Source: an uncultured Lachnospiraceae bacterium (GTDB lineage Bacteria > Bacillota > Clostridia > Lachnospirales > Lachnospiraceae). Taken from it: a stretch of DNA of 64,000 nucleotides. How positions within the stretch are numbered: position 1 is the stretch's first letter; each line of letters starts with the position of its first letter. The translations under genes were made by a program, and so were the position numbers. The stretch lies in assembly GCA_964631375.1 (NCBI GenBank), contig CAZVYQ010000004.1:12910-76909 (forward strand), written 5' to 3'. Positions 1 to 64,000 of the stretch are shown one piece after another. The notes under the pieces were generated by a model. The model ran no database searches. It was not told where the DNA came from and saw only the letters and a program-made list of their open reading frames with translations.

Positions 1-1
1 T

Positions 2-2248
2 GTGGTGATTACCGGAATCAGCGGGTCAGGAAAATCCAGTTTGGCATTTGACATTTTATTTGAAGAAGGCAAGAATCAATATCTGCGTTCCATCGGGATC
101 CTATCGGGTCTTGATAATGAAGAACGTTTTGAATCATTGACCGGAATCGGACCGACTGTATCAGTACGCCAGAATACGGTTCGTCAGAATAATCCGCGTT
201 CTACAGTCGGTTCCAAGACAGGACTTTTGAATCAACTGGCGTTAATCTATGCAAGTGACGGAGTGAATACAAGAGACACCAAAATGCAGGAACATCTGTC
301 TATCGGTTCGTTTTTATATACCACCGCCGATGGAATGTGTCTGCACTGTCAGGGGAGAGGTGCCTACTATGATGTCAATCTGGAGCGTCTCATCCCGGAA
401 CAGAACATCACGCTTTTGGAGGTATATGAAAGATTACATGTGACGGCCGGTTTTATGAGGTTATTGGTCAAGAAATATGGAGCATATTTTCAAACCCCAT
501 TCTGGAGTCTGCCGGAGGATGTGCGAGAGAAAGTTGTATACGGAACTTATGAGAGTGGGAAACAGAGTTATTGTATTGAAAGGATTCTTCGCAGTGGATT
601 TGAGCGTGGTGAAGATGTGGAAGCGGTCTATGAAAAGCAGATCTGTCCTGTCTGTCACGGTGAACGAGTCAGTGAAGAAGCACAGGATGTTTTGCTTCAT
701 GGCAAACGTATCGGAGAACTGGGACAAATGACACTTTACAGTCTGCTGGCATTCTTGCAGGATATCTCTGATGAAGAACTGTCACAGTTTGGAATCAATA
801 CACTTAGACATATGAAACAGGAAATCAAGCATTTGATTAAATTCAGGTTGGGACATTTATCATTGTACCGCGAGATGTCTACTCTGAGTGGAGGAGAGAT
901 CCAGCGTATATTTCTTCATTTACATCTGGAATCAGGACAGGATTCGCTGATCTATATCTTTGATGAACCGATGGCAGGACTACATCCTGCAGAAAAGCAG
1001 AGTATGATGGATGCTGTGAAGGAACTGCGAGATATCGGAAATACTGTGATTGTAGTTGAGCATGATCCGGAGATGATCAAACAGGCAGATCATATCATAG
1101 AGATTGGACCGATGGCCGGAAGAGATGGTGGAGAAGTTGTATTCGAAGGAGATTACAGGTGTTATTTATCTGCGGATACCATACTGAGTCGATATCTGTC
1201 TGCAATTAATAAGGAGCAAAATGCAAAACTAAGAGAAACGAATCAGAGCAGGACAGACAGAAACGATAACAGTTGTAAGCCTTGGGATTGTATTAAGATT
1301 CATCATGCAAATACACATTATCTCAAGGATTTGACTGTGGCGTTTCCGCTTCATGCCATGGTGGGCATCGCCGGACTGTCCGGCAGCGGCAAGAGTTCAT
1401 TGATAGAAGATACACTTTTGAAAAGACTATCGAGTGCAAAGAAGTATGGGACTGCAGAGGGAATAGAGGGCACTGAAAAAATCAATGGTTTTGTACAGAT
1501 CTCGCAGGATCCAATTGGCAGAAATACGAGTTCTACCCCGGCATCGTATATTGGGATCTGGGATAAGATCAGAGAACTGTTTGCCGAACAGCCGGAGGCA
1601 AGAGAAAAACAACTGACTGCCGGACATTTTTCGTTTCATTCAAAAGGTGCCTGCCCGGATTGTGGAGGCAGTGGATATGAGAGAATCTTTTTGACAGCAG
1701 ATTTTTCTGTGGACAAAAAGTGTCCTGTCTGTCATGGAAAACGATTTACCAAGGAAAGTCTGTCAGTACGGTATCATGGTCAGACCATTGCTGATGTGCT
1801 GGCAATGAGTGTTCTGGATGCAATCACTTTTTTTTCAGATCAACACAGTATTGTAAAGCCGCTGTCTCTGCTTGAACAGATGGGAATGGGTTATCTGACA
1901 CTGGGACAGCCCACTTCTTCGCTAAGTGGAGGAGAGGCGCAGAGGGTCAAACTGACAAAAGAACTGGGACGCAAATCCAAGGACAATACGTTGTATGTGC
2001 TGGATGAACCTACGACAGGATTGAGTCTGTATGATACAGATCTGCTGCTGAGGCTTCTTGAAAAACTTGTATCAGAAGGTAATTCTGTCATAGTGATAGA
2101 ACATAATATCCAGATTTTAAAGAACTGCGACTATATCATTGAATTGGGCCCGGAGGGTGGTGATCTTGGCGGGGAGATCATTGCACAGGGTACTCCGAAA
2201 GACCTGAGACATCAGACGATATCAAAGACAGGGAGGTATCTGCTATGA
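2..2248 (+). CDS. UvrA-family ABC ATPase paralog, short form. The 5' end lies outside the window (about 25-30 aa missing).
   Basis: Two Walker A motifs (GISGSGKSSL, GLSGSGKSSL). Two ABC signatures (LSGGEIQR, LSGGEAQR). CxxC zinc modules (CLHCQGRG, CPVCHGER, CPDCGGSG, CPVCHGKR). Total length is about 775 aa against about 940 aa for canonical UvrA. Confidence 0.85.
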   Translation: MVITGISGSGKSSLAFDILFEEGKNQYLRSIGILSGLDNEERFESLTGIGPTVSVRQNTVRQNNPRSTVGSKTGLLNQLALIYASDGVNTRDTKMQEHLSIGSFLYTTADGMCLHCQGRGAYYDVNLERLIPEQNITLLEVYERLHVTAGFMRLLVKKYGAYFQTPFWSLPEDVREKVVYGTYESGKQSYCIERILRSGFERGEDVEAVYEKQICPVCHGERVSEEAQDVLLHGKRIGELGQMTLYSLLAFLQDISDEELSQFGINTLRHMKQEIKHLIKFRLGHLSLYREMSTLSGGEIQRIFLHLHLESGQDSLIYIFDEPMAGLHPAEKQSMMDAVKELRDIGNTVIVVEHDPEMIKQADHIIEIGPMAGRDGGEVVFEGDYRCYLSADTILSRYLSAINKEQNAKLRETNQSRTDRNDNSCKPWDCIKIHHANTHYLKDLTVAFPLHAMVGIAGLSGSGKSSLIEDTLLKRLSSAKKYGTAEGIEGTEKINGFVQISQDPIGRNTSSTPASYIGIWDKIRELFAEQPEAREKQLTAGHFSFHSKGACPDCGGSGYERIFLTADFSVDKKCPVCHGKRFTKESLSVRYHGQTIADVLAMSVLDAITFFSDQHSIVKPLSLLEQMGMGYLTLGQPTSSLSGGEAQRVKLTKELGRKSKDNTLYVLDEPTTGLSLYDTDLLLRLLEKLVSEGNSVIVIEHNIQILKNCDYIIELGPEGGDLGGEIIAQGTPKDLRHQTISKTGRYLL

Positions 2249-3219
2249 ATCCAAGAGTACAGATGGAACGTGTCATCAATCAAAGTTTTCATAATCACGC
2301 AGGAATCATTGTATTAAGAGATGGTGAAAAGCTATATGAGAATTATTATCAGGGATATACGGCTGACAACAGAGTTCATATAGCTTCTGCAACAAAGAGT
2401 ATCGTATCGATCCTATATGGGATCGCAGTTGAACAAGGATGTCTGGATATCAGACAGAAGGTATTAGATTCTTTTCCTGATTATCCGATTCCAAGAGGAG
2501 AGAGAACACTACCACAGATCACGATTGAAGACATGCTGACCATGCGAGCACCCTACCGTTGTAAGAATGAGCCATATAGAAAGATGTTTACCGGAACAGG
2601 TTGGGTCAAGATGGCATTGGATATTCTCGGCGGTAATGGAAAAATAGGAGACTTTGTATATGCTCCGTTACTGGGCATACAGATCCTGTCAGGAATTCTC
2701 ACCAAAGCTACAGGACAGTCAATCCTGTCGTTTGCCAATGAGCATTTGTTTGAGCCTTTAGGTATTCATGTAAAGGAGCCTCTTTCCTATACAAATCAGG
2801 AAGATTATATGAACTTTTTAAAATCGCGTGATATCAATGGCTGGATCGTCGATCCAGAGGGAATCCATACAGCGGGATGGGGATTGACGCTGACCACTAT
2901 GGATATGGCAAAGATTGGACAGCTGTATCTGAATAGGGGCAGATGGCAGGACAAGCAGATCGTATCTGAGCGGTGGGTGGATGAGAGTACACATGAACAC
3001 AGCTGCTGCAAACAGTGGAAGATGTCCTATGGTTATCTGTGGTGGATATTAGATGACCAAAAGCATATCTATGCAGCCATAGGAGACGGAGGAAACACAA
3101 TATATGTGAATGCACCGCAAAAACTCGTGATTGCCATCAGCTGTACCTATATGCAGGGAGCAAAAGACAGACGGCAGTTGATCCGGAATTATATTGAACC
3201 TGTTTTTCTCAAATCATAG
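2245..3219 (+). CDS. Serine hydrolase / beta-lactamase-family protein
   Basis: SxxK motif ASATKS near the N-terminus. Size and overall pattern fit the class C beta-lactamase/esterase family. The start overlaps the uvrA-like stop (ATGA). Confidence 0.7.
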   Translation: MNPRVQMERVINQSFHNHAGIIVLRDGEKLYENYYQGYTADNRVHIASATKSIVSILYGIAVEQGCLDIRQKVLDSFPDYPIPRGERTLPQITIEDMLTMRAPYRCKNEPYRKMFTGTGWVKMALDILGGNGKIGDFVYAPLLGIQILSGILTKATGQSILSFANEHLFEPLGIHVKEPLSYTNQEDYMNFLKSRDINGWIVDPEGIHTAGWGLTLTTMDMAKIGQLYLNRGRWQDKQIVSERWVDESTHEHSCCKQWKMSYGYLWWILDDQKHIYAAIGDGGNTIYVNAPQKLVIAISCTYMQGAKDRRQLIRNYIEPVFLKS

Positions 3220-3281
3220 ACTTTCTCCGAATAAAATCAGATGAAAAAACGTATACTCATGTTAAATATCAAGGAGGAAGA

Positions 3282-3878
3282 ATGATGTCAGCAGATTTTA
3301 AAAACAGTCAGACGAAAGAGAATCTGATGAGGGCATTTGCAGGTGAGAGTCAGGCACGGAATCGTTATACGTTTGCGGCAGGTAAGGCAAATGAGTTAAA
3401 GCATCAGGCAATCGCACAGGTTTTTTTATATACAGCAGACCAGGAAAAGGAACATGCTGAGGTTTTCTATGAGTATCTCAAGGAATTCTCGGGAGAGACG
3501 ATCTTGATCGATGGTGGCTATCCGGTCGACCTGTCGGAGGATTTATCCAAATTACTGCGTATGGCTCAACATAATGAAATGGAGGAGCATGATGATGTCT
3601 ATCAACGCTTTGGGGATAAAGCAAAGGAGGAAGGGTTTGATGCCATTGCACATACCTTTCATATGATCGCTGAGATCGAAAAGGTACATGGTGATCGTTT
3701 TGGAATGTTCGCACAGCTTATGGAAGAGAATAAGCTCTATGTATCCGATGTGGAGACAGGCTGGATCTGTTTGAACTGTGGGTATATCACAGAGGCAAAA
3801 AATGCCCCTGGTCAGTGTCCGGTTTGTCATCACGATCAGGGGTACTTTATTAGGGTAGAGCTCTCTCCCTTTGCATGA
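3282..3878 (+). CDS. rbr: Rubrerythrin
   Basis: N-terminal ferritin-like diiron motif (NLMRAFAGESQARNRY, EEHD). C-terminal rubredoxin-type CLNCGY...CPVCHH. GGAGG RBS upstream. Confidence 0.9.
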   Translation: MMSADFKNSQTKENLMRAFAGESQARNRYTFAAGKANELKHQAIAQVFLYTADQEKEHAEVFYEYLKEFSGETILIDGGYPVDLSEDLSKLLRMAQHNEMEEHDDVYQRFGDKAKEEGFDAIAHTFHMIAEIEKVHGDRFGMFAQLMEENKLYVSDVETGWICLNCGYITEAKNAPGQCPVCHHDQGYFIRVELSPFA

Positions 3879-3890
3879 TTTAATTCTTTG

Positions 3891-3924
3891 AAAAGCGTAT
3901 AATTAGTGAGTTATACGCTTTTTC
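3891..3924 (+). terminator. Rho-independent terminator after rbr
   Basis: Inverted repeat aaagcgtataa / ttatacgcttt followed by a T run. Confidence 0.6.
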
Positions 3925-4027
3925 ATACAATATGTTGTGCTTTTTGGAAAAGAGAGACATTGACATAGACAACATTTTGTAAGAAAATAATACGTGCATA
4001 TCATAATGAAAGAAATGAAGCAAAAAA

Positions 4028-5188
4028 ATGAGCAGTGAATACATTGAGGATATTGATCGTTCTGCCAGACGTGCAAGACGCATTCAGGAAATGAAACGCA
4101 AAAAGAGACAGCAGGAGAGATTTCGTAAGATTGCGAAGGTCTGTCTTCCTTTTGTTACCATTGCGGTTGCTGTCTTCCTATTGATCACCATAGGTGTGAA
4201 ACTTTTTCATGGAGTATCAAAGCAAAAGGAGATCGAAGCACAGGCAGCTGAACTGGAGGCGGCACGACAGGCACAGCTAGAGGCAGTACCGGAGAAGGTT
4301 GAGGTTCCTGAGGAAGAACCGGAGCCGGTGGAGGCTGTTCCGGTTCATTCTGCAGTCGAAAATGGTGATACAGTACAGCTTGGAGAGGATATCATCAGTC
4401 AGTATGCGATTTTGGTCAATGCCGGAACAGGTTTGATTGAGGCTGAAAAAGATGCACATACGGTTACGGTACCTGCTTCCATGACTAAGGTCCTGACAGT
4501 TTTGGTGGCAGCAGAGCATGTGACAGATCTGGACGCAACGTTTACGATGAATATCGATATTACAGACTACTGTTATCAAAATGATTGTAGTGCAGTCGGT
4601 TTTTCAGAAAATGAGACAGTAACCATCAGAGATCTGTTTTATGGTACGATATTAAAGTCGGGAGCAGATGCTGCGATGGGGTTAGCCGAGTATACAGCCG
4701 GTTCACAGGAAGCATTTGTGGAGATGATGAATGCCAAGCTTGCTGAACTTGGTTTATCCGATACAGCTCATTTTACTAATTGTATCGGAACGTTTGATGA
4801 AGACCATCATTGTACCATGTACGATATGGCGATGATCATGGAAGCTGCAATGGACAACGAACTGTGTCGGGAAGTATTGTCAGCACATAAATATACGACC
4901 AGTTCTACAACTGAACATCCGGATGGGATCGAGATATCAAACTGGTTTCTGCGAAGGATCGAAGATAAGGACGCAGGCGGAGAAGTAATCAGCGGTAAGA
5001 CGGGTTATGTCGTACAGTCGGGTAACTGTGCAGTCAGTTATGCACAGGATGAGACAGGCAATGCATATATCTGTGCAACAGCCAATTCTACCAGCGGATG
5101 GAGATGCATCTATGATCATGTCGATATCTATCATCGCTTCTTGAGCAAGGATGCTTCCGAAGCAGGAACTGCTTCTGTTGATGAATAA
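4028..5188 (+). CDS. D-alanyl-D-alanine carboxypeptidase (S11/PBP5-type) with an N-terminal membrane anchor and an E/P/A-rich linker
   Basis: SMTK (SxxK) and KTG motifs. One TM helix (VCLPFVTIAVAVFLLITIGV). Confidence 0.75.
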   Translation: MSSEYIEDIDRSARRARRIQEMKRKKRQQERFRKIAKVCLPFVTIAVAVFLLITIGVKLFHGVSKQKEIEAQAAELEAARQAQLEAVPEKVEVPEEEPEPVEAVPVHSAVENGDTVQLGEDIISQYAILVNAGTGLIEAEKDAHTVTVPASMTKVLTVLVAAEHVTDLDATFTMNIDITDYCYQNDCSAVGFSENETVTIRDLFYGTILKSGADAAMGLAEYTAGSQEAFVEMMNAKLAELGLSDTAHFTNCIGTFDEDHHCTMYDMAMIMEAAMDNELCREVLSAHKYTTSSTTEHPDGIEISNWFLRRIEDKDAGGEVISGKTGYVVQSGNCAVSYAQDETGNAYICATANSTSGWRCIYDHVDIYHRFLSKDASEAGTASVDE

Positions 5189-5281
5189 AGAGTATTTTGT
5201 TGATTGGAAATGTGGTATACTGTATGCGAAGCGTTGGTCATCAAACTGCTTCGCATTCGTGATATTATGGAGGAACACATC

Positions 5282-6013
5282 ATGATAAAACTGGAGCATA
5301 TCAGCTATCAGGTAGCCGATGATGCAGAGAATAAAGAGATTCTCAAGGACATCAACCTAAGGATAGAAGAAAAATTTATTGCGATTACCGGTCCAAATGG
5401 CGGAGGAAAATCTACACTTGCACGACTCATCGCAGGGATTATTAAGCCAACAGAAGGCAGGATCTATTTGGACGACGAGGATATTACCGATTTATCCATT
5501 ACAGAGCGAGCAAATAAAGGCATCAGCTTTGCTTTTCAGCAGCCGGTACGCTTTAAGGGCCTAACGGTAAAGGACTTAATCACCTTCGCATATGGAGATA
5601 AACTGTCTATCACAGAAGCCTGCAAATATTTATCAGAAGTTGGCTTGTGTGCAAAGGATTATATTGATCGTGAAGTGAATGCAACCTTATCCGGCGGAGA
5701 ATTAAAGCGGATCGAAATTGCCATGATCATGGCCAGGAGGACAAAGGTCTCGATCTTTGATGAGCCGGAGGCCGGAATTGATTTGTGGAGTTTTCAAAAT
5801 CTGATTCGGGTGTTCGAATCCATGAGAAAACAGATTCAGGGAACCGTTCTCGTGATTTCACACCAGGAGAGAATCTTGAATATCGCAGATGAGATTATTG
5901 TGATCGCAGATGGTCGTGTTACCGGACAGGGAACCGGTACAGAGGTGATGTCTACATTGATGGCACCAAAGGAGGCCTGCGATACACTCTTGAAAAAGAT
6001 GGAAACTGTGTAA
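5282..6013 (+). CDS. sufC: SufC-like Fe-S cluster assembly ABC ATPase
   Basis: Walker A GPNGGGKST, signature LSGGELKR, Walker B SIFDEPEAG. The SufC-like stretch RANKGISFAFQQP is present. I chose the ATG at 5282 because GGAGG lies 8 nt upstream; the ORF-track start at 5204 has no RBS. Confidence 0.8.
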   Translation: MIKLEHISYQVADDAENKEILKDINLRIEEKFIAITGPNGGGKSTLARLIAGIIKPTEGRIYLDDEDITDLSITERANKGISFAFQQPVRFKGLTVKDLITFAYGDKLSITEACKYLSEVGLCAKDYIDREVNATLSGGELKRIEIAMIMARRTKVSIFDEPEAGIDLWSFQNLIRVFESMRKQIQGTVLVISHQERILNIADEIIVIADGRVTGQGTGTEVMSTLMAPKEACDTLLKKMETV

Positions 6014-6060
6014 AACAGCTGTAATGACAGCAAAACCGGATAGAGAAATGAGGATTTAAG

Positions 6061-6978
6061 ATGGATCAATTACAAAAGGACATGCTGGAAAAGATATCCG
6101 ATCTCCACGAAATACCGGAGGGAGCATATAACATCAGATACAATGGGAAATTGGAAGGCCGTAATACTACAGCCAATATTGATATTGTAACCAAGACAGA
6201 CAATCCCGGAATCGATATATTTATCAAACCCAATACAAAGCACGAGAGTTTGCATATTCCTGTAATATTGAGTGAAAGTGGATTGCATGATATGGTGTAT
6301 AATGATTTTCATGTGGGTGAGGGTGCAGATGTCGTAATTGTGGCAGGCTGTGGGATACATAATTGTGGAACCGACACTTCTGAACATGATGGCATCCATA
6401 CATTTTACATAGGCAAAAATGCAAGGGTGAAGTATGTGGAAAAGCATTATGGAGAAGGTGACGGCAAAGGGGATCGCATCCTGAATCCGACGACGAATGT
6501 CTATATTGAAGAAGGCGGATACATGGAGATGGAGTCTACCCAGATCAAGGGAGTGGATTCTACAGTGCGGATTACAAATGCAACGCTCAAGGATCATGCG
6601 ACACTTGTAGTCAAGGAAAAGATCATGACCCATGGAACACAGGAGGCACAGAGTCATTTCAAGGTAGAACTGAATGGTCTGGACAGCAGTGCGAATGTCG
6701 TTTCCCGTTCAGTGGCAAACGAACATTCTACACAGCTTTTTACCTCAGAGATATGTGGTAACAATCAGTGTTACGGACATACGGAATGTGATGCAATCCT
6801 AATGGAACAGGGACATGTTAAGGCGGTTCCGTCATTACAGGCGAATGATTTGAATGCGAATCTAATCCATGAAGCAGCAATTGGCAAGATTGCAGGAGAT
6901 CAATTGATCAAGCTGATGACCTTGGGCATGACGGAAAAGGAAGCAGAGGAACAAATCGTACAAGGCTTTTTGAAGTAA
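6061..6978 (+). CDS. SufB/SufD-family protein, short (305 aa)
   Basis: It follows the SufC-like gene. The repetitive pattern suggests a beta-helix. The C-terminal EAAIGKI...EEQIVQGF resembles the SufBD C-terminus. Cys clusters AGCGIHNCG and CGNNQCYGHTEC. Confidence 0.65.
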   Translation: MDQLQKDMLEKISDLHEIPEGAYNIRYNGKLEGRNTTANIDIVTKTDNPGIDIFIKPNTKHESLHIPVILSESGLHDMVYNDFHVGEGADVVIVAGCGIHNCGTDTSEHDGIHTFYIGKNARVKYVEKHYGEGDGKGDRILNPTTNVYIEEGGYMEMESTQIKGVDSTVRITNATLKDHATLVVKEKIMTHGTQEAQSHFKVELNGLDSSANVVSRSVANEHSTQLFTSEICGNNQCYGHTECDAILMEQGHVKAVPSLQANDLNANLIHEAAIGKIAGDQLIKLMTLGMTEKEAEEQIVQGFLK

Positions 6979-6994
6979 ATAACTCATAAAAAAT

Positions 6995-7048
6995 GAACTC
7001 ACTGAAATGGAAAAGCAATAGGGTGGCCATTTTCAGTGAGTTCTTTCT
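6995..7048. terminator. Bidirectional terminator between convergent genes
   Basis: Arms of 16-17 nt, gaactcactgaaatgg / ccattttcagtgagttc, flanked by an A run and a T run. Confidence 0.6.
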
Positions 7049-7078
7049 ATGGAGTGTAGAATGATACTACAAAGACCT

Positions 7079-8020
7079 CTAAATTGTTTGTAAATCTACT
7101 GCAGTATTTGCATGACTGCCGGAACGTCCCTTGTTAAATAATTCTCTGAATTTACGAGACAAACGGCAGAGTTTATCGTACAGATCAAAAGTGATCTCAG
7201 TTGTCTGAGCCACCTGCATATAGGAAGTCATCATGCTGATCATGATATAACTGTCAATAAAGGCTGATTTGATGGCAAGTGCGATCATGACAGCGATCAC
7301 AAAGGCAATAAAACGTGGCCCATCAAATAAAGAAAACAGTGCTCCCAAAAGAAGGAATGGAATGATCCATGCAAGGATGGTCAGGCCGATTACGATCAGA
7401 GATGTTTTAGCGGCTGATTTCAAAAGTTTTTTCCAATTCTGAAAATAGATTACCACGCCGTCAGCGGCTGCTTCAAATACATTCATGTCTGGATTGATAA
7501 AGGTATATCCCAGACAGCACTCATCTACATAATTCAATGCAATTCCGACAAAGAGCTGCAGGACATTGATGATCATGGTGACACCGGGAATGGCTCCAAA
7601 GAGATGATCAATCTTTTGCAGTCCCTTTTGCAGCTGGCTGACAGCTCCGCTTACAAGTCTGTCAATCACGAGGTATGCATTGCTGGTTGCAAAACGCTCC
7701 TTAACCATATCCTTTGCGACCTCAAATTGATTATTAGGTACTCTGCCTGTTGTAACAGCTGTGGATATGATGGCAACATGCCCTGCCTTTACCAAGTATC
7801 CAAAATAGAGATTGACGATATAATAAACTGCTATGGATAAAAAGAACCAGATGATAATGCCATAGCCAAGTCCTTCTTCTGACTTAAACAGCATTGCGAT
7901 TCCTGTCAGAATCAGAAAGAGCAGAACTGAAATGACGGCGGTTGCAAGTCCTAGACCGAGTTTCATCCAGGCAAATTTCATCGTTTTACTAAAGATTGTT
8001 GATGCACTCATTTTTTTCAT
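7079..8020 (-). CDS. Hypothetical polytopic membrane protein
   Basis: Several long hydrophobic segments. I recognised no motif. Start set at the ATG preceded by AAGGTGAGG; the ORF-track start is 8038. Confidence 0.5.
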   Translation of the reverse strand: MKKMSASTIFSKTMKFAWMKLGLGLATAVISVLLFLILTGIAMLFKSEEGLGYGIIIWFFLSIAVYYIVNLYFGYLVKAGHVAIISTAVTTGRVPNNQFEVAKDMVKERFATSNAYLVIDRLVSGAVSQLQKGLQKIDHLFGAIPGVTMIINVLQLFVGIALNYVDECCLGYTFINPDMNVFEAAADGVVIYFQNWKKLLKSAAKTSLIVIGLTILAWIIPFLLLGALFSLFDGPRFIAFVIAVMIALAIKSAFIDSYIMISMMTSYMQVAQTTEITFDLYDKLCRLSRKFRELFNKGRSGSHANTAVDLQTI

Positions 8021-8214
8021 TTGTATCCTCACCTTCATAAAGTTTTAATGAACACTACAATCAGAGAGTATATCGCAAAATTTGTAACATGCCGGATTCA
8101 GGTATCAACTAATGTATTTTTGACACGAAATAAGGTGGCATATCGAGGGGGTAATATAGTACAATACATATTATGGTACATGGGTTACTGTCAAATGAGT
8201 CAGGAGAAGATATC

Positions 8215-8949
8215 ATGTTTAGGATTGCGATATGTGACGACGATCGATACATTGGTTCTTTAATAGAAAAATACATACATGAGTATGCCTTAGAGCAGGT
8301 GGTCGATCTCTCAGTGGAGGTCTATGAAGCCGGAGAGGAGATGCTGTCCCATTTTCACGATGAGGGAGTGTTTGATCTGATTTTTTTGGATATTGAATTT
8401 CCCAAGATGAATGGAGTAGAAATAGGAAACTATATTCGCAATACTTTGCGAAATGAGGTTACGCAGATTGTTTATATTTCCTCTATGCAGACACATGCAA
8501 TGGAGTTATTTGAAGTACGTCCGATGAATTTCCTGATCAAACCGTTATCAGCAGAGCAGATTTATGCTGCCCTCAATAAAGCAATGGAGTTGACGCAGAA
8601 GCAGGGCAGACTCTTTACATATAAACAGGGCTGGACAGAAAAAAAGGTGTTGGTTTCGGATATTTTGTATTTTGAGAGTCTGAAGAAGGAGATCCGCATG
8701 GTTACAACCAAAGATGAAATCTTTTTCTATGGTACACTTGCAGAAATCTATGAAGAGTTAAAGAACAATCGATTCTTCTATCCTCATAAGTCTTATCTGG
8801 TAAATTACAACTGTGTGATTCGCTTTTCATATGATATGCTGACCATAGCAAACGGTGAACGTATTGCGATTGCACAGCCCAGAAGAAAAGAAGTCAGACA
8901 GCTGCAGAGTCGTTATGAGACAGAGGGATGGGAGGTTGACAGTTTATGA
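8215..8949 (+). CDS. LytTR/AgrA-family response regulator
   Basis: Receiver domain (ICDDD...LDIEFPKMNG). C-terminal LytTR-type DNA-binding region (ILYFES...HKSYLVN). ATG at 8215 with AGGAGA upstream. Confidence 0.85.
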   Translation: MFRIAICDDDRYIGSLIEKYIHEYALEQVVDLSVEVYEAGEEMLSHFHDEGVFDLIFLDIEFPKMNGVEIGNYIRNTLRNEVTQIVYISSMQTHAMELFEVRPMNFLIKPLSAEQIYAALNKAMELTQKQGRLFTYKQGWTEKKVLVSDILYFESLKKEIRMVTTKDEIFFYGTLAEIYEELKNNRFFYPHKSYLVNYNCVIRFSYDMLTIANGERIAIAQPRRKEVRQLQSRYETEGWEVDSL

Positions 8950-10226
8950 ACTTTTCACAGGCACAGATTGGATTATTGCTGACAGAGTGGATCTTTATCT
9001 ATTGTGTATACAGAGGCATGGGTGTCTTCTTTGACCAGAAGCTCTGTGAAAACAGGAAGCGGGAGATCCTTTCTTATATCATCTTTGCAGTGATTAACAG
9101 CATTACGTTTATGTTTTTCTTTTATCCATTGCTCGTGATGAGTGTTTCGACGATTATGTTCTATCTGTTGACATTAAACTATCAGGGAAGTGTCAAGAGA
9201 CGAATTGGTGCGACGATCACAATCACTGCAAATATATCAATCGCAGAGGCCCTGGCTGTTGTTATGGTCAGAGATCTGCCGGGTCTCTTTCAAAAGTATG
9301 ATCCGGACTGTTCTTTTTTGATTGCACTCTTATCCAGAGGACTGGCTCTTTTGATCATTATCTACGTAGAGAGACTGCAGAATCTGAAGAAAAGAATAGA
9401 AGTACCCATGTTTCGCTGGCTGATCATCGTATTTGTTCCGATTTTAAGTGTGGGACTGCTGATTTGGATGTCTTTGCTGGGTGTAGAACGTGCCTTTTGT
9501 AACACGTGTTTTGTCATTTTGCTTATGATCAACGGACTTAGTCTCTTTCTATATAATAACTTGATTGCGATTCAGGAAAAGGCTGAACAGTCCATCATCG
9601 TCGATATGGAGAATCATTCCTACAAGAAGCAGTTGGAGATCATGCAGGAATATGTCAATGTGAACAGAATGCTACGGCATGATGTAAAGAACCATGTCAT
9701 TGCCCTGCAGGGACTGTTGGAGCAGGGGCAGGAGGAAGATGCACTGGAATATCTGAGAAAGGCTGCAGAAGTTTATGGATTGTATGAAAACAAGGTCAAT
9801 ACAGGAAATGTAGAACTGGATAGTCTCTTTAATTATAAACTGAGTCAGACAGACAAACTGCATATCACGGTTGAACTCAAACTGGAGGTGCCGGAACAGT
9901 GCATGGTGCATAATTTTGATCTGTCTATTATCATCGGCAATCTCTTGGACAATGCCATGGAGGCATTGGAGAAGCTGCCGGAGGAGAAGCGAAAACTGAA
10001 GCTGGAGATTCGTTACAGTAAGGGACGCATGTTCATTTACAGTGCCAATCCGTATTGCGGAGAGATTCGTAGAGAAAAGGGACGTATTGTAACGAGTAAA
10101 CCGGATGCAGCACTACATGGTGTGGGCTTAAGGAGCGTAGAAACCGTCATTCAAAAGTATCATGGAGAGATGGAGATCAATACAAAGGATGCGGTGTTCT
10201 TGGTGCAAATCATCCTATATACCTAA
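8946..10226 (+). CDS. AgrC/LytS-like GHKL sensor histidine kinase
   Basis: Six or so N-terminal TM helices. H-box MLRHDVKNH. N-box IIGNLLDNAME. G-box HGVGLRSV. 4-nt overlap with the response regulator gene. Confidence 0.75.
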   Translation: MNFSQAQIGLLLTEWIFIYCVYRGMGVFFDQKLCENRKREILSYIIFAVINSITFMFFFYPLLVMSVSTIMFYLLTLNYQGSVKRRIGATITITANISIAEALAVVMVRDLPGLFQKYDPDCSFLIALLSRGLALLIIIYVERLQNLKKRIEVPMFRWLIIVFVPILSVGLLIWMSLLGVERAFCNTCFVILLMINGLSLFLYNNLIAIQEKAEQSIIVDMENHSYKKQLEIMQEYVNVNRMLRHDVKNHVIALQGLLEQGQEEDALEYLRKAAEVYGLYENKVNTGNVELDSLFNYKLSQTDKLHITVELKLEVPEQCMVHNFDLSIIIGNLLDNAMEALEKLPEEKRKLKLEIRYSKGRMFIYSANPYCGEIRREKGRIVTSKPDAALHGVGLRSVETVIQKYHGEMEINTKDAVFLVQIILYT

Positions 10227-10337
10227 ACCGGCATGAATAGGATGGTATAAAATACTGGAAATATGCAGACATTCCATGTATAATGTTAGGGTGGCTTTGC
10301 GTGCTACGATCAAACATACGGAAAGGTGGTTTACGTT

Positions 10338-11528
10338 ATGGGAAGAAATGTAGGAACTGTATCAAGGGGAATTCGTTGTCCAATCATCCGCGAGGGCGAT
10401 GATCTGGTTGACATCGTTACGGAATGTGTTATGGAAGCTGCTCAGAGTGATGGATTTGAGGTACGTGATAGAGATATCGTGGCAATTACGGAATCAATCG
10501 TAGCTCGTTCGCAGGGCAATTATGCAGGAATCGAAGCAATTGCTGCAGATGTCCGCAATAAATTAGGTGGAGAGACCATCGGGGTCATCTTCCCGATTTT
10601 ATCAAGGAATCGATTTGCTATTTGTCTCAAGGGTATTGCAATGGGGGCTAAGAAGGTTATTTTGATGTTGAGTTACCCAAGCGATGAGGTCGGTAATGAA
10701 CTGGTTTCAGTAGATCAATTGGATGCAGCAGGTGTCAATCCCTACAGCGATGTATTAACACTTGAGAAGTACAGAGAATTATTCGGTTATCACAAACATC
10801 CGTTTACCGGTGTGGATTATGTGGAATACTACTCAGATCTGATCCAGGAGACAGGGGCTGAGGTGGAAATCATCTTTTCCAATCAGGCAACAAGTATTCT
10901 TGATTATACAAAAAATGTGCTGAATTGTGATATTCACACGAGAGCACGTACAAAGAAATTACTGGTGGCAGCAGGTGCCCAAAAGGTTTATGGCCTGGAT
11001 GATATCCTGAATGCTTCGATAGATGGCAGTGGTTATAATGAATCCTTTGGATTGCTTGGCTCCAATAAATCAACAGAAAGTTCCATCAAGCTGTTCCCTC
11101 GTGACTGTTCTGCTTTGGTAGCGGATATTCAGGCAAGATTTAGACAGTTGACAGGAAAACGTGTTGAGGTCATGGTTTATGGAGATGGAGCATTTAAGGA
11201 TCCGGTCGGAAAGATATGGGAGCTTGCAGACCCGTGTGTCTCACCGGCATATACTGCTGGATTGGAAGGGACTCCAAATGAGCTGAAATTAAAGTATCTG
11301 GCAGATAATGATTTCAAGAATCTGTCGGGAGATGCTCTCAAGGAGGCTATTTCAGAAAGCATCCGTAACAAGGATGGTAACCTTGTCGGCAATATGGCTT
11401 CACAGGGTACGACACCGAGACAGTTGACGGATCTGATCGGTTCCTTATGCGATCTGACCAGCGGCTCTGGTGACAAAGGAACTCCTGTTGTATTTATTCA
11501 AGGGTATTTTGATAATTATACAAATTAA
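10338..11528 (+). CDS. CofE-like (F420-0:gamma-glutamyl ligase family) domain protein
   Basis: The N-terminal pattern GIRCPIIREGDDLVDIV...VAITESIVARSQG resembles the F420_ligase fold family. This is recognition by memory only. Confidence 0.45.
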   Translation: MGRNVGTVSRGIRCPIIREGDDLVDIVTECVMEAAQSDGFEVRDRDIVAITESIVARSQGNYAGIEAIAADVRNKLGGETIGVIFPILSRNRFAICLKGIAMGAKKVILMLSYPSDEVGNELVSVDQLDAAGVNPYSDVLTLEKYRELFGYHKHPFTGVDYVEYYSDLIQETGAEVEIIFSNQATSILDYTKNVLNCDIHTRARTKKLLVAAGAQKVYGLDDILNASIDGSGYNESFGLLGSNKSTESSIKLFPRDCSALVADIQARFRQLTGKRVEVMVYGDGAFKDPVGKIWELADPCVSPAYTAGLEGTPNELKLKYLADNDFKNLSGDALKEAISESIRNKDGNLVGNMASQGTTPRQLTDLIGSLCDLTSGSGDKGTPVVFIQGYFDNYTN

Positions 11529-11571
11529 TCAGTTCTGGCTTTGAGCAAACGAGACAGAAGGGAGTCATTTC

Positions 11572-12972
11572 ATGCAGTGGAAAGAATTGCTATGTGCAGA
11601 TCGTGAGAGAAATCCGCGTCCGAATCCGAATTCTAGTGATCTGCGTACAGAATTTGAAAAGGATTATCATAGGATCATCGGAAGTGCTTCCTTTCGAAGA
11701 CTACAGGATAAGACACAGGTGTTTCCACTTGATCGCAGTGATTTTATCCGTACCAGGCTAACGCATTCGCTGGAGGTTTCTTCGTTTGCAAAATCTCTGG
11801 GACAGAATATATCAGAGATGTTAATCAAGGAGAAGCTTGACGAGACATTTTTGCCCTCCTATAAACAGGATGTTTGTGATATCCTGCAGTGTGCCGGATT
11901 ATTACATGATATCGGAAATCCACCCTTTGGACATTTCGGAGAGACAGCGATCAGAGAGTGGTTTAAAAAGAATCTTCCTCTGATACAGTATCATGGGCAA
12001 CCTGTTTCTGAAGTTCTGACAGAGCAGATGAGAGAGGACTTTTATCATTTTGAAGGTAATACACAGGCACTCCGTGTGGTGACAAAGCTACACTATCTGG
12101 TAGATGAGCATGGTATGAATCTGACCAAGGGACTACTCGGAACGATCATCAAGTATCCGATTGCTTCCAATCAGATTCATGTGAAAACCTATAAAAAGAT
12201 GGGATATTATTATGCAGACAGAGATGTCTTCCATGATATCGAGGAAGCAACCGGAGCCGGGGGATGTCGACATCCGCTGACTTTTCTGCTGGAAGCGGCT
12301 GATGATATTGCATATAAAACGGCAGATATTGAGGATGCCTTTAAAAAGGGATGTCTCTCCTTTGAAAAACTGTTATGGGAGTTAAATGAGAAGAAGGCAG
12401 AGGAGACAGCAGACGAGGCATATGTACAGATGGTCAATGATCTGGAGAAACGTTATCAAAGGGCATTGGAGCGACACATTGACAGTCCGGAGATTTATGC
12501 CCTGCAGAACTGGATTGTGCGCGTACAGGGTCGGATGATCCAGTGTGCGACACACGGATTTAGAGAGCATTACCGCGAGATCATGGACGGAACCTATGCA
12601 GATGATCTGTTTACAGGAACAGAGGGCGCACTGATGATGGATGTGCTGGGTGATGTTGCATATCGTTATGCGTTTATTTCCAAGCCGATCCTGAAGCTTG
12701 AGATTGCAGCTGACAGTGTGTTTAAATTTCTGCTGGAGCGTTTTGTGGATGCTGTGATTTATTATGATACTGAGACAAAGCTGAATGATGTACAGGAGAA
12801 ATTGATCTCACTGATTTCAGAGAATTATAAGACGATTTACAAGATTTATTCCAAGGATAAAAATGATACTGAGAAGTTGTATCTGCGTCTGCTGCTTGTC
12901 ACAGATTCTATCTGCGGTATGACAGATTCATATGCAAAATCACTGTATCAGGAATTGAATGGGATTGCATAG
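11572..12972 (+). CDS. dgt: dGTPase-family HD-domain triphosphohydrolase
   Basis: FEKDYHRII, SFRRLQDKTQVF, RLTHSLEV, HDIGNPPFGH. Confidence 0.85.
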   Translation: MQWKELLCADRERNPRPNPNSSDLRTEFEKDYHRIIGSASFRRLQDKTQVFPLDRSDFIRTRLTHSLEVSSFAKSLGQNISEMLIKEKLDETFLPSYKQDVCDILQCAGLLHDIGNPPFGHFGETAIREWFKKNLPLIQYHGQPVSEVLTEQMREDFYHFEGNTQALRVVTKLHYLVDEHGMNLTKGLLGTIIKYPIASNQIHVKTYKKMGYYYADRDVFHDIEEATGAGGCRHPLTFLLEAADDIAYKTADIEDAFKKGCLSFEKLLWELNEKKAEETADEAYVQMVNDLEKRYQRALERHIDSPEIYALQNWIVRVQGRMIQCATHGFREHYREIMDGTYADDLFTGTEGALMMDVLGDVAYRYAFISKPILKLEIAADSVFKFLLERFVDAVIYYDTETKLNDVQEKLISLISENYKTIYKIYSKDKNDTEKLYLRLLLVTDSICGMTDSYAKSLYQELNGIA

Positions 12973-12992
12973 AAACTAAGAGAGGAATTTAT

Positions 12993-13763
12993 ATGTCAGC
13001 AACCGTAATAAAATTAATTGCGCTGGCTCTTATGCTACTTGATCATATTGCAGAATTTATCCCCGGAACAGGGATATTTTTTCATCATTTAGGAAGATTG
13101 TCATTTCCGATCTTCCTTTATTGTATGTTGTGGAGTCTTCATTATACACATGATCGGATACAGTATTTTAAAAGACTGTATCTGTTCGGAGTCATTATGG
13201 CGATCATGGATCTGATTCTGAACAATGTAGTGACGAATCCATACGCACACATTACAAATAACATTATGATTCCATTGCTGTTAACAGGCGTAATGATTCA
13301 TATCATAGAGCTTCTTCAAAGTGCACCTAAAGAGGGCAGAAAGTGGTTGTTTGGATTTCTGATTCTGCAGACTGTTTCCATCATATTGTGTATATTGTGT
13401 AGCGGCATATTTGGTTTATGGGGAGTACCGGCATTGATTGCGGCGATCCTGCCCAATGTTGTTTGGTGTGAGGGAGGTCCGTTTTTCATTGTGATGGGTA
13501 TTGTGTGCTATTTTCTGAAGGAGAATCGATGGAAACTGTCAACAGCATATATCTTGTTTTCACTTTTCTTTCTCTTGCAGTCGGCACCAGGGTTTCGATA
13601 TGAGGATATTATGTGGCACAATTATCAGTGGATGCAGGTGTTTGCACTACCATTTTGGTGGATTTATAACGGCAAACGGGGCCCAAAGCTCAAGTATTTC
13701 TTCTATATATTTTACCCGGTACACATCGCAGTGTTGTATGTGGCGGGAAATTTGATGAAGTGA
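12993..13763 (+). CDS. TraX-family membrane protein
   Basis: N-terminal IKLIALALMLLDHIA motif and a multi-TM profile. Confidence 0.6.
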   Translation: MSATVIKLIALALMLLDHIAEFIPGTGIFFHHLGRLSFPIFLYCMLWSLHYTHDRIQYFKRLYLFGVIMAIMDLILNNVVTNPYAHITNNIMIPLLLTGVMIHIIELLQSAPKEGRKWLFGFLILQTVSIILCILCSGIFGLWGVPALIAAILPNVVWCEGGPFFIVMGIVCYFLKENRWKLSTAYILFSLFFLLQSAPGFRYEDIMWHNYQWMQVFALPFWWIYNGKRGPKLKYFFYIFYPVHIAVLYVAGNLMK

Positions 13764-13844
13764 AGCGACAGGATTTAGATTTAGTTTGCTATATTGCAGT
13801 TTCTGTGTTATGATGGGCAGGTTGTTTTGAGAAGAGGAGAAAGA

Positions 13845-15497
13845 ATGAGATTTGAAGAATTAAGTGTAGTAAGAGCAGGAGCCGAGGAGGCAATGCCATT
13901 AGATGACAGAATCCTGCGTGCAGTCAAGGAAATGGGATTTGAAGAGATGTCACCGATCCAGGCTAAGGCGATCCCGGCAGTAATGGAAGGCAAGGACATC
14001 ATCGGACAGGCACAGACGGGAACCGGCAAGACGGCAGCATTCGGAATTCCGATGCTTGAGATGGTCAATCCTAAGGATAAGGCTGTACAGGTAATCGTAC
14101 TTTGCCCAACGAGAGAGCTGGCAATTCAGGTAGCAGATGAAATCAGAAATCTGGCAAAATTTATGCATGGAGTCAAGGTGTTACCTATCTATGGCGGTCA
14201 GGAGATTGTGAAGCAGATTAAGTCTCTAAAAACCGGCGTGCAGATCATGGTGGGAACTCCGGGACGTGTGATGGATCATATGAGACGTAAGACCGTGAAA
14301 TTTGGCGATGTGAAAATGGTCGTACTGGATGAAGCAGATGAGATGCTTAACATGGGCTTTCGTGAGGATATCGAGACCATCCTGACCGATGTACCAAAGG
14401 AGCGACAGACCGTTCTGTTTTCGGCTACAATGCCGAAGCCGATTGTAGAGATTGCAAAGACGCATCAAAAGAATGCTGAGACCATCAAGGTGGTACGCAA
14501 GGAATTGACCGTCGAGAACATCGAACAGTATTACTTTGATGTAAGACCGAAGAATAAAGATGAAGTATTATCGCGACTGATTGATATATACAATCCACAG
14601 CTTTCTGTTGTATTTTGCAACACCAAGCGTAAGGTGGATGAACTGACAGAGATGTTAAAGGGTCGCGGATATTTTGCCGAAGGGTTACATGGTGATCTTG
14701 TTCAGAAACAGAGAGACCGCGTCATGAACAGCTTCCGTAACGGCAAGACCGAGATCTTGGTTGCTACAGATGTGGCGGCCAGAGGAATTGATGTTGATAA
14801 TGTAGACATTGTATTTAATTATGATCTGCCACAGGATGATGAATATTATGTACATCGTATCGGCAGAACCGGACGTGCCGGCAAGACAGGCCTTGCACTG
14901 AGCTTTGTATCAGGCAAGGAGGTTTATAAATTAAAGGATATCGAACGCTTCTGCAAGACGAAGATCAAGGCAAAGCCGATCCCGTCTGCAAATGATATCC
15001 GTAACACGAAGATCGATCATACATTTTCTGAAGTAGAGGCAGTGATTGAGGAAGGTCATTTGACAGAGATGCTGAATCTCGTAGAACAGCGTGTCAATGA
15101 AGGTGACTATACGGCAATGGATATCGCGGCAGCATTCCTGAAGATGTATCTGGGTGATGATGAAGTCGTGGCAAGAGAAAGTACAGAGGCTGATTTCGGA
15201 CGAGGAAACGGACGCAAGAACAATGATTACGACTACGGTGATACCGGAGCAGAAGAAGGAATGGTCAGACTGTTTATGAACATTGGCAAGAAGCAGGGCG
15301 TACGCGCTTCTAATATCGTCGGTGCCATTGCAGGAGAGAGCGGAATTCCCGGTAACCTCATCGGCGCAATTGATATGTTTGACAGTTATACCTTCGTAGA
15401 GGTGCCACGTGAATACACTCGTGAGGTGCTACAGGCAATGAAAAATGTCAAGATTAAGGGCAAGACGATTGCTATTGAACCTGCGAACCGAAAATAA
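13845..15497 (+). CDS. DEAD-box RNA helicase with a DbpA-type C-terminal RNA-binding domain
   Basis: AQTGTGKT, DEAD, SAT and HRIGRTGR motifs. GGAGA RBS before the ATG at 13845. Confidence 0.9.
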   Translation: MRFEELSVVRAGAEEAMPLDDRILRAVKEMGFEEMSPIQAKAIPAVMEGKDIIGQAQTGTGKTAAFGIPMLEMVNPKDKAVQVIVLCPTRELAIQVADEIRNLAKFMHGVKVLPIYGGQEIVKQIKSLKTGVQIMVGTPGRVMDHMRRKTVKFGDVKMVVLDEADEMLNMGFREDIETILTDVPKERQTVLFSATMPKPIVEIAKTHQKNAETIKVVRKELTVENIEQYYFDVRPKNKDEVLSRLIDIYNPQLSVVFCNTKRKVDELTEMLKGRGYFAEGLHGDLVQKQRDRVMNSFRNGKTEILVATDVAARGIDVDNVDIVFNYDLPQDDEYYVHRIGRTGRAGKTGLALSFVSGKEVYKLKDIERFCKTKIKAKPIPSANDIRNTKIDHTFSEVEAVIEEGHLTEMLNLVEQRVNEGDYTAMDIAAAFLKMYLGDDEVVARESTEADFGRGNGRKNNDYDYGDTGAEEGMVRLFMNIGKKQGVRASNIVGAIAGESGIPGNLIGAIDMFDSYTFVEVPREYTREVLQAMKNVKIKGKTIAIEPANRK

Positions 15498-15536
15498 AAC
15501 AAACTTTTCAATAGAAATCTAGTATGATAGAATACA

Positions 15537-15575
15537 AGACAGGACTTAATTCATTAGGTTCTGTCTTTTGTTTTC
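15537..15575 (+). terminator. Terminator after the helicase gene
   Basis: aagacaggac / gttctgtctt hairpin followed by ttttgtttt. Confidence 0.55.
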
Positions 15576-15594
15576 AAAAACTGGAGGCGTAAAC

Positions 15595-17706
15595 ATGGGG
15601 GCAATTCTCATTGACATATTCATCTGGTGGCTGATACTGCTGCTCATTGGAGTGATCCTACTGCCGATTGGTGTGCGTATCTTTTCTTCTTTTCAGGATA
15701 AGGGTTATTTATTTACAAAGGTATTGGGTCTGGCAGTTCTGTCATATCTTGTGTTTGTGTTAGCAAATATGAGGCTGCTTCCGTTTCATCGTTTTACCAT
15801 TCTGCTCATGGCAGCAGTGGTTATGATCGCTGAGTGTGTTTGGCTGCTTTGCTCGAGGCAGGCAGCACTGCGTTTTGGAGAGACTTTGAGAAATCGCAAT
15901 TTTTGGGTACATGTAGCGATTGAGGAAGTTGTGTTTATGCTGACATTGCTCGTATGGGCGTATTTACGCAGCAGAACGCCAGCACTGGATCATACGGAAA
16001 TGTTCATGGATCATGGTTTTGTGAAGAGCATCCTCAATGCAGACTATCTGCCTGCAGCAGATATGTGGTATGCAGGTGGGACGATTAATTATTATTACTA
16101 CGGGCAGTATGTGACTGCCTTTTTATGCAGACTCTCAGGCAGGAGCTCAGGCGTCGGCTATAATCTCATGATGGCGACACTCTTTGCCCTGACATTTGTA
16201 TTATCTTTTTCAATTGCATATCAGTTACTTTGTATGAAACAAGAAATCAGACGTAGCTTTGCAGTCATCGGAGGTATATTATCGGCATTGGTGGTTACAT
16301 TATCGGGCAATGCACATGCATTCCTGTATGCGATCATTTTTCCGCTATTAAACAGACTGGGACTGATGGAGTATTCCTTTGGACATGATATTGATCGCTA
16401 TTGGTATCCGGATGCAACCAGATACATTCATTGTTTTGAAGGTAGTACGGATGGAACGATCACAGAGTTCCCGCTTTACTCCTTCGTCCTGTCGGATCTG
16501 CATGCACATGTGGTGGATATTGTGTTTGTCCTGTTGTTTTTAGCTCTGTTGATTCAGTTTATCAGTACAACGGGAGAACAAAAACAGAAACTAACGGAAT
16601 GGTTGAAAAGCATGGCTCCAATGCTCCTATTACTTGGCCTACTGCTGGGTATTATGGCGATGACAAATTATTGGGATTTTGCGATCTATATGGTGGTGTT
16701 TGTGTTTTTCGCAATGTATCAGGCGTGGAAACGTTACAGGTCGTGGAAGCAGCCTGCTTTGTATATGGATGCAGCACTATTGATCGTTTGTGTTTTTTTA
16801 CTTGGCAAGCTTGTCATGCTGCCGTTTACACTTTCGTTTGAACAGATTCATGTAGGACTGGCTTTTGCCAAAGATCATTCACCAATCAACGAGTATTTGG
16901 TCTTATGGGGGATTCCACTTGCGTGGGTGATTCTGTTTGGTAGCTATGTGTATCACAGATGGAAGCAGGGAGAACTAAAACCGGCAGATATCATCGTAGG
17001 GATTTATAGCATTTGTGCAGTAGGCCTGATCGCAGCACCGGAGGTTCTCTATATTGAGGACATTTATTCCAATGCACCGCGTTGCAATACAATGTTCAAG
17101 TTTACCTATGAAGCATTTATTCTGTTTGGATTGATCACTGGTTACATTATGGTAAATACATTATGTAAATGTAAAAATGTATTGGGTAATATTCTTCTCA
17201 TCGTCCTTCTATTACTTCCTCCATTTTGCTACCCATACTATGCAATCCACGAAGTCTACTTTACAGGTGAAAATGCTAAGGCCTTGGACGGACTTGCATA
17301 TATTGCAAAGAAGGATGCAAAAGAATATACCGCAATCGAATGGATTGATGAGAATGTGGCAAAAGACGCTGTGATTCTTGAGGTCAATGCATTAAGCTAT
17401 ACAGAGGGTGATCGGCTCTCTATGGCAACCGGCAGACCAACTGTACAGGGCTGGTGGACACATGAGATGCTCTGGCGTAACCTGAGCTCAGATGATTTAA
17501 ATGTAAGAATTGCTGATATCCGTGAGATCTATGAGGGAATGGAACTAATGAAAACAGAAGAACTGATTGAACAGTATGGGATTGATTATATTTATATTGG
17601 AACACGCGAATGTGAAGCATTTCCCGAGTTACAGTCAGACAAACTTAAGGAATTATCGGATATGATCTATGATTTTGATGGAACACTATTACTGCATATG
17701 AGATAA
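15595..17706 (+). CDS. DUF2298 / YYY-motif large integral membrane protein (GT-C-like)
   Basis: INYYYYGQY motif. About 15 TM helices plus a C-terminal soluble domain. GGAGG lies 7 nt before the ATG at 15595. Confidence 0.6.
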   Translation: MGAILIDIFIWWLILLLIGVILLPIGVRIFSSFQDKGYLFTKVLGLAVLSYLVFVLANMRLLPFHRFTILLMAAVVMIAECVWLLCSRQAALRFGETLRNRNFWVHVAIEEVVFMLTLLVWAYLRSRTPALDHTEMFMDHGFVKSILNADYLPAADMWYAGGTINYYYYGQYVTAFLCRLSGRSSGVGYNLMMATLFALTFVLSFSIAYQLLCMKQEIRRSFAVIGGILSALVVTLSGNAHAFLYAIIFPLLNRLGLMEYSFGHDIDRYWYPDATRYIHCFEGSTDGTITEFPLYSFVLSDLHAHVVDIVFVLLFLALLIQFISTTGEQKQKLTEWLKSMAPMLLLLGLLLGIMAMTNYWDFAIYMVVFVFFAMYQAWKRYRSWKQPALYMDAALLIVCVFLLGKLVMLPFTLSFEQIHVGLAFAKDHSPINEYLVLWGIPLAWVILFGSYVYHRWKQGELKPADIIVGIYSICAVGLIAAPEVLYIEDIYSNAPRCNTMFKFTYEAFILFGLITGYIMVNTLCKCKNVLGNILLIVLLLLPPFCYPYYAIHEVYFTGENAKALDGLAYIAKKDAKEYTAIEWIDENVAKDAVILEVNALSYTEGDRLSMATGRPTVQGWWTHEMLWRNLSSDDLNVRIADIREIYEGMELMKTEELIEQYGIDYIYIGTRECEAFPELQSDKLKELSDMIYDFDGTLLLHMR

Positions 17707-17721
17707 TTATAAGAGAATCGG

Positions 17722-19065
17722 TTATTGCACCGATTCTCTTTCTTTCTCTGTATATACATCGCTTTTTAGAAGTTTGTAGATTAAGGGAATCACCATTAAA
17801 ACCCATACAATGGGTTCAGAGATGATAATACCGAAGTACTTCAAGGTAGGCGCTAAGAACAGTACAGTAAAGAGCTTGCCCAGCATTTCAATACAACTGG
17901 AAATGATAGGAGTCACATGATCTCCGATGCCCTGCAATGCATTGCGACAGACTGTGATTACAGCTGGAACAAAGTATAGTAATGTGTTGACACGCAGATA
18001 AAGAACAGCCGTTTCAATGATTTCTGCCTTTTCAGTAGAGGTTATGAGACGGATCATGATAGGTGCAAGCGTATAGGTCATCAGAATTACAAGAACTGTC
18101 CAAATCCATGCAAAGAATACACACTTTTTGATTCCTTCACGAATACGACTGAAATTGTGTGCGCCATAGTTTTGACCGCAATAGGAGGCACTGGTCATAC
18201 TGAATACTGAGAAGGGTATCATAAAGAAGTGCGTGATCTTGCGTGCAGCATAATGAGCGACTATGATATTGGAGTTGAACAGATTGATCGCCCCCTGCAG
18301 AATGAGCGTTCCCAACATCACAAGTGAATTCATCAATCCCATAGAGAGACCGCTCATCCAGAGTTCGCGGGTCATTTCGGTATTGAGACGGAAACTGGAT
18401 GTGGATAGTCTGAGAACAGGGTATTTCTTTAATATATAGGCTGCACAAAGCAGTGCAGATATTAATTGTGAGATGACAGTTGCAATTGAGGCACCGGAGA
18501 TACCCATACGCAGACCGGCAACCATCAGAAAGTCCAGCCCGATATTGAGCAATGCCGAAATAATCAGGAAGAGCAGGGGTGCAACGGTATCGCCAAGGGC
18601 ACGCAGTGTAGCAGAAAATACATTATAAAGCATGGCGGTGAACATACCAAGTAATATGATCCTGATATATGCAGTTGCAGCAATGGTATGTGCAGGCTGC
18701 ACGTTGACAATTCTTAAAAACTGGGGCAAAAATACCACTGAGATCACTGTGAAAACAAGTGATGTCAGTGTTCCAAACAGAAGAGAACCACCAAAGGAAC
18801 GATTGACCTCACGATCTTCCTTTGCTCCGAACCAGTATGCAGTAATGACACCGAATCCATTGGTTAGCCCGATTAGAAAACCGACGATCATGTCTGCGAG
18901 TGGGGTAACGGAACCGACTGCTGCCAGTGCTTCATCACCGAGGACCATTCCGATGATCCATGTGTCTGTCAGAGAATAGCACAGCTGAAACAACTGTCCT
19001 AAAAAGATTGGCAGTGCAAAACGCAGAATTACTTTTCCCGGAGCACCGGTTGTCAGATCTTTCAT
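17722..19065 (-). CDS. MATE-family efflux transporter
   Basis: Twelve-TM profile. N-terminal ILRFALPIFLGQLFQ...YSLTDTWIIG. Start set at the ATG (MKDL) 9 nt after GGAGAGG. Confidence 0.85.
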   Translation of the reverse strand: MKDLTTGAPGKVILRFALPIFLGQLFQLCYSLTDTWIIGMVLGDEALAAVGSVTPLADMIVGFLIGLTNGFGVITAYWFGAKEDREVNRSFGGSLLFGTLTSLVFTVISVVFLPQFLRIVNVQPAHTIAATAYIRIILLGMFTAMLYNVFSATLRALGDTVAPLLFLIISALLNIGLDFLMVAGLRMGISGASIATVISQLISALLCAAYILKKYPVLRLSTSSFRLNTEMTRELWMSGLSMGLMNSLVMLGTLILQGAINLFNSNIIVAHYAARKITHFFMIPFSVFSMTSASYCGQNYGAHNFSRIREGIKKCVFFAWIWTVLVILMTYTLAPIMIRLITSTEKAEIIETAVLYLRVNTLLYFVPAVITVCRNALQGIGDHVTPIISSCIEMLGKLFTVLFLAPTLKYFGIIISEPIVWVLMVIPLIYKLLKSDVYTEKERESVQ

Positions 19066-19284
19066 ATCAGATGTCCTCTCCAATCTACTGAATTATGCTG
19101 TCTTAGCATTTGTATCATTCTAGCTCATTTTATTGCGAAAAGAAAGTAATGAATGCGAAATAATACGAAAACGATTAAGAAAAGATTGGATTTTGTCGAT
19201 ACATGTGGTATGATAATAAAGAAATTGGTTATAAGACTATATTAACCAACACAATCATATACATATCAAGAGGAGGGTAATATT

Positions 19285-19848
19285 ATGTTTTCACGTGTTG
19301 AATTAAAAGACGCTGCAAAGAAACAGATCAGCGGAAATATTGGAATGTTGTTTGTGGTAGGACTGATTGCAGGTCTGATTATCAGTGCTTCCGGCTTCAC
19401 TTTTATCGGACCACTTATCATATCAGGTCCGTTGATGTTGGGACTTTCCAGTATCTATCTGGCAGTTGCCCGCGAAGGTAAAAAGCCGACCATAGAAGAT
19501 CTGTTTAGTGGTTTTAATCAGTTTGGGCAGTCACTTGTTTTATATCTTTTAATTACGATTTTTGTTACTTTATGGACATTATTGCTGATCGTTCCGGGAA
19601 TTATTAAGGCTATTTCTTATTCACAGGCATTTTACATTTTATCAGATCATCCTGGGATGACTGCTTCTGAGGCACTCGATGAGAGCAAGAGAATTATGGA
19701 AGGACATAAGATGGATTACTTTGTACTGATGCTGTCCTTTATTCTCTGGATTCTATTAGGCAGTGTAACCTGCGGATTGGCCTATATCTATGTGGGACCT
19801 TATATGACAACCACTGGTGTTAATTTCTACGAAAAGATCAAAGGCTGA
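19285..19848 (+). CDS. DUF975-like membrane protein
   Basis: N-terminal LKDAAKKQISGN. Four TM segments. GGAGGG RBS. Confidence 0.5.
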   Translation: MFSRVELKDAAKKQISGNIGMLFVVGLIAGLIISASGFTFIGPLIISGPLMLGLSSIYLAVAREGKKPTIEDLFSGFNQFGQSLVLYLLITIFVTLWTLLLIVPGIIKAISYSQAFYILSDHPGMTASEALDESKRIMEGHKMDYFVLMLSFILWILLGSVTCGLAYIYVGPYMTTTGVNFYEKIKG

Positions 19849-19873
19849 TCAAATCAATCACTTAGGAATATGA

Positions 19874-19908
19874 AACAACGCGGATGGTAGACTCTGCGTT
19901 GTTTTTTT
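19874..19908 (+). terminator. Rho-independent terminator
   Basis: aacaacgc / gcgttgtt stem followed by ttttttt. Confidence 0.55.
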
Positions 19909-19999
19909 GTGTTTTTTACTTTATTATCCGATGCAGAAAGGGTATACTGTAAGGAAGGGAGGAATCACCATGGAACGTATATGATATGGTGCATGAGAT

Positions 20000-20332
20000 A
20001 TGGAGAAAAAGCTAAGAGATTATATCGTGTATATTGAAACCTTGATTGCAAAGCAAGAAGTGTGGGATGTAGGAGAGCATGATAAAGTACAAAGGGATAT
20101 GTTGGTACAGATTGGATTTTTCCAGCATGAGAGGTTGATTCACCTAATTGTGACAGTGACTTTTGCAATCCTGACAGTTGGTTCTCTGATTGCCTGTTTG
20201 TTGTTGCAGATGCTCGCTCTATATTGTCTGACGTTACTTTTGATAATTCTTTTGATTCCCTATATCAGACATTATTACATATTGGAAAATGGTGTACAGA
20301 AGTTATATGCACTTTATGAGGAAATGAAATGA
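20000..20332 (+). CDS. Small two-TM membrane protein of unknown function
   Basis: 110-aa ORF whose stop overlaps the alpha-galactosidase start (ATGA). Two hydrophobic helices. Confidence 0.4.
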   Translation: MEKKLRDYIVYIETLIAKQEVWDVGEHDKVQRDMLVQIGFFQHERLIHLIVTVTFAILTVGSLIACLLLQMLALYCLTLLLIILLIPYIRHYYILENGVQKLYALYEEMK

Positions 20333-22662
20333 TCGAATCAAACAACCAACTTTTTTATCTGACAACCACACATACCAGTTATTGGTTTCGGGTGACTCCG
20401 TATGGTCATTTGGAGCATGTTTATTATGGGCCGCGTGTAGAGAGACAGTCTATGGAGTGCTTTGCCATGAAACAGGTCGTTCAATGGGGCACTACGGTAC
20501 TTTACAGTAAGGAAAGTGATACCTATAGTCTCGATACGATGTGTCTGGAATGGTCTGGAATGGGACGGGGAGATTTCCGCAGAAGTCCGATGGAGATCAA
20601 AATGCCGGATGGCAGTTTTGTACATGATTTTCGGTTTAAAAAAGCAATTACAAAGCATGGGACGGCTCCGATGGAAAGCCTGCCGACTGCTTATGCAAAT
20701 AAAGGCGACAGTATGTATCTGGATATCCTGCTGGAGGATGAGTCTAATCAGCTGGAACTGCATCTGATTTATACGGTTTATGAGAGTACAGATGTAATCA
20801 CAAGGCGTGCAGTGCTTGTAAACCGAAACGAAAAGACTGCAGTTTTGAGAAGAATGCTCAGTATGATGGTGGATATTCCGAACCGTGGCTATAGGATGAC
20901 TACCTTTGACGGCAGCTGGATCAGGGAGGCACATCGACATGACCGTGAGGTGCAGTATGGGATCACTCTGAATTCCTCCACGACGGGGAACAGTTCTAAT
21001 CAGCATAATCCGGGTTTTCTGCTGTCAGAGCGAAATGCCACTGAGGATCAAGGGTGGGTATATGGATTCAATCTCGTATACAGTAGCAATCATTATGGCT
21101 CCGTGGAGTTGAATTACAACGATATCGCGCGTGTTTCTATCGGGATCAATGATCATTGTTTTGAGTGGGAGCTACATCTTAACGAACAGTTTGAGTCACC
21201 GGAGGCAGTCATGACCTTTAGTGATGAAGGTTTGAATGGTGTCAGTCATCATTTTCATGATTTTATCAATGCACATATCATTCGTGGAGATTGGAAGCAC
21301 AAGGATCGACCGATTCTGATCAATAATTGGGAGGCAGATTTCTTTGATTTTAAACAACGAAAATTGATAAAATCGGCTGAACAGGCAAAAAAACTGGGGA
21401 TTGAATTGTTTGTCTTGGATGACGGTTGGTTCGGAGCGAGAAATAACGACAAGGCCGGACTGGGGGATTATCAGGTAAATCGAAAAAAACTTCCCGGCGG
21501 GATGGCAGGCTTGTCGAAACAGGTAAGGGCAGCGGGTCTGATGTTTGGACTCTGGTTTGAACCGGAGATGGTGAATGAAGACAGTGATCTGTATCGTGCT
21601 CATCCTGAATATGCGGTTACACTGCCGGGCAAGAATGCAACTTATGGGCGTAATCAACTGGTTCTAGACTTATGTAAACCTGAGGTGCAGGATTATATCG
21701 TTGAACAGGTCTCGCGAATTTTAGATGAGGCTCAGATTTCCTATGTGAAATGGGATATGAACCGTCATATCAGCGAAGCATACTCTGCAGTCTTACACAA
21801 TCAGGGAGAATTTTTTCACAGATATACCATTGGATTGTATCGTATCCTTAAACGGATCTTTGAACCAAGGAGCCATATTCTGTTAGAGAGCTGTTCCAGT
21901 GGTGGGAATCGATTTGATTTGGGTATGCTTTGCTACTCACCGCAGATATGGTGTTCAGATGATACGGATCCTGTGGAACGACTGACGATTCAGGGGGGAC
22001 TATCTTATCTCTATCCGATATCTGTCATGGGGGCACATGTGTCTGCCTCACCAAGTCAGCAGACGATTCGAAACACCGCTTTATCAACACGATTTAATGC
22101 AGCTGCATTCGGTTGTCTGGGATACGAGTTGGATCTGAAATGTCTTACTAAGGCAGAACAGAAAGAAATTGCAGAACAGATTGCATTTTATAAGGAGCAC
22201 CGGCATACCTTCCAATATGGTGTGTTTTCTCGGATAGATTATCCGAAGGATAATAAGGTGCAATGGCAGGTGTGTGAGCGGGATGGAAGTAAGGCAATTA
22301 CAGGCTTCTTCCAAACGCTGACGAGGGCAGCAGAGGGATATGATTATCTGCGTGTGACCGGTCTTAATCCGCAGAAGAAGTATTGTATGCAGACGAAATC
22401 ACAGCATCTCTATCTGGATCGATTCAAGGGATTGGCCAAGCATGTGATGCCTGTTAAACTCAATCCTGACGGAGTGATATTTCGAACTGCCAATCGACAC
22501 TATACATTACAGGATGGTGTGGAGGAGTATCATGGAACCGGCACGGTATTTGCAAGCGGAGTCATGTTGAATAACCAGTTTATCGGGAGCGGAATCAATG
22601 AACATGTACGTGTGCTGGGAGATTTCGGATCTAATCTATATGTGACCAAGGAGGAACCGTAA
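20329..22662 (+). CDS. Alpha-galactosidase, GH36
   Basis: GH36 hallmarks: FVLDDGWF, KWDMNR, CSSGGNRFD. Length is typical at 777 aa. Confidence 0.85.
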   Translation: MIESNNQLFYLTTTHTSYWFRVTPYGHLEHVYYGPRVERQSMECFAMKQVVQWGTTVLYSKESDTYSLDTMCLEWSGMGRGDFRRSPMEIKMPDGSFVHDFRFKKAITKHGTAPMESLPTAYANKGDSMYLDILLEDESNQLELHLIYTVYESTDVITRRAVLVNRNEKTAVLRRMLSMMVDIPNRGYRMTTFDGSWIREAHRHDREVQYGITLNSSTTGNSSNQHNPGFLLSERNATEDQGWVYGFNLVYSSNHYGSVELNYNDIARVSIGINDHCFEWELHLNEQFESPEAVMTFSDEGLNGVSHHFHDFINAHIIRGDWKHKDRPILINNWEADFFDFKQRKLIKSAEQAKKLGIELFVLDDGWFGARNNDKAGLGDYQVNRKKLPGGMAGLSKQVRAAGLMFGLWFEPEMVNEDSDLYRAHPEYAVTLPGKNATYGRNQLVLDLCKPEVQDYIVEQVSRILDEAQISYVKWDMNRHISEAYSAVLHNQGEFFHRYTIGLYRILKRIFEPRSHILLESCSSGGNRFDLGMLCYSPQIWCSDDTDPVERLTIQGGLSYLYPISVMGAHVSASPSQQTIRNTALSTRFNAAAFGCLGYELDLKCLTKAEQKEIAEQIAFYKEHRHTFQYGVFSRIDYPKDNKVQWQVCERDGSKAITGFFQTLTRAAEGYDYLRVTGLNPQKKYCMQTKSQHLYLDRFKGLAKHVMPVKLNPDGVIFRTANRHYTLQDGVEEYHGTGTVFASGVMLNNQFIGSGINEHVRVLGDFGSNLYVTKEEP

Positions 22663-24047
22663 TGAAAACAAATCACAATAAGTATACCTTTGGACTTGGG
22701 ACGATAGGACGAGACATGGTGTATACGATGGTTAGCATGTATTTGATCTATTATCTGACCGATATCCTGAGTCTTCCGACCTCAAGTCTCTGGTGGATTA
22801 CGGGGATCATGCTTTGCTGTAGGATTTTTGATGCGTTAAATGATCCGATTATGGGTGTCATTGTAGATAATACGCATGGCAGGTATGGTAAATTTAAGCC
22901 TTGGATTGCACTTGGAGCATGTCTGTCAGGAATCGTCACTGTACTGCTTTTTACTGATATGGGTTTGACCGGAGCAGGATATGTGGTTTTATTTGCCATA
23001 CTCTATCTGTTTTGGGGGATTACATATACGATCAATGATATTTCTTACTGGTCTATGCTGCCTTCATTAAGTCTTGATCAGAAGGAACGTGAGAAGATCG
23101 GTGCATTTGCAAGGATCTGTGCGGATATCGGTCTTTTCTTTGTTGTGGCTGGAATCGTACCGATTACGACAGCACTCGGAGAGACTCTGGGAAGTTTACA
23201 GAGAGGGTATCTGGCATTTGCAGCGATCGTCGTCATAGTGATGTGGCTGGGACAGTGCATTACAATCTTTGGTGTTAAGGAGACAGTTGTAGCCGTGGAT
23301 GCAGCGGCAGAGCATACTACACTTAAGAATATGGTTGAGGTCATATACAAGAATGATCAGCTTCTTTATACAGCGATTTCGATGGCACTTTTTATGATAG
23401 GTTATACAACAACGACCAGTTTTGGTATTTACTACTTCAAATATGCTTATGGAAATGAAGAGATGTATTCCATATTTGCACTGATTCTTGGGGTTTCACA
23501 GATCGTAGCGTTGATTGTGTTTCCACTGTTCAGTAAACGTTTAGAGAGAAATAAGCTGTATTTTGGTGCCACCTGTCTGGTGGTAATCGGTTATATCATT
23601 TTCTTTTTCGCACCAACGAATACCATGATCTTCATCGGAACGGCGGGGGTATTGATCTTTATTGGAGAGGCATTTATTCAGTTGCTGATGCTGATGTTTT
23701 TGGCAGATACAGTTGAGTATGGGTATTGGAAGTTTGGAAAGCGAAATGACAGCGTGACTTTTTCACTCCAGCCCTTTATCAACAAGATGGGCGGAGCCGT
23801 AGCGAGTGGGGTGGTAGGTGCCATTGTAATCATATCGGGCATCAAGGATGCCACATCAGCGGCGGATGTTTCAACCGGAGGATTGACGATCATGAAAGCG
23901 GCGATGTTTATCTTTCCACTGATCTGTATCGTAATTGGGTATCTACTGTATCGCTCAAAATATAAGATTGACAGCGAATTATATAATCAAATTATTCAGG
24001 AACTAAAGGAACGTGGTGCAATATCCACAAAATCATCTGAAAGATAA
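22662..24047 (+). CDS. Glycoside-pentoside-hexuronide (GPH):cation symporter, MelB-like
   Basis: Twelve-TM profile. N-terminal GLGTIGRDMVYTMVSMYLIYYLTD and DALNDPIMG motifs. Confidence 0.8.
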   Translation: MKTNHNKYTFGLGTIGRDMVYTMVSMYLIYYLTDILSLPTSSLWWITGIMLCCRIFDALNDPIMGVIVDNTHGRYGKFKPWIALGACLSGIVTVLLFTDMGLTGAGYVVLFAILYLFWGITYTINDISYWSMLPSLSLDQKEREKIGAFARICADIGLFFVVAGIVPITTALGETLGSLQRGYLAFAAIVVIVMWLGQCITIFGVKETVVAVDAAAEHTTLKNMVEVIYKNDQLLYTAISMALFMIGYTTTTSFGIYYFKYAYGNEEMYSIFALILGVSQIVALIVFPLFSKRLERNKLYFGATCLVVIGYIIFFFAPTNTMIFIGTAGVLIFIGEAFIQLLMLMFLADTVEYGYWKFGKRNDSVTFSLQPFINKMGGAVASGVVGAIVIISGIKDATSAADVSTGGLTIMKAAMFIFPLICIVIGYLLYRSKYKIDSELYNQIIQELKERGAISTKSSER

Positions 24048-24074
24048 ATTCATAGGAGATGGAGTTGACAGAAA

Positions 24075-25970
24075 ATGAATCAGTTATTGACACCAGAAAG
24101 TAAACTAAAGGAAATCTATGCTCATCCTGTGGGACATGATATTATCCACAGAGTGTTGACAGCCCTTCGCTTAAAGGACGGATTGGTCAACAATCCGATT
24201 GTCGGCAATATGAAGCTACAGGTTCTGTCGAGCCTGCTCAAGAAAAACCTTGGAGATTATGCCTCTCTGCTGACATTGCTCAATACGGAGCAGGATGTAC
24301 CGGCACAGGGAACGGGAGAGATCAAGGAGGCATGGTGGAAGGAAGCCGTATTCTATCAGATCTATCCCCGCAGCTTCATGGATTCAGATGGTGACGGAAT
24401 CGGCGATTTACAGGGGATCCTGTCAAAACTGGATTACCTAAAGGAACTGGGAGTAGATGTATTATGGCTTTCACCGATCTATGACTCGCCCAATGATGAT
24501 AACGGATATGATATCAGGGATTATCAAAAGATCATGCAGGATTTTGGCTCAATGCAGGATTTTGATGTATTGCTTGAGGAAGTACATAAACGGGATATGC
24601 GGTTGATCATGGATCTGGTCATCAATCATACCTCTGATGAACACAGATGGTTTCAGGAGGCACTAAAGGATCCCAAATCTAAATATCGCAATTATTATCA
24701 TTTCCGTCCGGGTAAGGGTGGTAAGAATCCCCCAAATAACTGGAATTCCTTTTTTTCCGGTTCAGCATGGAACTATTATGAGGAACAGGACGTATGGGCA
24801 TTGCATCTCTTTTCCAAGAAGCAGATGGATCTAAACTGGGACTGTAAACAGATGCGAAAGGAAATCCTGGATATGATCCGGTGGTGGCTGGATAAAGGCA
24901 TCGATGGTTTTCGTATGGATGTGATTAATTATATCTCCAAGACAGAGGGGCTTCCTGACGGAAGTGAGACGATCGGTGAGTTGATTGGTTATCGAGGAAT
25001 CGAGAATTACTTCTATGGACCTCATCTACACGAATATCTGCGTGAGATCCGCAGCAAGGCTTTTGAGCCATATCAGGCTTTCTCTGTGGGAGAGATGCCG
25101 GGTATCGGCATGGAAATGTCCAAGCTTTTGACAGGAGATGATCGTGGAGAGTTGGACATGATGTTTTCATTTGATCATTTGGAGACACCCGGATTTAATC
25201 GATTTGATCGTTATCGATATGATTTAAATTATCTGAAGGAGTATCTGATCGACTATGCCGAGCATTATGGAAATCACTGCCACATGGCATTGTTTTATAA
25301 CAATCACGATAATCCCAAGTTTATCTCAAAGGTTGATCCAGATGGTGCCTATAGAGAGGTGCTGGCTAAGATGATGGCGGTGATCCAGTTTACCAGTCGT
25401 GGAACACCATATCTGTATCAGGGGGATGAGATCGGTACCGTGAACCAGATGTTCCATTCGATTGATGAATTAAAGGATGTGGAATCACTGAATCTATATG
25501 AACAACTGATCAACGAACGTGGGATGACAAAGGAAATGGCATTTGAGACAGTTCTGTCAGGCACCCGTGATCATGCAAGAACCCCCATGCGGTGGGATGC
25601 CACCCCAAATGGTGGGTTTACTACAGGCACTCCATGGATTCAGGGAGATCGCGATTATGAATACTATAATGTAGAACAGGAAAGCAAGGATCCGGACTCT
25701 GTCCTGAATTTCTATAAGAAGCTGATTGCATTCAGAAAAGAAGAAAAGGCATTTGTATACGGGAAAACTGAATTTGTCAAAAAACATGTAAAAAACTTTT
25801 TCTTATATTACCGAAGTTACCAAGACAGATGCTTTTTTATTGAGTGTAATTTGTCACCAAAGATCAAGGAGCGGTTTGTTGATACGAAAAAATATCAGCT
25901 GTTGATCTCTAACTATGATACGATCAGCAATGATATGATGCCCTATGAGGCCAATATCTATCTTGCATAG
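24075..25970 (+). CDS. GH13 alpha-glucosidase / oligo-1,6-glucosidase family, with an N-terminal extension of about 85 aa
   Basis: WWKEAVFYQIYPRSF, DGDGIGDL, GFRMDVI, VGEM and NHDN motifs. Confidence 0.85.
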   Translation: MNQLLTPESKLKEIYAHPVGHDIIHRVLTALRLKDGLVNNPIVGNMKLQVLSSLLKKNLGDYASLLTLLNTEQDVPAQGTGEIKEAWWKEAVFYQIYPRSFMDSDGDGIGDLQGILSKLDYLKELGVDVLWLSPIYDSPNDDNGYDIRDYQKIMQDFGSMQDFDVLLEEVHKRDMRLIMDLVINHTSDEHRWFQEALKDPKSKYRNYYHFRPGKGGKNPPNNWNSFFSGSAWNYYEEQDVWALHLFSKKQMDLNWDCKQMRKEILDMIRWWLDKGIDGFRMDVINYISKTEGLPDGSETIGELIGYRGIENYFYGPHLHEYLREIRSKAFEPYQAFSVGEMPGIGMEMSKLLTGDDRGELDMMFSFDHLETPGFNRFDRYRYDLNYLKEYLIDYAEHYGNHCHMALFYNNHDNPKFISKVDPDGAYREVLAKMMAVIQFTSRGTPYLYQGDEIGTVNQMFHSIDELKDVESLNLYEQLINERGMTKEMAFETVLSGTRDHARTPMRWDATPNGGFTTGTPWIQGDRDYEYYNVEQESKDPDSVLNFYKKLIAFRKEEKAFVYGKTEFVKKHVKNFFLYYRSYQDRCFFIECNLSPKIKERFVDTKKYQLLISNYDTISNDMMPYEANIYLA

Positions 25971-26004
25971 AGGTGATTTGTACCTGTCAGATCCAAAACA
26001 TAAG

Positions 26005-26033
26005 ATGACAAAATGTGCAAATAATGCTATAAT
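26005..26033 (+). promoter_or_regulatory. Sigma-A-type promoter with an extended -10
   Basis: ATGACA, a 17-nt spacer, then TGcTATAAT. A 7-bp inverted repeat gtacata/tatgtac (26055-26075) follows in the leader. Confidence 0.5.
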
Positions 26034-26107
26034 ATTTCGATACAGAGACACAAGGTACATAGTAACCATATGTACATTTGTTCAATAACGATTACGGAGG
26101 TAATAAT

Positions 26108-27451
26108 ATGGGTTTGATTCAGGCAGTAAAGGGAGCTTTGACGGGGGAGCTAGCTGATCAATGGCGGGAGTATTTCTACTGTGAGTCCTTGGAAGCAGAT
26201 GTACTCGTGACAAAGGGTGTAAAAAGAGTAGATCCCAAGAGAAGCTCTAACACAAAAGCAAATGACAACATTATTTCCAATGGTTCTATTGTTGCTGTCA
26301 ATGACGGACAGTGTATGTTGATCGTAGAACAGGGAAAAGTCGTGGAGTTCTCCGCAGAGCCGGGCGAATTCATATATGATGTATCAACAGAGCCCAGTTT
26401 GTTTTATGGTGGTTTGGGAGCAGGATTAAAGAAGTCTTTTGAGACATTTGGCAAGCGTTTTACATTTGGCGGAGATACTGCTAAGGATCAGAGAGTTTAT
26501 TATATCAATACAAAGGAACTGCCGGGTAATAAGTATGGCACACCCAATCCGGTTCCGTTTAGAGTGGTTGATAAGAATATCGGACTGGATATCGATATCG
26601 CGATTCGTTGTCATGGTGAATATTCTTACAAGATTATCGATCCTTTGCTGTTCTATACAAATGTAACCGGCAATGTTGAGGATGAGTATGACAGAACAGA
26701 GATTGACAGCCAGTTGAAGACAGAGCTAATGACAGCATTACAGCCTGCATTTGCAAAGATATCTGATATGGGTATCAGATACAGTGCACTTCCCGGACAC
26801 ACCATGGAGATGGCAGATGCGTTGAATGAAGTATTGTCAAAGAAATGGTCAGAGCTTCGCGGACTTGCAATTGTATCCTTTGGTGTCAGCTCAGTAACTG
26901 CATCCGATGAAGATGAAAAGATGATTAAGGAGCTGCAGCGTAATGCAGTTATGAAGGATCCGACAATGGCAGCAGCCACATTGACAGCAGCACAGGCACA
27001 GGCTATGCAGAGTGCGGCAGCGAATGAGAGTACTGGACCGATGATGGCTTTTGCTGGTATGAATATGGCAAGTATGGCAGGCGGTATGAATGCGAATAAT
27101 CTGTACGCTATGGGAGCACAGCAACAGGCGGCAGCACCGACAGCAGCACCGACACCTCAAGCAGCAGCACCACAGGCAGCAAGTGGCTGGACGTGTGCAT
27201 GCGGCAAGACAGGCAATACAGGAAAGTTCTGTGCAGAGTGTGGAACCCCAAGACCGGATGAGAATGGCTGGACATGCACATGTGGCGTTGTCAACAAAGG
27301 GAAGTTCTGTTCAGAATGCGGAAAGCCGAAGCCGGCAGGAGCACCGACCTACAAATGCGATAAATGTGGATGGGAGCCAGAAGACAAGATGAATCCTCCG
27401 AAGTTCTGTCCGGAATGTGGAGATCCATTTGATGATAACGACAAACAGTAG
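26108..27451 (+). CDS. SPFH/band-7-like protein with an A/Q-rich linker and three C-terminal zinc ribbons (COG4260-type)
   Basis: GGAGG lies 7 nt before the ATG. C-terminal WTCACG..FCAECG, WTCTCG..FCSECG and YKCDKCG..FCPECG. Confidence 0.6.
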   Translation: MGLIQAVKGALTGELADQWREYFYCESLEADVLVTKGVKRVDPKRSSNTKANDNIISNGSIVAVNDGQCMLIVEQGKVVEFSAEPGEFIYDVSTEPSLFYGGLGAGLKKSFETFGKRFTFGGDTAKDQRVYYINTKELPGNKYGTPNPVPFRVVDKNIGLDIDIAIRCHGEYSYKIIDPLLFYTNVTGNVEDEYDRTEIDSQLKTELMTALQPAFAKISDMGIRYSALPGHTMEMADALNEVLSKKWSELRGLAIVSFGVSSVTASDEDEKMIKELQRNAVMKDPTMAAATLTAAQAQAMQSAAANESTGPMMAFAGMNMASMAGGMNANNLYAMGAQQQAAAPTAAPTPQAAAPQAASGWTCACGKTGNTGKFCAECGTPRPDENGWTCTCGVVNKGKFCSECGKPKPAGAPTYKCDKCGWEPEDKMNPPKFCPECGDPFDDNDKQ

Positions 27452-27584
27452 GAACATATTGTTTGATCAGGTTGTGAATACATGAGCAAGGCGTCAATAA
27501 AGTAAGAGTATATTGCTTTATCAGATTGTAATTACAGAATAGAGTAGACATAATTAGTTTACATAAAGACATTGAATTCAAGCG

Positions 27585-27805
27585 TAAGTATCCGTACAGA
27601 GAGACATTCCTATGAATCGAATGCATGTATCCGGATATGGGAAGCAGGGTGCAATTCCCTCACGAACCCGTCACTGTAAAGTCAGAAAACCAGCTTGGAT
27701 GAATGTACAAAGAACCACGTGGAATTGGTGTTCGTACAGAAAAGAGAGTTTAATAGCCCTCTGTCTCTGCGTGCTGGATACGTGAAGACAGAGGGCTTTG
27801 TATTG
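27585..27805 (+). promoter_or_regulatory. Cobalamin (B12) riboswitch with a terminator expression platform
   Basis: ATGGGAAGCAGGGTGCAATTCCCTCACGAACCCGTCACTGTAA matches the conserved aptamer core GGGAA..GGTG.AA.TCC..CCCG.CACTGTAA. A B12-box-like AGTCAGAAAACCAGC follows, then a strong terminator. Confidence 0.65.
27755..27805 (+). terminator. Riboswitch-associated intrinsic terminator
   Basis: 12-bp perfect stem agccctctgtct / agacagagggct followed by tttgtatt. Confidence 0.7.
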
Positions 27806-27857
27806 GATATGTTTGGAAGTACACGTTTACAATAACATCAAATCGGAGGAACAGAAT

Positions 27858-28283
27858 ATGTCTGAACAGCAGAGTAAGAATGACAGAAGGAATAGGAAGC
27901 TTCCACTCATAATAGGATTTGTGCTGGTAGTTGTATTGGTTGCTGTCATGGGGATTTTATATATCAAGAGCCGACCACAGACACAGGCAGGGGACAAGGA
28001 GATTACGTTGGTTGTGGTTCATGCAGATGAGAGCCATAAGGAGTTTGAAATCCATACGAATGAGGAATATCTGCAGGGAGCCTTACAACAGGAACAGCTG
28101 ATAGACGGAACAGAGGGAGACTATGGACTGTATGTCTTAACTGTTGATGGAGAGACAGTCGATGAAACAAAACAACAGTGGTGGTGTCTGACCAAGAACG
28201 GCGAAGCACATACGCTTGGTGTTGGAGAGACGCCAATTGCTGACGGAGAACAATATGAATTTACATTCACAACAGGATGGTAA
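27858..28283 (+). CDS. Membrane-anchored DUF4430 (transcobalamin-like beta-domain) protein
   Basis: One N-terminal TM helix. DUF4430-like pattern: GLYVLTVDGE...WWCLTKNGE...ADGEQYEFTF. GGAGG RBS before the ATG at 27858. Confidence 0.55.
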   Translation: MSEQQSKNDRRNRKLPLIIGFVLVVVLVAVMGILYIKSRPQTQAGDKEITLVVVHADESHKEFEIHTNEEYLQGALQQEQLIDGTEGDYGLYVLTVDGETVDETKQQWWCLTKNGEAHTLGVGETPIADGEQYEFTFTTGW

Positions 28284-28332
28284 TTTAGAGCAAGACGAGA
28301 AAACGCTCGGCGTGGCGACAGTAACAGGAGAC

Positions 28333-28845
28333 ATGACGGCTCGGAAAAGAATTATGTCAGTTTATGATATGGTTCTGTATGCGTTACTGGCGGCTCTTTT
28401 GCTTGTTGTGCAGATTTCTCTTGCTTTTTTGCCCAATATCGAACTGGTATCCTTGCTTTTGATTGTGTATACACGTGTTATTGGAAGAAAAGCGCTGATA
28501 CCACTTTATATATTTGTCCTTGTTGAAGGATTGATCTATGGATTTGGACTGTGGTGGATCAATTACCTGTACATTTGGACGATCTTAGTCATAGCAGTCA
28601 TGCTGCTTCGTAAAATAGAATCGGTATGGTTCTGGGCAATTGTTGCCTGTATTTATGGATTGTGTTTCGGAACCCTCAGTTCCATTCCCTATTTCTTCAT
28701 AGGAGGAATTCCTATGGTGGTCACCTACATCCTAAATGGAATCCCATTTGACCTGTTACACGGATGTGGTAACTTCTTGACTACGCTGATACTGGTGAAG
28801 CCACTCTATTATGCGTTATTTGGCGTTTGTTACAAAGCAAGATAG
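28333..28845 (+). CDS. Polytopic membrane protein, candidate vitamin-capture (ECF S-component-like) protein
   Basis: Five to six TM helices, about 170 aa, directly downstream of the riboswitch-controlled DUF4430 gene. The start is uncertain (28333 or 28354). Confidence 0.35.
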   Translation: MTARKRIMSVYDMVLYALLAALLLVVQISLAFLPNIELVSLLLIVYTRVIGRKALIPLYIFVLVEGLIYGFGLWWINYLYIWTILVIAVMLLRKIESVWFWAIVACIYGLCFGTLSSIPYFFIGGIPMVVTYILNGIPFDLLHGCGNFLTTLILVKPLYYALFGVCYKAR

Positions 28846-28948
28846 TAATTCTCCAAAAAGCAAACATATATTTACACAATCATTCAAAATTGCAATAAAA
28901 GCTTAAATCATGGAATGATATGAGTCATAGGATAATGGAAAAACGAAC

Positions 28949-29560
28949 TTATATTGACTTGATCACTTCAATTCTTGTAATCACATCTTTATCCATCTTA
29001 GCGATACGCAGGGCAAAATCACTGTAGTAGACACAGGAGCCGGTTGCGATTTCCTTTTCGTCTTCTTCAAGCTTTTTATGAACAACTTCACCCAGAGTAG
29101 AACCATCTTCCAATGGAATGTGAATGCGGAACAACCAGTTGATGGTTTTAATATGCTGTGTGGCACGAAAAATGGCAGCACTCGTTTCATCAAAAGCACA
29201 AAACAGATATTTTCTGGTGGCAAAGAGACCTGCAATCGCAGCAACACCAATCAATGTCTCATAGGCAGAGGCATGGTATACGATCATTTGTCTTGCAGTT
29301 GCAAAAAGAAGAACTTCTATAATTGTCTCGGGAGTGTGCTTGCAGAGCATCTTGACAAATTCGACACCTACAGCCAGATTGAGTGCCATGGTTAAAAAGG
29401 TGGTCAAATTATCCTGCCCGTTTACATAACTTCTGGAATCAACTACTGTCATAAAAAATTTAAGTGACAGAATGATCAGCATAATGATCATCAGTACGGA
29501 GATGAATAGTTCCAGACAATTTGCCACATGCAGCATACTTTCCTCGAATCGTTTTCTCAT
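28949..29560 (-). CDS. PsiE-like membrane protein with an extra C-terminal soluble domain
   Basis: Four-TM pattern with VGVEFVKML and ATARQMIV resembles PsiE. This is weak recognition. Confidence 0.35.
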   Translation of the reverse strand: MRKRFEESMLHVANCLELFISVLMIIMLIILSLKFFMTVVDSRSYVNGQDNLTTFLTMALNLAVGVEFVKMLCKHTPETIIEVLLFATARQMIVYHASAYETLIGVAAIAGLFATRKYLFCAFDETSAAIFRATQHIKTINWLFRIHIPLEDGSTLGEVVHKKLEEDEKEIATGSCVYYSDFALRIAKMDKDVITRIEVIKSI

Positions 29561-29653
29561 GAGCCCTCCCAGAGTGATAGATGAATTGGTAAAAGAGTTG
29601 CAATTATCATTATAAAGGAAACTGTGTGTATTCGTAAAGGGTAATTATTTGTC

Positions 29654-29695
29654 AAAAAAAGAACAACAGTAGAAATGGATTCGACTGTTGTTCTT
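29654..29695 (-). terminator. Terminator after the MFS gene (minus strand)
   Basis: agaacaacagt / actgttgttct stem. The T run on the minus strand appears as aaaaaaa on plus at 29654-29660. Confidence 0.65.
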
Positions 29696-29719
29696 GATTT
29701 AATATAGTAATTATAAAAA

Positions 29720-31042
29720 CTATTTCTGTTCTGCTGTCTTCTTACCTACCATCGTAAAACAGATGATTGCTGCTACGATGTACAGAGCGATTGTTACATA
29801 GAGCACCATCTGGTATCCGGTCGGATTAACCTTGATGATCTCTTCGGTACCGTCAGCCAGCACATGTGGCAGATCTACTTCGGTACCAAATCTCTTGACA
29901 ATCCAGGTTGCTAACTGATTACCGGAAAGTCCTGCAAACGCCCAAGCAGAAAGTGTGATACCATGAATTGCACTGATATTCTGCATTCCATAATGATCTG
30001 AGAGTAGTGTAGGAACATTACTGAAACCACCACCATATCCGGCATTGACTACAAAGAGCAATATCAGTACAAGAACCATAAAGAATGTATTTTGTCCCAT
30101 ATTGGTGATACCCTGTGTCAGGATAACTAGACCGGTTGCAACAATGGACAAAATAAAGATGATCTTGTAAATACTGTTACGATCTTTATAATAATCGGCC
30201 CATGCTGAGAATCCAAGACGTCCGGCTGCATTGAAGACTGCAGTAACTGAGGAGAGGATACCAACGATTCCGACCAAACCAATACACTTGATGATCATTT
30301 TTTCCTGAGAGATCAGAGCAAGACCACAGGTGATATTAATATAGAACATCAACCAAATACCGATGAAAGTAACAGGTTTTGTCTTGATGACATCAAATGG
30401 ACGTGATCCCTTTTCAGCTGAAGTCGGTTCATGCCAGCCTTCAGGCTTCTTTAGGAGCAGATGTCCAACAAACATCATAATGAAATATACGATTGCAAGG
30501 ATATAGAACATCTTGAAGATGCCTTCTTTTCCAAGTGAATCAAGCAGAGCCTGCATAATTGGACTTGCGATTGCCTTGGCAGCACCAAAGCCTGCAACTG
30601 CAAGACCTGTAGCCAGTCCCTTGCGATCCTCAAACCATAACATTAAGGTCTTTACCGGTGAAAGATAACCTGTACCGAGACCGATTCCCATGATAAAACC
30701 ATAGCATACATAGATACCAATGAGTGATACCAGACTTCCTTGATGAGCACCGCCGTACCAGATAAAGAAACCTGTTCCTGCCATACCAAGTGTAAAGCAA
30801 ATCGTTGCAATCAAAGAAGATTTGTGAATATCCTTTTCTACGATACCGCCAAGGAATGCAGCGGACATACCGAGAAAGAAAATTGCGAAACTGAATGCCC
30901 ATTCTGTGGCACCCTTGGAAAATCCGATGTAATCTGCGATTTCCTGACTGAAGATTGACCAGCAGTACACCGTACCGATACTGCAATGAAGCAGAAGTGC
31001 AGGAATAGCTGCTCTGGTCCACTTGTTACTGTATTTCCCCAT
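29720..31042 (-). CDS. MFS transporter, oxalate/formate antiporter (OFA)-like family
   Basis: Twelve-TM profile. N-terminal RAAIPALLLHCSIGTVYCWSIF is typical of OFA/L-lactate-type MFS transporters. Confidence 0.75.
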   Translation of the reverse strand: MGKYSNKWTRAAIPALLLHCSIGTVYCWSIFSQEIADYIGFSKGATEWAFSFAIFFLGMSAAFLGGIVEKDIHKSSLIATICFTLGMAGTGFFIWYGGAHQGSLVSLIGIYVCYGFIMGIGLGTGYLSPVKTLMLWFEDRKGLATGLAVAGFGAAKAIASPIMQALLDSLGKEGIFKMFYILAIVYFIMMFVGHLLLKKPEGWHEPTSAEKGSRPFDVIKTKPVTFIGIWLMFYINITCGLALISQEKMIIKCIGLVGIVGILSSVTAVFNAAGRLGFSAWADYYKDRNSIYKIIFILSIVATGLVILTQGITNMGQNTFFMVLVLILLFVVNAGYGGGFSNVPTLLSDHYGMQNISAIHGITLSAWAFAGLSGNQLATWIVKRFGTEVDLPHVLADGTEEIIKVNPTGYQMVLYVTIALYIVAAIICFTMVGKKTAEQK

Positions 31043-31087
31043 AATGAGATACTTCCTTTCTTTTGTTGACGCATAAAAACCTTAGTT

Positions 31088-31116
31088 ATTATAGCAAAAT
31101 GCAGTAGAAATAACAA
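31088..31116 (-). promoter_or_regulatory. Sigma-A-type promoter for the MFS gene (minus strand)
   Basis: On the minus strand: TTGTTA, a 17-nt spacer, then TGcTATAAT. Confidence 0.45.
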
Positions 31117-31120
31117 GCAC

Positions 31121-31157
31121 AAAAAAAGGACTCATTATCAGTTGCTGACACGAGCCC
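31121..31157 (-). terminator. Terminator/attenuator between the mini-peptide genes and the MFS gene (minus strand)
   Basis: On the minus strand: GGGCTC...GAGTCC hairpin with one G-U pair, followed by TTTTTTT. Confidence 0.5.
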
Positions 31158-31170
31158 TTCTCATATAAAA

Positions 31171-31278
31171 CTATTTTTTGTCCTTTGCTTTTTTCTTATC
31201 ATCAACAATTCCAATGACCATGCAGAAAACCAGTGCAAGACCCGTAAAAATTAATACTGCATATCCATCGACACCCAT
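31171..31278 (-). CDS. Unannotated 35-aa hydrophobic peptide with a lysine-rich tail (MGVDGYAVLIFTGLALVFCMVIGIVDDKKKAKDKK)
   Basis: ATG preceded by GGAGGAG at 5 nt. One TM helix. Below the 60-aa ORF-track cutoff. Confidence 0.45.
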   Translation of the reverse strand: MGVDGYAVLIFTGLALVFCMVIGIVDDKKKAKDKK

Positions 31279-31298
31279 GTGTGCTCCTCCCTTCAGAT

Positions 31299-31391
31299 TT
31301 ATTCGTGACTACTGTTTTCATACCATATGCCACCAATGATTCCGACGACACAGATTACAATTCCTAATATTCCCCATATATCAAGCTGCAT
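31299..31391 (-). CDS. Unannotated 30-aa hydrophobic peptide (MQLDIWGILGIVICVVGIIGGIWYENSSHE)
   Basis: ATG preceded by GGAGGG at 5 nt. One TM helix. It ends 20 nt upstream of the next mini-ORF. Confidence 0.45.
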   Translation of the reverse strand: MQLDIWGILGIVICVVGIIGGIWYENSSHE

Positions 31392-31479
31392 ATTAGCCCT
31401 CCTTGATCATTTGCTTTCGTCTCATTCTCATCTTTCAAGATAGATGAAGGAGAACGAAAAGACAATGTTTCAGCATGAA

Positions 31480-31520
31480 TCTTAGCAGTAAATTAGCGTA
31501 TTCTTAGCAGCATCTTAACA
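31480..31520. promoter_or_regulatory. Four phased TTA(G/A)C(A/G) hexamers at exact 11-bp spacing; candidate OmpR-family binding array
   Basis: TTAGCA at 31482, TTAGCG at 31493, TTAGCA at 31504 and TTAACA at 31515. The longer unit TCTTAGCAG repeats at 31480 and 31502. Confidence 0.45.
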
Positions 31521-31549
31521 AAAATGAGATTGCAGTTTATGACCATACG

Positions 31550-32650
31550 TTGCATAATAAATCTATGAAAATTAAGGATATAATTTTGACAATTTTACTA
31601 TTGGCTGCAGCAATGGGATGTTCTTTTTTGTTATTTTGGATGGTTCCGGAGAATATGGCCAATGTTGTGCTGATCTACATACTTGCTCTGATTGTGATTG
31701 CACGGTATACAACAGGGTACTGGTATGGGATTTTTGCGTCACTTTTCTGTGTCATTTCTATTAATTACTGCTTTACTTATCCTTATTTTGAATTGAATTT
31801 TACCCTGACGGGTTATCCGATTACATTTGTAGAACTCCTTTCTATTTCCTTAATTACAAGTACAACAACCTCTCATATGAAAAAACAGTCTCAGGTATTA
31901 GCCGATCGTGAGCATCAGTTGATGGAGGCACAAAAGGAGAAGATGCGTGCCAATCTTCTGCGTGCCATATCTCATGATCTTCGAACCCCTCTTACAGGGA
32001 TCATTGGAACGGCTGCTGCCTGTATGGAGGATGAACAAAGACTTACATCTGAGGAACGCATGGAGATGTTGGGACATATCCGCGAGGATTCTGATTGGCT
32101 GTTAAATATGGTGGATAATCTACTGACAGTTACGCGCATTCAGGATGACGCAACATCTGTTCACAAAAGTGAGGAGATTGTGGAGGAGGTTGTAGGTGAG
32201 GCATTGACACGTTTGAAAAAACGATTTCCTGTTGCTGAAGTAGTGGTTCGGATTCCCGAAGAACCGATTTTGATTCCGATGGATGCAATGCTAATAGAAC
32301 AGGTTATCATCAATCTGTTGGAGAATGCCATTGTTCATTCTGAGAGTCGGTCTCCGATAGAATTGATTGTTACAAAAGGAAATCATGAAGTAATCTTTTG
32401 CGTCAGGGATTATGGAATTGGTATTACAGATCTGGATACGATCTTTGATGGAGTTCCACAGCAGGGAACTACCCCCAGTGCTGACAGTCACCGAGGAATG
32501 GGAATCGGACTGACGATCTGTAGGACAATTGTACTTGCACATGGAGGAAGTATTACAGCAAATAACCATGAAAATGGTGCAGAATTTATTTTTTCATTAC
32601 CACAGGAGGAAGGAAGCCATGAATCCATCATTTCAGATACTCATCATTGA
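31550..32650 (+). CDS. Sensor histidine kinase of the KdpD C-terminal type (DUF4118 membrane module, HisKA, HATPase)
   Basis: Four TM helices resembling DUF4118. H-box ISHDLRTPLT. N-box LLENAIVHS. G-box GMGIGLTICR. The N-terminal KdpD/Usp domains are absent. The start may be the ATG at 31565. Confidence 0.75.
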   Translation: MHNKSMKIKDIILTILLLAAAMGCSFLLFWMVPENMANVVLIYILALIVIARYTTGYWYGIFASLFCVISINYCFTYPYFELNFTLTGYPITFVELLSISLITSTTTSHMKKQSQVLADREHQLMEAQKEKMRANLLRAISHDLRTPLTGIIGTAAACMEDEQRLTSEERMEMLGHIREDSDWLLNMVDNLLTVTRIQDDATSVHKSEEIVEEVVGEALTRLKKRFPVAEVVVRIPEEPILIPMDAMLIEQVIINLLENAIVHSESRSPIELIVTKGNHEVIFCVRDYGIGITDLDTIFDGVPQQGTTPSADSHRGMGIGLTICRTIVLAHGGSITANNHENGAEFIFSLPQEEGSHESIISDTHH

Positions 32651-33320
32651 GGATGAAGAAAATATTTGTGAGTTTATGAAACGAGTATTAACTTCACAAG
32701 GCTACAAGGTTTACATAACATACAACGGAAGGGACGGACTTTCAGCAATTTCATCTACCTGTCCGGATTTGATCATATTGGATCTGGGACTTCCTGATAT
32801 TGATGGAATCAGCATCATCGAGAAGGTAAGAGAGTGGAGTAGTAGTCCTATTGTAGTTGTTTCAGCCAGAACGCATGAGAATGACAAGGTATTGGCTCTG
32901 GATGCAGGAGCAGATGACTACATAACGAAGCCATTTGGAACTTCTGAATTGTTAGCACGCATTCGGACATCTCTACGTCATGGTAACCGATTAAATAAAG
33001 ATTCATCCATAACAATTCGACCATATCACGCCAAGGATTTGTTTATTGATTTTGATCGAAGAATTATCACAATTGATCAAAAGCCAATCCATCTGACACC
33101 TGTAGAATATAAGATTGTTACCTACCTTGCCAGAAATTCGGGAAAGGTTCTGACCTATACGTCCATTATGCAGGCGGTATGGGGGCCATATATTGAGGAG
33201 GATACGAAGATTCTCCGAGTGAACATGGCTAATATAAGAAGAAAACTGGAGCACAATCCGGGGGTTCCCCAATATATTTTTACTGAAATCGGAGTTGGAT
33301 ACCGGATGCTGGATGGCTAA
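32619..33320 (+). CDS. OmpR/KdpE-family response regulator
   Basis: Receiver domain (ILIIEDEE...LDLGLPDIDG). Winged-helix output (LTPVEYKIV...GVGYRM). The ATG at 32619 overlaps the kinase gene. Confidence 0.85.
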   Translation: MNPSFQILIIEDEENICEFMKRVLTSQGYKVYITYNGRDGLSAISSTCPDLIILDLGLPDIDGISIIEKVREWSSSPIVVVSARTHENDKVLALDAGADDYITKPFGTSELLARIRTSLRHGNRLNKDSSITIRPYHAKDLFIDFDRRIITIDQKPIHLTPVEYKIVTYLARNSGKVLTYTSIMQAVWGPYIEEDTKILRVNMANIRRKLEHNPGVPQYIFTEIGVGYRMLDG

Positions 33321-33440
33321 ATCATAGAGCGAACCAGAGTTGTTAAAAACATGTTAAGAAATATCTTAAAATCTTTCTCTTCCCAGGATCTACTGCTAAA
33401 ATGCACATGAATGATGCATAAGCTTAAGGAGGTAAGAGGG

Positions 33441-33584
33441 ATGAATATCGGAGTTCTGATCATTGCAATTGTAGGCGGGGCAGTAGGAGCACTTTCAACA
33501 TTGTATCTGGTTGTCAGCTTTCCGGCGGTGCTGATCTGGAAGATCTACCGCAGAGTTCGTTTTGGAATATCAATAACAGGTTGA
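33441..33584 (+). CDS. Unannotated 47-aa membrane peptide (MNIGVLIIAIVGGAVGALSTLYLVVSFPAVLIWKIYRRVRFGISITG)
   Basis: AAGGAGG RBS 8 nt upstream. A strong terminator follows immediately. Confidence 0.45.
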   Translation: MNIGVLIIAIVGGAVGALSTLYLVVSFPAVLIWKIYRRVRFGISITG

Positions 33585-33591
33585 GTGTAAC

Positions 33592-33620
33592 AGCCGGGTG
33601 GAAAACCACCCGGTTTTTTA
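33592..33620 (+). terminator. Rho-independent terminator
   Basis: ccgggtgg / ccacccgg stem followed by tttttt. Confidence 0.7.
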
Positions 33621-33689
33621 ATGCCTATGACCAATTATAGACATCAAAATATTTTTTGAATCACAGACGAAAATTTAGTTAAATTTAGA

Positions 33690-33718
33690 TGGCATAATGA
33701 AAACAATTCTGCTATAAT
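33690..33718 (+). promoter_or_regulatory. Extended -10 promoter upstream of cysK
   Basis: TGcTATAAT at 33710-33718. The -35 (TGGCAT) is weak. Confidence 0.35.
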
Positions 33719-33755
33719 CATTTAGATATATGCCTAGAAGGATTGGAGAAATAAA

Positions 33756-34685
33756 ATGGTCTACAATGATGTACTAGAGGCAATCGGTCATACGCCGATC
33801 ATTCGGCTCAATAAAATGACAGAACCGGGTTCGGCTGAAATCCTGGTGAAGTACGAAGGACTCAACGTAGGAGGCTCTATTAAAACCAGAACTGCTTATA
33901 ATATGTTGAAGCAGGCTGAAAAGCAGGGCTTAATTCATGAAAACACAATTATTGTTGAGCCAACCAGCGGTAATCAGGGCATCGGTCTTGCACTTGTCGG
34001 TGCAGTCAGAGGCTATCAAGTTCGTATCATTATGCCGGACTCCGTTAGTGAGGAGAGAACCAAATTGGTGGAGGCATATGGTGCCGAGGTGATCAGAATC
34101 CATGATGCCGGAGATATCGGAGCATGCATTGAAGAATGTCTCCAGACTGCTCTTCGCATGGAGCGTGAGGATCCAAATGTATTTGTTCCACAACAGTTCA
34201 CCAATCCCAACAACCCGAAGGTTCATAAATATCATACAGGAGTGGAGATTCTTGAACAGGTCGAGGGTCCGATTGACGGATTTTGCTCAGGCGTGGGTAC
34301 AGGTGGTACGATTTCCGGGATCGGAGAGGTATTGAAAAGCCAGAATCCAGATATCAAGATCTGGGCTGTAGAACCTGAAAATGCAGCGATTTTGTCCGGA
34401 GGCAGCATCGGAACACATCTGCAGATGGGAATCGGAGACGGACTCATTCCACAGAATCTCAATACCAAAATATATGAAAACATTTGTATCATTACCGATG
34501 AGGAAGCACTCAACACATCTAAAAGGCTGATGAGAGAAGAAGGCTTGATGTGTGGCATTTCAAGCGGTTCTAATGTGGCAGCTGCTATCAAGATGGCGAG
34601 AATGCTTGGGAAAGGTAAGACAGTTGTAACGATTTTGCCGGATACAGGTGAGAGATATTTCAGCACAGAACTATTTACGAAGTAA
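33756..34685 (+). CDS. cysK: Cysteine synthase A (O-acetylserine sulfhydrylase)
   Basis: PLP-enzyme pattern: GGSIKTRTA, EPTSGNQGIGLA, GVGTGGTISG. Confidence 0.85.
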   Translation: MVYNDVLEAIGHTPIIRLNKMTEPGSAEILVKYEGLNVGGSIKTRTAYNMLKQAEKQGLIHENTIIVEPTSGNQGIGLALVGAVRGYQVRIIMPDSVSEERTKLVEAYGAEVIRIHDAGDIGACIEECLQTALRMEREDPNVFVPQQFTNPNNPKVHKYHTGVEILEQVEGPIDGFCSGVGTGGTISGIGEVLKSQNPDIKIWAVEPENAAILSGGSIGTHLQMGIGDGLIPQNLNTKIYENICIITDEEALNTSKRLMREEGLMCGISSGSNVAAAIKMARMLGKGKTVVTILPDTGERYFSTELFTK

Positions 34686-34735
34686 TCATTAACCGGTGAG
34701 CGGGAAAGATTCAAATACGAAGGGAGAATATAGAA

Positions 34736-37700
34736 ATGAAAAAAAGAGACGACATCCACAAAATCCTGATCATAGGCTCGGGTCCGATCATCATCGGGCA
34801 GGCTTGTGAGTTTGATTATTCAGGAACACAGGCGTGCAAGGCATTACGCAAACTCGGTTATGAAATCGTGCTTGTTAATTCCAACCCCGCAACGATCATG
34901 ACAGACCCCGATACGGCTGATGTGACCTACATTGAGCCATTGAATGTTGACAGATTAGAGCAGATCATTGCAAAGGAAAGACCGGATGGTTTATTGCCGA
35001 ATTTGGGCGGACAGTCAGGTCTTAATCTTTGCTCTGAACTAGCCAAGGCGGGTATACTTGATAAGTATAATGTTCAGGTCATCGGTGTTCAGGTAGATGC
35101 AATTGAACGTGGCGAGGATAGAATCGAGTTCAAGAAGACTATGAGTTCGCTCGGTATTGAAATGGCAAGAAGTGAGGTTGCTTATTCAGTGGATGAGGCT
35201 CTGGCAATTGCAGAAAAGCTCGGATATCCGGTGGTTCTGCGTCCTGCCTATACAATGGGCGGTGCCGGTGGCGGTCTCGTATATAATATAGAAGAATTAA
35301 AGACGGTCTGTGAGCGCGGCTTGCAGGCAAGTCTGGTTGGACAGGTTCTGGTTGAGGAATCTGTACTTGGATGGGAAGAACTTGAACTGGAGGTTGTTCG
35401 GGATGCCTCAGGTAATATGATTACAGTATGCTTTATTGAGAACATTGATCCTCTGGGAGTTCATACAGGAGATTCCTTCTGTAGCGCACCGATGCTTACA
35501 ATTCCTGAGGAAGCACAGATGGAACTGCAGAGACAGGCATATAAGATTGTAGATGCGATTCAGGTCATTGGCGGAACCAATGTACAGTTTGCACGTAATA
35601 CAGAAACCGGAAGAATCATTGTAATAGAGATTAATCCCAGAACTTCACGTTCTTCTGCACTTGCCAGCAAAGCAACAGGCTTCCCGATTGCACTTGTTTC
35701 GGCAATGCTTGCAACGGGTCTTGATCTATCTGATATACCATGTGGTAAGTATGGTACACTGGACAAATATAAACCGGATGGTGACTATATTGTAATCAAG
35801 TTTGCACGCTGGGCATTTGAAAAATTCAAAGGTGCTGAGGATAAGCTTGGAACACAGATGCGAGCAGTCGGCGAAGTAATGAGCATCGGCAAGACCTACA
35901 AAGAGGCTTTTCAGAAGGCAATCAGAAGTCTGGAGACCGGACGATATGGTCTGGGTGTGGAGAAGTTCAAGAGCCTTACTAAGAAGGAGTTGCTAGATCG
36001 TTTACATGTTCCTACCAGTGAGCGTCAGTTTATTATGTATGAGGCACTACGTAAGGGTGCTACGGTTGAGGAATTATATGATCTGACCAAAATCAAACCA
36101 TATTTCATCGAACAGATGGAAGAGCTGGTATTAGAGGAAGAAGCACTGAAACTCCATGAAGGTGAGGTGCCTCCGACAGATGTACTTCGTTCAGCCAAGA
36201 AAAACGGTTTCTCTGACAGATATTTAAGTGGACTTTTAAAGATTTCCGAGGAGAAGATCAGAAATGCAAGGATCGCGGCCGGTATCACAGAGGCATGGGA
36301 GGGTGTACACGTCAGCGGAACCGAAGATAGTGCATATTACTATTCCTCCTATAATATGAAGGATGAAAGCAAGGTGAATACAGATAAGCCTAAGATCATG
36401 ATTCTGGGTGGCGGACCAAACAGAATCGGTCAGGGTATCGAATTTGACTATTGCTGTGTACATGCCGCCATGGCACTCAAGAAGCTTGGTTTTGAGACGA
36501 TCATAGTAAACTGTAATCCTGAGACGGTATCGACGGATTATGATACCTCAGACAAATTATACTTTGAGCCTTTGACACTTGAGGATGTACTCAGTATCCA
36601 TGACAAAGAGAAACCGGTTGGAGTGATTGCACAGTTTGGTGGTCAGACACCACTCAATCTGGCAGCTGATCTGAAAAAGTATGGTGTCAATATTTTGGGA
36701 ACCACTCCGGAAACCATTGATCTGGCAGAGGACAGAGATCTGTTCCGTGCTATGATGGACAAGCTTGGCATCCCGATGCCGGAATCAGGAATGGCAGTGA
36801 ATGTGGATGAAGCACTTGCAATTGCAGCAAGGATTGGCTATCCTGTAATGGTTCGTCCATCCTATGTACTCGGTGGACGCGGCATGGAGGTTGTTCATGA
36901 TGATGATGCACTACGTGTCTATATGGCAGCAGCAGTTGGTGTCACACCGGACAGACCGATTCTGATTGACCGTTTTCTGCATAACGCTCTGGAATGTGAG
37001 GCAGATGCCATCAGTGATGGAACGGATGCATATGTTCCTGCTGTTATGGAGCATATCGAGCTTGCAGGTATTCATTCGGGAGATTCAGCCTGTGTGATTC
37101 CTTCCATCAATATATCAGATGAAAATGTTAAGATTATAAAAGAATATACGATGAAAATCGCAAAGGAAATGAATGTACGCGGTCTGATGAATATGCAGTA
37201 TGCAATCGAGGATGGAAAGGTGTATGTATTGGAAGCAAATCCAAGAGCTTCTCGTACTGTGCCTCTTGTATCCAAGGTATGTAACATCAGAATGGTTCCA
37301 CTTGCAACAGAGATCATCACCTCAGAACTGACAGGTAGAAAATCACCGGTATCAGATCTGAAGGAGAAGAAATTCTCTCACTACGGAGTCAAGGAAGCAG
37401 TCTTCCCATTTAATATGTTCCAGGAGGTAGATCCGCTACTCGGACCGGAGATGCGTTCCACGGGAGAGGTTCTCGGAATGGCAGAGGACTTCGGTACAGC
37501 ATACTTTAAGGCACAGGAAGCAACACAGACAAAATTGCCGTTAAAGGGCACCGTGCTGATCAGCGTCAATGACCGTGATAAGGAAGAATTGGTTGAGGTC
37601 GCAAGAGGCTTCCATGAATGTGGATTCAAGATCATTGCAACAAGAGGAACCGCAGATCTGATCAATGCAAACGGCATTCCGGCAACCAAGGTGTTCAAAC

Positions 37701-37948
37701 TGCAGCAGGGCAGACCCAATATTTTAGATGCAATTACCAATAATGAGGTTGACATTGTGATCAATACGCCGGATGATAAGAAGGGAGCCATGGATGACAG
37801 CTACATTCGTAAGGGAGTCATCAAAGGTCGCATTCCATATGTGACCACAATGGCAGCAGCCAAAGCATCCATCCAGGGCATCAAGGCAATGCAAAAGTCA
37901 TTAGGGGATGTGAAGTCGTTACAGAAATTTCATAGCGGGATAAAATAG
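34736..37948 (+). CDS. carB: Carbamoyl-phosphate synthase large subunit
   Basis: 1070 aa. Duplicated ATP-grasp halves (ILIIGSGPIIIGQACEFDYSG and IMILGGGPNRIGQGIEFDYC). MGS-like C-terminal domain. Confidence 0.95.
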   Translation: MKKRDDIHKILIIGSGPIIIGQACEFDYSGTQACKALRKLGYEIVLVNSNPATIMTDPDTADVTYIEPLNVDRLEQIIAKERPDGLLPNLGGQSGLNLCSELAKAGILDKYNVQVIGVQVDAIERGEDRIEFKKTMSSLGIEMARSEVAYSVDEALAIAEKLGYPVVLRPAYTMGGAGGGLVYNIEELKTVCERGLQASLVGQVLVEESVLGWEELELEVVRDASGNMITVCFIENIDPLGVHTGDSFCSAPMLTIPEEAQMELQRQAYKIVDAIQVIGGTNVQFARNTETGRIIVIEINPRTSRSSALASKATGFPIALVSAMLATGLDLSDIPCGKYGTLDKYKPDGDYIVIKFARWAFEKFKGAEDKLGTQMRAVGEVMSIGKTYKEAFQKAIRSLETGRYGLGVEKFKSLTKKELLDRLHVPTSERQFIMYEALRKGATVEELYDLTKIKPYFIEQMEELVLEEEALKLHEGEVPPTDVLRSAKKNGFSDRYLSGLLKISEEKIRNARIAAGITEAWEGVHVSGTEDSAYYYSSYNMKDESKVNTDKPKIMILGGGPNRIGQGIEFDYCCVHAAMALKKLGFETIIVNCNPETVSTDYDTSDKLYFEPLTLEDVLSIHDKEKPVGVIAQFGGQTPLNLAADLKKYGVNILGTTPETIDLAEDRDLFRAMMDKLGIPMPESGMAVNVDEALAIAARIGYPVMVRPSYVLGGRGMEVVHDDDALRVYMAAAVGVTPDRPILIDRFLHNALECEADAISDGTDAYVPAVMEHIELAGIHSGDSACVIPSINISDENVKIIKEYTMKIAKEMNVRGLMNMQYAIEDGKVYVLEANPRASRTVPLVSKVCNIRMVPLATEIITSELTGRKSPVSDLKEKKFSHYGVKEAVFPFNMFQEVDPLLGPEMRSTGEVLGMAEDFGTAYFKAQEATQTKLPLKGTVLISVNDRDKEELVEVARGFHECGFKIIATRGTADLINANGIPATKVFKLQQGRPNILDAITNNEVDIVINTPDDKKGAMDDSYIRKGVIKGRIPYVTTMAAAKASIQGIKAMQKSLGDVKSLQKFHSGIK

Positions 37949-37972
37949 CACCAATATTCAGGAGGAATCGTC

Positions 37973-39259
37973 ATGTTAGACATGAAATTTGTCAGAGAAA
38001 ACCCTGACATTGTAAAGGAAAATATCAAGAAGAAATTCCAGGATGCCAAGCTTCCCATGGTGGATGAAGTCATTGATCTGGATGCTAAGAGTCGAGCTGC
38101 AAAGCAGGAGGCAGATGATCTGCGTGCAAAGCGTAATCAATTGTCCAAGCAGATCGGTGCATTGATGGCACAGGGCAAGAAGGAAGAAGCAGAGGAAATC
38201 AAACGTCAGGTAACCGCCAATGCTGCAAGACTGGCAGAGCTTGAAGCACAGGAGGCACAGCTGCAGGAGCAGGTCACCAAGATTATGATGACTCTCCCGA
38301 ATATCATTGATCCAAGTGTTCCGATTGGTAAGGATGACAGTGAAAATGTTGAGGTCACCAAGTATGGCGAGCCGGTAGTTCCTGATTTTGAGATTCCGTA
38401 TCATACAGAGATTATGGAGCGTTTTGACGGAATTGATATTGACGCAGCCGGAAAAGTAGCAGGTAATGGATTTTACTATTTAATGGGCAACATTGCCAGA
38501 TTACATTCCGCAGTGATTTCCTATGCAAGAGATTTCATGATTGACAGAGGCTTCACCTACTGTGTGCCTCCTTTTATGATCAGAAGTAATGTTGTAACAG
38601 GCGTTATGAGCTTTGCAGAGATGGATGCCATGATGTACAAGATCGAGGGAGAGGATCTCTACCTGATCGGAACCAGTGAGCATTCCATGATTGGCAAATT
38701 TATTGATACGATTTTACCGGAGGAAACACTTCCGAGAACCTTGACAAGCTATTCACCCTGCTTCAGAAAAGAAAAGGGCGCACATGGTATCGAGGAACGT
38801 GGAGTATACAGAATCCATCAGTTTGAGAAGCAGGAGATGATCGTAGTCTGCAAGCCTGAGGAAAGCCCTATGTGGTTTGACAAGCTGTGGCAGAATACAG
38901 TTGATCTGTTCCGTTCCATGGATATTCCTGTGAGAACGTTGGAGTGCTGTTCGGGAGATCTGGCAGATCTGAAGGTGAAATCCTTTGATGTGGAGGCTTG
39001 GTCGCCAAGACAGAAGAAGTATTTTGAGGTTGGCAGTTGCTCCAATCTCGGAGATGCACAGGCACGCCGCCTGAAGATTCGTGTCAACGGTGAAGACGGT
39101 AAATATTTTGCACACACACTGAACAATACCGTTGTAGCGCCACCGCGTATGTTGATTGCGTTTTTAGAGAACAATCTGAATGTGGATGGAAGTATTAATA
39201 TTCCTGAGGTACTCAGACCATATATGGGGAATCAGGAGAAGCTGGTTCCACTGCATTGA
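37973..39259 (+). CDS. serS: Seryl-tRNA synthetase
   Basis: N-terminal coiled-coil arm. Class II motifs (FRKE, RIHQFEKQE, GSCSN). 428 aa. Confidence 0.95.
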   Translation: MLDMKFVRENPDIVKENIKKKFQDAKLPMVDEVIDLDAKSRAAKQEADDLRAKRNQLSKQIGALMAQGKKEEAEEIKRQVTANAARLAELEAQEAQLQEQVTKIMMTLPNIIDPSVPIGKDDSENVEVTKYGEPVVPDFEIPYHTEIMERFDGIDIDAAGKVAGNGFYYLMGNIARLHSAVISYARDFMIDRGFTYCVPPFMIRSNVVTGVMSFAEMDAMMYKIEGEDLYLIGTSEHSMIGKFIDTILPEETLPRTLTSYSPCFRKEKGAHGIEERGVYRIHQFEKQEMIVVCKPEESPMWFDKLWQNTVDLFRSMDIPVRTLECCSGDLADLKVKSFDVEAWSPRQKKYFEVGSCSNLGDAQARRLKIRVNGEDGKYFAHTLNNTVVAPPRMLIAFLENNLNVDGSINIPEVLRPYMGNQEKLVPLH

Positions 39260-39330
39260 GAAATGTTAATTAATGGACAGAACGTGGATTCGCATATGTA
39301 GTTTGCTCTGTCCTCATCAGTTATAAATAA

Positions 39331-39365
39331 GAAAACATGGAAGATTGCCTTCCATGTTTTCTTGT
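39331..39365 (+). terminator. Terminator after serS
   Basis: gaaaacatggaag / cttccatgttttc stem followed by a T-rich tail. Confidence 0.65.
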
Positions 39366-39376
39366 GTCTTCTGTAT

Positions 39377-39400
39377 CAAAAAACCCCTCTGTAAGAGGGG
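39377..39400 (-). terminator. Terminator of the convergent minus-strand gene
   Basis: cccctct / agagggg stem with a T run on the minus strand. Confidence 0.6.
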
Positions 39401-39413
39401 CGTGATGTTTGGG

Positions 39414-40010
39414 CTAGTTTACTGCATATGAAAAAGCATACAACTTTGATTTCTGGATATTTAAGAGATTGAGAATGGCCTCGGCTACTTGACGACAAAT
39501 TCGGACGATGTATGCACAATCTTCTTCGACATTACGTTTCATAGTCAGATACTCTCGGTGTGCTCTTTCAATAAATTTAAATAATGCTTCACAGGTAGTG
39601 CAATTAATCGGTTCGGTGGGGATTTTTCCAGCCTCACCACTTCGGATATAAGAACGGAGAGAAAACTTCAATTCTTTTTCGTAGGCACAATGATCCTTGA
39701 GATTGCCATCGTAGGTGGTATTATGTGGAAAGGTAAAGTAATCTGCCATATAATGAAGAACCTGACCGAGGTCAATCGCATACTTACGTTCACTTAATTC
39801 CTTTGGATTATATCCTGTGGTCATATCTCTGATCTTATCTTCGATCATGGAAAAGGTTCCTGTAAATTCATGCTTGGTGGTTAAAAAAGATGGCTTGCAG
39901 TCCGGCAGGATGGAACCAAGACAAAATGCCTTGCGATGTCTGGATAAGGTACTTGCATCCAATGAATCAGCGAGATACATAGCTAATGAAATATGAGATT
40001 TCTTTCTCAA
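39414..40010 (-). CDS. Zinc-dependent phospholipase C-like family protein
   Basis: N-terminal HISLAMYLA...LGSILPD and an internal HYMADYFTFPH resemble this family. Weak call. Confidence 0.35.
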   Translation of the reverse strand: MRKKSHISLAMYLADSLDASTLSRHRKAFCLGSILPDCKPSFLTTKHEFTGTFSMIEDKIRDMTTGYNPKELSERKYAIDLGQVLHYMADYFTFPHNTTYDGNLKDHCAYEKELKFSLRSYIRSGEAGKIPTEPINCTTCEALFKFIERAHREYLTMKRNVEEDCAYIVRICRQVAEAILNLLNIQKSKLYAFSYAVN

Positions 40011-40179
40011 AATGGTTTCCTCTATTCTTGAAATGGCATTCTATTGATATCGTTAAAATACACTCCATGGAACACTATAATATGAAAAACATAAAAAGTC
40101 CAGTGAATATTTTGTGACGAATGTGTGAATTTTTATGTGACTAAAGTACCATAAATTTCTTTTTGTAACAAAAAGTGTT

Positions 40180-40719
40180 ATGATTCGTTTCATAGACAGA
40201 GGAGGTGAACAGAACTTGAATGATACAGATGATATACAGAAGATGTATCAAGAGTATGCGGTGCCGATTAAACGTTATGTTCTGTCACTATGCGGTAACG
40301 AGACTGTAGCAGAGGATGTCACGGCAGATACATTTTATAAGGCAATCAAGAATATCGACAGCTTTCAGAGTGGCAGGATGTTTACATGGCTCTGCACGAT
40401 CGCAAAAAATACATATCTTGATCTGATTAAGAAGAAGGAATCATCCAATCTCTCATTGACAGAGGAGATGGAGAATCAGGTGCCGGATGAACAGCTGCAG
40501 CCGGAACAGGCGATGCTTCAAAGAGAAGACAGGATGCAGCTTTACAGCATGATACAGAGATTACTGCCGGAGGAAAGGGATGTTGTTTATTTAAGGATTT
40601 TTGCAGACCTGTCCTTTCGAGAGATCGGAACTGTCATGGGGAGAAGTGAGAACTGGGCGAGAGTCATATTTTATAGAAGTAAAAACAAACTGAAGGGATG
40701 GATAGAAAATGAGGATTGA
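40180..40719 (+). CDS. ECF-type sigma-70 family sigma factor
   Basis: Region 2 (AEDVTADTFYKA) and region 4 (LSFREIGTVMGRSENWARVIFYRSKNKL). The true start may be the TTG at 40216, 9 nt after GGAGG. Confidence 0.8.
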   Translation: MIRFIDRGGEQNLNDTDDIQKMYQEYAVPIKRYVLSLCGNETVAEDVTADTFYKAIKNIDSFQSGRMFTWLCTIAKNTYLDLIKKKESSNLSLTEEMENQVPDEQLQPEQAMLQREDRMQLYSMIQRLLPEERDVVYLRIFADLSFREIGTVMGRSENWARVIFYRSKNKLKGWIENED

Positions 40720-41509
40720 ATTACCATGTGAAATAATAAAGGATTTATTACCAAACTATATCGATGGATTGGAAAGTGATGTAACAAAAACAGCGGTGGA
40801 GGAACATCTGTCTTCATGTGAGAGCTGTAGTGAGATCTGCGATGCCATGAAGAAGGGATATGACCAGAAAGCAGATGCGGAGCCGGAACAGGCAGTAAAG
40901 GAAGAAAAGGTATTGTTTCGCAAGATCAACAGGAAATTAAACCGCAAGGTGAAAATCGTGATTGCTGTCGGAGTGGCTGTTCTGTTAATAGCGGTAGGGG
41001 CATTTGAACTGCTCTTTAATGCGGTGATCAGGGAGGTGCCAAGGCAGGAGGTCGAGGTAACTGCTGAGGTCTATCCGATGGCGGAGATCGCTGCATCTGA
41101 CCAGACAATGGATGGAGTGGGATATGGAATCAACAGTGGTGGAGATGAGGTATGTGTTGTCCGCACAGGAGATGAAGCACCGGGAGAAGATGAGCCGAGT
41201 TTTACCATCAGTATCCCTGATTTTCCAGAAAGCCACATAGCAGTAACTCCCGCACTCATGGAGGAGTATGATACTTTGACAATGATCAAATGGAAGTCCC
41301 CTTATTTTCTGCGGGCAATTCTATGGGATATCAGAGAGACGGATGGGCAACGGATCATGTATATCGAGCATTATAAAACAACAATTCTAAACAGCAAAGA
41401 AGCAAACAGTGGGAGCTATACAACCTCGATTGATTTCGGAACGCTTGACAAAATTGTATATCTGGAAAAGGACGGATCAGAGACGGTGTTGTGGGAAAAC
41501 AAGGATTAA
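40709..41509 (+). CDS. Anti-sigma factor (zf-HC2 type) with one TM helix and an extracytoplasmic domain
   Basis: HLSSCESCSEICDAM motif. TM helix VKIVIAVGVAVLLIAVGAF. It overlaps the sigma gene. Confidence 0.6.
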   Translation: MRIELPCEIIKDLLPNYIDGLESDVTKTAVEEHLSSCESCSEICDAMKKGYDQKADAEPEQAVKEEKVLFRKINRKLNRKVKIVIAVGVAVLLIAVGAFELLFNAVIREVPRQEVEVTAEVYPMAEIAASDQTMDGVGYGINSGGDEVCVVRTGDEAPGEDEPSFTISIPDFPESHIAVTPALMEEYDTLTMIKWKSPYFLRAILWDIRETDGQRIMYIEHYKTTILNSKEANSGSYTTSIDFGTLDKIVYLEKDGSETVLWENKD

Positions 41510-41657
41510 GTAAGTCCGGAAACGATAGAAATGGTGTATGTGAATGATACATACATCATTTTTGTATGTAAATGTCACAATACTTGTGTGATGATTTAAT
41601 AAATGATATGATGTATCTGTCGGAAAATATTACGATATGCTAAGAAAATGAGGATGA

Positions 41658-42644
41658 ATGATGGAAAGTAATGAAAAGAGACTGGCAGTATTGATTGATT
41701 CGGAGAATGTATCATCAAAATATATCAAGTACATTTTAGATGAGATATCAAATTACGGGGTGGCTACTTATAAGAGGATTTATGGAGACTGGACCAATAA
41801 AAAAGCTCCACGGTGGGAAAAGGTGGCACTGGAGAATTCGTTGACACCGATTCAGCAATATGTTTATACAAAAGGGAAAAATGCAACTGATTCTGCTATG
41901 ATCATTGATGCGATGGATATTTTATATTCAGGAAATGTGGACGGGTTTTGTCTGGTATCCAGTGACAGCGATTTTACCAGACTTGCATCAAGACTCAGAG
42001 AATCGGGTATGCTTGTCATTGGTATGGGTGAACAGAAGACAAATGAGGCATTTATTGCATCCTGTACCTTGTTTAAGTATTTAGAGATACTGGCAGCAGA
42101 GGATACAGATGATGAGGAGGATAATGAGGAACCGGTCAAACCTGGGGCTTCTGCTACAAAGGCAGAGCCAAAAGAACCAAAGGTTAATTTTGCATCCAAG
42201 AAGGTCATAGAGGACACGATTTTAAAAATCATTGCAGACAATGATTCCAAGGACAGGATCACAACCGCTGGAGAGGTGGGAAGCAAGTTGAACAGCCGTT
42301 ATCCGGACTTTGATGTCAGAAATTATGGTTATTCTCAGCTGTCTCAATTCCTGCGAAGCTGTAAGGGGATCGAAGTCAAGCAGCAGGGTAAATCCCTGAA
42401 TGTCAGACCTGTGACCAGTCAGATTACGATCAGTGAGATCGAGGCCACTGTCAGAGAACTGGTGCAGAGCAGTAAAGAAGGCAAGGTCAACATGAGCGAA
42501 ATGAAGCGACAACTGGAGAAGAAATACAAGGGGTTCAACATCCGTGATTATAAATACAGCAAGTTTTCACAGTTTATTGAGGACATGAGTTCAGTGACTG
42601 TTAAAGAAAACCATGTTGTATCAACCGAACAATTTGTGTCATAG
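41658..42644 (+). CDS. NYN-domain (LabA-like) protein with two C-terminal OST-HTH/LOTUS domains
   Basis: NYN pattern LAVLIDSENVS...YGDWT...SSDSDFTRLA. An acidic linker. Two repeats of the GY/KYSxxSQF(L/I) LOTUS-like motif. Confidence 0.7.
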   Translation: MMESNEKRLAVLIDSENVSSKYIKYILDEISNYGVATYKRIYGDWTNKKAPRWEKVALENSLTPIQQYVYTKGKNATDSAMIIDAMDILYSGNVDGFCLVSSDSDFTRLASRLRESGMLVIGMGEQKTNEAFIASCTLFKYLEILAAEDTDDEEDNEEPVKPGASATKAEPKEPKVNFASKKVIEDTILKIIADNDSKDRITTAGEVGSKLNSRYPDFDVRNYGYSQLSQFLRSCKGIEVKQQGKSLNVRPVTSQITISEIEATVRELVQSSKEGKVNMSEMKRQLEKKYKGFNIRDYKYSKFSQFIEDMSSVTVKENHVVSTEQFVS

Positions 42645-42698
42645 TAAGTGATAATCTTATGTTTCACAAGTGATCAAAGTAAAGAGAGGAGTGTCGGT

Positions 42699-43685
42699 AT
42701 GAAAATTGGTATCTTAGGAGCAGGTGGAATCGCCGCCACCATGGCAGCTACATTACGTGGGATGAAGGCAGCCGGAGATGATGTAGAATTATATGCAATC
42801 GGAGCCAGAAACAAAGAACGTGCAGAGAAACTGGCAGTGGAGTATGGATTTGAAAAGTCCTATGGTTCTTATGAGGAATTGGTATCTGACCCTATGCTGG
42901 AGCTGGTGTATATTGCAACTCCACATTCACATCACTGTGAGCATACGAAGCTGTGCCTGGCACATGGCAAGCATGTGTTGTGTGAGAAGGCCTTTGCAGC
43001 CAATACAAAGCAGGCAGAAGAAATGATCAAGATGGCAGAGGAGAAGGGCTTGTTGTTGACAGAAGCTATCTGGACACGCTATATGCCGATGAGACAGACA
43101 ATTGATGATGTTGTGGCAAGTGGGGTGATTGGCAAGATTACTTCGCTGTCTGCTAATCTCGGATATGTAATCCATCAGGTGGAGCGTATTATGGACCCGG
43201 CTCTTGCAGGGGGTGCATTGTTGGATCTGACAGTTTATCCGATCAATTTCTCGCTGATGGTGTTTGGAGATAAAATTGCTCAGACAGATGCGATGTGTGT
43301 GAAGACACCAACCGGTGTGGATGGACAGGATACGGTTGTATTCACTTATGAGGACGGCAAAATGGCTAATCTGTATACTACAGTTTATGCGCAGACTGAC
43401 CGACGAGGAATTATCAACGGAGACAAAGGCTTTATTCAGATAGAAAACATCAATGATTATGAAGAAATCAATGTGTACGATCTGGAACGAAAGATCATAG
43501 CGACCTATCAGGCACCTGCACAGATCACCGGTTATGAGTATGAGGTGCGAGCAGCAGTCAAGGCAGTCAAGGAAGGAAAATTGGAGTGTGCAGAGATGCC
43601 GCATAGTGAGACGATCAAGGTTATGAAGATCATGGATGATATCAGAGCCGGATTTGGAATTGTTTTTCCGTTTGAAACGTGCTGA
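42699..43685 (+). CDS. Gfo/Idh/MocA-family NAD(P)-dependent oxidoreductase
   Basis: MKIGILGAGGIA Rossmann start and the EKA motif (VLCEKAF). Confidence 0.8.
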   Translation: MKIGILGAGGIAATMAATLRGMKAAGDDVELYAIGARNKERAEKLAVEYGFEKSYGSYEELVSDPMLELVYIATPHSHHCEHTKLCLAHGKHVLCEKAFAANTKQAEEMIKMAEEKGLLLTEAIWTRYMPMRQTIDDVVASGVIGKITSLSANLGYVIHQVERIMDPALAGGALLDLTVYPINFSLMVFGDKIAQTDAMCVKTPTGVDGQDTVVFTYEDGKMANLYTTVYAQTDRRGIINGDKGFIQIENINDYEEINVYDLERKIIATYQAPAQITGYEYEVRAAVKAVKEGKLECAEMPHSETIKVMKIMDDIRAGFGIVFPFETC

Positions 43686-43713
43686 GAAAGCCTATTTAGT
43701 TAAGGAGGGTACA

Positions 43714-45303
43714 ATGATACAGATCATTGTCGATCAGGTAGGTTATAAACCACAGGAAAGAAAAACTGCAGTCATCAGAGGAACCGTACCTCGGACATTT
43801 GCCGTAGAAGATATCAACAGCAAGAAGGTCATATATACAGGAGAGCTGTCAGAGCCGATTCAAAATGAACGTGCAGGCGAGACAGATTATATTGCAGATT
43901 TTTCAGATGTTAAAACTTCTGGAAGATACAGGGTACTTGCAGAGGGCTGCAGACCATCCATGGCTTTTTCAATCGGCGACAATATCTATGATGAAATGAC
44001 AAACAGTCTGTTACGATTTTTCTATCTGCAGCGATGCGGTGTAGAACTCTCTGTGCAGCTGGCAGGGGACTTTGCTCATCCGAGCTGTCATAATACGTTA
44101 GCCAGACTCTACGGAACCGATCAGAAAATGGATGTCAGAGGCGGCTGGCACGATGCAGGTGATTATGGACGGTATATTGTCGCTGCGGCGGTTGCGGTGG
44201 CGGATCTGCTGTTAGCTTATGAAAACAATCCGATGCTTTATGGACAAAACCTCAACATTCCTGAGAGTTCTGCTGCATTACCTGACATCCTGAGTGAGGT
44301 GCGTTTTGAACTGGAATGGATGCTCAAAATGCAGAATGAGCAAACTGGAGAAGTCTATCATAAGGTTACCTGTGCCGACTTTCCGGAGCTGCAGGTGATG
44401 CCCCAGGAGGAAAGAGAAGCGTTATACTTATGTCCACCATCGATCACTGCTACGGCTGATTTTGCTGCTGTGATGGCAATGGCGATGCGGTTTTATCTGG
44501 ATTATGATGAGATGTTTGCAAAAAGGTGCTTGAGGGCTTCCATCAAGGCATATGATGCAATGAAGCGTATGTTTCTGCCTGGTGGATTTGTAAATCCGAA
44601 GAATATTGTAACAGGAGAATATGGTGATCGTTCAGATGCAGACGAGCGTTACTGGGCGGCAGCACAGTTGTATCAGACAACCGGAGATGAAAGATATCAT
44701 ACAGATCTGATGAATTTATTGAAAAATGGTTTTATGCACGGATATGGCTGGATGGATGTAGGCTCTTTCGGAAACATTGCCTATCTGTCCACACATCAAT
44801 ATCCAACAGATGAGGTGCTCAAAAAGAACATGGAACATTCCATGGTGGAATTTGCCAATATGCTGACAGAGCGGATCAAGAGAGACAGCTATGGGTATTC
44901 ACTCCATGAGTTTGAATGGGGCTCCAATATGTATGTTGCCAACAATGCATGTATTTTGAATGATGCTTATAGGATTACCGGAGATGAAAAGTATCTGACG
45001 GCTGTCAGGGAACAGATCCATTATCTGCTCGGAAAGAATGCAAATGCAACCTGTTTTGTGACTGGCTTCGGAACACTTTCACCAAAGAATCCACATCACA
45101 GACCCTCAGCAGCAAGACATCGTGCTATGCGGGGGATGCTTGTCGGTGGACCGGATGAGGGCTTTCATGATGCCTGTACATTAGAAAAACTCAAGGATGT
45201 ACCACCTGCAAGGGTATATGCAGACGAGCAGGACAGTTATTCCACAAATGAAGTTACGATCTATTGGAATTCCGCATTGCTTTTGGCTCTTTCTACAATT
45301 TAG
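43714..45303 (+). CDS. Glycoside hydrolase family 9 enzyme with an N-terminal Ig-like domain and no signal peptide
   Basis: GGWHDAGDYGRY, HHRPS and NEVTIYWNSALL motifs. GGAGGG RBS before the ATG at 43714. Confidence 0.85.
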   Translation: MIQIIVDQVGYKPQERKTAVIRGTVPRTFAVEDINSKKVIYTGELSEPIQNERAGETDYIADFSDVKTSGRYRVLAEGCRPSMAFSIGDNIYDEMTNSLLRFFYLQRCGVELSVQLAGDFAHPSCHNTLARLYGTDQKMDVRGGWHDAGDYGRYIVAAAVAVADLLLAYENNPMLYGQNLNIPESSAALPDILSEVRFELEWMLKMQNEQTGEVYHKVTCADFPELQVMPQEEREALYLCPPSITATADFAAVMAMAMRFYLDYDEMFAKRCLRASIKAYDAMKRMFLPGGFVNPKNIVTGEYGDRSDADERYWAAAQLYQTTGDERYHTDLMNLLKNGFMHGYGWMDVGSFGNIAYLSTHQYPTDEVLKKNMEHSMVEFANMLTERIKRDSYGYSLHEFEWGSNMYVANNACILNDAYRITGDEKYLTAVREQIHYLLGKNANATCFVTGFGTLSPKNPHHRPSAARHRAMRGMLVGGPDEGFHDACTLEKLKDVPPARVYADEQDSYSTNEVTIYWNSALLLALSTI

Positions 45304-45306
45304 ATC

Positions 45307-45345
45307 AAAAAAGGAACTCGCATGACGGTGCGAATTCCTTTTTTA
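45307..45345. terminator. Bidirectional terminator between GH9 and rpsT
   Basis: aaggaactcgca / tgcgaattcctt stem flanked by A and T runs. Confidence 0.65.
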
Positions 45346-45364
45346 AATAGTAATGCTTCTATAA

Positions 45365-45628
45365 TTATGCCAGCTTGTTAACTGCCTTTGATAAACGAGA
45401 AACTTTTCTTGAGGATGTGCTTTTATGATATACACCCTTGGAAGTTGCTTTGTCGATTACGGAAGTTGCTTCCAGTAATGCAGCACTTGCAGCCTCTTTA
45501 TCATTTGCTTCGATTGCAGTGTAAACTTTCTTCACATAAGTTTTTACTTTAGACTTTTCTGCTTTGTTTCTTGCAGCCTTTGTCTCGTTTACAAGAATTC
45601 TCTTCTTTGCTGATTTGATATTAGCCAA
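45365..45628 (-). CDS. rpsT: 30S ribosomal protein S20
   Basis: ANIKSAKKR N-terminus. Start assigned to the TTG 9 nt after GGAGG; the ORF-track GTG directly abuts the RBS. Confidence 0.9.
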   Translation of the reverse strand: MANIKSAKKRILVNETKAARNKAEKSKVKTYVKKVYTAIEANDKEAASAALLEATSVIDKATSKGVYHKSTSSRKVSRLSKAVNKLA

Positions 45629-45812
45629 GACCCACACCTCCTATTACACAAAAATAATAGATAAAAGCGTCCCTAATCACTACAACGTAGAATTCCGGAC
45701 ACGGACGTATCTACGCGGACACTCATATAGTTTAGTAGACATTTGGGAATCTGTCAAGTATAAATCCAGAAGAATTTGCAGACAATAATGCAAAAGGAGA
45801 GGAAATGAGACG

Positions 45813-46673
45813 ATGGCTGATTTTCATGTGAGAACGGATCTGGCTTTGGAAGCGAAGGAAAGTGCTGATGAAAAAAAGGAAGATGTCAGAGGCGTGCGGG
45901 TAGAGGAATTCTATGAAGAAAGCAGTGACATCAGGATTACCAAGGTCATTATAGAGAGTAAAAACGGTGCAAAGGAGCTGGGCAAGCCGATGGGAACCTA
46001 TATTACACTGGAAGCTCCTAATATGGCTGAGCCTGATGAGGAGTATCACAGCGAGATTTCTGAAGAACTTGCAAAACACGTCAATGCTCTTTTGCCTAAG
46101 ACGGAAGGAGAAAAATCCATTCTCATCGTGGGTCTTGGGAACCGTGAGGTAACTCCGGATGCACTTGGCCCCAATGTTGTGAATAATATGATGATCACGC
46201 GGCATATCATTAAAGAGTACGGAAAAGCAGCCTATGGAAGAGAAGAGGTCAACTTGATCAGTGCGATTGTGCCGGGAGTGATGGCACAGACTGGAATGGA
46301 AGCATCTGAAATCGTAAAGGGAATCATAGATGAGACAAATCCGGATGTGGTCATTGCAATTGATGCCTTGGCAGCCCGTAGTACGAAACGTCTGAACAAG
46401 ACCATACAAGTGACAGATACAGGGATTCATCCCGGTTCCGGTGTGGGAAATCATCGCAATGCCATCACTCATGAGAGCCTGGGAGTTCCTGTGATTGCAA
46501 TTGGCGTACCGACTGTGGTAGATGCGGCAACCATTATCAGCGATGCAACTGAGCAGACCTTTCACGGTAACCGCGAACTTGGTAATTTCTATATGACTCC
46601 AAAAAATATCGATGAAACAGTTAAGCGTTTGGGCTTTACTATTTCAGAAGCTTTGAATATTGCACTTGCATAA
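45813..46673 (+). CDS. gpr: Germination protease (GPR endopeptidase)
   Basis: RTDLALEA N-terminus and GLGN.EVTPDALGP. Conserved position next to rpsT and spoIIP. Confidence 0.8.
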   Translation: MADFHVRTDLALEAKESADEKKEDVRGVRVEEFYEESSDIRITKVIIESKNGAKELGKPMGTYITLEAPNMAEPDEEYHSEISEELAKHVNALLPKTEGEKSILIVGLGNREVTPDALGPNVVNNMMITRHIIKEYGKAAYGREEVNLISAIVPGVMAQTGMEASEIVKGIIDETNPDVVIAIDALAARSTKRLNKTIQVTDTGIHPGSGVGNHRNAITHESLGVPVIAIGVPTVVDAATIISDATEQTFHGNRELGNFYMTPKNIDETVKRLGFTISEALNIALA

Positions 46674-46688
46674 AGCATATAATGATTT

Positions 46689-47957
46689 ATGGGACAAAAT
46701 AGACGTGATAGAAGAACAGGTATTATTTTGCTCTGCATCCTGATTATTTCAGGGTGCTTTTATGCGTTGTTTACTTCTTGGGAGGACACCTTTAGGGAAG
46801 TGCTGAAAAAAGAAATCAGACCTAAAATCTATCTCGAAGAGATCATACAGGAGGAAATTTTGAAAACACATATGCCCTCTATGCTCTATCTGTTAGACCG
46901 GGATGTCTCATCCATTCCACTCAAAAAGGACTCCTGTACAGCTGCAGAATATCTGTGGGAAGCAGTCATTCGCTCGGCTCCTGTACTTGCCTATGCAAGA
47001 GATGAAGGTGAGTATGAGACGCAGATTGAGGATGAACATGCATATGATGCCATACAACAGTGTGAGGGGGCAGATGAAGAAGCAGAGCGGACAGAAGAGA
47101 TTCCCATAATCATTACACCTGAGTCGGAGGTCGTGGAGCAGATCGTGGAAGAAAATACGGAATCCCATCCTGAGAAAGAACGAGAACCGTTGGTCTCTTT
47201 TTCCTTAGAAGAATTACAAGACTTTACATATCTGCTCAGCCATTTTTATACTGTGGATAAGGCAACCAGTATTGATGCAGACCGGCTGTCAGCTGCAACG
47301 ATGCTGGAACAGGATATGCATCTGGAGCCACAGACTAAGGAGGAGGATTATCAGATATTGATCTACCATACACATTCCGAAGAGGGCTATATTGACAGCA
47401 TTCCGGGTGACGAGATGACAACGGTTGTTGGAGTCGGAGCAAGACTAACCGAGTTGCTGACCGAACGAGGGTATGCTGTACTACACCATCGAGGCAAGTA
47501 TGATCTGGAGAACAGGGATTATGCATATGCCAATGCAGAGCCGGCATTGGAGCAGATTTTGGAGGAACATCCTCAGATAGAGGTCATCATTGACATCCAC
47601 CGTGACGGGGTCGCAGAGGGACGTCACCTTGTATCTGAAGTTGATGGCAGACAGATGGCACAATTCATGTTCTTTAATGGTCTTTCCTATACGACAAAGC
47701 TGGGAAATATTGAGTATCTTCCCAATGCCTATATTCGTGAGAATCTGGCGTTTGCCTTTCAGCTGCAGATGAAAAGTGCTCAGTACTACCCGAATCTCGC
47801 ACGAAAGATTTATCTGAAGGGTTATCGCTATAATATGCACTATCGACCCAGGAGCCTGTTGATCGAGGTGGGAGCTCAGACCAATACGCTTTCAGAGGCC
47901 TTGAACACCATGGAGCCGCTTGCTGACATTCTGGATATGGTCTTGTCTGGTGAATGA
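46689..47957 (+). CDS. spoIIP: Stage II sporulation protein P
   Basis: N-terminal TM helix. IYHTHSEEGY and IDIHRDG motifs. Synteny with gpr. Confidence 0.8.
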   Translation: MGQNRRDRRTGIILLCILIISGCFYALFTSWEDTFREVLKKEIRPKIYLEEIIQEEILKTHMPSMLYLLDRDVSSIPLKKDSCTAAEYLWEAVIRSAPVLAYARDEGEYETQIEDEHAYDAIQQCEGADEEAERTEEIPIIITPESEVVEQIVEENTESHPEKEREPLVSFSLEELQDFTYLLSHFYTVDKATSIDADRLSAATMLEQDMHLEPQTKEEDYQILIYHTHSEEGYIDSIPGDEMTTVVGVGARLTELLTERGYAVLHHRGKYDLENRDYAYANAEPALEQILEEHPQIEVIIDIHRDGVAEGRHLVSEVDGRQMAQFMFFNGLSYTTKLGNIEYLPNAYIRENLAFAFQLQMKSAQYYPNLARKIYLKGYRYNMHYRPRSLLIEVGAQTNTLSEALNTMEPLADILDMVLSGE

Positions 47958-48002
47958 AAAAATGATATACTTGTGATTAATTGTAATTATTGGAGGAATC
48001 CC

Positions 48003-49814
48003 ATGTCAACAGACCAGACTAAAATCAGAAATTTTTGTATCATAGCCCATATCGACCATGGGAAATCTACTCTTGCAGACAGAATTATTGAAAAAACAGG
48101 ACTTTTGACCAGTCGTGAAATGCAGGCTCAGGTGCTGGACAACATGGATCTGGAGAGAGAACGCGGTATTACGATCAAGGCACAGACAGTCAGAACGGTT
48201 TACAAGGCGGCAGATGGGAATGAATATATCTTTAATCTGATCGATACCCCGGGACACGTGGATTTCAACTACGAGGTCAGCAGAAGCCTTGCAGCGTGTG
48301 ATGGTGCGATTTTGGTTGTAGATGCTGCACAAGGAATCGAAGCCCAGACGTTGGCAAATGTGTATCTCGCACTGGATCATGACCTTGATGTGTTTCCGGT
48401 GATTAATAAAATTGATCTCCCGAGTGCTGAGCCACAGCGTGTCATAGAAGAAATCGAGGACGTCATCGGAATAGAAGCAAAGGATGCCCCACTCATATCG
48501 GCAAAAAACGGCATCGGGATCGAGGAAGTACTGGAACAGATCGTCAAGAAGATTCCGGCACCGACAGGAGAGACTACAGCACCCTTAAAAGCATTGATCT
48601 TTGACTCTGTTTATGACCCATATAAGGGAGTTATTATTTTTTGTCGTCTGCGTGAAGGAACACTGAAAAAAGGGATGACGATTCGCATGATGGCAACCGG
48701 AGCACAGGCTGATGTTGTGGAGATCGGATATTTCGGCGCAGGGCAGTTTATTCCTTGTGATGAGCTGACAGCCGGTATGGTAGGCTATATCACTGCCAGT
48801 CTGAAGAATGTTCATGATACCAATGTTGGTGATACCGTAACAGATGCAGACAGACCGTGCTCAGAACCTTTGCCGGGATACAAAAAGGTACTTTCTATGG
48901 TTTATTGTGGACTCTATCCGGCAGATGGAGCAAAATATCCGGATCTGCGTGATGCTCTGGAGAAATTGCAGCTGAATGATGCTTCTCTTAATTATGAGCC
49001 TGAAACCTCTATTGCACTTGGTTTTGGATTTCGCTGTGGTTTTTTAGGACTGCTGCATCTGGAGATCATTCAAGAGAGACTGGAACGAGAATATAACCTG
49101 GATCTGGTTACGACAGCACCGGGAGTAATCTATAAAGTATACAAGACGAATGGTGATATTATAGAACTGACCAACCCATCCAATCTCCCGGACCCTTCGG
49201 AGATAGAGTACATGGAGGAGCCGATCGTCAGTGGTGAGATCATGGTGACAACAGAATTTATCGGGCCGATCATGGAACTGTGTCAGGAACGCAGGGGCAG
49301 ATATCTGGGCATGGAATATATGGAAGAAACCAGAGCATTGTTAAAATATGAACTTCCGTTGAATGAAATCATTTATGATTTCTTTGATGCCTTAAAATCC
49401 AGATCGAGAGGATATGCTTCTTTTGATTATGATATGAAGGGATATGAGAAATCCGATCTGGTTAAGTTGGACATCCTGATCAATCATGAGGAAGTAGATG
49501 CATTATCGTTTATCGTGCATTCTGCAACGGCCTATGAACGTGGAAGAAAGATGTGTGAGAGGCTCAAGGACGAGATACCGCGGCATTTGTTTGAAATACC
49601 GATACAGGCTGCAGTCGGTTCCAAGATCATTGCCCGAGAAACAGTCAAAGCAATGCGAAAGGACGTCTTAGCGAAATGCTATGGAGGCGATATCACCAGA
49701 AAGCGTAAACTATTGGAGAAGCAAAAAGAGGGAAAGAAACGTATGCGTCAGATCGGAAACGTAGAAATCCCACAGAAGGCATTTATGAGTGTCTTGAAGC
49801 TGGATGAATCATAG
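48003..49814 (+). CDS. lepA: Elongation factor 4
   Basis: [25 protein letters not shown]. The LepA-specific C-terminus is present. GGAGG lies 6 nt before the ATG at 48003. Confidence 0.95.
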
Positions 49815-50988
49815 TCAGCCGATCGGTATCTATGTACATATCCCGTTTTGTGTCCGTAAATGCCTGTATTGCGATTTTCTTTCATTTCCAATCGGAGAAA
49901 ATGGCAGGGAGACACAAAGTAAATCATTGTGTGATGCCTATTTAGAGGCATTGCAGGTAGAGATATGTTCTGCATCCAAAATGGTTAACATAAAAAACAA
50001 AGCAAGTGTACAATCTGTCTATATCGGAGGCGGGACACCGAGTATTTTGAACGAAGTTGACATAACAAATATATTATGTCAACTCCGTTCTTGTTTTTTG
50101 TTCACAGAGGATATTGAGATTACCATTGAAGTGAATCCGGGAACAGTTACAAAAGAGAAACTGGACGCCTACCGAAAAGCAGGTGTCAACAGACTCAGCA
50201 TTGGGTTACAATCCGCAAAAGAGGATGAATTAAAAAGACTTGGACGGATTCACTGTTTTCAAGAATTTTTATATACCTATCAGGCGGCAAGAGATGCAGG
50301 CTTTCAAAACGTGAATATTGACTTGATGACGGCTCTGCCGAGTCAGACAATGGAAGATCTGATAGAGACACTGAACCAGATGATTGCGTTACAACCGGAG
50401 CATGTTTCGGCGTACAGCCTGATCATCGAGGAGGGAACACCCTATGCAAAGATGTACCGAGAGGAACAGTTACCATGTGAAGAACTGGATCGAGACATGT
50501 ATGCGATGACGGGGAAACTGCTGGCAGCGGCTGGTTTACATCGATATGAAATATCCAATTATGCAAGGGAGGGTTATGAGAGCAGACACAATTCAGCATA
50601 CTGGAAGAGAACCCCATACCTTGGGATCGGGTTGGGTGCATCTTCTCTGCTTGATGAAACAAGGTGGAAGAACGAAGCAGACATACAGGCCTATATCCGG
50701 CAGGCTATGACTGCACACAAACCAAAGCGATATGAGGAGCAGATACTTACCAGACAGATGCAAACAGAGGAATACATGTTTCTGAGACTCCGAATGACGT
50801 GTGGCATCAGTACATCGCATTTTGAAGAGACATTTCACCAATCTGTTTATGAGGTATATGGAGATCGTATTCAGAAGCTGCTTGATGAGGGCCTGATGGA
50901 GAAGTATGTAGATGGAGGAATGGATATGCTGCGTTTGTCATTACGTGGAATCGATCTCAGTAATTATGTATTTTCCTGTTTCTTATAA
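49804..50988 (+). CDS. hemW: Radical SAM heme chaperone HemW (HemN-like)
   Basis: [16 protein letters not shown] CxxxCxxC motif. Conserved position after lepA. Confidence 0.85.
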
Positions 50989-51043
50989 TTCATACTGTTC
51001 TAAACTTCGCGATGTAAATTATTCCATTTTTTCGACAAAACTC

Positions 51044-51072
51044 TTGTTATTTTATAGAAGAATTTGTATAAT
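51044..51072 (+). promoter_or_regulatory. Sigma-A-type promoter upstream of the large GGDEF-EAL gene
   Basis: TTGTTA, a 17-nt spacer, then TATAAT. Confidence 0.45.
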
Positions 51073-51120
51073 TGATATAGAGTCTTTTTCGATACATACC
51101 CGAGAGGAGCAGAACGTATT

Positions 51121-54100
51121 ATGCATAAAATCAGCGAAGATCTGTTTCAGAGTGCAATCGATCTGAATGAAACCATTGTATTCGAATATCACATCAAAGA
51201 GGATGTTATCAGCTTCTCGGAAAATGTTAAGAATCACATACCGCTTCCGCTGCGTGTCCCATGCTTTCTCGAGAAATTGGATGCAAGAGGAAAGATTCAT
51301 CAGGACGATGTCCAGAAGGCCATTGCCTTTTTCGGACTGCGGGAAGACATCAATAAAGTTCATATGGAGTATATCCGTTTTTTGGATTTCTCAGGAGAAT
51401 ATCTATGGTACCAGCTAAAGGGGCGTGTCATGAACGATGTGGCAGACGAGCCTGAATTGCTTTATGGTACCATTACTTATGTAGATGATGATGCAAAACA
51501 GGAGGCCGAACAGAAAAATGTAGAGCGTGATACCCTGACGCAGCTTCTGGGAGTCAATGCTTTTATAGCGGCAGTACAGGATTACATGTCAACAATACCG
51601 GAGGGTGTGATTCCCAACCTAATGGTAGTAGATGTAGATGATTTCAATTCATTGGTAGAGCTACATGGTGAGATGGTTGGTGACAGTGTGTTGGTTGAGG
51701 TTGCCAAGATACTGAGACGTGCATTCAGGGCAGCTGATATCATTGGCCGATTGGAGGGCGACCGTTTTGCTGTCTTTATGAAGGGAGTCAGGACACCGCA
51801 TATCCTTTTGGAACGAGCTGCATACATTTGCCAGACGGTCAAGGATGTATGGAATGATTATGAGACCGAATGTGGGATGTCGGTCAGTGTCGGAATAGCT
51901 TCTATGTTTACAGAGGAGGCTGATTTTCCAAAACTATATGAGAAGACACTTCTTGCACTCAGAGATGCCAAGTCCAGTGGGAAGGATACTTACATACTCT
52001 ATGCAAACGATATGGAACGGATGGATTCGACGGTCAATCCGATTTTGAGTTCCAAGGAGATGGAACTGGTTCGTAATATCTTAAATCCCATGTGTGCGTG
52101 GGCATATGCAGTAGATGAAAATTACCAGCTACTGTATCGAAACGACCTGTTACAGGATCGCATTGGAAATGAAGGCTGCGGGATCTGCTATGTGCAGAAT
52201 AAGGGCTATGACGAGCCATGTCCTGATTGTCCGTTGAAGAAGATACAACAAAAGGATACCTCTATAGATTCTGAGGTTTATTCACCTTCTCTTCGCACCA
52301 TGCTGCCGATGCGGACGACAAAGATCATGATGCGTAATGGAAAGCCTGTTTATCTGCTGGCATCCGTGCGAGAGGACATCGATGTTCAGATCGCAACGCT
52401 CAATGAGAGTACGGAACGTTTTCAAGAGGCGATCTATGCGATTCAGGATATCATCTGGGATGTTAATTTGCTCAAGAATACCTGTGTCAGGATCAAAGAA
52501 GATAATGTGATGTCGGTGGTAGAGTCACGTATCGACAATTATGAGAAACTGAGAGAGTTTTACAAGGAACGCGTTGTATACCCCGAAGATTTGGAGGAAT
52601 TCAATCAGGCAACCGACCCCGGATATTTGCGTGAGGCAGTTAAGCAAGGCAAACAGATCATCTGTAAGGAGGTCAGACTACATACCAGCGAGGATGAATA
52701 CTCTTGGTACGCGTTTTATACTGCTCTTGATACAGAGGACGCAAGTGGAGATATGCGTGTGTTTATCGTTGCATTAAATGTAAACGATTCCAAGAAACGA
52801 TATCTGTCCATGATCGAAACCAATATTAAATACGAGTTGATGATGCATCAGAGTTCCTTCCAGAAGGAGATGGCACTCAACAACGAACGCTATGAAAATG
52901 TCAACGAAATGACAGGTGTGCTTGTCTTTGAATACAATAAACTAAATGGTCTGTATTATATGTGTTCGATGTTTGATGAGGTGTTTAAGGTTGATAAGAA
53001 GATGCTGGATCACGAGTGGGCATTGATTGACAGCCTGACGTGCCACGTAGAGGATACAGAGGTATTCGAGAACTTTAAGACACGCTGCAAGGAAGAAAAT
53101 CAGACACAAAAGGTTACGGTTCGTCTATATAATAAGTATGGAACAGCCATCTGGTTTACTGTGATATTACAGGTGCTGAGGGGATTGAACAATGAACCGA
53201 TCCGATATCTGGGTACACTGCAAAATGTGAATGCAGAGATGGAAGTCAAGGTCGAGATGGAATACCGTGCCGATTATGATTCCCTGACGGGTCTATATAA
53301 CAGTGAAGCATTTTATCGTAGAGCATCAGAATTGATTCATCTGAATACGGACAGCAATTTTGTCATGATTTCAGTCGATATTGACAGATTCCGCATCATC
53401 AACGACCGGTTTGGTATTGATGCAGGAAACAAGAGTCTGCAGTGCCTTGGAAAAGCAATTAAGGATGTTGCACCAAAGGACTCGATCGCCAAACGTTATC
53501 AGGCAGACACCTTCAGTATTTTATTATGCTATGAAGGAGATCAGAACATACTGGATTATATGACACGACTGTCTGACAAGGCAGCAGAGTATTTTGAGAA
53601 GCAATGGAATGTATCACTGGCATTTGGGATCTATAAGATCGTCGATCACAATCTGCCCATTCGTCTGATGTGTGACAGAGCCAGACTGGTTAAAAAACAG
53701 ATCAAGGGAAGTACGTTGGCTAATTATGCTGTCTATGATGACAAGATACGGTTGCAGCAGCGAGAACAGGCAGAGATTGAGAGCGAAATGAATGCTGCCC
53801 TAATCAACGGAGAGTTCGAAATGTTCCTCCAGCCAAAGGTCGATGTCAACACCGGACAGATCAACGGAGCAGAAGCACTTGTCCGCTGGAGACATCCGAT
53901 TCGTGGGATCAGGGTACCGGCTACATTCTTGGATCTGTTTGAAAGCAATGGCTTTATCACCAAGCTGGATGTATATATATGGGAAGAAGCCTGCAAATGT
54001 ATCGCACAGCTTCGGGATATGGGTATTACAATGCCAATATCGGTAAATATTTCGCGGATTCATATCAACAATACCGATCTGGTAGAGACACTGCTAGGCT

Positions 54101-54540
54101 TAGTACATAAGTATGATCTGACACCGGATCTGCTTGAATTGGAAATAACAGAAAATCTTTTTATTGATGATGTAACGGCACTGTTTGAACAGATGAATAA
54201 ACTGAAGGCAGCAGGCTTTATCATTCAGATGGATGATTTTGGATCAGGCTACTCTTCTCTGAATATGTTAAGAAGGGCTCCGGTAGATGTGCTGAAGATA
54301 GACCGTTTTTTCCTGGACGAAATCATGGCAACCGAACGAGGCCGCATTATTGTGGAGACATCGGTAAGAATGGCAAAGCAACTGGAGCTGATAGTGGTTG
54401 CAGAGGGCGTAGAGACAAAGGATCAGTTGGATTTCCTAAAGGGAATCCATTGCGATACGGCACAGGGCTTCTATTTTTCAAAACCGGTTCCAAAAGACGA
54501 ATTCCTGACTCTGATTACCGAGGGAGATATTTCCGAATAA
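51121..54540 (+). CDS. Multidomain c-di-GMP protein: PAS-like, degenerate GGDEF, Cys4 motif, PAS-like repeats, degenerate GGDEF, EAL
   Basis: The first GGDEF-position motif is LEGDRF, with RAAD five residues upstream. The second is YQADTF. The EAL domain has EALVRW, VNISR, ELEITEN, DDFGSGYSSL, KIDRFF, EGVET and QGFYF. Confidence 0.8.
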   Translation: MHKISEDLFQSAIDLNETIVFEYHIKEDVISFSENVKNHIPLPLRVPCFLEKLDARGKIHQDDVQKAIAFFGLREDINKVHMEYIRFLDFSGEYLWYQLKGRVMNDVADEPELLYGTITYVDDDAKQEAEQKNVERDTLTQLLGVNAFIAAVQDYMSTIPEGVIPNLMVVDVDDFNSLVELHGEMVGDSVLVEVAKILRRAFRAADIIGRLEGDRFAVFMKGVRTPHILLERAAYICQTVKDVWNDYETECGMSVSVGIASMFTEEADFPKLYEKTLLALRDAKSSGKDTYILYANDMERMDSTVNPILSSKEMELVRNILNPMCAWAYAVDENYQLLYRNDLLQDRIGNEGCGICYVQNKGYDEPCPDCPLKKIQQKDTSIDSEVYSPSLRTMLPMRTTKIMMRNGKPVYLLASVREDIDVQIATLNESTERFQEAIYAIQDIIWDVNLLKNTCVRIKEDNVMSVVESRIDNYEKLREFYKERVVYPEDLEEFNQATDPGYLREAVKQGKQIICKEVRLHTSEDEYSWYAFYTALDTEDASGDMRVFIVALNVNDSKKRYLSMIETNIKYELMMHQSSFQKEMALNNERYENVNEMTGVLVFEYNKLNGLYYMCSMFDEVFKVDKKMLDHEWALIDSLTCHVEDTEVFENFKTRCKEENQTQKVTVRLYNKYGTAIWFTVILQVLRGLNNEPIRYLGTLQNVNAEMEVKVEMEYRADYDSLTGLYNSEAFYRRASELIHLNTDSNFVMISVDIDRFRIINDRFGIDAGNKSLQCLGKAIKDVAPKDSIAKRYQADTFSILLCYEGDQNILDYMTRLSDKAAEYFEKQWNVSLAFGIYKIVDHNLPIRLMCDRARLVKKQIKGSTLANYAVYDDKIRLQQREQAEIESEMNAALINGEFEMFLQPKVDVNTGQINGAEALVRWRHPIRGIRVPATFLDLFESNGFITKLDVYIWEEACKCIAQLRDMGITMPISVNISRIHINNTDLVETLLGLVHKYDLTPDLLELEITENLFIDDVTALFEQMNKLKAAGFIIQMDDFGSGYSSLNMLRRAPVDVLKIDRFFLDEIMATERGRIIVETSVRMAKQLELIVVAEGVETKDQLDFLKGIHCDTAQGFYFSKPVPKDEFLTLITEGDISE

Positions 54541-54561
54541 ATTAATATTTTATGGAAAGGC

Positions 54562-54588
54562 ACTTTGAAGCAGGAGCATTCATACAAT
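54562..54588 (+). promoter_or_regulatory. Candidate mother-cell sporulation promoter (sigma-E/sigma-K type) for sigK
   Basis: AC, 17 nt, then CATACAAT, about 22 nt upstream of the first possible start codon. This compares with the -10 consensus CATACA-T / CATA---TA. Confidence 0.35.
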
Positions 54589-54609
54589 GTATAAAACCGT
54601 AGCTTTGAG

Positions 54610-55242
54610 GTGCTTTTTTTGAAGGCTTTTAAGAAACCGCTGACGGCGGAGGAGGAGCACAAGTATGTGGAACTGTATCGTCAGGGAGACGAGGAAGCAA
54701 AAAATATCCTGATCGAACGGAATCTGAGACTTGTGGCACACATTGTCAAGAAGTACCAGTATTTAAAAGAAGATACGGAGGATCTAATCTCGATCGGGAC
54801 GATCGGACTGATCAAGGCCGTGACGACCTTTGATGCTAAGAAGGGCAGCAGATTGGCAACCTATGCGGCCAGATGTATTGATAATGAATTGCTGATGATG
54901 TTTCGGGGCAGGAAAAAGAGCAGTAGAGATATATCGATTTATGAACCGATTGGGACAGATAAGGAAGGCAATGAGATCAGTCTGCTCGATATCATCGAGA
55001 GTCCACCCGAAGATGTTGTTGAGCGAATGGAACTTGCGAGTAATATAGAAAAGTTGTATGATTATGTAGAGAATCATCTTACAGAAAGAGAACAGGAAAT
55101 AATAAAGCTCAGATACGGTCTTTTCCAGGGGGAGGAAAGTACGCAGAGGGAGATTGGTGCGAAGCTCGGAATATCCAGAAGCTATGTGTCACGAATCGAG
55201 AAAAAAGCTTTATGGAAGTTAAGAGAGGCGTTTACCAGATGA
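54610..55242 (+). CDS. sigK: Sporulation sigma factor SigK, without an N-terminal pro-sequence
   Basis: NLRLVAHIVKKY, DLISIGTIGLIKAV, LATYAARCIDNE and ISRSYVSRIEKKAL closely follow B. subtilis SigK. An in-frame TAA at 54592-54594 limits the N-terminus. Likely start is the TTG at 54619, 8 nt after GAGG. Confidence 0.85.
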   Translation: MLFLKAFKKPLTAEEEHKYVELYRQGDEEAKNILIERNLRLVAHIVKKYQYLKEDTEDLISIGTIGLIKAVTTFDAKKGSRLATYAARCIDNELLMMFRGRKKSSRDISIYEPIGTDKEGNEISLLDIIESPPEDVVERMELASNIEKLYDYVENHLTEREQEIIKLRYGLFQGEESTQREIGAKLGISRSYVSRIEKKALWKLREAFTR

Positions 55243-56474
55243 AGGACAGAAAAAAAGTCATTATGGGCATTGTGATCGGGCTGTTGTCGGTCGCAGTTGT
55301 ATGTGAGTCGTGTATGCTGTTTGGCTATCGAAACCGTTCGGTCACTGCTGCAAAGCAGATTGAGACTTTACAGGATGAGGTGGAAGCCACTCCACTGACG
55401 AATAAAATCAATTCGATCAGAGAACTGATGGATCATTATTATCTATATGATATCGACGAGACAGCCATACGTGAAGGCTTATTGAAGGGCATGCTTTGGG
55501 GGCTGGGCGATCTTTATTCCACTTATTATACAGCCGAAGAAATGGAAGATATTAATCAGGATACTACAGCACAGTATTCTGGGATTGGTGCGGTCTTGAC
55601 GCTGGACGCAGAGTATGGGATGTGTATGGTTGTAAAGACATACGAGGACAGTCCCAGTGCAGAGTCCGGTATGCTTGCAGGTGACTACATTACAGAGGTC
55701 AACGGTGAAGATGTGACAGCCATGGATCTTTCGACGATTGTCACACGGATCAAGGGCGAAGAAGGAACTGCGGTCAAGATCAAGATCTATCGAAAGAGTA
55801 TAGAAGATTATATTACACTGGATATGAAACGCCGTAAGGTAGAGATTCCTTCTGTTGCGGGGGAGATGTTGCCGGATCAGGTTGGTTACATTATGATCGA
55901 ATCCTGGGATATGCTGACGGCTTCACAATTTGTTGAGATCTTCAACGACCTTGGAAAACAGGGTATGCAGAGTTTGGTCATTGATGTCAGAAATAATCCC
56001 GGTGGGCTGGTTCAGGCGTCATGTGATGTGCTGGATCTGTTTGTCAAGGATGGTGGCAAGTTAGTATATACCGTAGATAAGGATGGAAATGAAAAGGACT
56101 ACATAGCTGATGACAAGACAGATCTGGATATTCCACTTGTAGTGTTGGTCAATGGTCATTCGGCATCCTCCTCAGAGATCTTTGCCGGTGGCATCAGAGA
56201 CTATCAGGCTGGGACGTTGGTAGGAGAAAAGACCTTCGGAAAAGGTATCGTTCAGAATATCATCGACATCGGAGATGGCGAAGCCATTAAAATGACAGTG
56301 GCAGAGTATTATCTGCCAAGCGGTGTCTGCATTCATGGAGAAGGTGTAGAGCCAAATGTTGAAGAAGTGTTGGATGAGGAGCTTGCAAGCAAAGCATCCT
56401 TTACACATGAAGAAGATAATCAATTACAAAGGGCATTGGAGATACTAAAGGAGAAGACACAGAACAATCAGTAA
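55239..56474 (+). CDS. S41-family carboxy-terminal processing peptidase (CtpA/CtpB-like) with a PDZ domain
   Basis: N-terminal TM helix, PDZ region, NPGGLV, VNGHSASSSEIFAG, GEKTFGKG. The ATG overlaps the sigK stop (ATGA). Confidence 0.85.
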   Translation: MKDRKKVIMGIVIGLLSVAVVCESCMLFGYRNRSVTAAKQIETLQDEVEATPLTNKINSIRELMDHYYLYDIDETAIREGLLKGMLWGLGDLYSTYYTAEEMEDINQDTTAQYSGIGAVLTLDAEYGMCMVVKTYEDSPSAESGMLAGDYITEVNGEDVTAMDLSTIVTRIKGEEGTAVKIKIYRKSIEDYITLDMKRRKVEIPSVAGEMLPDQVGYIMIESWDMLTASQFVEIFNDLGKQGMQSLVIDVRNNPGGLVQASCDVLDLFVKDGGKLVYTVDKDGNEKDYIADDKTDLDIPLVVLVNGHSASSSEIFAGGIRDYQAGTLVGEKTFGKGIVQNIIDIGDGEAIKMTVAEYYLPSGVCIHGEGVEPNVEEVLDEELASKASFTHEEDNQLQRALEILKEKTQNNQ

Positions 56475-56521
56475 ATCAGGTATGGCAGAAGGCTTGATGG
56501 AACACGCAGGAGGGGAACGGG

Positions 56522-57658
56522 ATGTTATTCATCAGACAGGAAGATCTAAAGATTGGAATGAGACTTGCAAAGCCGATTTATAACAAAAAAGGAGTGCTTT
56601 TGTACGACAGAAATTCGAAATTGACACAACAGGGCATCGAATCTGTCAAGAATTTTGGACTGATCGGAATCTACATACTGGAACCGGCAGAGCCACTGCC
56701 ACCGATGACACAGGATGACATTAACTTTGAACGATTCCAGACAATGAGTGTATTTTCGATTCAGGAGGAGCTACAGTACATTAGTGAAAAGCAAAAATAT
56801 CAAAAGCTCCCGACAATAGCAGATACCGTGATCAAGGAATATGGTCATTTGGAGCGCAAGATTAATTTTGTGCAGAATCTGCGGAGTAACGAAGACTATA
56901 TTTACAAGCATTCATTGAATGTTGCTATTTTATGTTCTCTGATAGCACATAAAATGAATCTGTATTATGAAGAGATGAAGGATACGATTGAGGCAGCAGT
57001 GGTGCATGATATCGGTAAGCTGAGTATCAACCCGGAGATCCTTAAAAAAGGCAGTCAATTAAGTGATACAGAGCGTGCCAATGCGAGACATTGTGAGTTT
57101 ATCGGTCTGGATCTGGTAGAACAGGCTTGCCGTTTGTTGTCGCCCAATATTAAGAGAGTGGCACATCAGGCCTATATGCAGTTGGATAATTTCAGGAGTG
57201 GGAAGTCGGTAGATATGGTAAAGACGATGAAAAGCTCCAAGGTTCTGATGGTAGCAGAGGTCTTTGATACCATGACAGCGATGAGCTATGGGGCTGAACC
57301 CTCCTCAGAGGTTGCTGCCCTGCGGTTTCTGATGGAGCATCCGGAGGCATTTGATGAGCAGGTGGTAGATGCACTGATCAATAGTGTGAATTTCCTGAGT
57401 GAGGGGTGTTGCGTCGAATTGTCAAACGGAGAAAAGGGACTGGTATTGTCAGCGAATGATGATGATATTCTAAGACCAATGATTCTTTTATTTAAGGACA
57501 ACTCCATCATTGATCTGCGGCAACAGCTGCTTTATAACGACCTTGAAATCAAGGATATCATGAAGACACTGGATAACAGGCATGTCATGAATGAAGAAGT
57601 GGCCAGACAATATATGACCGGTGAACAGGCTGATACGATTGATGCAACAGAGAATTAA
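56522..57658 (+). CDS. HD-GYP-like domain protein lacking the GYP motif
   Basis: HSLNVAIL...VHDIGK are retained. At the position of HHE..DG.GYP the sequence reads HQAYMQLDNFRSG. The N-terminal region is typical of HD-GYP proteins. Confidence 0.6.
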   Translation: MLFIRQEDLKIGMRLAKPIYNKKGVLLYDRNSKLTQQGIESVKNFGLIGIYILEPAEPLPPMTQDDINFERFQTMSVFSIQEELQYISEKQKYQKLPTIADTVIKEYGHLERKINFVQNLRSNEDYIYKHSLNVAILCSLIAHKMNLYYEEMKDTIEAAVVHDIGKLSINPEILKKGSQLSDTERANARHCEFIGLDLVEQACRLLSPNIKRVAHQAYMQLDNFRSGKSVDMVKTMKSSKVLMVAEVFDTMTAMSYGAEPSSEVAALRFLMEHPEAFDEQVVDALINSVNFLSEGCCVELSNGEKGLVLSANDDDILRPMILLFKDNSIIDLRQQLLYNDLEIKDIMKTLDNRHVMNEEVARQYMTGEQADTIDATEN

Positions 57659-57675
57659 GAGCCGGAGGCACGATC

Positions 57676-58758
57676 ATGATTGTTTTAAATGACCTGTTAA
57701 AGGAAGCAGGAGAGCATGGGGCATCGGATCTGCACCTTTCTGCAGGTGTACAGCCTAAGATGCGAATTGACGGAAAATTAAAGAATATGCCGTATGAGAA
57801 GCTGGCACCAAGCGATACGCTGGAGATCTTAGTTGGTGTGATGACGGTGGAACAGAGAGAGCGTTTTGAGGAACGCGGAGAAATGGATATTTCCTTTTCG
57901 ATTCCGAAACTCGGCAGATACAGAATGAGTGCCTATAAACAACGCGGCACAGTGGCTCTTGCAGTCAGGATTATGGGAAATGATTTCTCTATCGCAGAAA
58001 ATCTGGGCATACCAAAGGCATTTTTGGATCTGCATAATAGAAAGAGAGGTTTGATCCTGGTGACCGGTCCGGCAGGAAGTGGACTGTCCACCACGGTGGC
58101 TGCTTTGATTGACCGGATGAATCATATGGAGGAATCCGTGATCATCACTCTGGAGGATCCGATTGAATACATGCACCATCATCATAAAAGTATGGTGAAT
58201 CAGAGAGAAATCGGTCTGGATACGAAGAATTATGCGACGGCTTTACAATCAGTCCTGAGAGAAGATCCTGATGTGATTTATATCGGAACCGTACCGGACA
58301 TTGAGACGACCCGCATTGCTCTTGCTGCAGCAGAGGCAGGCTGTCTGGTGATTACAACCATGCATACAATCGGAGCGTATCAGACACTACAGCAGATGAT
58401 TCATGGATTTCCGGTACAGGAACAGGAACAGATCCGTCTCCAGATTGCAGGCATATTGACAGCAGTTGTTTCTCAACAGCTGGTTCCCGTCGCTGAGGGA
58501 CAGGGACGTATCCCTGCATTTGAAGTGATGCTTGCAGATGGCAGAGTTCGCGAGATGATCAGAGCCAATCGGCTCGAGGAACTTCCTGATCTCATAATGG
58601 AGAGCGAGGAAGGCGGCATGCGTTTGATGGATGATTCATTAATCGAACTATACAGAGAAGGAAAGATATCAGGTGGATATGCAGTTCGCTTTGCAGTTGA
58701 TAAGGAACGTGTACTTGAACAAACAGGAGATGACGGATGGATAAAGGATATGCAGTAG
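57676..58758 (+). CDS. PilT-like hexameric ATPase homolog with degenerate Walker A and Walker B (predicted pseudo-ATPase)
   Basis: It aligns end to end with PilT (ASDLHLSAG, ITLEDPIEY, REDPDV). Walker A is GPAGSGLST, with Leu codon CTG at 58084-58086 in place of Lys. GEMRD is replaced by GTVPD. Confidence 0.8.
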   Translation: MIVLNDLLKEAGEHGASDLHLSAGVQPKMRIDGKLKNMPYEKLAPSDTLEILVGVMTVEQRERFEERGEMDISFSIPKLGRYRMSAYKQRGTVALAVRIMGNDFSIAENLGIPKAFLDLHNRKRGLILVTGPAGSGLSTTVAALIDRMNHMEESVIITLEDPIEYMHHHHKSMVNQREIGLDTKNYATALQSVLREDPDVIYIGTVPDIETTRIALAAAEAGCLVITTMHTIGAYQTLQQMIHGFPVQEQEQIRLQIAGILTAVVSQQLVPVAEGQGRIPAFEVMLADGRVREMIRANRLEELPDLIMESEEGGMRLMDDSLIELYREGKISGGYAVRFAVDKERVLEQTGDDGWIKDMQ

Positions 58759-59849
58759 CGTTTAGCAATCAAATAAATGCGGCAGAGGCCATTGATGACA
58801 TATACATCCAACTGGGTGAAATCGAACCCCGTTTTCTGATGCTTTATTCGGATGTGGAGAATTTTGCATTTTATTCCGAAAAACTACATCAGAAGTATCA
58901 GGAAGCTGTGCTGATTGGTGCGACTACCTATCTTGCACTATCCTCGAGAGGATATTCCAAGACGGGACTGAGTGTACTTGCTGTGGCAGACGGCATTGAA
59001 TGCTCTGGTGGTGTGATTGAGGATGCAGTACGCTTTCCAGATAAATATCAGGATGTGATCAGAGAATGTGCAGGACATTTTCCGAATACAGACAACTGTT
59101 GCTGCTTTGAATTAACTACGGCTTTTGGAGACTGCGAAGAAATCGTACAGGATACCTTTCGCAGTGTATTGGAGGAAAAAGAGATTCCTGTCATTGGAGG
59201 TACAGCCGGAAATACGAGTGATACAAAGGAATCCTATGTATCCCTAAATGGTGAGGTGTATACGGGAGCATGTGTATTCGCGATTGTAAAAAATCTCAAC
59301 GGAGCCATTCGATTATATCGTGAAAATCTCTATCGGCCAACAGATCAATTTTTTGATGTGACAGATGTCGATTGTGAAGAACGAACAGTCTATGAATTTG
59401 ACGGGAAGCCAGCTGCAAAGGTTATGGCAAAAGCACTGGGAGTGACAGTGGAAGAACTGCCGGACTATCTGCCGTCACATCCGCTTGGCAGGATCGTCAA
59501 CGGTAATATTTACATTACAGATCATCATGCAGTCACATCGGATAGTGCATTGACTTATTTTGCACGTATTTATAATCACACGATGGTAGTACTGCTAACC
59601 CCCGAGGATCCGCAGACCGTATTAAGTGATACGATTGGGCAGATTCGAAAGGAAACAGAAAGTATCCGATTTATGTTTGTCGTGAATTGTCTGACGCGCT
59701 CTCGATTATTTGAACAAAACGGGAATTTGGAGCGATTTACAGATCGATTACGAGATGAATTGGGAGAGTATGCAGGAGTATCCGGCTATGGAGAACAGAT
59801 GAATTTTGAACATTTAAATCAGACGATGCTCATTGCAGTCTTTGAGTGA
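58737..59849 (+). CDS. Stand-alone FIST (FIST_N plus FIST_C) sensory domain protein
   Basis: FLMLYSD...AVLIGATT, PVIGGTAGN and the C-terminal YGEQ...HLNQTMLIAVFE match the FIST pattern. 22-nt overlap with the pilT-like gene. Confidence 0.65.
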   Translation: MDKGYAVAFSNQINAAEAIDDIYIQLGEIEPRFLMLYSDVENFAFYSEKLHQKYQEAVLIGATTYLALSSRGYSKTGLSVLAVADGIECSGGVIEDAVRFPDKYQDVIRECAGHFPNTDNCCCFELTTAFGDCEEIVQDTFRSVLEEKEIPVIGGTAGNTSDTKESYVSLNGEVYTGACVFAIVKNLNGAIRLYRENLYRPTDQFFDVTDVDCEERTVYEFDGKPAAKVMAKALGVTVEELPDYLPSHPLGRIVNGNIYITDHHAVTSDSALTYFARIYNHTMVVLLTPEDPQTVLSDTIGQIRKETESIRFMFVVNCLTRSRLFEQNGNLERFTDRLRDELGEYAGVSGYGEQMNFEHLNQTMLIAVFE

Positions 59850-59890
59850 TCTGAAATCATAACAAAGCAATGTTACGAGAGGATAAAGCC

Positions 59891-62485
59891 ATGTCACGAT
59901 ATAATAATGGTCTGATCTATACCAACGACAAATGCATTGGATGTAATAAATGTATCTTTGAGTGTCCGGTCATCGGTGCCAATGTCTCCGTTTATCAGAA
60001 TGGGATGAACCGAATCATGGTCAATGAGAAGAAGTGCATTCATTGTGGACATTGCCTCAATACCTGTACACATGATGCACGGGATTATCATGACGATACA
60101 GAACTTTTTTTTGAGGATTTGTCAGCAGGAAACCAGATTGCACTTGCGATTGCACCTTCTTTTTATATCAATTACCCACAGCAGGCCTCTCATATTTTGG
60201 GCTATCTTCGATCACTGGGTGTGGGAAAGATCTATGATGTGGGATTTGGAGCGGATATCGCCACCTATTGCCATATCAAATACATCGAACAGTCTGATGA
60301 AGATAATGGTCAAGGCAAAGCGTATTTGGCCAGAACCTGTCCGGCTCTTGTCAATTATATGGAGTGCTGCGAACCAGAGATGGTGGATCTTTTGATCCCG
60401 ATCCATTCACCGGTGATTTGTCTGGGTATCTATGTCCATCAATACCTGAAAGAGAAAACAGATATTGCGTTTATCAGTCCGTGTATTGCCAAAAAGGATG
60501 AAATCGATGCTGCAACAACGGGTGGGAACATTCGCTATAATGTAACCTACAAGCATCTGATGAAAAGACTAAAGGACATTGATCTAAGTGATTATCAAGC
60601 AGAAAGTGACCTCAAACCAATTGGTCTCGGAAACTTGTTTCCGATGACGGGAGGGTTTAAGGAGTATATTGAGCATTTTATTCCCAGAGAAAAGCTTGTC
60701 TTACGTATGGAGGGGTTTCCTGCAAAGCATGAGCAGCTGTGTGATTATTGTAACAACATCAATCAATCAGACGAAAAACCATGTCTGATTGATATTTTGA
60801 GCTGCAGTCATGGCTGTCTGACAGGACCGGCATCAGAGCCGGATAATTTCCATCTGGTCAATATGCTGTCCGGCTACAGAAAGACACGCAAGGAAACACA
60901 GGAAGGGTTTCTGCAGGATACGGATACAATGGCTGAACGCAGAGAGAGGCTGGAGAATTATTTTTCCGAGCTTGATCTGTCTGACTTTCATTGTGGATAT
61001 ACAGACCGATATCATCAGTCGTTTCACATTCCGGAAAGTACCTATGATGAGATATTTAATACCATGTATAAATATACCGAGGCAGATCGAAATATCAATT
61101 GCCATTCCTGCGGTTATTCTTCCTGCCGTGATATGGTGACGGCTATCGCATACGGCTATAATTGCATGGAAAATTGTGTACATTATACCAAGGATGAGGT
61201 GATGCGACTATACTACACAGACCCTCTGACCGAGATTGCAAACAAGGCGGCATTTATTCGTGACACGACAGAATTATTGCAGAACAATGAGAATACGCAA
61301 TATGTCATCTGTACCATAGACATCAATAATTTTACGGCCGTCAACGATATGTATGGATTCGAGAGGGGTAATCAGGTTCTTCGCTTTTTGGCACGCCGAC
61401 TGCATCAATACTCTCAAGCAGACGGAACCTGTGCCAGACTTGATACCGATCATTTCGCATTATGTGTTCCTTATGAGAAGAGCAGACTGGTGTTTTTTGA
61501 AGAAAAGCCATACTATGATGCGAATGATCTCAACGTTGATTTTCCGATCACGGTGCGTTTTGGGCTGTATCTGGTAGAGGATTCCTATGAGCAGGTTGAC
61601 AAGATGCTGGATCTGTCTGCGATTGCAATGAATCAAAATACAGATAAGAGCAGAAATACATACTTTTTCTATAATGATGATATACGAAAGGAACTTCTCG
61701 AGGAAGCAAGTATCGCCCGTCATATGCGTGAGGCAATCAAAAACGAGGAATTCCAGACTTATCTTCAGCCACAGTATAATCATGCGACCGGAGAACTGGT
61801 AGGAGCAGAGGTATTATGCCGATGGATCAGATCAGACGGTAGTATGATTTCGCCTGATGCTTTTATTCATATCTTTGAGAAGAACGGTTTCATTAGAGAA
61901 TTGGATTATTATATGTGGGACAAGACTTTTCAGCTTGTGCGTAAATGGCTGGATGAGGGAAAGGACCCAGTACCGGTCGCAGTGAATATATCACGAATCA
62001 GTCTGAAGGATGTCAATCTCTGTGAGACCTTCCAACAGTTGAGCGATCGATATCAAATTGAACCGGAAAGAGTGCATCTTGAGATCACAGAAGGTGCATA
62101 TATGCAAAATCAGAGGCAGATCATAGAAATCATAGAAAAATTGCAAAAATGTGGATTTATTATTGCAATGGATGATTTTGGAAGTGGCTATTCCTCTCTG
62201 AACACACTGAAAAGTGTCCCAATTGACATTTTAAAGTTGGATATGGGATTTCTGCGTGGTAAGGACGATCAGAATAAGGGTAGCAGCATCATCAGCTTTG
62301 TGATCAGAATGGCAGAGGCTTTGGGGCTTGCAACCATTGCAGAGGGCGTGGAAACCATTGATCAGGCTGACTTCTTAAAGAGCATCGGATGTGATATGAT
62401 ACAGGGCTTTTTATATGCCAGACCTATGCCGGTGGAACAGTACGAGAAAATATTATTCAATGGAAATAATAGGATTGACAAATGA
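59891..62485 (+). CDS. 2x[4Fe-4S] ferredoxin plus [FeFe]-hydrogenase-like (H-cluster-type) domain plus Cx2Cx4C motif, fused to a degenerate GGDEF and an EAL
   Basis: CIGCNKCIFECP and CIHCGHCLNTC. H-cluster-like motifs RTCP, SPCIAKKDE (PCxxKxxE) and SCSHGCLTG (CxxGCxxG). CHSCGYSSC. The GGDEF position reads LDTDHF. The EAL has EVLCRW, VNISR, EITEG, DDFGSGYSSL, EGVET and QGFLY. Confidence 0.75.
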   Translation: MSRYNNGLIYTNDKCIGCNKCIFECPVIGANVSVYQNGMNRIMVNEKKCIHCGHCLNTCTHDARDYHDDTELFFEDLSAGNQIALAIAPSFYINYPQQASHILGYLRSLGVGKIYDVGFGADIATYCHIKYIEQSDEDNGQGKAYLARTCPALVNYMECCEPEMVDLLIPIHSPVICLGIYVHQYLKEKTDIAFISPCIAKKDEIDAATTGGNIRYNVTYKHLMKRLKDIDLSDYQAESDLKPIGLGNLFPMTGGFKEYIEHFIPREKLVLRMEGFPAKHEQLCDYCNNINQSDEKPCLIDILSCSHGCLTGPASEPDNFHLVNMLSGYRKTRKETQEGFLQDTDTMAERRERLENYFSELDLSDFHCGYTDRYHQSFHIPESTYDEIFNTMYKYTEADRNINCHSCGYSSCRDMVTAIAYGYNCMENCVHYTKDEVMRLYYTDPLTEIANKAAFIRDTTELLQNNENTQYVICTIDINNFTAVNDMYGFERGNQVLRFLARRLHQYSQADGTCARLDTDHFALCVPYEKSRLVFFEEKPYYDANDLNVDFPITVRFGLYLVEDSYEQVDKMLDLSAIAMNQNTDKSRNTYFFYNDDIRKELLEEASIARHMREAIKNEEFQTYLQPQYNHATGELVGAEVLCRWIRSDGSMISPDAFIHIFEKNGFIRELDYYMWDKTFQLVRKWLDEGKDPVPVAVNISRISLKDVNLCETFQQLSDRYQIEPERVHLEITEGAYMQNQRQIIEIIEKLQKCGFIIAMDDFGSGYSSLNTLKSVPIDILKLDMGFLRGKDDQNKGSSIISFVIRMAEALGLATIAEGVETIDQADFLKSIGCDMIQGFLYARPMPVEQYEKILFNGNNRIDK

Positions 62486-62664
62486 TAACCCGTCCATTAT
62501 CATGATTTATGAGTCTGTTAGTTCCTGAGTCTATTTCCTTTGAGGGTTTCTGTATTTCCATAGGATTTTTTCATTCATCCTGCTAATCCATGTGATGATT
62601 ATTTAGTTAATTCATGTTATAATGTTAAGGTTACATCAGTGAGACGACACAGGTGGAGGACAGA

Positions 62665-63174
62665 ATGCAGATAGATGAGATGTATGAACAGTATTATCCC
62701 AAGGTATATAACTATGTATACTATCGTTTGATGAACAGAGAGCGTACGGAGGATATTGTCAGCAGTGTGTTTGTCAAGGTGGTCTCCTGCTGGGATACCT
62801 ATGATGCGAGTAAAGCATCGTTCGGTACATGGATTTTCAGGATTACACAGAACACATTAATTGATTATTACCGTCTCAACAAACAGGTTGCTTCTACAGA
62901 GGAGATCGAATATGAGATGTCTGTAGAGTTTGAGGGAGAGGAAATGATTCTTCAAGAGGAGACGAACCGGGAGGTACATCGCATCCTGATGACACTCAAT
63001 GAATCTGAGCGTGAACTGCTATATCTGAAGTTTTACGCAGAGAAGAAAAACAGGCAGATCGGTGAACTGCTCGGAATGACAGAGACAGCTGTGTCAACTA
63101 AGCTTTCGAGGGTCTTACATAAATTAAGGAATGTAATGAAAGAAGCAGATTTTATGGAACTGGGTTTACAATAA
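62665..63174 (+). CDS. ECF-type sigma-70 family sigma factor
   Basis: Region 2 (EDIVSSVFVKV...WIFRITQNTLIDYYR) and region 4 (ELLYLKFY...IGELLGMTETAVSTKLSRVLHKL). Confidence 0.8.
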   Translation: MQIDEMYEQYYPKVYNYVYYRLMNRERTEDIVSSVFVKVVSCWDTYDASKASFGTWIFRITQNTLIDYYRLNKQVASTEEIEYEMSVEFEGEEMILQEETNREVHRILMTLNESERELLYLKFYAEKKNRQIGELLGMTETAVSTKLSRVLHKLRNVMKEADFMELGLQ

Positions 63175-63254
63175 AGAATGTGACGATTTTTACGTCAGAT
63201 CGTATAATTAGGTAAAAAGTACTATAACTATTTGAAACACAGGAGGGCAATGAT

Positions 63255-63437
63255 ATGGCAGAATTAATTCGTGATGAAGATCTGGAACAGGTTGATGGTG
63301 GCAGACGAATAGCAAGATGCGGTGAAAAAAAGGTATTAACAGGAACAGAATGGGTTTGTACATGTGGACGTAAGAATAAAATAACGGATATAGAATGTGC
63401 ATGTGGAAAAAGCAACCCCAATCTTAAAAAGGCGTAG
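63255..63437 (+). CDS. 60-aa peptide: double-glycine-type leader followed by a Lys/Cys-rich, zinc-ribbon-like core
   Basis: MAELIRDEDLEQVDGG, then RRIARCGEKKVLTGTEWVCTCGRKNKITDIECACGKSNPNLKKA. GGAGGG RBS 7 nt upstream. Confidence 0.45.
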   Translation: MAELIRDEDLEQVDGGRRIARCGEKKVLTGTEWVCTCGRKNKITDIECACGKSNPNLKKA

Positions 63438-63485
63438 CATTTTGCATTCAGGAGCCAATCTGCATGGACGAAGGGATGTGCTGAT

Positions 63486-63674
63486 ATGAGTAATATATTT
63501 CAACGTGCCGATTTTTCAAGAGATGATTCGGTCAAACAATCAATTTATCATCAGATGAAACAAACGGTGCATGACAGTCGGATCACTGTGCTCCCTGACC
63601 AGTTGAGTGATGATGATCTGGAACAGGTAGCAGCGGCCGGACTGCCGGTGAAAAGGGATATCCCCGTTCAATAA
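63486..63674 (+). CDS. 62-aa peptide with an LSDDDLEQVAAAG leader-like motif near the C-terminus
   Basis: The same DLEQV motif as the preceding ORF. Only 10-12 residues follow it (LPVKRDIPVQ). The RBS is weak. Confidence 0.35.
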   Translation: MSNIFQRADFSRDDSVKQSIYHQMKQTVHDSRITVLPDQLSDDDLEQVAAAGLPVKRDIPVQ

Positions 63675-63795
63675 TACAATTCTGAAACACAATCTTATGG
63701 CGGCCGGATGCTTAGGCACCCGGTGATCTGCCATTTTCCACGAAAGAGAAAATATAATATGATAGCGAAACCACTGGAATATGAAAGGAGTTTTT

Positions 63796-64000
63796 ATGTA
63801 CAGTAGTGTTATTTCCGGTGGCCTTAAGGGACTGGAAAGCTACCAGGTGCATGTTGAAGTAGATATATCTACGGGCATGCCTTGCTTTGATATGGTCGGC
63901 TTTCTGGGAAGTGAGGTCCGAGAAGCGAGAGAACGCGTTAGAACGGCTTTGGGAAACAGCGGTTTTTCTCTGCCGCCCAAACGAATCACAGTGAATCTGT
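63796..64000 (+). CDS. comM: YifB/ComM-family Mg-chelatase-like ATPase; N-terminal part only, continuing beyond the window
   Basis: MYSSVISGGLKGLESYQVHVEVDISTGMPCFDMVGF...RERV..AL.NSGF..P..RITVNL is the typical YifB N-terminus. AAAGGAG RBS. Confidence 0.8.
   Translation, partial: MYSSVISGGLKGLESYQVHVEVDISTGMPCFDMVGFLGSEVREARERVRTALGNSGFSLPPKRITVNL

Follow-up and report, generated by a model that had tools for sequence, protein, structure and literature searches.

We favor, with moderate confidence, the view that four adjacent genes in the window, the 64,000-nucleotide stretch of Lachnospiraceae DNA analyzed here, form two independently evolving two-gene signaling modules that are probably co-transcribed in this genome, without functional interdependence. 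Module A encodes a degenerate HD-GYP protein (HD protein) and a PilT homolog (PilT*), and module B encodes a FIST protein and a hydrogenase-like phosphodiesterase (Hyd-GGDEF*-EAL). A preliminary description of this DNA had proposed that the four genes are one functional unit and had named a lack of four-gene synteny among relatives as a result that would refute it; relatives indeed do not share the arrangement. Because the four-gene synteny is confined to this genome, we treat the two pairs as separate modules.

Gene arrangement

The four genes, three neighbors and a promoter-like site are listed below.

51121..54540, + strand: PAS-GGDEF*-GGDEF*-EAL protein, 1139 aa (Pfam), conserved core member
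54610-55242, + strand: sigK, no pro-sequence (TIGR02846, 304.5 against a cutoff of 298.65)
55212-56474, + strand: CtpB-like S41 protease (TIGR00225, 284.6)
56522-57658, + strand: ORF 1, HD protein, 378 aa (module A, gene 1)
57676-58758, + strand: ORF 2, PilT*, 360 aa (module A, gene 2)
58737-59849, + strand: ORF 3, FIST protein, 370 aa (module B, gene 1)
59870/59891-62485, + strand: ORF 4, Hyd-GGDEF*-EAL, 871 aa (ATG 59870) or 864 aa (ATG 59891) (module B, gene 2)
62475..62503, + strand: promoter-like TTGACA-17-TATCAT at the 3' end of ORF 4, also in L007

ORFs 1 and 2 are 17 nt apart, the last 22 nt of the PilT* gene overlap with the start of the FIST gene, and ORFs 3 and 4 are separated by 41 nt from the second ATG or 20 nt from the first. 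The second ATG has the better ribosome binding site and is the start picked by gene callers on identical contigs; with it, the spacings agree with those first described. A GGAGG-like ribosome binding site precedes each of the four genes, and no terminator-like site was found on the + strand anywhere in 54400-64000. Given the tight packing, the overlap and the lack of a terminator, all four genes are probably carried on one transcript in this genome, and the earlier proposal to that effect is plausible. Such co-regulation, real in this genome, would count against strict independence of the two modules.

Profile-HMM annotation matched all of the domains expected from the preliminary description (T2SSE, FIST, FIST_C, HD, Fe_hyd_lg_C, Fer4, GGDEF and EAL), and its domain and motif readings of all four proteins hold in Pfam and NCBIfam searches and in alignments. 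The Pfam scan covered about 44 window ORFs (all at least 120 aa long apart from four of 60-87 aa), of which three, of ~200-320 aa, had no match. Besides PilT* itself, no T2SSE, T2SSF, pilin, PilMNO or prepilin-peptidase domain was found in these ORFs, in line with the earlier statement that the 64 kb holds no pilus genes.

Conservation of the two modules

The HD and PilT* genes are adjacent in all seven PilT*-clade lineages (window/L095, L001, L004, L007, L010, L012 and L017), and in these module A always lies within lepA-hemW-(PAS-GGDEF-EAL)-sigK-ctpB-HD-pilT*-...-comM-dprA. The sigK and ctpB-like genes are immediately upstream of module A, in conserved order. Every PilT*-clade locus also has the PAS-GGDEF*-GGDEF*-EAL gene, whose 1139-aa product in the window has two degenerate GGDEF motifs (EGDRF and QADTF) and an intact EAL domain. 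The FIST-Hyd pair directly follows PilT* in one of the seven lineages, that of the window. The L017/L014 contig carries the pair between hemW and PAS-GGDEF-EAL, on the other side of the core from its position in the window.

Module B has its own pattern of conservation. We classified 69 FIST loci, 67 from a metagenome scan and two more from L014-L016 (L014 is the same contig as L017). Hyd-GGDEF-EAL lies directly downstream of FIST in 47/69, at -17 to +60 nt; a 325-aa sensorless MCP takes this place in 20 loci and something else in two. Clustering of the FIST proteins at 70% identity gave 17 Hyd-type clusters, 5 MCP-type clusters and none that were mixed; partner type tracks FIST phylogeny. Except at L014, no HD or PilT* gene was found near the 47 FIST-Hyd loci, within flanks of up to 5-7 kb on each side, and L014 is also the one locus of the 69 with genes of the core in its vicinity. 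Thus, of the suggested co-occurrence of a Lys-less PilT with FIST and Hyd-GGDEF-EAL, the conservation of each pair stood, whereas the combination of all four did not extend beyond this genome. The TTGACA-17-TATCAT site is kept in L007, which has no module B, upstream of an ECF sigma gene; the module B insertion has its downstream border at this site.

Module A: an HD protein paired with a PilT lacking catalytic residues

The HD protein (Pfam HD/HD_5) consists of an N-domain (aa 1-~120), an HD-GYP fold (aa ~125-285) and a beta-rich C-domain (aa ~290-355). The N- and C-domains have no Pfam match and are nearly invariant in ortholog alignments. Compared with solved HD-GYP structures, HHE has become AYM and DG.GYP has become DN.RSG, with H130, H162-D163, H190 and D249 retained. 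In this family, 40 of the 57 full-length representatives lack both HH and GYP, and in these 40 conservation is higher in the flanking domains than in the HD domain itself.

Bd1817 and NosR are degenerate HD-GYP proteins, and Bd1817 is not known to be active. The HD protein shares with both an HD-GYP fold whose metal site and motif are incomplete; Bd1817 (HDG"Y"P) gives the best whole-chain TM-scores (0.43-0.44), and NosR (HG-GTP) is the top NCBIfam match. The best PDB sequence matches are the HD-GYP proteins 5z7c and 4mcw, and the AF2 model (pLDDT 93) resembles DvhD, PmGH, Bd1817 and PA4781. Unlike Bd1817 and NosR, the HD protein has no receiver domain, has conserved N- and C-domains of its own and is genetically paired with PilT.

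PilT* matches T2SSE and the PilT/PilU model TIGR01420 (396 bits against a cutoff of 319). It shares with the PilT/PilU retraction ATPases full-length homology, the genomic slot, the Asp box and the second His-box histidine, the last two of which are intact. It differs from them in the Walker A Lys (GPAGSGLSTT, K137L), the Walker B Glu (IYIGT, E205T), R207 (R207P), the first His-box His (H223C) and an altered AIRNLIRE motif, and pilus genes were not found around it. PilT* departs from canonical PilT at 47 near-invariant positions, and the catalytic-motif substitutions are fixed across the PilT* clade. Since a canonical, Lys-containing PilT fills the same slot in other Lachnospiraceae (two such contexts sampled), PilT* is, as judged from sequence and position, the positional ortholog of PilT with its catalytic residues lost. 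In L022, the gene before the canonical PilT encodes an HD protein of 49% identity, again without HH and GYP, and the HD-PilT pairing thus appears to be older than the loss of PilT catalysis.

PilT* is under strong purifying selection. Within the PilT* clade, dN/dS was 0.05-0.10 for PilT* and 0.03-0.09 for the HD protein where dS could be estimated, and it was 0.18 for the HD protein against its canonical-context ortholog in L022; dS is saturated in most gene pairs, so these ratios are rough and of an upper-bound kind. Values below ~0.1 for both proteins are like those of sigK and ctpB. We propose that module A is a pair of pseudoenzymes whose ancestor was an HD-protein/PilT pair in the sigK...comM-dprA locus of Lachnospiraceae, and that in this lineage PilT gave up ATP hydrolysis and has been retained under selection, presumably in a non-catalytic scaffolding or regulatory role alongside its HD partner.

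Module B: a hydrogenase-like phosphodiesterase with a FIST partner

ORF 4 matches Pfam Fer4, Fe_hyd_lg_C, FeS (PF04060), GGDEF and EAL, arranged as follows.

~59915-60079, + strand: 2x[4Fe-4S] Fer4 domain
~60137-60835, + strand: H-domain
~61094-61180, + strand: Cx2Cx4Cx16C cluster
~61214-61657, + strand: degenerate GGDEF
~61721-62425, + strand: EAL, active by motif

We aligned ORF 4 to solved [FeFe]-hydrogenases and scored motif conservation in 41 distinct Hyd-GGDEF-EAL family members. The eight Fer4 cysteines, the H-cluster cysteines (C157, C205, C312 and C316) and the Cx2Cx4Cx16C cysteines are each invariant in 41/41. The equivalent of CpI C299 is replaced by A/N/T/S in the family, that of M353 is G, S or T (28, 10 and 3 of 41), and that of M497 varies among the 41 members, a substitution pattern that is a signature of sensory hydrogenases (PMC10055695). 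CpI K358 forms a hydrogen bond to a CN ligand; its equivalent is Lys in just 14/41, and some of the family may be unable to carry a normal [2Fe] subcluster. The window protein has Lys here (K208) and also has E211. At the output end, the GGDEF motif reads (L)DTDHF in the window and GGGxF in the family consensus. The EAL motifs are complete (E647-V-L, N706, E738xxE741, D768-D769, K789, E825-GVE and Q845), with catalytic residues invariant in the 41 members.

These features place ORF 4 close to the putative sensory [FeFe]-hydrogenases (HydS) of groups C (M2f) and D (M2e), above all HydDB group C2 'chemotactic' (MCP-linked): the 2x[4Fe-4S] N-terminus, the H-domain with four cluster cysteines, the changes at C299, M353 and M497, and the atypical C-terminal Cx2Cx4Cx16C cluster are all alike. 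Such a cluster at the C-terminus is what unites groups C and D (PMC13104023). The nearest homologs of ORF 4 are Hyd-MCP fusions, an architecture that HydDB assigns to group C2. Unlike HydS, ORF 4 has a degenerate GGDEF and a catalytically complete EAL as its output, a C-terminal cluster that is not directly followed by a PAS domain, and a FIST protein as pair partner. HydDB links [FeFe]-hydrogenases only to histidine kinases, MCPs and phosphatases and does not list GGDEF-EAL coupling; its diguanylate-cyclase link is only to [NiFe] group 2c.

The partner is a stand-alone protein with Pfam FIST and FIST_C domains, and its AF2 model (pLDDT 94) resembles the FIST domain of FBXO22. It aligns over its full length to NCBIfam NosP, at 139 bits, below the equivalog cutoff of 450. 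Stand-alone NosP proteins regulate adjacent signaling proteins that lack a built-in sensor, and EAL enzymes such as CdpA are under FIST-domain control (PMC12570481, PMC8846402). Module B is like NosP, a FIST-domain sensor of NO that uses haem, with its adjacent NahK/NosK kinases and like V. cholerae CdpA (FIST-GGDEF*-EAL) in having stand-alone FIST_N and FIST_C beside a signaling gene and c-di-GMP turnover as the pathway output; CdpA is a precedent for FIST control of a GGDEF*-EAL phosphodiesterase. It differs in that the FIST protein is paired with a phosphodiesterase that itself carries an Fe-S sensor, rather than with a sensorless kinase, and that the host is a Firmicute anaerobe.

Module B therefore most likely acts as a c-di-GMP phosphodiesterase that responds to H2 or redox state and has a NosP-like protein as auxiliary sensor, and it may link hydrogen or redox state to c-di-GMP. 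EAL activity would be set by the sensory-type [FeFe]-hydrogenase module, which would report H2 if it carries a [2Fe] subcluster and, failing that, the redox state of its Fe-S chain. We infer that the NosP-like FIST protein would bind the neighboring phosphodiesterase, adding a second input. The original view of the last protein, an EAL phosphodiesterase whose GGDEF is dead and whose Fe-S input is hydrogenase-like, is supported by the analysis, as is that of FIST as an input protein.

Alternative explanations

It is possible, but on balance unlikely, that the hydrogenase-like module has no functional [2Fe] subcluster in vivo and controls the EAL domain by sensing redox state through its Fe-S centers, O2 or NO, or by reporting the redox state of the cell through coupling to ferredoxin. 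The variable K358 equivalent and the replaced M497 are consistent with this, as are NCBIfam hydrogenase scores far below cutoffs (127 vs 450 and 93 vs 406), the absence of the maturase genes HydE, HydF and HydG from the window, and a literature that still terms H2 sensing by groups C and D putative. However, the invariance of all four H-cluster cysteines and the retention of K208 and E211 argue against it, and the substitutions follow exactly the pattern seen in TmHydS-type enzymes, which bind the [2Fe] subcluster and react with H2.

Somewhat more doubtful is the idea that PilT*, without catalysis, serves as adaptor or brake of a type IV or competence pilus machine encoded elsewhere, and that the HD protein regulates it. 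ATPase-defective PilT can still support PilU-driven retraction. PilU is described as a PilT-dependent retraction ATPase (PMC6762196), and PilT* is the positional ortholog of canonical PilT, beside comM and dprA and under strong purifying selection. Changes in AIRNLIRE and the 47 near-invariant positions, and the absence of pilus-gene matches among the scanned ORFs of the 64 kb, speak against this role. A single c-di-GMP circuit, in which the Fe-S/H-domain and FIST inputs set the EAL domain and the HD-GYP and PilT* proteins are receptors or effectors, would fit the tight same-strand packing with no terminator, the position of the HD-PilT* pair between two EAL phosphodiesterases, a second MAG with FIST-Hyd near the same core, and the discussion of degenerate HD-GYP proteins as non-catalytic regulators (PMC12570481). 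We nevertheless consider it improbable, as the synteny is strain-specific and the HD-PilT pairing also occurs with a catalytically intact PilT and without any FIST-Hyd. The proposed receptor role itself found no support: active-site positions vary among the 40 HD representatives without HH and GYP (H162 in 27/40, D163 in 30/40), which argues against a conserved nucleotide pocket, and PilT* reads as a bare 360-aa PilT without the added N-terminal MshEN-type domain of known c-di-GMP-binding T2SSE ATPases. Finally, the loss of catalytic residues from both module A proteins could mean that they are functionless, decaying relics. This reading is disfavored and very improbable, since both ORFs are intact in seven lineages at 60-80% identity with identical substitutions fixed in all seven, the HD protein hardly varies in its N- and C-domains, and dN/dS is comparable to that of sigK and ctpB.

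Under the two-module reading, the FIST-Hyd cassette has inserted twice in the same c-di-GMP-rich neighborhood, in the window and in L017. This double landing could hint at a loose functional link between the modules.

Two conserved gene pairs at the locus

Four ORFs are arranged on one strand, and a GGAGG-type ribosome-binding site precedes each of the four starts:

56522-57658, + strand: HD protein, 378 aa
57676-58758, + strand: PilT*, a Lys-less PilT variant, 360 aa
58737-59849, + strand: FIST protein, 370 aa
59870-62485, + strand: Hyd-GGDEF*-EAL protein (the asterisk marks a degenerate domain), 871 aa, or 864 aa from ATG 59891

ATG 59891 is the better placed start of the fourth gene and the one chosen by gene callers on identical contigs. 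The preliminary description proposed that these genes form a single signalling operon, and its account of their arrangement was accurate. The ORF coordinates reproduce the 17-nt gap, the 22-nt overlap, and the 41-nt gap, and a consensus scan of positions 54400-64000 found no terminator on the + strand. Profile-HMM annotation with Pfam and NCBIfam returned the domains it had named. The absence of a pilus context also held: in approximately 44 ORFs of the window, nearly all of at least 120 aa, Pfam detected no other pilus component, and no T2SSE, T2SSF, pilin, PilMNO, or peptidase A24 domain occurred among the scanned ORFs besides PilT* itself.

Tight packing within one genome is no evidence of a functional operon, and the idea of a four-gene functional unit did not survive a comparison of gene neighborhoods. 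The complete order was seen only in the window strain, and the FIST-Hyd and HD-pilT* pairs are each conserved separately. Because the four genes are not syntenic in relatives, the four-gene unit is refuted; the two two-gene units hold together in the same comparison. The locus very probably consists of two independent modules, module A (HD protein and pilT*) and module B (FIST and Hyd-GGDEF*-EAL), and the four-gene system is an accident of arrangement in the window genome. Of the original interpretation, the domain logic stands for the phosphodiesterase and FIST; the single circuit and the receptor roles of the HD protein and PilT* fall.

Other explanations of the locus were considered. The pairing of an HD protein with an ATPase could be read as anti-phage defence; the PADLOC matches were only trivial P-loop matches of at most 21 bits, and this reading was rejected. 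No convincing direct or inverted repeats surround 58737-62485, as a repeat-flanked mobile cassette would have, and the downstream border of this stretch coincides with a conserved promoter-like site:

62475-62503: promoter-like TTGACA-17-TATCAT, inside the 3' end of the hyd-GGDEF-EAL gene

This site is kept in L007, a lineage without the hyd-GGDEF-EAL gene, and an ECF (BldN-family-like) sigma gene lies downstream of it. The sigma gene region (62653-63674) continues with two small ORFs (60 and 62 aa) that have no Pfam match, and L007 has similar-sized ORFs (60 and 66 aa) at the same position. A scan of the whole window at Rfam gathering thresholds found no riboswitch, of c-di-GMP or other type, at the four genes and returned a single element:

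27629-27700, + strand: AdoCbl-II (cobalamin) riboswitch, 36.8 bits against a gathering threshold of 36.5

It is located upstream of a DUF4430 gene (27798-28283).

Module A occupies a conserved chromosomal slot

The genes that precede module A recur with it in other lineages:

51121-54540: PAS-GGDEF-GGDEF-EAL protein, 1139 aa
54610-56474: sigK, then directly ctpB, encoding a CtpB-like S41 protease

SigK matches TIGR02846 with 304.5 bits (cutoff 298.65) starting at approximately model position 25, and thus has no pro-sequence. In the 1139-aa protein, both GGDEF motifs are degenerate (EGDRF and QADTF) and the EAL domain is intact, which leaves the neighborhood with two phosphodiesterase genes and without an active cyclase.

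Among public sequences, the degenerate motifs of PilT* recur in only about ten clusters (90% identity). These are 60-80% identical to it, and the identity of ordinary PilT proteins ranges from about 55% downward. We compared the PilT* context across seven lineages (the window with L095, its own lineage, and L001, L004, L007, L010, L012, and L017). The order lepA - hemW - (PAS-GGDEF-EAL, ~1140 aa) - HD - pilT* is present in all seven, with the HD gene adjoining pilT* every time. A ctpB-like protease gene is likewise found in 7/7, L001 included. In six lineages, all but L001, for which no sigK was called, sigK separates the PAS-GGDEF-EAL gene from ctpB. Beyond module A the gene content varies (Wzy_C, an ECF sigma factor, comM, dprA, topA, codY, or flagellar genes), and among these lineages FIST and the hydrogenase-like gene follow pilT* in the window strain only. 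On the single contig of the L014/L017 MAG, the FIST-Hyd pair lies on the opposite side of the core, with hemW and the PAS-GGDEF-EAL gene as its neighbors.

How did PilT* arise? On one Lachnospiraceae contig (hemW - pilT - comM - dprA - topA - codY - flgB) and in L022 (lepA - hemW - sigK - HD - pilT - comM - dprA), the slot of PilT* is filled by a canonical PilT whose Walker A is intact. PilT* is therefore a positional ortholog of PilT and no extra paralog. The ctpB gene is missing from both canonical contexts seen (n = 2), and the PAS-GGDEF-GGDEF-EAL gene accompanies PilT* in 7/7 lineages and canonical PilT in 0/2. The HD protein beside canonical PilT in L022 is 49% identical to that of the window and already lacks the HH pair and GYP; the pairing of a degenerate HD protein with PilT is thus older than the catalytic loss of PilT. 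Harry et al. in 2009 reportedly described a sigK-pilT linkage in C. perfringens. One database protein on a 1.2-kb contig (P0009, 349 aa) resembles PilT*, with Leu in Walker A, up to approximately residue 165 and is canonical thereafter (GEMRD, GHLV). This switch probably reflects chimeric assembly and not natural recombination.

PilT* has lost catalytic residues and is under purifying selection

PilT* is recognized by the PilT/PilU model TIGR01420 over residues 4-343 (396.1 bits, cutoff 319.1) and as T2SSE by Pfam. The losses reported at its two Walker motifs were borne out. Walker A reads GPAGSGLSTT where canonical proteins have GPTGSGKSTT, with L, I, or V at position 137 in 9/9 members of the PilT* clade and K in 110/110 canonical relatives. 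Walker B reads IYIGT in place of ILVGE, which replaces E205 by Thr. Moreover, R207 of the GEMRD motif is Pro or Leu, H223 of the His box is Cys with H230 retained, and AIRNLIRE has become RVREMIRA. In all, 47 positions with conservation of 95% or more among the 110 canonical relatives are replaced in every one of the nine PilT* sequences; K137, E205, R207, H223, R240, and AIRNLIRE are among them. The dN of PilT* is approximately 0.10-0.31, with dN/dS of 0.05-0.10 where dS could be estimated (~1.6-5, near saturation). HD protein pairs inside the PilT* clade gave dN/dS of 0.03-0.09, and the values for sigK and ctpB were similar. Judged by these rates, purifying selection is acting on PilT* and the HD protein, both predicted to be unable to work as conventional enzymes.

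The HD protein has the HD-GYP fold and an unconserved active site

Pfam assigns the partner of PilT* to HD/HD_5. Its AF2 model (pLDDT 93.2) matches DvhD, PmGH, Bd1817, and PA4781 with a Foldseek probability of 1.00, which places it in the HD-GYP fold. The top whole-chain match is Bd1817, an HDG"Y"P protein. Bd1817 is inactive. Against solved HD-GYP enzymes, the window protein reads AYM...DN.RSG (DNFRSG), in agreement with the reported loss of HHE..DG.GYP. The metal-ligand set is incomplete: H130, H162-D163, H190, and D249 are retained, and HHE is AYM.

A search of 1.84 billion representatives yielded 57 full-length family members, the window protein included. HH and GYP are missing in 40 of these, and many of the 40 have no HD dyad either (H162 in 27/40 and D163 in 30/40). 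The other 17, more distant at 24-30% identity, have a perfect HHE...DGxGYP and the same N- and C-terminal motifs. In the degenerate group, conservation is highest in the N-domain (0.69), lower in the C-domain (0.53), and lowest in the HD domain (0.42); in the canonical group this order is reversed. The N- and C-domains have no Pfam match even at E = 10, and the whole-chain Foldseek search matched HD-GYP proteins only, with no separate identification of the flanks. The preliminary description had cast the HD protein and PilT* as c-di-GMP receptors or effectors. The active-site pocket is not conserved in the HD subfamily, which argues against a conserved c-di-GMP receptor site.

From its sequences, the HD subfamily looks non-catalytic, and module A as a whole is probably non-catalytic too. 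The most economical reading is that module A is a non-catalytic regulator or scaffold pair. Alternatively, the pair may serve a pilus or competence machine, whose genes would lie elsewhere in the genome, as its adaptor. Literature searches for a PilT without the Walker A Lys alongside an HD protein without GYP gave nothing relevant, and we found no published description of a conserved positional PilT ortholog stripped of its catalytic residues beside a pseudo-HD-GYP; this arrangement appears to be new. A PilT ortholog that is under purifying selection without its catalytic hallmarks, next to a pseudo-HD-GYP, offers a natural experiment on non-catalytic secretion-type ATPases.

FIST is paired with one of two signalling partners

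The FIST protein of module B consists of stand-alone FIST and FIST_C domains (Pfam) and has a signalling partner encoded beside it. Its match to the NosP model NF041558 spans the full length and scores 139.3 bits, far below the equivalog cutoff of 450. The FIST domain of FBXO22 is the structural match of its AF2 model (pLDDT 94). No solved bacterial FIST/NosP structure was found: a PDB sequence search gave nothing at E <= 1, and the fold search returned only eukaryotic FBXO22. Among conserved positions, C318 is invariant (alignment A5), C123 and H359 are present in at least 90% of sequences, and H248 is invariant among the 11 sequences of alignment A6.

A metagenome scan with an 11-sequence FIST alignment identified 70 loci, and L014-L016 were looked up separately. 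At the 69 loci with enough downstream sequence for classification, a Fer4-H-domain-FeS-GGDEF-EAL gene begins -17 to +60 nt after FIST in 47, and a 325-aa MCP signalling protein without a sensor domain lies beside FIST in 20. The remaining 2/69 have another downstream gene, which leaves 67/69 with an adjacent signalling partner. HD, PilT*, sigK, and ctpB were not found within up to 5-7 kb on each side of FIST, save at L014, which is the L017 contig. Clustering FIST at 70% identity gave 17 Hyd-type, 5 MCP-type, and 0 mixed clusters; partner type tracks FIST phylogeny without exception. The MCP-paired sister branch comprises the following loci:

L015, L023, L025-L028, L030, L031, L033, L043, L044, L051, L079, L084, L086, L087, L089-L092

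This pairing suggests that FIST serves as a chemoreceptor input in the sister branch. NosP acts as an auxiliary sensor for neighboring signalling proteins with no sensor of their own, and FIST domains have been implicated in regulating CdpA, an enzyme with a degenerate GGDEF and an EAL domain (PMC12570481, PMC8846402). The 20 loci with FIST and a sensorless MCP are consistent with this auxiliary-sensor logic. On the basis of the NosP and CdpA precedents and the FIST-MCP loci, we therefore propose that FIST may bind the phosphodiesterase and contribute a second input, a contact suggested solely by conserved adjacency and co-evolution. The strict pairing with FIST brings anaerobic Firmicutes, and a new class of partner, within the NosP logic.

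The FIST-linked Hyd-GGDEF-EAL relatives (L032-L085, for example L035 at 6085-9537) are mostly ~1000-1160 aa long. The L035 protein (~1150 aa), the sole one of such length scanned with Pfam, has an extra C-terminal PAS after EAL; Pfam found no domain in the C-terminal extension of the L069 protein (~1047 aa). At many L032-L085 loci, a separate EAL-only gene lies approximately 4 kb upstream of FIST.

A sensory-type hydrogenase module fused to a phosphodiesterase

The fourth protein has the domain order Fer4 - Fe_hyd_lg_C - FeS (PF04060) - GGDEF - EAL. Where solved [FeFe]-hydrogenases have TSCCPxW, MPCxxKxxE, and ExMxCxxGCxxG, its H-domain reads ARTCPAL, SPCIAKKDE, and DILSCSHGCLTG, respectively. 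We compared 41 distinct FIST-linked homologs. The H-cluster ligands (C157, C205, C312, and C316), the eight Fer4 cysteines, and a Cx2Cx4Cx16C site (C411, C414, C419, and C436; matched by PF04060 in the window) are invariant in 41/41. The position of the proton-relay cysteine C299 (CpI numbering) holds A, N, T, or S (T156 in the window), that of M353 holds G, S, or T in 28, 10, and 3 members (S203 in the window), and that of M497 is variable (L310 in the window). Changes at C299, M353, and M497 are a hallmark of sensory-type enzymes, in which M353 is G in ~51%, S in ~32%, and T in ~17% (PMC10055695), and a C-terminal [4Fe-4S] domain is the unifying feature of the putative sensory groups C and D (PMC13104023). 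The module has the sensory [FeFe] features: the four H-cluster cysteines, the three substitutions, and an atypical C-terminal [4Fe-4S] site. The PAS domain that follows the C-terminal cluster in group C is absent, and the degenerate GGDEF and EAL domains stand there instead.

The output domains bore out the preliminary description. The GGDEF motif is degenerate (DTDHF in the window; family consensus GGGxF in the 41 members), and the EAL domain (HMM match of 228 bits) keeps its complete catalytic set, with E(A/V)L, N, ExxE, DD, K, E(GVE), and Q invariant in 41/41. Since the GGDEF is degenerate family-wide and the EAL fully intact, the protein is a phosphodiesterase and no cyclase.

The nearest sequence relatives of the hydrogenase-like module are ~640-aa fusions to MCP signalling domains, an architecture that HydDB classes as [FeFe] group C2, 'chemotactic (putative)'. 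FIST was absent beside such a fusion at the one locus examined (P0253). In HydDB, coupling to c-di-GMP enzymes is listed for [NiFe] group 2c only and for none of the [FeFe] classes. PilT, HD-GYP, NosP-like FIST, sensory [FeFe]-hydrogenase, and EAL phosphodiesterase are all already known kinds of protein. What appears to be new is a sensory-type [FeFe]-hydrogenase module fused to a degenerate GGDEF and an EAL domain and strictly paired with FIST; we found no published description of it.

H2 is a central currency in gut and rumen fermentation. The FIST/hydrogenase-like phosphodiesterase cassette is widespread among sampled gut and rumen metagenome contigs. In the mechanism we propose for module B, the sensory-type hydrogenase module, responding to H2 or redox state, and FIST would provide the inputs that set c-di-GMP hydrolysis by the EAL domain. 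We give this mechanism about an even chance. The equivalent of CpI K358 is Lys in the window (K208) and in just 14/41 family members, and no HydEFG maturase genes are present in the 64-kb window; for these reasons, H2 is a putative signal, to which Fe-S redox state is the alternative. A more tentative and rather doubtful proposal is that the cassette is a hydrogen-responsive c-di-GMP switch: a bona fide H-cluster would read H2 partial pressure and FIST would read a second cue, and the two inputs would set c-di-GMP hydrolysis and thereby whether Lachnospiraceae of gut and rumen move or attach.

Why would such a cassette matter? The sensor function of sensory [FeFe]-hydrogenases is still putative, in part owing to outputs (PAS domains, kinases, and MCPs) that are hard to assay. 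Fusion to an intact EAL offers an enzymatic read-out, c-di-GMP hydrolysis, for tests of H2 or redox sensing. If the proposed hydrogen switch is real, it would be the first pathway from an [FeFe]-hydrogenase to c-di-GMP and could make the long-assumed sensor role directly testable. Were H2 linked to c-di-GMP in Lachnospiraceae, interspecies hydrogen transfer would be tied to motility and biofilm decisions.

Elsewhere in the window (10326-12972), a gene for a 400-aa F420-0:gamma-glutamyl ligase-like protein precedes one for an unrelated HD-domain protein (466 aa). The ligase-like gene and this second HD gene are unexpected for a Lachnospiraceae-like genome.

What the first reader, a model, noticed from the sequence alone, without database searches (positions are those of the whole stretch)
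57676..58758. PilT homolog with Walker A Lys-to-Leu and Walker B Glu-to-Thr: a predicted pseudo-ATPase
The 360-aa protein is collinear with twitching-motility ATPase PilT:
- N-terminal ASDLHLSAG
- Asp box ITLEDPIEY
- REDPDV
- His box ..TMHT

The catalytic positions are changed:
- Walker A reads GPAGSGLST (nt 58066-58092), where PilT has GPTGSGKST. The Leu codon is CTG at 58084-58086.
- The Walker B/catalytic segment reads DPDVIYIGTVPD, where PilT has DPDIILVGEMRD. Thr codon ACC at 58288-58290 replaces the catalytic Glu.
- The first His-box histidine (TGHLV) is Cys (AGCLV).

Three independent substitutions at catalytic positions, inside an otherwise well-preserved and intact ORF, argue for a retained non-enzymatic role (scaffold, nucleotide or c-di-GMP sensor) rather than decay.
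Basis: partly seen in the sequence, partly recalled or inferred. Interest (0 to 1): 0.7.

Follow-up and report, generated by a model that had tools for sequence, protein, structure and literature searches.

The report
Catalytically dead PilT paired with HD protein
This gene encodes a pilus-retraction motor (PilT) that has lost its ATP-splitting residues yet is kept by selection in a group of uncultured Lachnospiraceae, always next to the same HD-domain partner gene, so it probably has a non-motor, possibly signalling, role.

Summary
ORF 57676-58758(+) is a full-length PilT-family protein. It has Walker A Lys->Leu, Walker B catalytic Glu->Thr and first His-box His->Cys.

It is not a decaying gene:
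- Nine 90%-identity clusters (60-100% identical) share the same three changes, with synonymous codon variation at those positions.
- pN is 0.11-0.25 against saturated pS.

1. It is the positional ortholog, not a spare paralog, of the canonical Lachnospiraceae PilT. It sits in the conserved order hemN-(sigK)-HD protein-PilT-comM-dprA.
2. The upstream HD-GYP-fold protein, itself lacking the HHE and GYP motifs, is a tightly linked partner of canonical and degenerate PilTs alike.
3. It is a well-supported subclade (100% bootstrap) beside a larger degenerate HD-linked PilT clade of about 40 clusters. That clade keeps the Lys but loses the Glu and both His. The sister grouping has 72% NJ support.

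Degenerate loci have no adjacent pilB/pilC cluster, and six of eight lineages carry a PAS-GGDEF-EAL gene. The degenerate proteins evolve several-fold faster than canonical PilT, mainly in the ATPase domain.

Most likely it is a pseudo-ATPase scaffold working with the HD partner, plausibly in c-di-GMP signalling. The ligand and the target are unknown. It is a new variant of a known kind, of moderate interest.

The parts
57676..58758 (+). Pseudo-PilT ORF, 360 aa (PilT/PilU family fold, catalytic residues lost)
   Evidence: Searches give the ORF. TIGR01420 pilT_fam scores 396 bits against a cutoff of 319. PDB PilT matches at 1e-90. The AF2 model (pLDDT 80) matches PilT4, PilT2 and PilU structures at E about 1e-38.
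57663..57667 (+). GGAGG ribosome-binding site 8 nt upstream of the ATG
   Evidence: Sequence read.
58066..58092 (+). Degenerate Walker A GPAGSGLST. The Leu137 codon CTG at 58084-86 replaces the Lys, and Ala133 replaces the Thr.
   Evidence: In the clade the position is L, I or V.
58144..58170 (+). Asp box ITLEDPIEY, retained (E160 and E164 invariant)
58264..58299 (+). Degenerate Walker B DPDVIYIGTVPD. The Thr205 codon ACC at 58288-90 replaces the catalytic Glu. Pro207 replaces the Arg of GEMRD.
   Evidence: Thr is invariant in the clade and is encoded by ACC, ACG or ACA.
58330..58368 (+). His box AEAGCLVITTMHT. Cys223 (TGT at 58342-44) replaces the first His. The second His (H230) is retained.
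58543..58566 (+). RVREMIRA, the counterpart of the PilT AIRNLIRE motif (AVRNLIRE in canonical Lachnospiraceae PilT). Only the xVRxxIRx pattern is kept.
   Evidence: Alignments.
56522..57658 (+). Conserved partner: a 378-aa HD-domain protein with an HD-GYP fold. H, HD and D are kept; the HHE and GYP motifs are lost. Its stop codon lies 17 nt before the pseudo-PilT start.
   Evidence: Pfam HD and HD_5. PDB alignment to V-cGAP3 and PmGH. The AF2 model matches HD-GYP structures, including the inactive Bd1817. It is adjacent to PilT in all 12 HD-PilT lineages examined.
51121..54540 (+). PAS-GGDEF-GGDEF-EAL protein, 1139 aa. Both GGDEF motifs are degenerate (EGDRF, QADTF) and the EAL, DDFGSG and EGVE motifs are intact. 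It is a likely c-di-GMP phosphodiesterase and is conserved upstream of the degenerate HD-PilT pairs.
   Evidence: It is present in L002, L004, L007, L010, L011, L015 and L027.
54610..55242 (+). SigK-type sporulation sigma factor, apparently without a pro-sequence
   Evidence: TIGR02846 scores 304.5 bits against a cutoff of 298.65 and aligns from profile position 25.
55212..56474 (+). CtpB-like S41 C-terminal processing peptidase (PDZ + S41)
58737..59849 (+). FIST (NosP-like) sensor protein. Its start overlaps the pseudo-PilT 3' end by 22 nt. It is a lineage-specific insertion.
   Evidence: Pfam FIST and FIST_C. NosP model scores 139 bits, below its cutoff of 450. Absent from L004, L007, L010 and L011.
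59870..62485 (+). Fusion of 2x[4Fe-4S], a [FeFe]-hydrogenase-like domain, a degenerate GGDEF and an EAL (EVL) domain, 871 aa. It is a likely redox- or gas-sensing c-di-GMP phosphodiesterase and a lineage-specific insertion.

Best explanation
The gene encodes a catalytically dead descendant of the Lachnospiraceae pilus-retraction ATPase PilT, kept by purifying selection.

Shown:
- It has the PilT fold but lacks the Walker A Lys, the catalytic Glu and the first His-box His. It also lacks T133, R207, D239, R240, D243 and H248.
- It occupies the genomic slot of the canonical PilT.
- It is tightly linked to, and possibly translationally coupled with, a conserved HD-GYP-fold protein that has lost the HHE and GYP motifs.
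- Its N-terminal domain stays as constrained as in canonical PilT, including the invariant RYR and R90/R98 arginines. The ATPase domain is relaxed.
- No pilB, pilC, pilD, pilin or pilM gene is nearby.
- EAL-type c-di-GMP phosphodiesterase genes flank the pair.

Inferred: the protein no longer hydrolyses ATP. It still folds and probably still oligomerises. It acts as a non-enzymatic scaffold or adaptor together with the HD partner. The pair originally controlled pilus retraction. In this clade it has been re-used as a signalling module, plausibly in the c-di-GMP network set by the neighbouring EAL proteins. Its output is probably no longer forceful pilus retraction.
For: - Fold and family.
- Loss of catalytic residues, fixed across the clade. 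Synonymous codon variation at those positions.
- Purifying selection: pN is 0.11-0.25 against pS of 0.68-0.82 (saturated). dN/dS is about 0.05-0.09 where it can be computed, similar to the neighbouring HD and CtpB genes.
- Positional orthology and the HD-PilT pairing: 0-17 nt between the genes or overlapping stop/start in most lineages, about 30 nt in L020 and 87 nt in L018. This holds for canonical loci (L016, L018, L020), the window clade and a second degenerate clade (L022, L026, L027).
- Adjacent T4P cluster: present in 3 of 3 HD-linked canonical lineages and in 0 of 8 degenerate lineages.
- Faster evolution: canonical PilT pairs are 90-93% identical where their HD partners are 62-80% identical. 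Degenerate pairs are 60-83% identical where their HD partners are 65-86% identical.
- Where the relaxation lies: in the ATPase domain, not the N-terminal domain.
- Partner fold: HD-GYP-like and motif-degenerate.
- Neighbours: EAL-intact, GGDEF-degenerate proteins.
- Transcription: no + strand terminator-like site between 50800 and 63400.
- Precedents: enzyme-independent HD-GYP/GGDEF/PilZ complexes contact PilT and PilU in Xanthomonas (PMC3749722). ATPase-dead PilT retains a function in Vibrio (PMC6821130).
Against: - No biochemical data exist.
- Nucleotide binding without hydrolysis cannot be excluded, because the P-loop glycines, the Ser/Thr, the Asp box, the second His and the arginines are kept.
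- No c-di-GMP-binding motif was identified in either the pseudo-PilT or the HD protein, and the HD protein lacks GYP. The c-di-GMP link rests on gene neighbourhood only.
- I could not see whole genomes. A T4P system and a second, active PilT may exist elsewhere. The closest canonical PilT (P0011) also has no adjacent T4P cluster, so a missing adjacent cluster does not prove the system is lost.
- dS is saturated, so the dN/dS values are rough.
- The HD-PilT interaction is inferred from gene order, not shown.
Confidence: 0.5

Rival explanations
1. It is still a pilus component. The dead PilT ring docks at the base of a type IV or competence pilus encoded elsewhere in the genome. There it could act as a brake or plug that blocks retraction, giving static adhesive pili. 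Alternatively it could act as an adaptor that recruits another ATPase, under control of the HD partner.
For: - It descends from the genuine PilT and sits beside comM and dprA, which are transformation genes.
- The N-terminal domain and the xVRxxIRx remnant of AIRNLIRE are conserved.
- In V. cholerae and A. baylyi, Walker A/B-dead PilT still supports PilU-driven retraction (PMC6821130).
- PilT can also promote pilus extension (PMC9815625).
- The closest canonical PilT locus also lacks an adjacent T4P cluster.
Against: - No pilB, pilC, pilD, pilin or pilM gene occurs in the 64-kb window or in any degenerate locus.
- The C-terminal region, which is highly conserved in canonical PilT, is the least conserved part here.
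- No PilU-like second ATPase was seen.
Confidence: 0.28
2. It is a nucleotide-binding switch or a residual enzyme. The pocket still binds ATP, ADP or another nucleotide (such as c-di-GMP or GTP). The protein would signal by ligand-dependent conformational change, or hydrolyse slowly using non-canonical residues.
For: - The GxxGxGxST glycines, the Ser/Thr, Asp-box E160/E164, D197/D199, H230 and arginines R81, R83, R90 and R98 are invariant in the clade.
- Thr205 and Cys223 are invariant rather than random, which suggests a remodelled pocket rather than an abandoned one.
Against: - Position 137 varies among L, I and V, and residues 206-209 are variable. That pattern looks like relaxed filling of the pocket.
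- R207, R240 and H248 are lost.
- From general knowledge of P-loop NTPases, loss of the Walker A Lys normally cripples nucleotide binding.
Confidence: 0.15
3. It is a decaying pseudogene or an assembly or sequencing artefact.
For: - Catalytic residues are lost.
- The evolutionary rate is raised compared with canonical PilT.
- A sister lineage (L015) has lost PilT entirely.
Against: - The ORF is intact in all nine clusters and on 17 contigs carrying the identical protein.
- pN is far below pS.
- The substitutions are fixed, with synonymous variation at their codons.
- A ribosome-binding site is present and the gene spacing is operon-like.
Confidence: 0.04

Closest known systems
Canonical PilT retraction ATPase (for example Aquifex aeolicus 2GSZ/2EWV, Geobacter PilT4 6OJX, and Lachnospiraceae PilT such as P0071)
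   Same: Same two-domain fold and length. It is 36-43% identical to solved PilTs and 51-56% identical to Lachnospiraceae PilT. It occupies the same genomic slot (HD-PilT-comM-dprA). The Asp box, the second His and the N-domain arginines are retained.
   Different: The Walker A Lys, the catalytic Glu, the first His, the GEMRD Arg and several other invariant ATPase-domain residues are replaced. The AIRNLIRE motif is only partly kept. It evolves several-fold faster. No T4P genes are adjacent.
Engineered Walker A/B-dead PilT of Vibrio cholerae and Acinetobacter baylyi (Chlebek et al. 2019, PMC6821130)
   Same: A PilT without ATPase activity that still has a function. In those species it licenses PilU-driven retraction.
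   Different: Those are laboratory point mutants in systems that have PilU. This protein is a natural, fixed and further diverged form, with no PilU or T4P genes seen nearby.
Larger degenerate HD-linked PilT clade of Lachnospiraceae (P0135 and P0397-P0436, including isolate genome GCA_900168235.1). To my searches it is undescribed in the literature and is annotated only as 'PilT/PilU family ATPase'.
   Same: Same slot downstream of the same HD protein, often with the PAS-GGDEF-EAL gene upstream. The catalytic Glu and the His box are lost. Branches are long. It groups as sister to the window clade in an NJ tree (72% bootstrap).
   Different: That clade keeps the Walker A Lys (GPSGSGKST). Its Glu position is hypervariable, and its His box reads TG[R/K]L..MYT. 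The window clade has L/I/V, an invariant Thr and an invariant Cys, and keeps the second His.
Xanthomonas RpfG (HD-GYP)-GGDEF-PilZ complex acting on PilT and PilU (Ryan et al. 2012, reviewed in PMC3749722)
   Same: An HD-GYP-family protein and GGDEF-family proteins are functionally tied to PilT, through protein-protein contacts that do not depend on enzymatic activity.
   Different: In Xanthomonas PilT is active, the link runs through a PilZ adaptor, and the GYP motif is required. Here the HD protein lacks GYP, is encoded directly next to PilT, and PilT is dead.
Bd1817, the degenerate HD-GYP protein of Bdellovibrio (PDB 3TM8/3TMB); comparison for the partner protein
   Same: HD-GYP fold with a non-consensus motif. 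It is among the best structural matches to the partner model.
   Different: Sequence identity is only 15-16%. The partner has additional conserved N- and C-terminal beta-rich domains, and its function is unknown.
c-di-GMP-binding secretion-family ATPases: MshE, PilB2 and PilF through the MshEN domain (PMC4624772, PMC11731258)
   Same: T2SSE-family proteins that take part in c-di-GMP control of pili.
   Different: Binding there is through an N-terminal MshEN domain that is absent here, and those proteins are active extension ATPases.

Membership tests
PilT/PilU family (TIGR01420; T2SSE PF00437) | Sequence profile score above the curated cutoff | tested here: met
   TIGR01420 scores 396.1 bits against a cutoff of 319.1, over profile positions 2-341 of 343. 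PF00437 gives 2.6e-35.
PilT/PilU family (TIGR01420; T2SSE PF00437) | Two-domain PilT fold (N-terminal PAS-like domain plus RecA-like C-terminal domain) | tested here: met
   The AF2 model (pLDDT 80) matches PilT4, PilT2 and PilU structures in Foldseek at E about 1e-38 with TM 0.66-0.70.
Functional PilT retraction ATPase | Walker A GxxGxGK[ST] with the Lys | tested here: not met
   The motif reads GPAGSGLST. The position is L, I or V across the clade and K in 110 of 110 canonical relatives.
Functional PilT retraction ATPase | Walker B with the catalytic Glu (GEMRD) | tested here: not met
   The motif reads IGTVPD. Thr is invariant in the clade, and the Arg of GEMRD is also lost.
Functional PilT retraction ATPase | Asp box (ExPxE) | tested here: met
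   TLEDPIEY is present, with E160 and E164 invariant.
Functional PilT retraction ATPase | His box with two His (TGHLV...LHT) | tested here: not met
   The first His is Cys and is invariant in the clade. The second His (H230) is retained.
Functional PilT retraction ATPase | AIRNLIRE motif | tested here: inconclusive
   RVREMIRA stands opposite the canonical AVRNLIRE. The V/I, R, I and R positions are kept and four of eight positions are changed.
Functional PilT retraction ATPase | Encoded with, or in a genome that has, type IV pilus machinery (PilB, PilC, pilins, PilD) | tested here: inconclusive
   None of these genes is in the 64-kb window or in about 20 kb around eight degenerate loci. Whole genomes could not be inspected.
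Functional PilT retraction ATPase | ATP hydrolysis and hexamer formation | not testable with these tools
   This needs purified protein. No multimer prediction was available.
HD-GYP c-di-GMP phosphodiesterase (partner protein, 56522-57658) | HD-GYP fold and the HD_5 profile | tested here: met
   PF13487 scores 29.4 bits against a cutoff of 27.2. Foldseek matches PmGH 4MCW, DvhD 9RBZ, Bd1817 and PA4781.
HD-GYP c-di-GMP phosphodiesterase (partner protein, 56522-57658) | Full metal-ligand set (H, HD, H, HHE, D) and the GYP motif | tested here: not met
   H130, H162, D163 and D249 are kept. HHExxDGxGYP is replaced by (H/Q/K)QAYxQLDNFxxG, and this holds across 29 homologs.

The most novel reading that the evidence does not exclude
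The HD protein and the degenerate PilT form a previously unrecognised signalling module that is widespread in Lachnospiraceae. A retired pilus-retraction motor has been exapted, at least once and possibly twice, into a non-catalytic ring scaffold. It acts independently of any pilus, with a motif-degenerate HD-GYP protein, to relay c-di-GMP status set by the adjacent EAL phosphodiesterases. In the window lineage those inputs include NosP-like and hydrogenase-like sensors. The target could be flagellar motility, competence or sporulation.
Probability: 0.3. Interest if true: 0.7.

Novelty: new variant of a known kind. Interest (0 to 1): 0.55.

Why it matters
PilT is treated as an obligate ATP-driven motor, and annotation pipelines name these proteins 'PilT/PilU family type 4a pilus ATPase'.

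- A naturally fixed, selectively maintained PilT without catalytic residues would be a clean natural experiment on the ATPase-independent functions of PilT. Candidate functions are adaptor, platform binding and signalling. So far these have only been glimpsed with engineered mutants.
- The conserved pairing with an HD-GYP-fold protein points to an unstudied regulator of PilT in Lachnospiraceae, a major gut and rumen family. This applies to canonical PilT as well.
- Presence of a 'pilT' gene should not be taken as evidence of twitching or pilus retraction in these genomes.

Tried and rejected
- **Sequencing or assembly error: rejected.** The identical protein is on 17 contigs, and orthologs use different codons for the same replacement residues.
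- **Pseudogene decay: rejected**, on the dN/dS values and intact ORFs.
- **'Extra paralog' reading: rejected.** Synteny shows positional orthology.
- **FIST and hydrogenase-like GGDEF-EAL genes as core partners: rejected.** They are absent from L004, L007, L010 and L011.
- **Representative-library profile search: little gained.** Its top hits were tandem PilT-PilT fusions. The clade itself was hidden, probably because it clusters at 50% identity under canonical representatives. The search did reveal P0135.
- **Genome-collection scan: limited.** It returned only two or three orthologous MAGs, and no whole-genome view was possible. Whether T4P genes or a second PilT exist elsewhere stays open.
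- **Literature searches:** searches for a natural pseudo-ATPase PilT, or for an HD-GYP/PilT pair in Lachnospiraceae, found nothing specific.
- **Complex prediction:** no multimer or complex structure prediction was available to test the HD-PilT contact.
- **P0009:** it looked like an intermediate form, but it is best explained as a chimeric 1.2-kb contig.
- **Terminator and promoter scan:** it gave counts no higher than in shuffled sequence. It shows only that there is no obvious + strand terminator within the gene row.
Full report
**1. Observation**

The window carries an uninterrupted 360-codon ORF at 57676-58758(+). A GGAGG ribosome-binding site lies 8 nt before the ATG. The protein scores above the curated cutoff of the PilT/PilU family model: TIGR01420 gives 396 bits against a cutoff of 319, and Pfam T2SSE gives 2.6e-35. 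It aligns end to end with solved PilT structures at E = 1e-90.

In those alignments three query residues stand opposite catalytic positions. Query GPAGSGLST faces GPTGSGKST, IGTVPD faces VGEMRD, and AGCLV faces TGHLV. The Cys codon TGT is at 58342-44. An AlphaFold2 model (pLDDT 80) matches PilT4, PilT2 and PilU structures at E about 1e-38.

**2. Not an error and not decay**

The identical protein is encoded on 17 independently assembled contigs. A search of 5.8 billion proteins returned nine 90%-identity clusters at 60-100% identity: P0001-P0008 and P0010. All have L, I or V at the Walker A Lys, Thr at the catalytic Glu and Cys at the first His. From P0011 downward (56% identity or less) every hit is a canonical Lachnospiraceae PilT with GPTGSGKST, GEMRD and TGHLV.

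Orthologs use different synonymous codons for the replacement residues: CTG, TTG and CTT for Leu, with ATT (Ile) in one lineage, and ACC, ACG and ACA for Thr. Nonsynonymous divergence is 0.11-0.25. Synonymous sites are saturated (pS 0.68-0.82). Where it can be computed, dN/dS is about 0.05-0.09, the same range as the neighbouring HD and CtpB genes.

In an NJ tree the clade is monophyletic in 100 of 100 bootstrap replicates. Members come from uncultured Lachnospiraceae and Clostridia MAGs.

**3. What it is: the positional ortholog of PilT**

Gene neighbourhoods changed the picture. In canonical Lachnospiraceae loci (L016/17, L018/19, L020/21) the order is:

rpsT-gpr-spoIIP-lepA-hemN-sigK-like sigma-HD protein-PilT(351 aa, canonical)-comM-dprA-pilB-pilC-pilin-pilD-pilM.

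In the window and its orthologs (L001-L011) the order is:

lepA-hemN-PAS-GGDEF-EAL-sigK (absent in L004)-CtpB-like peptidase-HD protein-pseudo-PilT-(variable insert)-comM-dprA-topA-codY-flagellar genes.

The pseudo-PilT therefore occupies the slot of the canonical PilT. It is not an extra paralog.

The FIST (NosP-like) gene overlaps the pseudo-PilT stop codon. It and the following Fe-S/[FeFe]-hydrogenase-like GGDEF-EAL gene are found only in the window lineage. L010 and L011 carry a Wzy_C membrane protein there, and L004 and L007 carry nothing.

**4. The conserved partner**

The upstream 378-aa HD protein is adjacent to PilT in all 12 HD-PilT lineages examined. In most lineages the spacing is 0-17 nt or the stop and start codons overlap; it is about 30 nt in L020 and 87 nt in L018. 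Its sequence and its predicted structure match HD-GYP domains, including PmGH, DvhD, PA4781 and the inactive Bd1817.

It keeps only the minimal H...HD...D residues. The HHE metal ligands and the GYP motif are replaced in all 29 homologs aligned, including the partners of canonical PilT. It also has very strongly conserved N- and C-terminal beta-rich segments of unknown function. I infer, but have not shown, that it is a PilT-binding regulator in this family.

**5. How the pseudo-PilT differs from canonical PilT**

Other residues that are invariant in 110 canonical relatives are also replaced: T133, R207 of GEMRD, D239, R240, D243 and H248. Most of the stretch from 286 to 312, around the AIRNLIRE motif, is changed as well.

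Constraint has shifted between the domains. The N-terminal domain is as conserved within the clade as in canonical PilT (51% against 45% invariant columns). The ATPase core is relaxed (46% against 74%). Residues 236-262 show the largest drop (22% against 81%).

Rates relative to the partner gene make the same point. Canonical PilT pairs are 90-93% identical where their HD partners are 62-80% identical. Pseudo-PilT pairs are 60-83% identical where their HD partners are 65-86% identical.

Several residues are retained and invariant: the P-loop glycines and Ser/Thr, Asp-box E160 and E164, H230, and arginines R81, R83, R90 and R98.

**6. A larger family of degenerate, HD-linked PilTs**

The representative search turned up P0135. 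A follow-up search found about 40 further clusters (P0397-P0436) from Lachnospiraceae. These keep the Walker A Lys. Their catalytic-Glu position is hypervariable (A, T, S, N, Q, K, R, H, G or E), and their His box reads TG[R/K]L..MYT.

In all three lineages whose context was examined, these proteins also lie directly downstream of the HD protein (L022/23, L026, L027). L027 comes from an isolate genome, GCA_900168235.1. It shows hemN-PAS-GGDEF-EAL-HD-PilT*-comM-dprA-topA-codY-flagellar genes.

In an NJ tree this clade has 100% bootstrap support. It groups with the window clade at 72%. Both sit on long branches next to a tight canonical clade (100%).

None of the eight degenerate lineages has pilB, pilC, pilD, pilin or pilM genes in the fetched DNA. 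All three HD-linked canonical lineages do. The rest of the 64-kb window has no pilus genes either. One related lineage (L015) has the GGDEF-EAL, sigK, CtpB and HD genes but no PilT at all.

**7. Mechanism**

Shown:
- The catalytic residues are lost.
- The gene is under purifying selection.
- It is the positional ortholog of PilT.
- It is obligately adjacent to the HD protein.
- No T4P genes are adjacent.
- The neighbouring proteins have intact EAL and degenerate GGDEF motifs.
- No + strand terminator-like site occurs within the gene row.

Inferred:
- The protein cannot hydrolyse ATP.
- It keeps the PilT architecture and probably the ring.
- It works as a non-enzymatic partner of the HD protein, most likely within c-di-GMP signalling.
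- Its output is probably no longer forceful pilus retraction.

Three precedents are relevant. In Xanthomonas, HD-GYP/GGDEF/PilZ complexes act on PilT and PilU independently of enzymatic activity (PMC3749722). In Vibrio and Acinetobacter, Walker-dead PilT remains functional as a prerequisite for PilU (PMC6821130). In V. cholerae, a NosP-to-c-di-GMP phosphodiesterase pathway controls MSHA pilus retraction (PMC8851539; title and abstract only).

The main rival is that the protein is still a pilus-base brake or adaptor for a T4P system encoded elsewhere. The closest canonical PilT also lacks an adjacent T4P cluster, so absence nearby is not proof of absence.

A remodelled nucleotide- or ligand-binding switch is also possible, given the invariant Thr205 and Cys223 and the retained pocket residues. 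No c-di-GMP-binding motif was identified.

**8. Comparison and novelty**

The protein is a member of the PilT/PilU sequence family. It fails three of the defining catalytic features of a functional PilT ATPase, so it should be described as a PilT-derived pseudo-ATPase.

Full-text searches found no description of a natural catalytically dead PilT or of the HD-PilT pairing in Lachnospiraceae. Databases name these proteins 'PilT/PilU family type 4a pilus ATPase'.

Degenerate PilT-like domains as such are not unique. The N-terminal halves of tandem PilT-PilT fusions are also degenerate. I therefore rate this a new variant of a known kind, with moderate interest (0.55). The most valuable leads are the widespread HD-PilT module and the loss of catalytic residues in HD-linked PilTs, which may have happened more than once.

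Noticed in passing
Related loci L022/L023, L026, L027; proteins P0135 and P0397-P0436: A second and much larger clade of degenerate Lachnospiraceae PilTs, about 40 clusters. The Walker A Lys is kept, the catalytic-Glu position is hypervariable, and the His box reads TG[R/K]L..MYT. In the three lineages examined they lie directly downstream of the same HD protein. One is in an isolate genome (GCA_900168235.1), which would allow genetics.
   Followed up: partly
window 56522-57658 and homologs P0277-P0396: The HD-GYP-fold partner lacks the HHE and GYP motifs in every homolog examined, including the partners of canonical PilT. It has extremely conserved N-terminal (MLFxKxxDLKxGMRLAKPIYNKKGVLLY) and C-terminal (GCCVELSNGEKGLVL...LEIKDIMKTLDNR) segments of unknown function.
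   Followed up: partly
window 59870-62485: An 871-aa fusion of two 4Fe-4S motifs, a [FeFe]-hydrogenase large-subunit-like domain, a putative Fe-S motif, a degenerate GGDEF and an EAL (EVL) domain. It may be a redox-, H2- or gas-sensing c-di-GMP phosphodiesterase. A FIST/NosP-like gene (58737-59849) precedes it and overlaps the pseudo-PilT stop codon by 22 nt.
   Followed up: partly
window 51121-54540: A 1139-aa protein with PAS, two GGDEF domains with degenerate motifs (EGDRF, QADTF) and an intact EAL domain. It is conserved upstream of the degenerate HD-PilT pairs (six of eight lineages) and of the PilT-less L015 locus. It is absent from the canonical HD-PilT loci.
   Followed up: partly
window 54610-55242 and 55212-56474: A SigK-type sporulation sigma factor that aligns to the SigK model only from profile position 25, so it has no obvious pro-sequence. 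It overlaps the start of a CtpB-like S41/PDZ peptidase. CtpB is part of the pro-SigK processing checkpoint in Bacillus, so the pairing is curious if no pro-sequence exists.
   Followed up: no
protein P0009 (1168-bp ENA contig): The N-terminal half is identical in type to the pseudo-PilT (GPAGSGLST). The C-terminal half is a canonical PilT (GEMRD, TGHLV). This is probably a chimeric assembly. If so, a canonical PilT co-occurs in that sample.
   Followed up: no
proteins P0121-P0134, P0141 (representative library): Many 660-1020-aa tandem PilT-PilT fusion proteins. In several (P0131, P0133, P0134, P0141) one or both halves have degenerate Walker A, Walker B or His-box residues.
   Followed up: no
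locus L015 (ENA ERZ23499919 scaffold_9): It has the same GGDEF-EAL, sigK, CtpB and HD row but no PilT. A 1320-aa SpaA-type sortase pilin and a sortase follow the HD gene instead.
   Followed up: no
window 41658-42644 and 40180-41509: A NYN-domain plus OST-HTH/LOTUS protein, and an ECF sigma factor with a zf-HC2 anti-sigma pair, lie upstream. A GH9 cellulase (43636-45303) suggests a fibre-degrading lifestyle.
   Followed up: no

Follow-up and report, generated by a model that had tools for sequence, protein, structure and literature searches.

An ECF sigma factor encoded beside a double-glycine leader peptide and a candidate leader-like sigma partner in an uncultured Lachnospiraceae bacterium

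Exporters of the NHLP type, which carry a peptidase domain, are common in gut Clostridia, and for many of these, as orphans, neither a substrate nor a mode of control is known. FlgM, a small and largely unstructured inhibitor of sigma-28, carries a signal for the export apparatus, and its targets are switched on only when the secretion machine works. RseA and RsiW undergo regulated proteolysis that exposes Ala-rich C-termini for ClpXP; the fragment RseA(1-108) ends in VAA. On the side of exported peptides, the double-glycine leader peptides handled by PCATs include the class II bacteriocins, ComC/ComAB and PCAT1/CtA of Clostridium thermocellum (PMC6959990, PMC8794836). Nif11/NHLP long-leader precursors (TIGR03793, TIGR03798) and the NHLM export cassette (TIGR03794, TIGR03796, TIGR03797) go back to Haft, Basu and Mitchell (2010), as cited in PMC4289311. 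In Actinobacteria, an ECF sigma factor and its membrane anti-sigma factor, MibX/MibW, control the lantibiotic cluster of microbisporicin (PMC4203916). A full-text search of the literature returned no account of a system that joins an ECF sigma factor, a PCAT and a leader-like partner. The locus described here offers candidate substrates for such exporters, a dedicated sigma factor whose promoter motif can be recognised, and an unannotated family of sigma-linked peptides.

The locus belongs to an uncultured gut-type Lachnospiraceae and lies in the window, by which we mean the whole stretch of 64,000 nt that was analysed. An ECF sigma gene is followed after 80 nt by the ORF of a first peptide, P1, and 48 nt further on by that of a second, P2. 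All three were present just as a sequence-only reading of this DNA had described them, including the strong ribosome-binding site of P1. The features are as follows.

62665..63174, + strand: ECF-type (group 4) sigma gene, 169 aa from ATG (TIGR02937, Pfam)
63179..63208, + strand: candidate ECF-type promoter TGTGAC-N15-TCGTATAAT, preceding P1-P2
63255..63437, + strand: P1, 60 aa, with AGGAGG upstream
63255..63302, + strand: P1 leader MAELIRDEDLEQVDGG, residues 1-16, a canonical double-glycine leader
63303..63437, + strand: P1 cargo, residues 17-60 plus stop, a cationic four-Cys zinc-ribbon-like peptide
63486..63674, + strand: P2, 62 aa
63486..63575, + strand: P2 N-terminal conserved region NIFQRADFSxDxxxKxxI, residues 1-30
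63603..63638, + strand: P2 leader-end motif LSDDDLEQVAAA, residues 40-51, with AA where GG is expected
63639..63674, + strand: P2 tail GLPVKRDIPVQ, residues 52-62 plus stop, hypervariable
63697..63740, + strand: terminator-like hairpin followed by UUUUCC, ending the P1-P2 unit ahead of comM

For the sigma gene, the ATG at 62665, 7 nt past GGAGGA, is a likelier start than the GTG at 62653 chosen by the ORF finder. The product scored 109.9 bits against TIGR02937 (cut-off 42.9) and matched Pfam Sigma70_r2 (PF04542) and Sigma70_r4_2 (PF08281); its domain content is sigma-2 and sigma-4 only, the composition of ECF group 4. Orthologs with 61-72% identity were found in five sister species, and more distant relatives with 35-43% identity in six other genera. 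Neither a recognisable anti-sigma domain (zf-HC2, RskA etc.) nor a membrane protein adjoins the sigma gene, and P1 and P2 have no match in Pfam or NCBIfam. The conservation of the sigma-peptide set, which had been put forward as a check, was confirmed: four sister species have intact, syntenic copies of P1 and P2, with 52-58% and 39-51% identity, respectively. When an alignment was used as query, the search for related loci returned genus members only, all of them uncultured Lachnospiraceae MAGs. The gene after P2 encodes YifB/ComM (TIGR00368, 520 bits, cut-off 362), in agreement with its first assignment.

The candidate promoter has the form TGTGAC-N15-TCGTAT, in which TGTGA and TCGTAT are invariant in an alignment of five genus members. 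The identical motif with identical spacing was found 5' of the P2-like gene in one relative (G007) and of a GG-leader gene in another (G283), and looser versions occur in three more (G389, G165, G347). Only four exact matches exist in the 3-Mb genome; those on contigs C12 and C48 were set aside as intragenic, and the motif is absent 5' of this genome's two exporter operons. Since the sequence 5' of the sigma genes themselves is not conserved, we rejected autoregulation of sigma from a promoter of the P1-P2 type. Three of these upstream regions have a housekeeping (sigma-A-type) TGnTATAAT element, and together the two observations make post-translational control of the sigma factor plausible. 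At the other end of the unit, the hairpin has a predicted RNA fold of -21.4 kcal/mol (z-score -2.87; 1 of 200 shuffles was as stable). Because this terminator-like hairpin stands between the units, a role of the sigma factor as a competence (ComX-like) regulator of comM was rejected; such a role is also contradicted by G007, in which the sigma-P2 pair sits in a different neighbourhood.

P1 starts with a leader of 16 aa that shows V-4, L-7, D-8, I-12 and GG, an acidic amphipathic pattern whose positions had been counted correctly in the sequence-only reading. D7, L10, E11, V13, G15 and G16 of the leader are invariant across seven homologs. Among the small ORFs of the genome, P1 is the sole N-terminal match to a strict GG-leader pattern, and an HMM of its leader run against 85,984 stop-to-stop genome ORFs retrieved P1 with an E value of 5e-8, P2 as the second hit (E 0.15) and a third only at E 20. 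The cargo has 44 aa, a pI of 9.6 and a net charge of +7, and its motif W-x-C-x-CGRxN-x6-C-x-CG-xx-NPN is invariant in homologs. Of the Cys layout proposed for it at first, the CxC...CxC quartet is conserved and Cys22 is not. In the AlphaFold model, residues 31-55 form a beta-hairpin (pLDDT ~80), whose best fold matches were RanBP2/NZF zinc fingers at ~1 Å rmsd over 25-26 residues; these matches are non-significant (E 0.18 by sequence, >1 by fold) and amount to fold resemblance only. The HxxxCxxC (ZAS) motif and paired CxxC are absent from P1, which has CxC...CxC instead. No curated leader or bacteriocin model passed its threshold on P1 (PF10439, Bacteriocin_IIc: E 0.12, 12.9 bits, cut-off 27.1), and NCBIfam gave no match. 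A single-sequence search of a 5.8-billion-protein set found nothing besides P1 itself, while alignment searches recovered only seven P1 clusters and nine P2 clusters, every one named hypothetical. The comparison of both peptides with curated RiPP and bacteriocin families, suggested earlier, thus yielded no Pfam or NCBIfam match over cut-off.

P2 is predicted to be soluble and has no transmembrane segment; its AlphaFold model contains helices at residues 14-30 and 42-51 with a flexible linker between them. Invariant positions within the genus are N3, F5, R7, A8, D9, F10 and K17, and the consensus F-K-x-A-D-F-S-K-x-S-x-x-K-E-x-L is kept across 61 members of the P2 family. At the leader end, L-12, D-8, L-7 and V-4 follow a spacing that we take to equal the Nif11/ProcA-type LSDAELEGVAGG. 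The double-glycine-type motif first read in P2 holds in its leader-type spacing, but not at the GG position itself, where A50 and A51 vary little or not at all and the next residue, G, is mostly conserved. Across the family the leader end reads LSDDELxxV(A/S)A(A/G)G, with AA in most members and VAGG, AAGG or VSGG in some. Two variants (P0142, P0072) carry a canonical GG plus long Cys-rich cargos, and in a third (P0074) the P2-type N-terminus is fused to a Nif11-like leader. The tails span 8-45 aa, differ in composition both among genus members and family-wide, and are Cys-rich in some members; those of the genus have no Cys/Ser/Thr patterns or aromatics suited to known modifications. With a tail that is hypervariable even within the genus, the earlier suggestion of a conserved signalling peptide at the C-terminus of P2 is not sustained. 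The family is uncurated and comprises about 200 clusters at 50% identity. Pfam and NCBIfam gave no significant match to P2 or to the 61 family members; P2 showed no homology to the TIGR03798 or TIGR03793 leaders at E<=1, and neither model was among the families matched at E<=1 by the 61 members. When PDB sequences were searched with the P2 profile, all matches were to artificial alpha-repeat proteins and were judged spurious.

C39 domains occur in this genome on contigs C31 and C33 only and, as had been noted at the outset, the window contains none. They belong to two pairs of C39 ABC exporters of the NHLP type, both of them orphans (C31:15105-17297 and C33:22953-25109), neither of which adjoins P1. 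The exporters scored 938 and 946 bits against TIGR03796 (cut-off 853), and TIGR03796 and TIGR03797 were over cut-off in this genome except for the second ABC2 subunit (677 vs 709 bits). Their C39 domains keep the catalytic Cys and His motifs, which makes it plausible that both pairs are catalytically active. No GG peptides were found beside either exporter operon. The window contains no maturase (LanM, cyclodehydratase, radical SAM). Radical-SAM/SPASM enzymes were found in the relatives G347 and G353, and the genome studied here has no ortholog of the G347 enzyme (best match 27% identity over 175 aa). With no adjacent maturase and no such ortholog, the idea that this genome makes a modified RiPP lost its support.

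Within the genus, P1 tracks the exporter and P2 tracks the sigma factor. P1 and a C39 exporter occurred together in 5/5 genomes and were both missing in 3/3, and the sigma ortholog occurred together with P2 in 6/6 genomes; two genomes are without all four features. The link between P1 and C39 exporters that its leader had first suggested is borne out by this co-occurrence and by the two NHLP-type pairs on other contigs. G007, whose genome is 92% complete, keeps the sigma factor and P2, and has neither P1 nor a C39 exporter.

The association of sigma and P2 extends beyond the genus. Among 401 Lachnospiraceae genomes, the sigma clade is present in eight, P2-like genes in seven and both in six, always at one locus (hypergeometric P 3.5e-11). 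In the genomic contexts of the P2 family, this sigma type, counted as ECF-type sigma domains with clade identity confirmed where checked, was in the locus in 13 of the 15 informative cases, and one weak family member has no sigma gene nearby. In two loci (L067, L069) the sigma gene and the P2-family gene overlap, by 4 and 8 nt. The P2-family loci often contain further genes, for other GG-leader peptides, STAS proteins, NHLP exporters or radical-SAM enzymes; as for enzymes, two loci have a radical-SAM enzyme, two have DUF7005 and most have neither. NHLP exporters (TIGR03796, 826-946 bits) adjoin the sigma gene in 5/5 assessable loci outside the genus and in L065, and none was found within 9 kb of L067. 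Each locus examined, though not exhaustively re-searched, had one P2-like gene. The accompanying GG-leader peptides have unrelated cargos and also differ in leader type (short GG or Nif11-like): in other genera, unrelated GG-leader cargos occupy the position of P1, one of them over the TIGR03949 leader cut-off, and Nif11-type peptides adjoin the P2-like genes of loci L068 and L072. In G347, the P2-like gene lies 77 nt upstream of a radical-SAM/SPASM maturase, and the sigma factor has RsbW-like and STAS partners of its own.

The reading that we favour, with confidence a little short of even, is that the sigma factor drives an exported-peptide operon, with P2 as a regulatory partner of sigma that the peptidase of the exporter reads. 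According to this reading, sigma would transcribe P1-P2 from the TGTGAC-N15-TCGTAT promoter, and P1 would be cut after GG16 to export its cationic four-Cys cargo. P2 would not be a product; most likely it would act as an inhibitor of sigma, with its conserved N-terminal helix binding sigma and its Nif11-like leader end being read by the C39 domain. Inactivation of P2 could occur by cleavage after V-A-A-A or by capture at the exporter, and therefore the cell would make the peptides only if it has a working exporter, much as in the FlgM/sigma-28 checkpoint. A ClpXP-type V-x-A-A terminus may be exposed by the cut, since the new C-terminus would resemble the tags of RseA (VAA) and RsiW (Ala-rich). 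We favour this reading because sigma is the near-constant neighbour of the P2 family while the GG-leader cargos vary, because the locus holds no other anti-sigma candidate, because NHLP exporters adjoin sigma and the promoter motif is conserved across genera, and because P2 is predicted to have two helices and a flexible linker. More tentatively, the members of the family of about 200 clusters are possibly soluble, small proteins that make up a new class of sigma regulator and have a double-glycine-like leader end. The NHLP-type peptidase domain would cleave or capture them, so that sigma would be freed only by an exporter that is both present and unoccupied; we lean somewhat against this generalisation.

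Several observations weaken the favoured reading. The AA of P2 in place of GG may make a poor C39 site, and a conserved G at +1, which cleavage sites do not usually have, also counts against cleavage there. Exporter gating cannot be universal, because G007 has sigma and P2 without a C39 exporter and L067 has no exporter within 9 kb. One weak family member stands without sigma, the exporter operons of this genome are without the promoter motif, and the sigma factor of G347 already has RsbW-like and STAS partners.

Alternatively, P1 and P2 could both be ordinary exporter substrates. P2 would then be a precursor with a long leader of a new family, comparable to Nif11/NHLP; its short variable core would be secreted as a signalling or bacteriocin-like peptide, and sigma would be a pathway activator that does not interact with P2. 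We consider this explanation unlikely, though it is the strongest of the alternatives. The whole family has a leader-plus-core appearance (conserved N-terminus, leader-end motif, hypervariable tails including Cys-rich ones, and GG variants), and one member even unites the P2-type N-terminus with a Nif11-like leader. The P2-like gene directly upstream of the G347 radical-SAM/SPASM enzyme is in the normal position of a precursor, several genera have adjoining NHLP exporters, and a conserved sigma-type promoter before peptide genes fits simple activation. However, the conserved N-terminal region of P2 has no common enzyme partner across loci, and the constant neighbour is sigma, with translational coupling in two loci. 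True precursors often multiply, whereas each examined locus has a single P2-like gene. The sigma-P2 pair also persists in the exporter-less G007, and in the genus the tails lack modification-type residues and there is no maturase.

It is quite improbable that the two peptides are conserved intracellular proteins of unrelated function (e.g. nucleic-acid binding), set beside sigma by chance and resembling leaders only as acidic amphipathic helices. Such an origin would accord with the lack of a curated family match for either peptide, with the non-significant structure matches and with exporters that lie on other contigs without the promoter motif. The co-occurrence statistics nevertheless speak against coincidence, as do the recurrent synteny with NHLP exporters in other genera, the true GG in P2-family variants, and the position of P2 as both the second-best match of the P1-leader HMM in the genome and the neighbour of P1.

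The fallback in the sequence-only reading, that the peptides are unusual partners of sigma, suits P2, for which sigma is the sole constant neighbour, and hardly suits P1. A role for P1 as a zinc-binding anti-sigma factor, small and cytoplasmic (cf. CsfB/Gin), with P2 as an accessory, the GG-like motifs being incidental and neither peptide exported, would explain its four invariant Cys, its zinc-ribbon-like fold and its place directly downstream of a sigma gene without membrane anti-sigma, but is very improbable because P1 tracks the exporter and not sigma (it is missing in G007 despite sigma and P2, and its presence matches that of C39 exporters), unrelated GG-leader peptides fill its place in other genera, all diagnostic positions of its leader are canonical and invariant in homologs, and it has no HxxxCxxC.

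If P2 does couple sigma to the exporter peptidase, the locus would represent a new way to tie expression to secretion capacity and a new class of anti-sigma factor, with an export-gated switch like that of FlgM/sigma-28 but based on a PCAT. Under the conservative reading, the P2 family would still join Nif11 and NHLP as a third family of long leaders. The promoter motif in turn offers a way to identify the regulon and to activate silent peptide loci of gut anaerobes.

Compared with described systems, P1 resembles known PCAT substrates in its 16-aa GG leader with hydrophobic residues at -4, -7 and -12, in a genome that encodes C39 ABC exporters. It differs from them in lying away from its presumed exporter, in having a zinc-ribbon-like CxC...CxC cargo with no known bacteriocin relative, and in having no immunity gene or two-component sensor next to it. 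The motif W-x-C-x-C-x3-N-x6-C-x-C of the cargo and its predicted hairpin, which superposes, recall RanBP2/NZF zinc fingers and L40e zinc ribbons, but the knuckles of P1 are CxC and not CxxC.

With the Nif11/NHLP systems, this genome shares the exporter family, and P2 likewise has a long conserved leader, the same leader-end spacing (L-12, acidic -8, L-7, V-4) and a hypervariable C-terminal part. In contrast, the N-terminal region of P2 is not homologous to either leader family, most P2-family members have AA then G instead of GG, and the constant neighbour of P2 is an ECF sigma factor and not a maturase. The microbisporicin cluster and this locus both have a dedicated ECF sigma factor and a promoter motif before peptide genes, whereas MibW is a membrane anti-sigma factor without a leader-like motif. 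As for RseA and RsiW, P2 cut after its invariant AA would end in V-x-A-A, an entirely hypothetical comparison; P2 is soluble, unlike these proteins, and a C39 domain would take the place of the site-2 protease. The proposed logic of P2, with binding and export that we infer, is like that of FlgM and sigma-28, but the machine would be an ABC exporter with a peptidase domain here and is a type III system there, and the two share no homology.

The sequence-only reading had described an ECF sigma gene followed by two small ORFs, here P1 and P2, with double-glycine (GG) leader motifs. All three are present in the window at the spacings described, and the locus is laid out as follows.

62665-63174, + strand: ECF-type sigma gene, likeliest start the ATG at 62665, with GGAGGA before it
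63179-63208, + strand: candidate ECF-type promoter TGTGA(C/T)-N15-TCGTAT in the sigma-P1 spacer, invariant across the genus
63255-63437, + strand: P1, 60 aa, 80 nt 3' of the sigma gene, with AGGAGG in front
63486-63674, + strand: P2, 62 aa, 48 nt 3' of P1
63697-63740, + strand: hairpin followed by a U-run (-21.4 kcal/mol, z -2.87), closing the P1-P2 unit
Next gene after the P1-P2 unit: yifB/comM (TIGR00368, 520 bits)

The sigma factor scores 109.9 bits against TIGR02937 (cut-off 42.9) and contains the Pfam domains Sigma70_r2 and r4_2. P1 and P2 had been proposed as possible RiPP, bacteriocin or signalling peptides; the precursor-family search gave no significant Pfam or NCBIfam match for either, the one exception to a blank result being P1 against the Bacteriocin_IIc leader at a non-significant E of 0.12. 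The 9-mer TGAAACACA occurs at 63233-63241, just 5' of the P1 ribosome-binding site, and again at 63683-63691, 9 nt after the P2 stop; the copies bracket the P1-P2 operon, and the recurrence may be due to chance. The gene 5' of the sigma gene (59870-62485) encodes an 871-aa protein in which an N-terminal domain resembling [FeFe]-hydrogenases (TIGR04105, E 8e-37) is joined to GGDEF and EAL, possibly a c-di-GMP phosphodiesterase that senses hydrogen or redox state.

Both peptides proved to be conserved in relatives: the order sigma-P1-P2-comM is kept with intact ORFs in four sister species of the same uncultured genus, at 52-58% identity for P1 and 39-51% for P2. Alignment of seven homologs showed that P1 is conserved over its full length, including the leader residues D7, L10, E11, V13, G15 and G16 and the cargo motif W-x-C-x-CGRxN-x6-C-x-CG-xx-NPN; Cys22 of the window P1 is not conserved. 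P2 retains the N-terminus N-I/L-F-x-R-A-D-F-S/A-x-D-x3-K and the leader-end motif (L)S-D/E-D-D-L-x-x-V-x-A-A-G, past which its tail is hypervariable. Chance was addressed by two genome-wide tests. A 16-aa P1-leader HMM, searched over the genome's full set of 85,984 stop-to-stop ORFs, ranked P1 first (E 5e-8), the adjoining P2 second (E 0.15) and a third match at E 20, and a strict GG-leader pattern found P1 as the sole N-terminal match among the genome's small ORFs. The P1 model is confident for residues 31-55 only, a beta-hairpin knuckle with pLDDT of about 80; the folds that match it best, RanBP2/NZF fingers and L40e, superpose at about 1 A over 26 residues with E-values above 1, and the best PDB sequence match is a Nup153 zinc finger (E 0.18). 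The cargo is cationic, with a computed pI of 9.6 and net charge of +7. For P2, the model (mean pLDDT 73.5) contains helices at 14-30 and 42-51, the rest being coil.

The candidate promoter combines a GTGA-type -35 with a CGTA-type -10, a pairing that resembles ECF promoters such as the Bacillus sigma-W, sigma-X and sigma-M motifs. Identical motif and spacing occur 5' of the P2-like gene of G007, a genome of the same genus, and of a GG-leader gene in G283, from another Lachnospiraceae genus, and looser forms precede peptide genes in G389, G165 and G347, also from other genera. The DNA 5' of the sigma genes is not conserved, with TGnTATAAT in three. Exact matches number only four in the whole genome. 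Besides the one in the sigma-P1 spacer, two of these are intergenic TGTGAT-N15-TCGTATA copies, about 100-150 nt 5' of genes that are possible extra members of the sigma regulon.

C10:63281-63308, - strand: copy 5' of a lipoprotein gene
C66:437-464, - strand: copy 5' of a gene for a signal-peptide (secreted) protein with Asp-rich repeats

A C39 exporter had been missing from the window, and scanning the genome returned two C39 peptidase domains, on contigs C31 and C33, both in NHLP-type exporter pairs. The C39 proteins score 938 and 946 bits against TIGR03796 (cut-off 853) and keep the peptidase Cys and His motifs, while the partner subunits score 746 and 677 bits against TIGR03797 (cut-off 709). 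Since the genome GG-leader pattern scan found no GG peptide beside either pair, we regard them as orphan exporters; the genome motif scan found the promoter motif absent from both operons. Upstream of each pair is a short HlyD-like membrane ORF. Such very short proteins (68-182 aa, a single transmembrane segment) stand 5' of NHLP exporters in these Lachnospiraceae at the following positions.

C31 ~17300-17520, minus strand
C33:25137-25685
L042:9216-9605
L043:8393-8794
L046:8558-8818
L065:5205-5426

Of the NHLM HlyD protein they retain just the N-terminal portion (TIGR03794; the C33 copy matches at E 2e-7), and they look like a minimal adaptor fitting the Gram-positive envelope.

Within the genus, the parts are distributed over eight genomes as follows.

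G000, G001, G002, G003, G006: sigma ortholog, P2, P1 and C39 exporter present
G007: sigma ortholog and P2 present; P1 and C39 exporter absent
G004, G005: all four absent

Therefore, P1 tracks the exporter and P2 tracks the sigma factor in this small, phylogenetically non-independent sample of related MAGs (74-95% complete). Across 401 Lachnospiraceae genomes, one per genus with the window's own genus represented by two, a sigma factor this similar was found in just 8, at 35-43% identity outside the genus, and it directly adjoins an NHLP exporter pair in 5/5 assessable loci. Profile search found P2-like genes in 7 of the 401, six of which are sigma-clade genomes (hypergeometric P = 3.5e-11). 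Gene orders in four genomes of other genera are given below.

G389: exporter pair, GG-leader Cys peptide (TIGR03949 21.9 bits, above the cut-off of 21.5), P2-like, sigma
G165: exporter pair, sigma, P2-like
G283: sigma, 116-aa GG-leader protein, P2-like, STAS
G347: P2-like, radical-SAM/SPASM, PP2C, STAS, sigma, RsbW-like, HlyD-like, exporter pair

Partner-switching parts, which usually accompany sigma-B and sigma-F type factors, stand alongside this ECF-type clade: STAS anti-anti-sigma genes in L042 (G347), L058 (G283) and locus L067, and additionally an RsbW-like kinase and PP2C phosphatases near the sigma gene of G347.

Searching 1.84 billion representative proteins with the P2 profile gave 201 clusters with E no higher than 1e-3, most of them 55-90 aa long. 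The consensus begins M..IE.IFKKADFSKGSDHKE.LR..LF and continues through a variable linker to ELSDDELDMV(S/A)AAG, followed by tails of 8-45 aa that are Cys-rich or zinc-ribbon-like in some members. Some end in VAGG, AAGG or VSGG, the ungapped alignment placing GG at the usual AA position. The leader-end spacing (L-12, acidic -8, L-7, V-4) is that of Nif11-type leaders, e.g. ProcA (LSDAELEGVAGG); 61 members compared with NCBIfam gave no significant match to any model. With eleven further contexts examined, 15 were informative overall, and 13 of these hold a sigma gene of this type, overlapping the P2-like gene by 4 nt in L067 and 8 nt in L069. Most contexts also hold other GG-leader or Nif11-type peptides; NHLP exporters adjoin in five or six, STAS proteins are found in three, and radical-SAM enzymes and an HExxH protein (DUF7005) occur in two each. 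One weak member follows ftsY without a sigma gene nearby. The DUF7005 protein (283-298 aa) lies between sigma and P2-like genes in two unrelated metagenome contigs (L065:1541-2437 and L068:1163-2014), with the HExxH motif YHECTHF in the L065 copy, and may serve the leader-like peptide as its dedicated metalloprotease. The metagenomic protein P0070 (276 aa) carries five tandem repeats of VEVVELSDADLEAIAGAG and then NHNETLVS, and looks like a multi-cassette precursor reusing the leader-end motif.

There is thus good support for a conserved module whose ECF sigma factor controls GG-type peptide genes, for the evolutionary tie of this module to NHLP-type peptidase exporters, and for P1 as its cargo-type member. 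For P2, we favour a role as regulatory partner of the sigma factor, because the sigma gene is the sole common neighbour of its conserved N-terminal region, with no shared enzyme, because each examined locus showed one P2-like gene while cargos differ, and because the sigma-P2 pair remains in settings that lack both exporter and maturase. The strongest competing reading makes P2 an ordinary precursor with a long leader, its gene only activated by the sigma factor; in its favour are the radical-SAM enzyme adjoining the P2-like gene of G347, the existence of family members with a true GG and long Cys-rich cargos, and the fusion of family member P0074 to a Nif11-like leader. That P1 is a zinc-binding anti-sigma is unlikely, since both its distribution among genomes and the unrelated cargos in its place in other genera speak against it. 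If P2 is indeed the sigma partner, the C39 domain of the exporter would read its leader end, and cleavage just past the invariant AA would yield a terminus of the form V-x-A-A. This predicted terminus would resemble the ClpXP tags that become exposed on RseA and RsiW. The outcome would be an export-gated sigma switch, which we infer to follow the same logic as FlgM/sigma-28.
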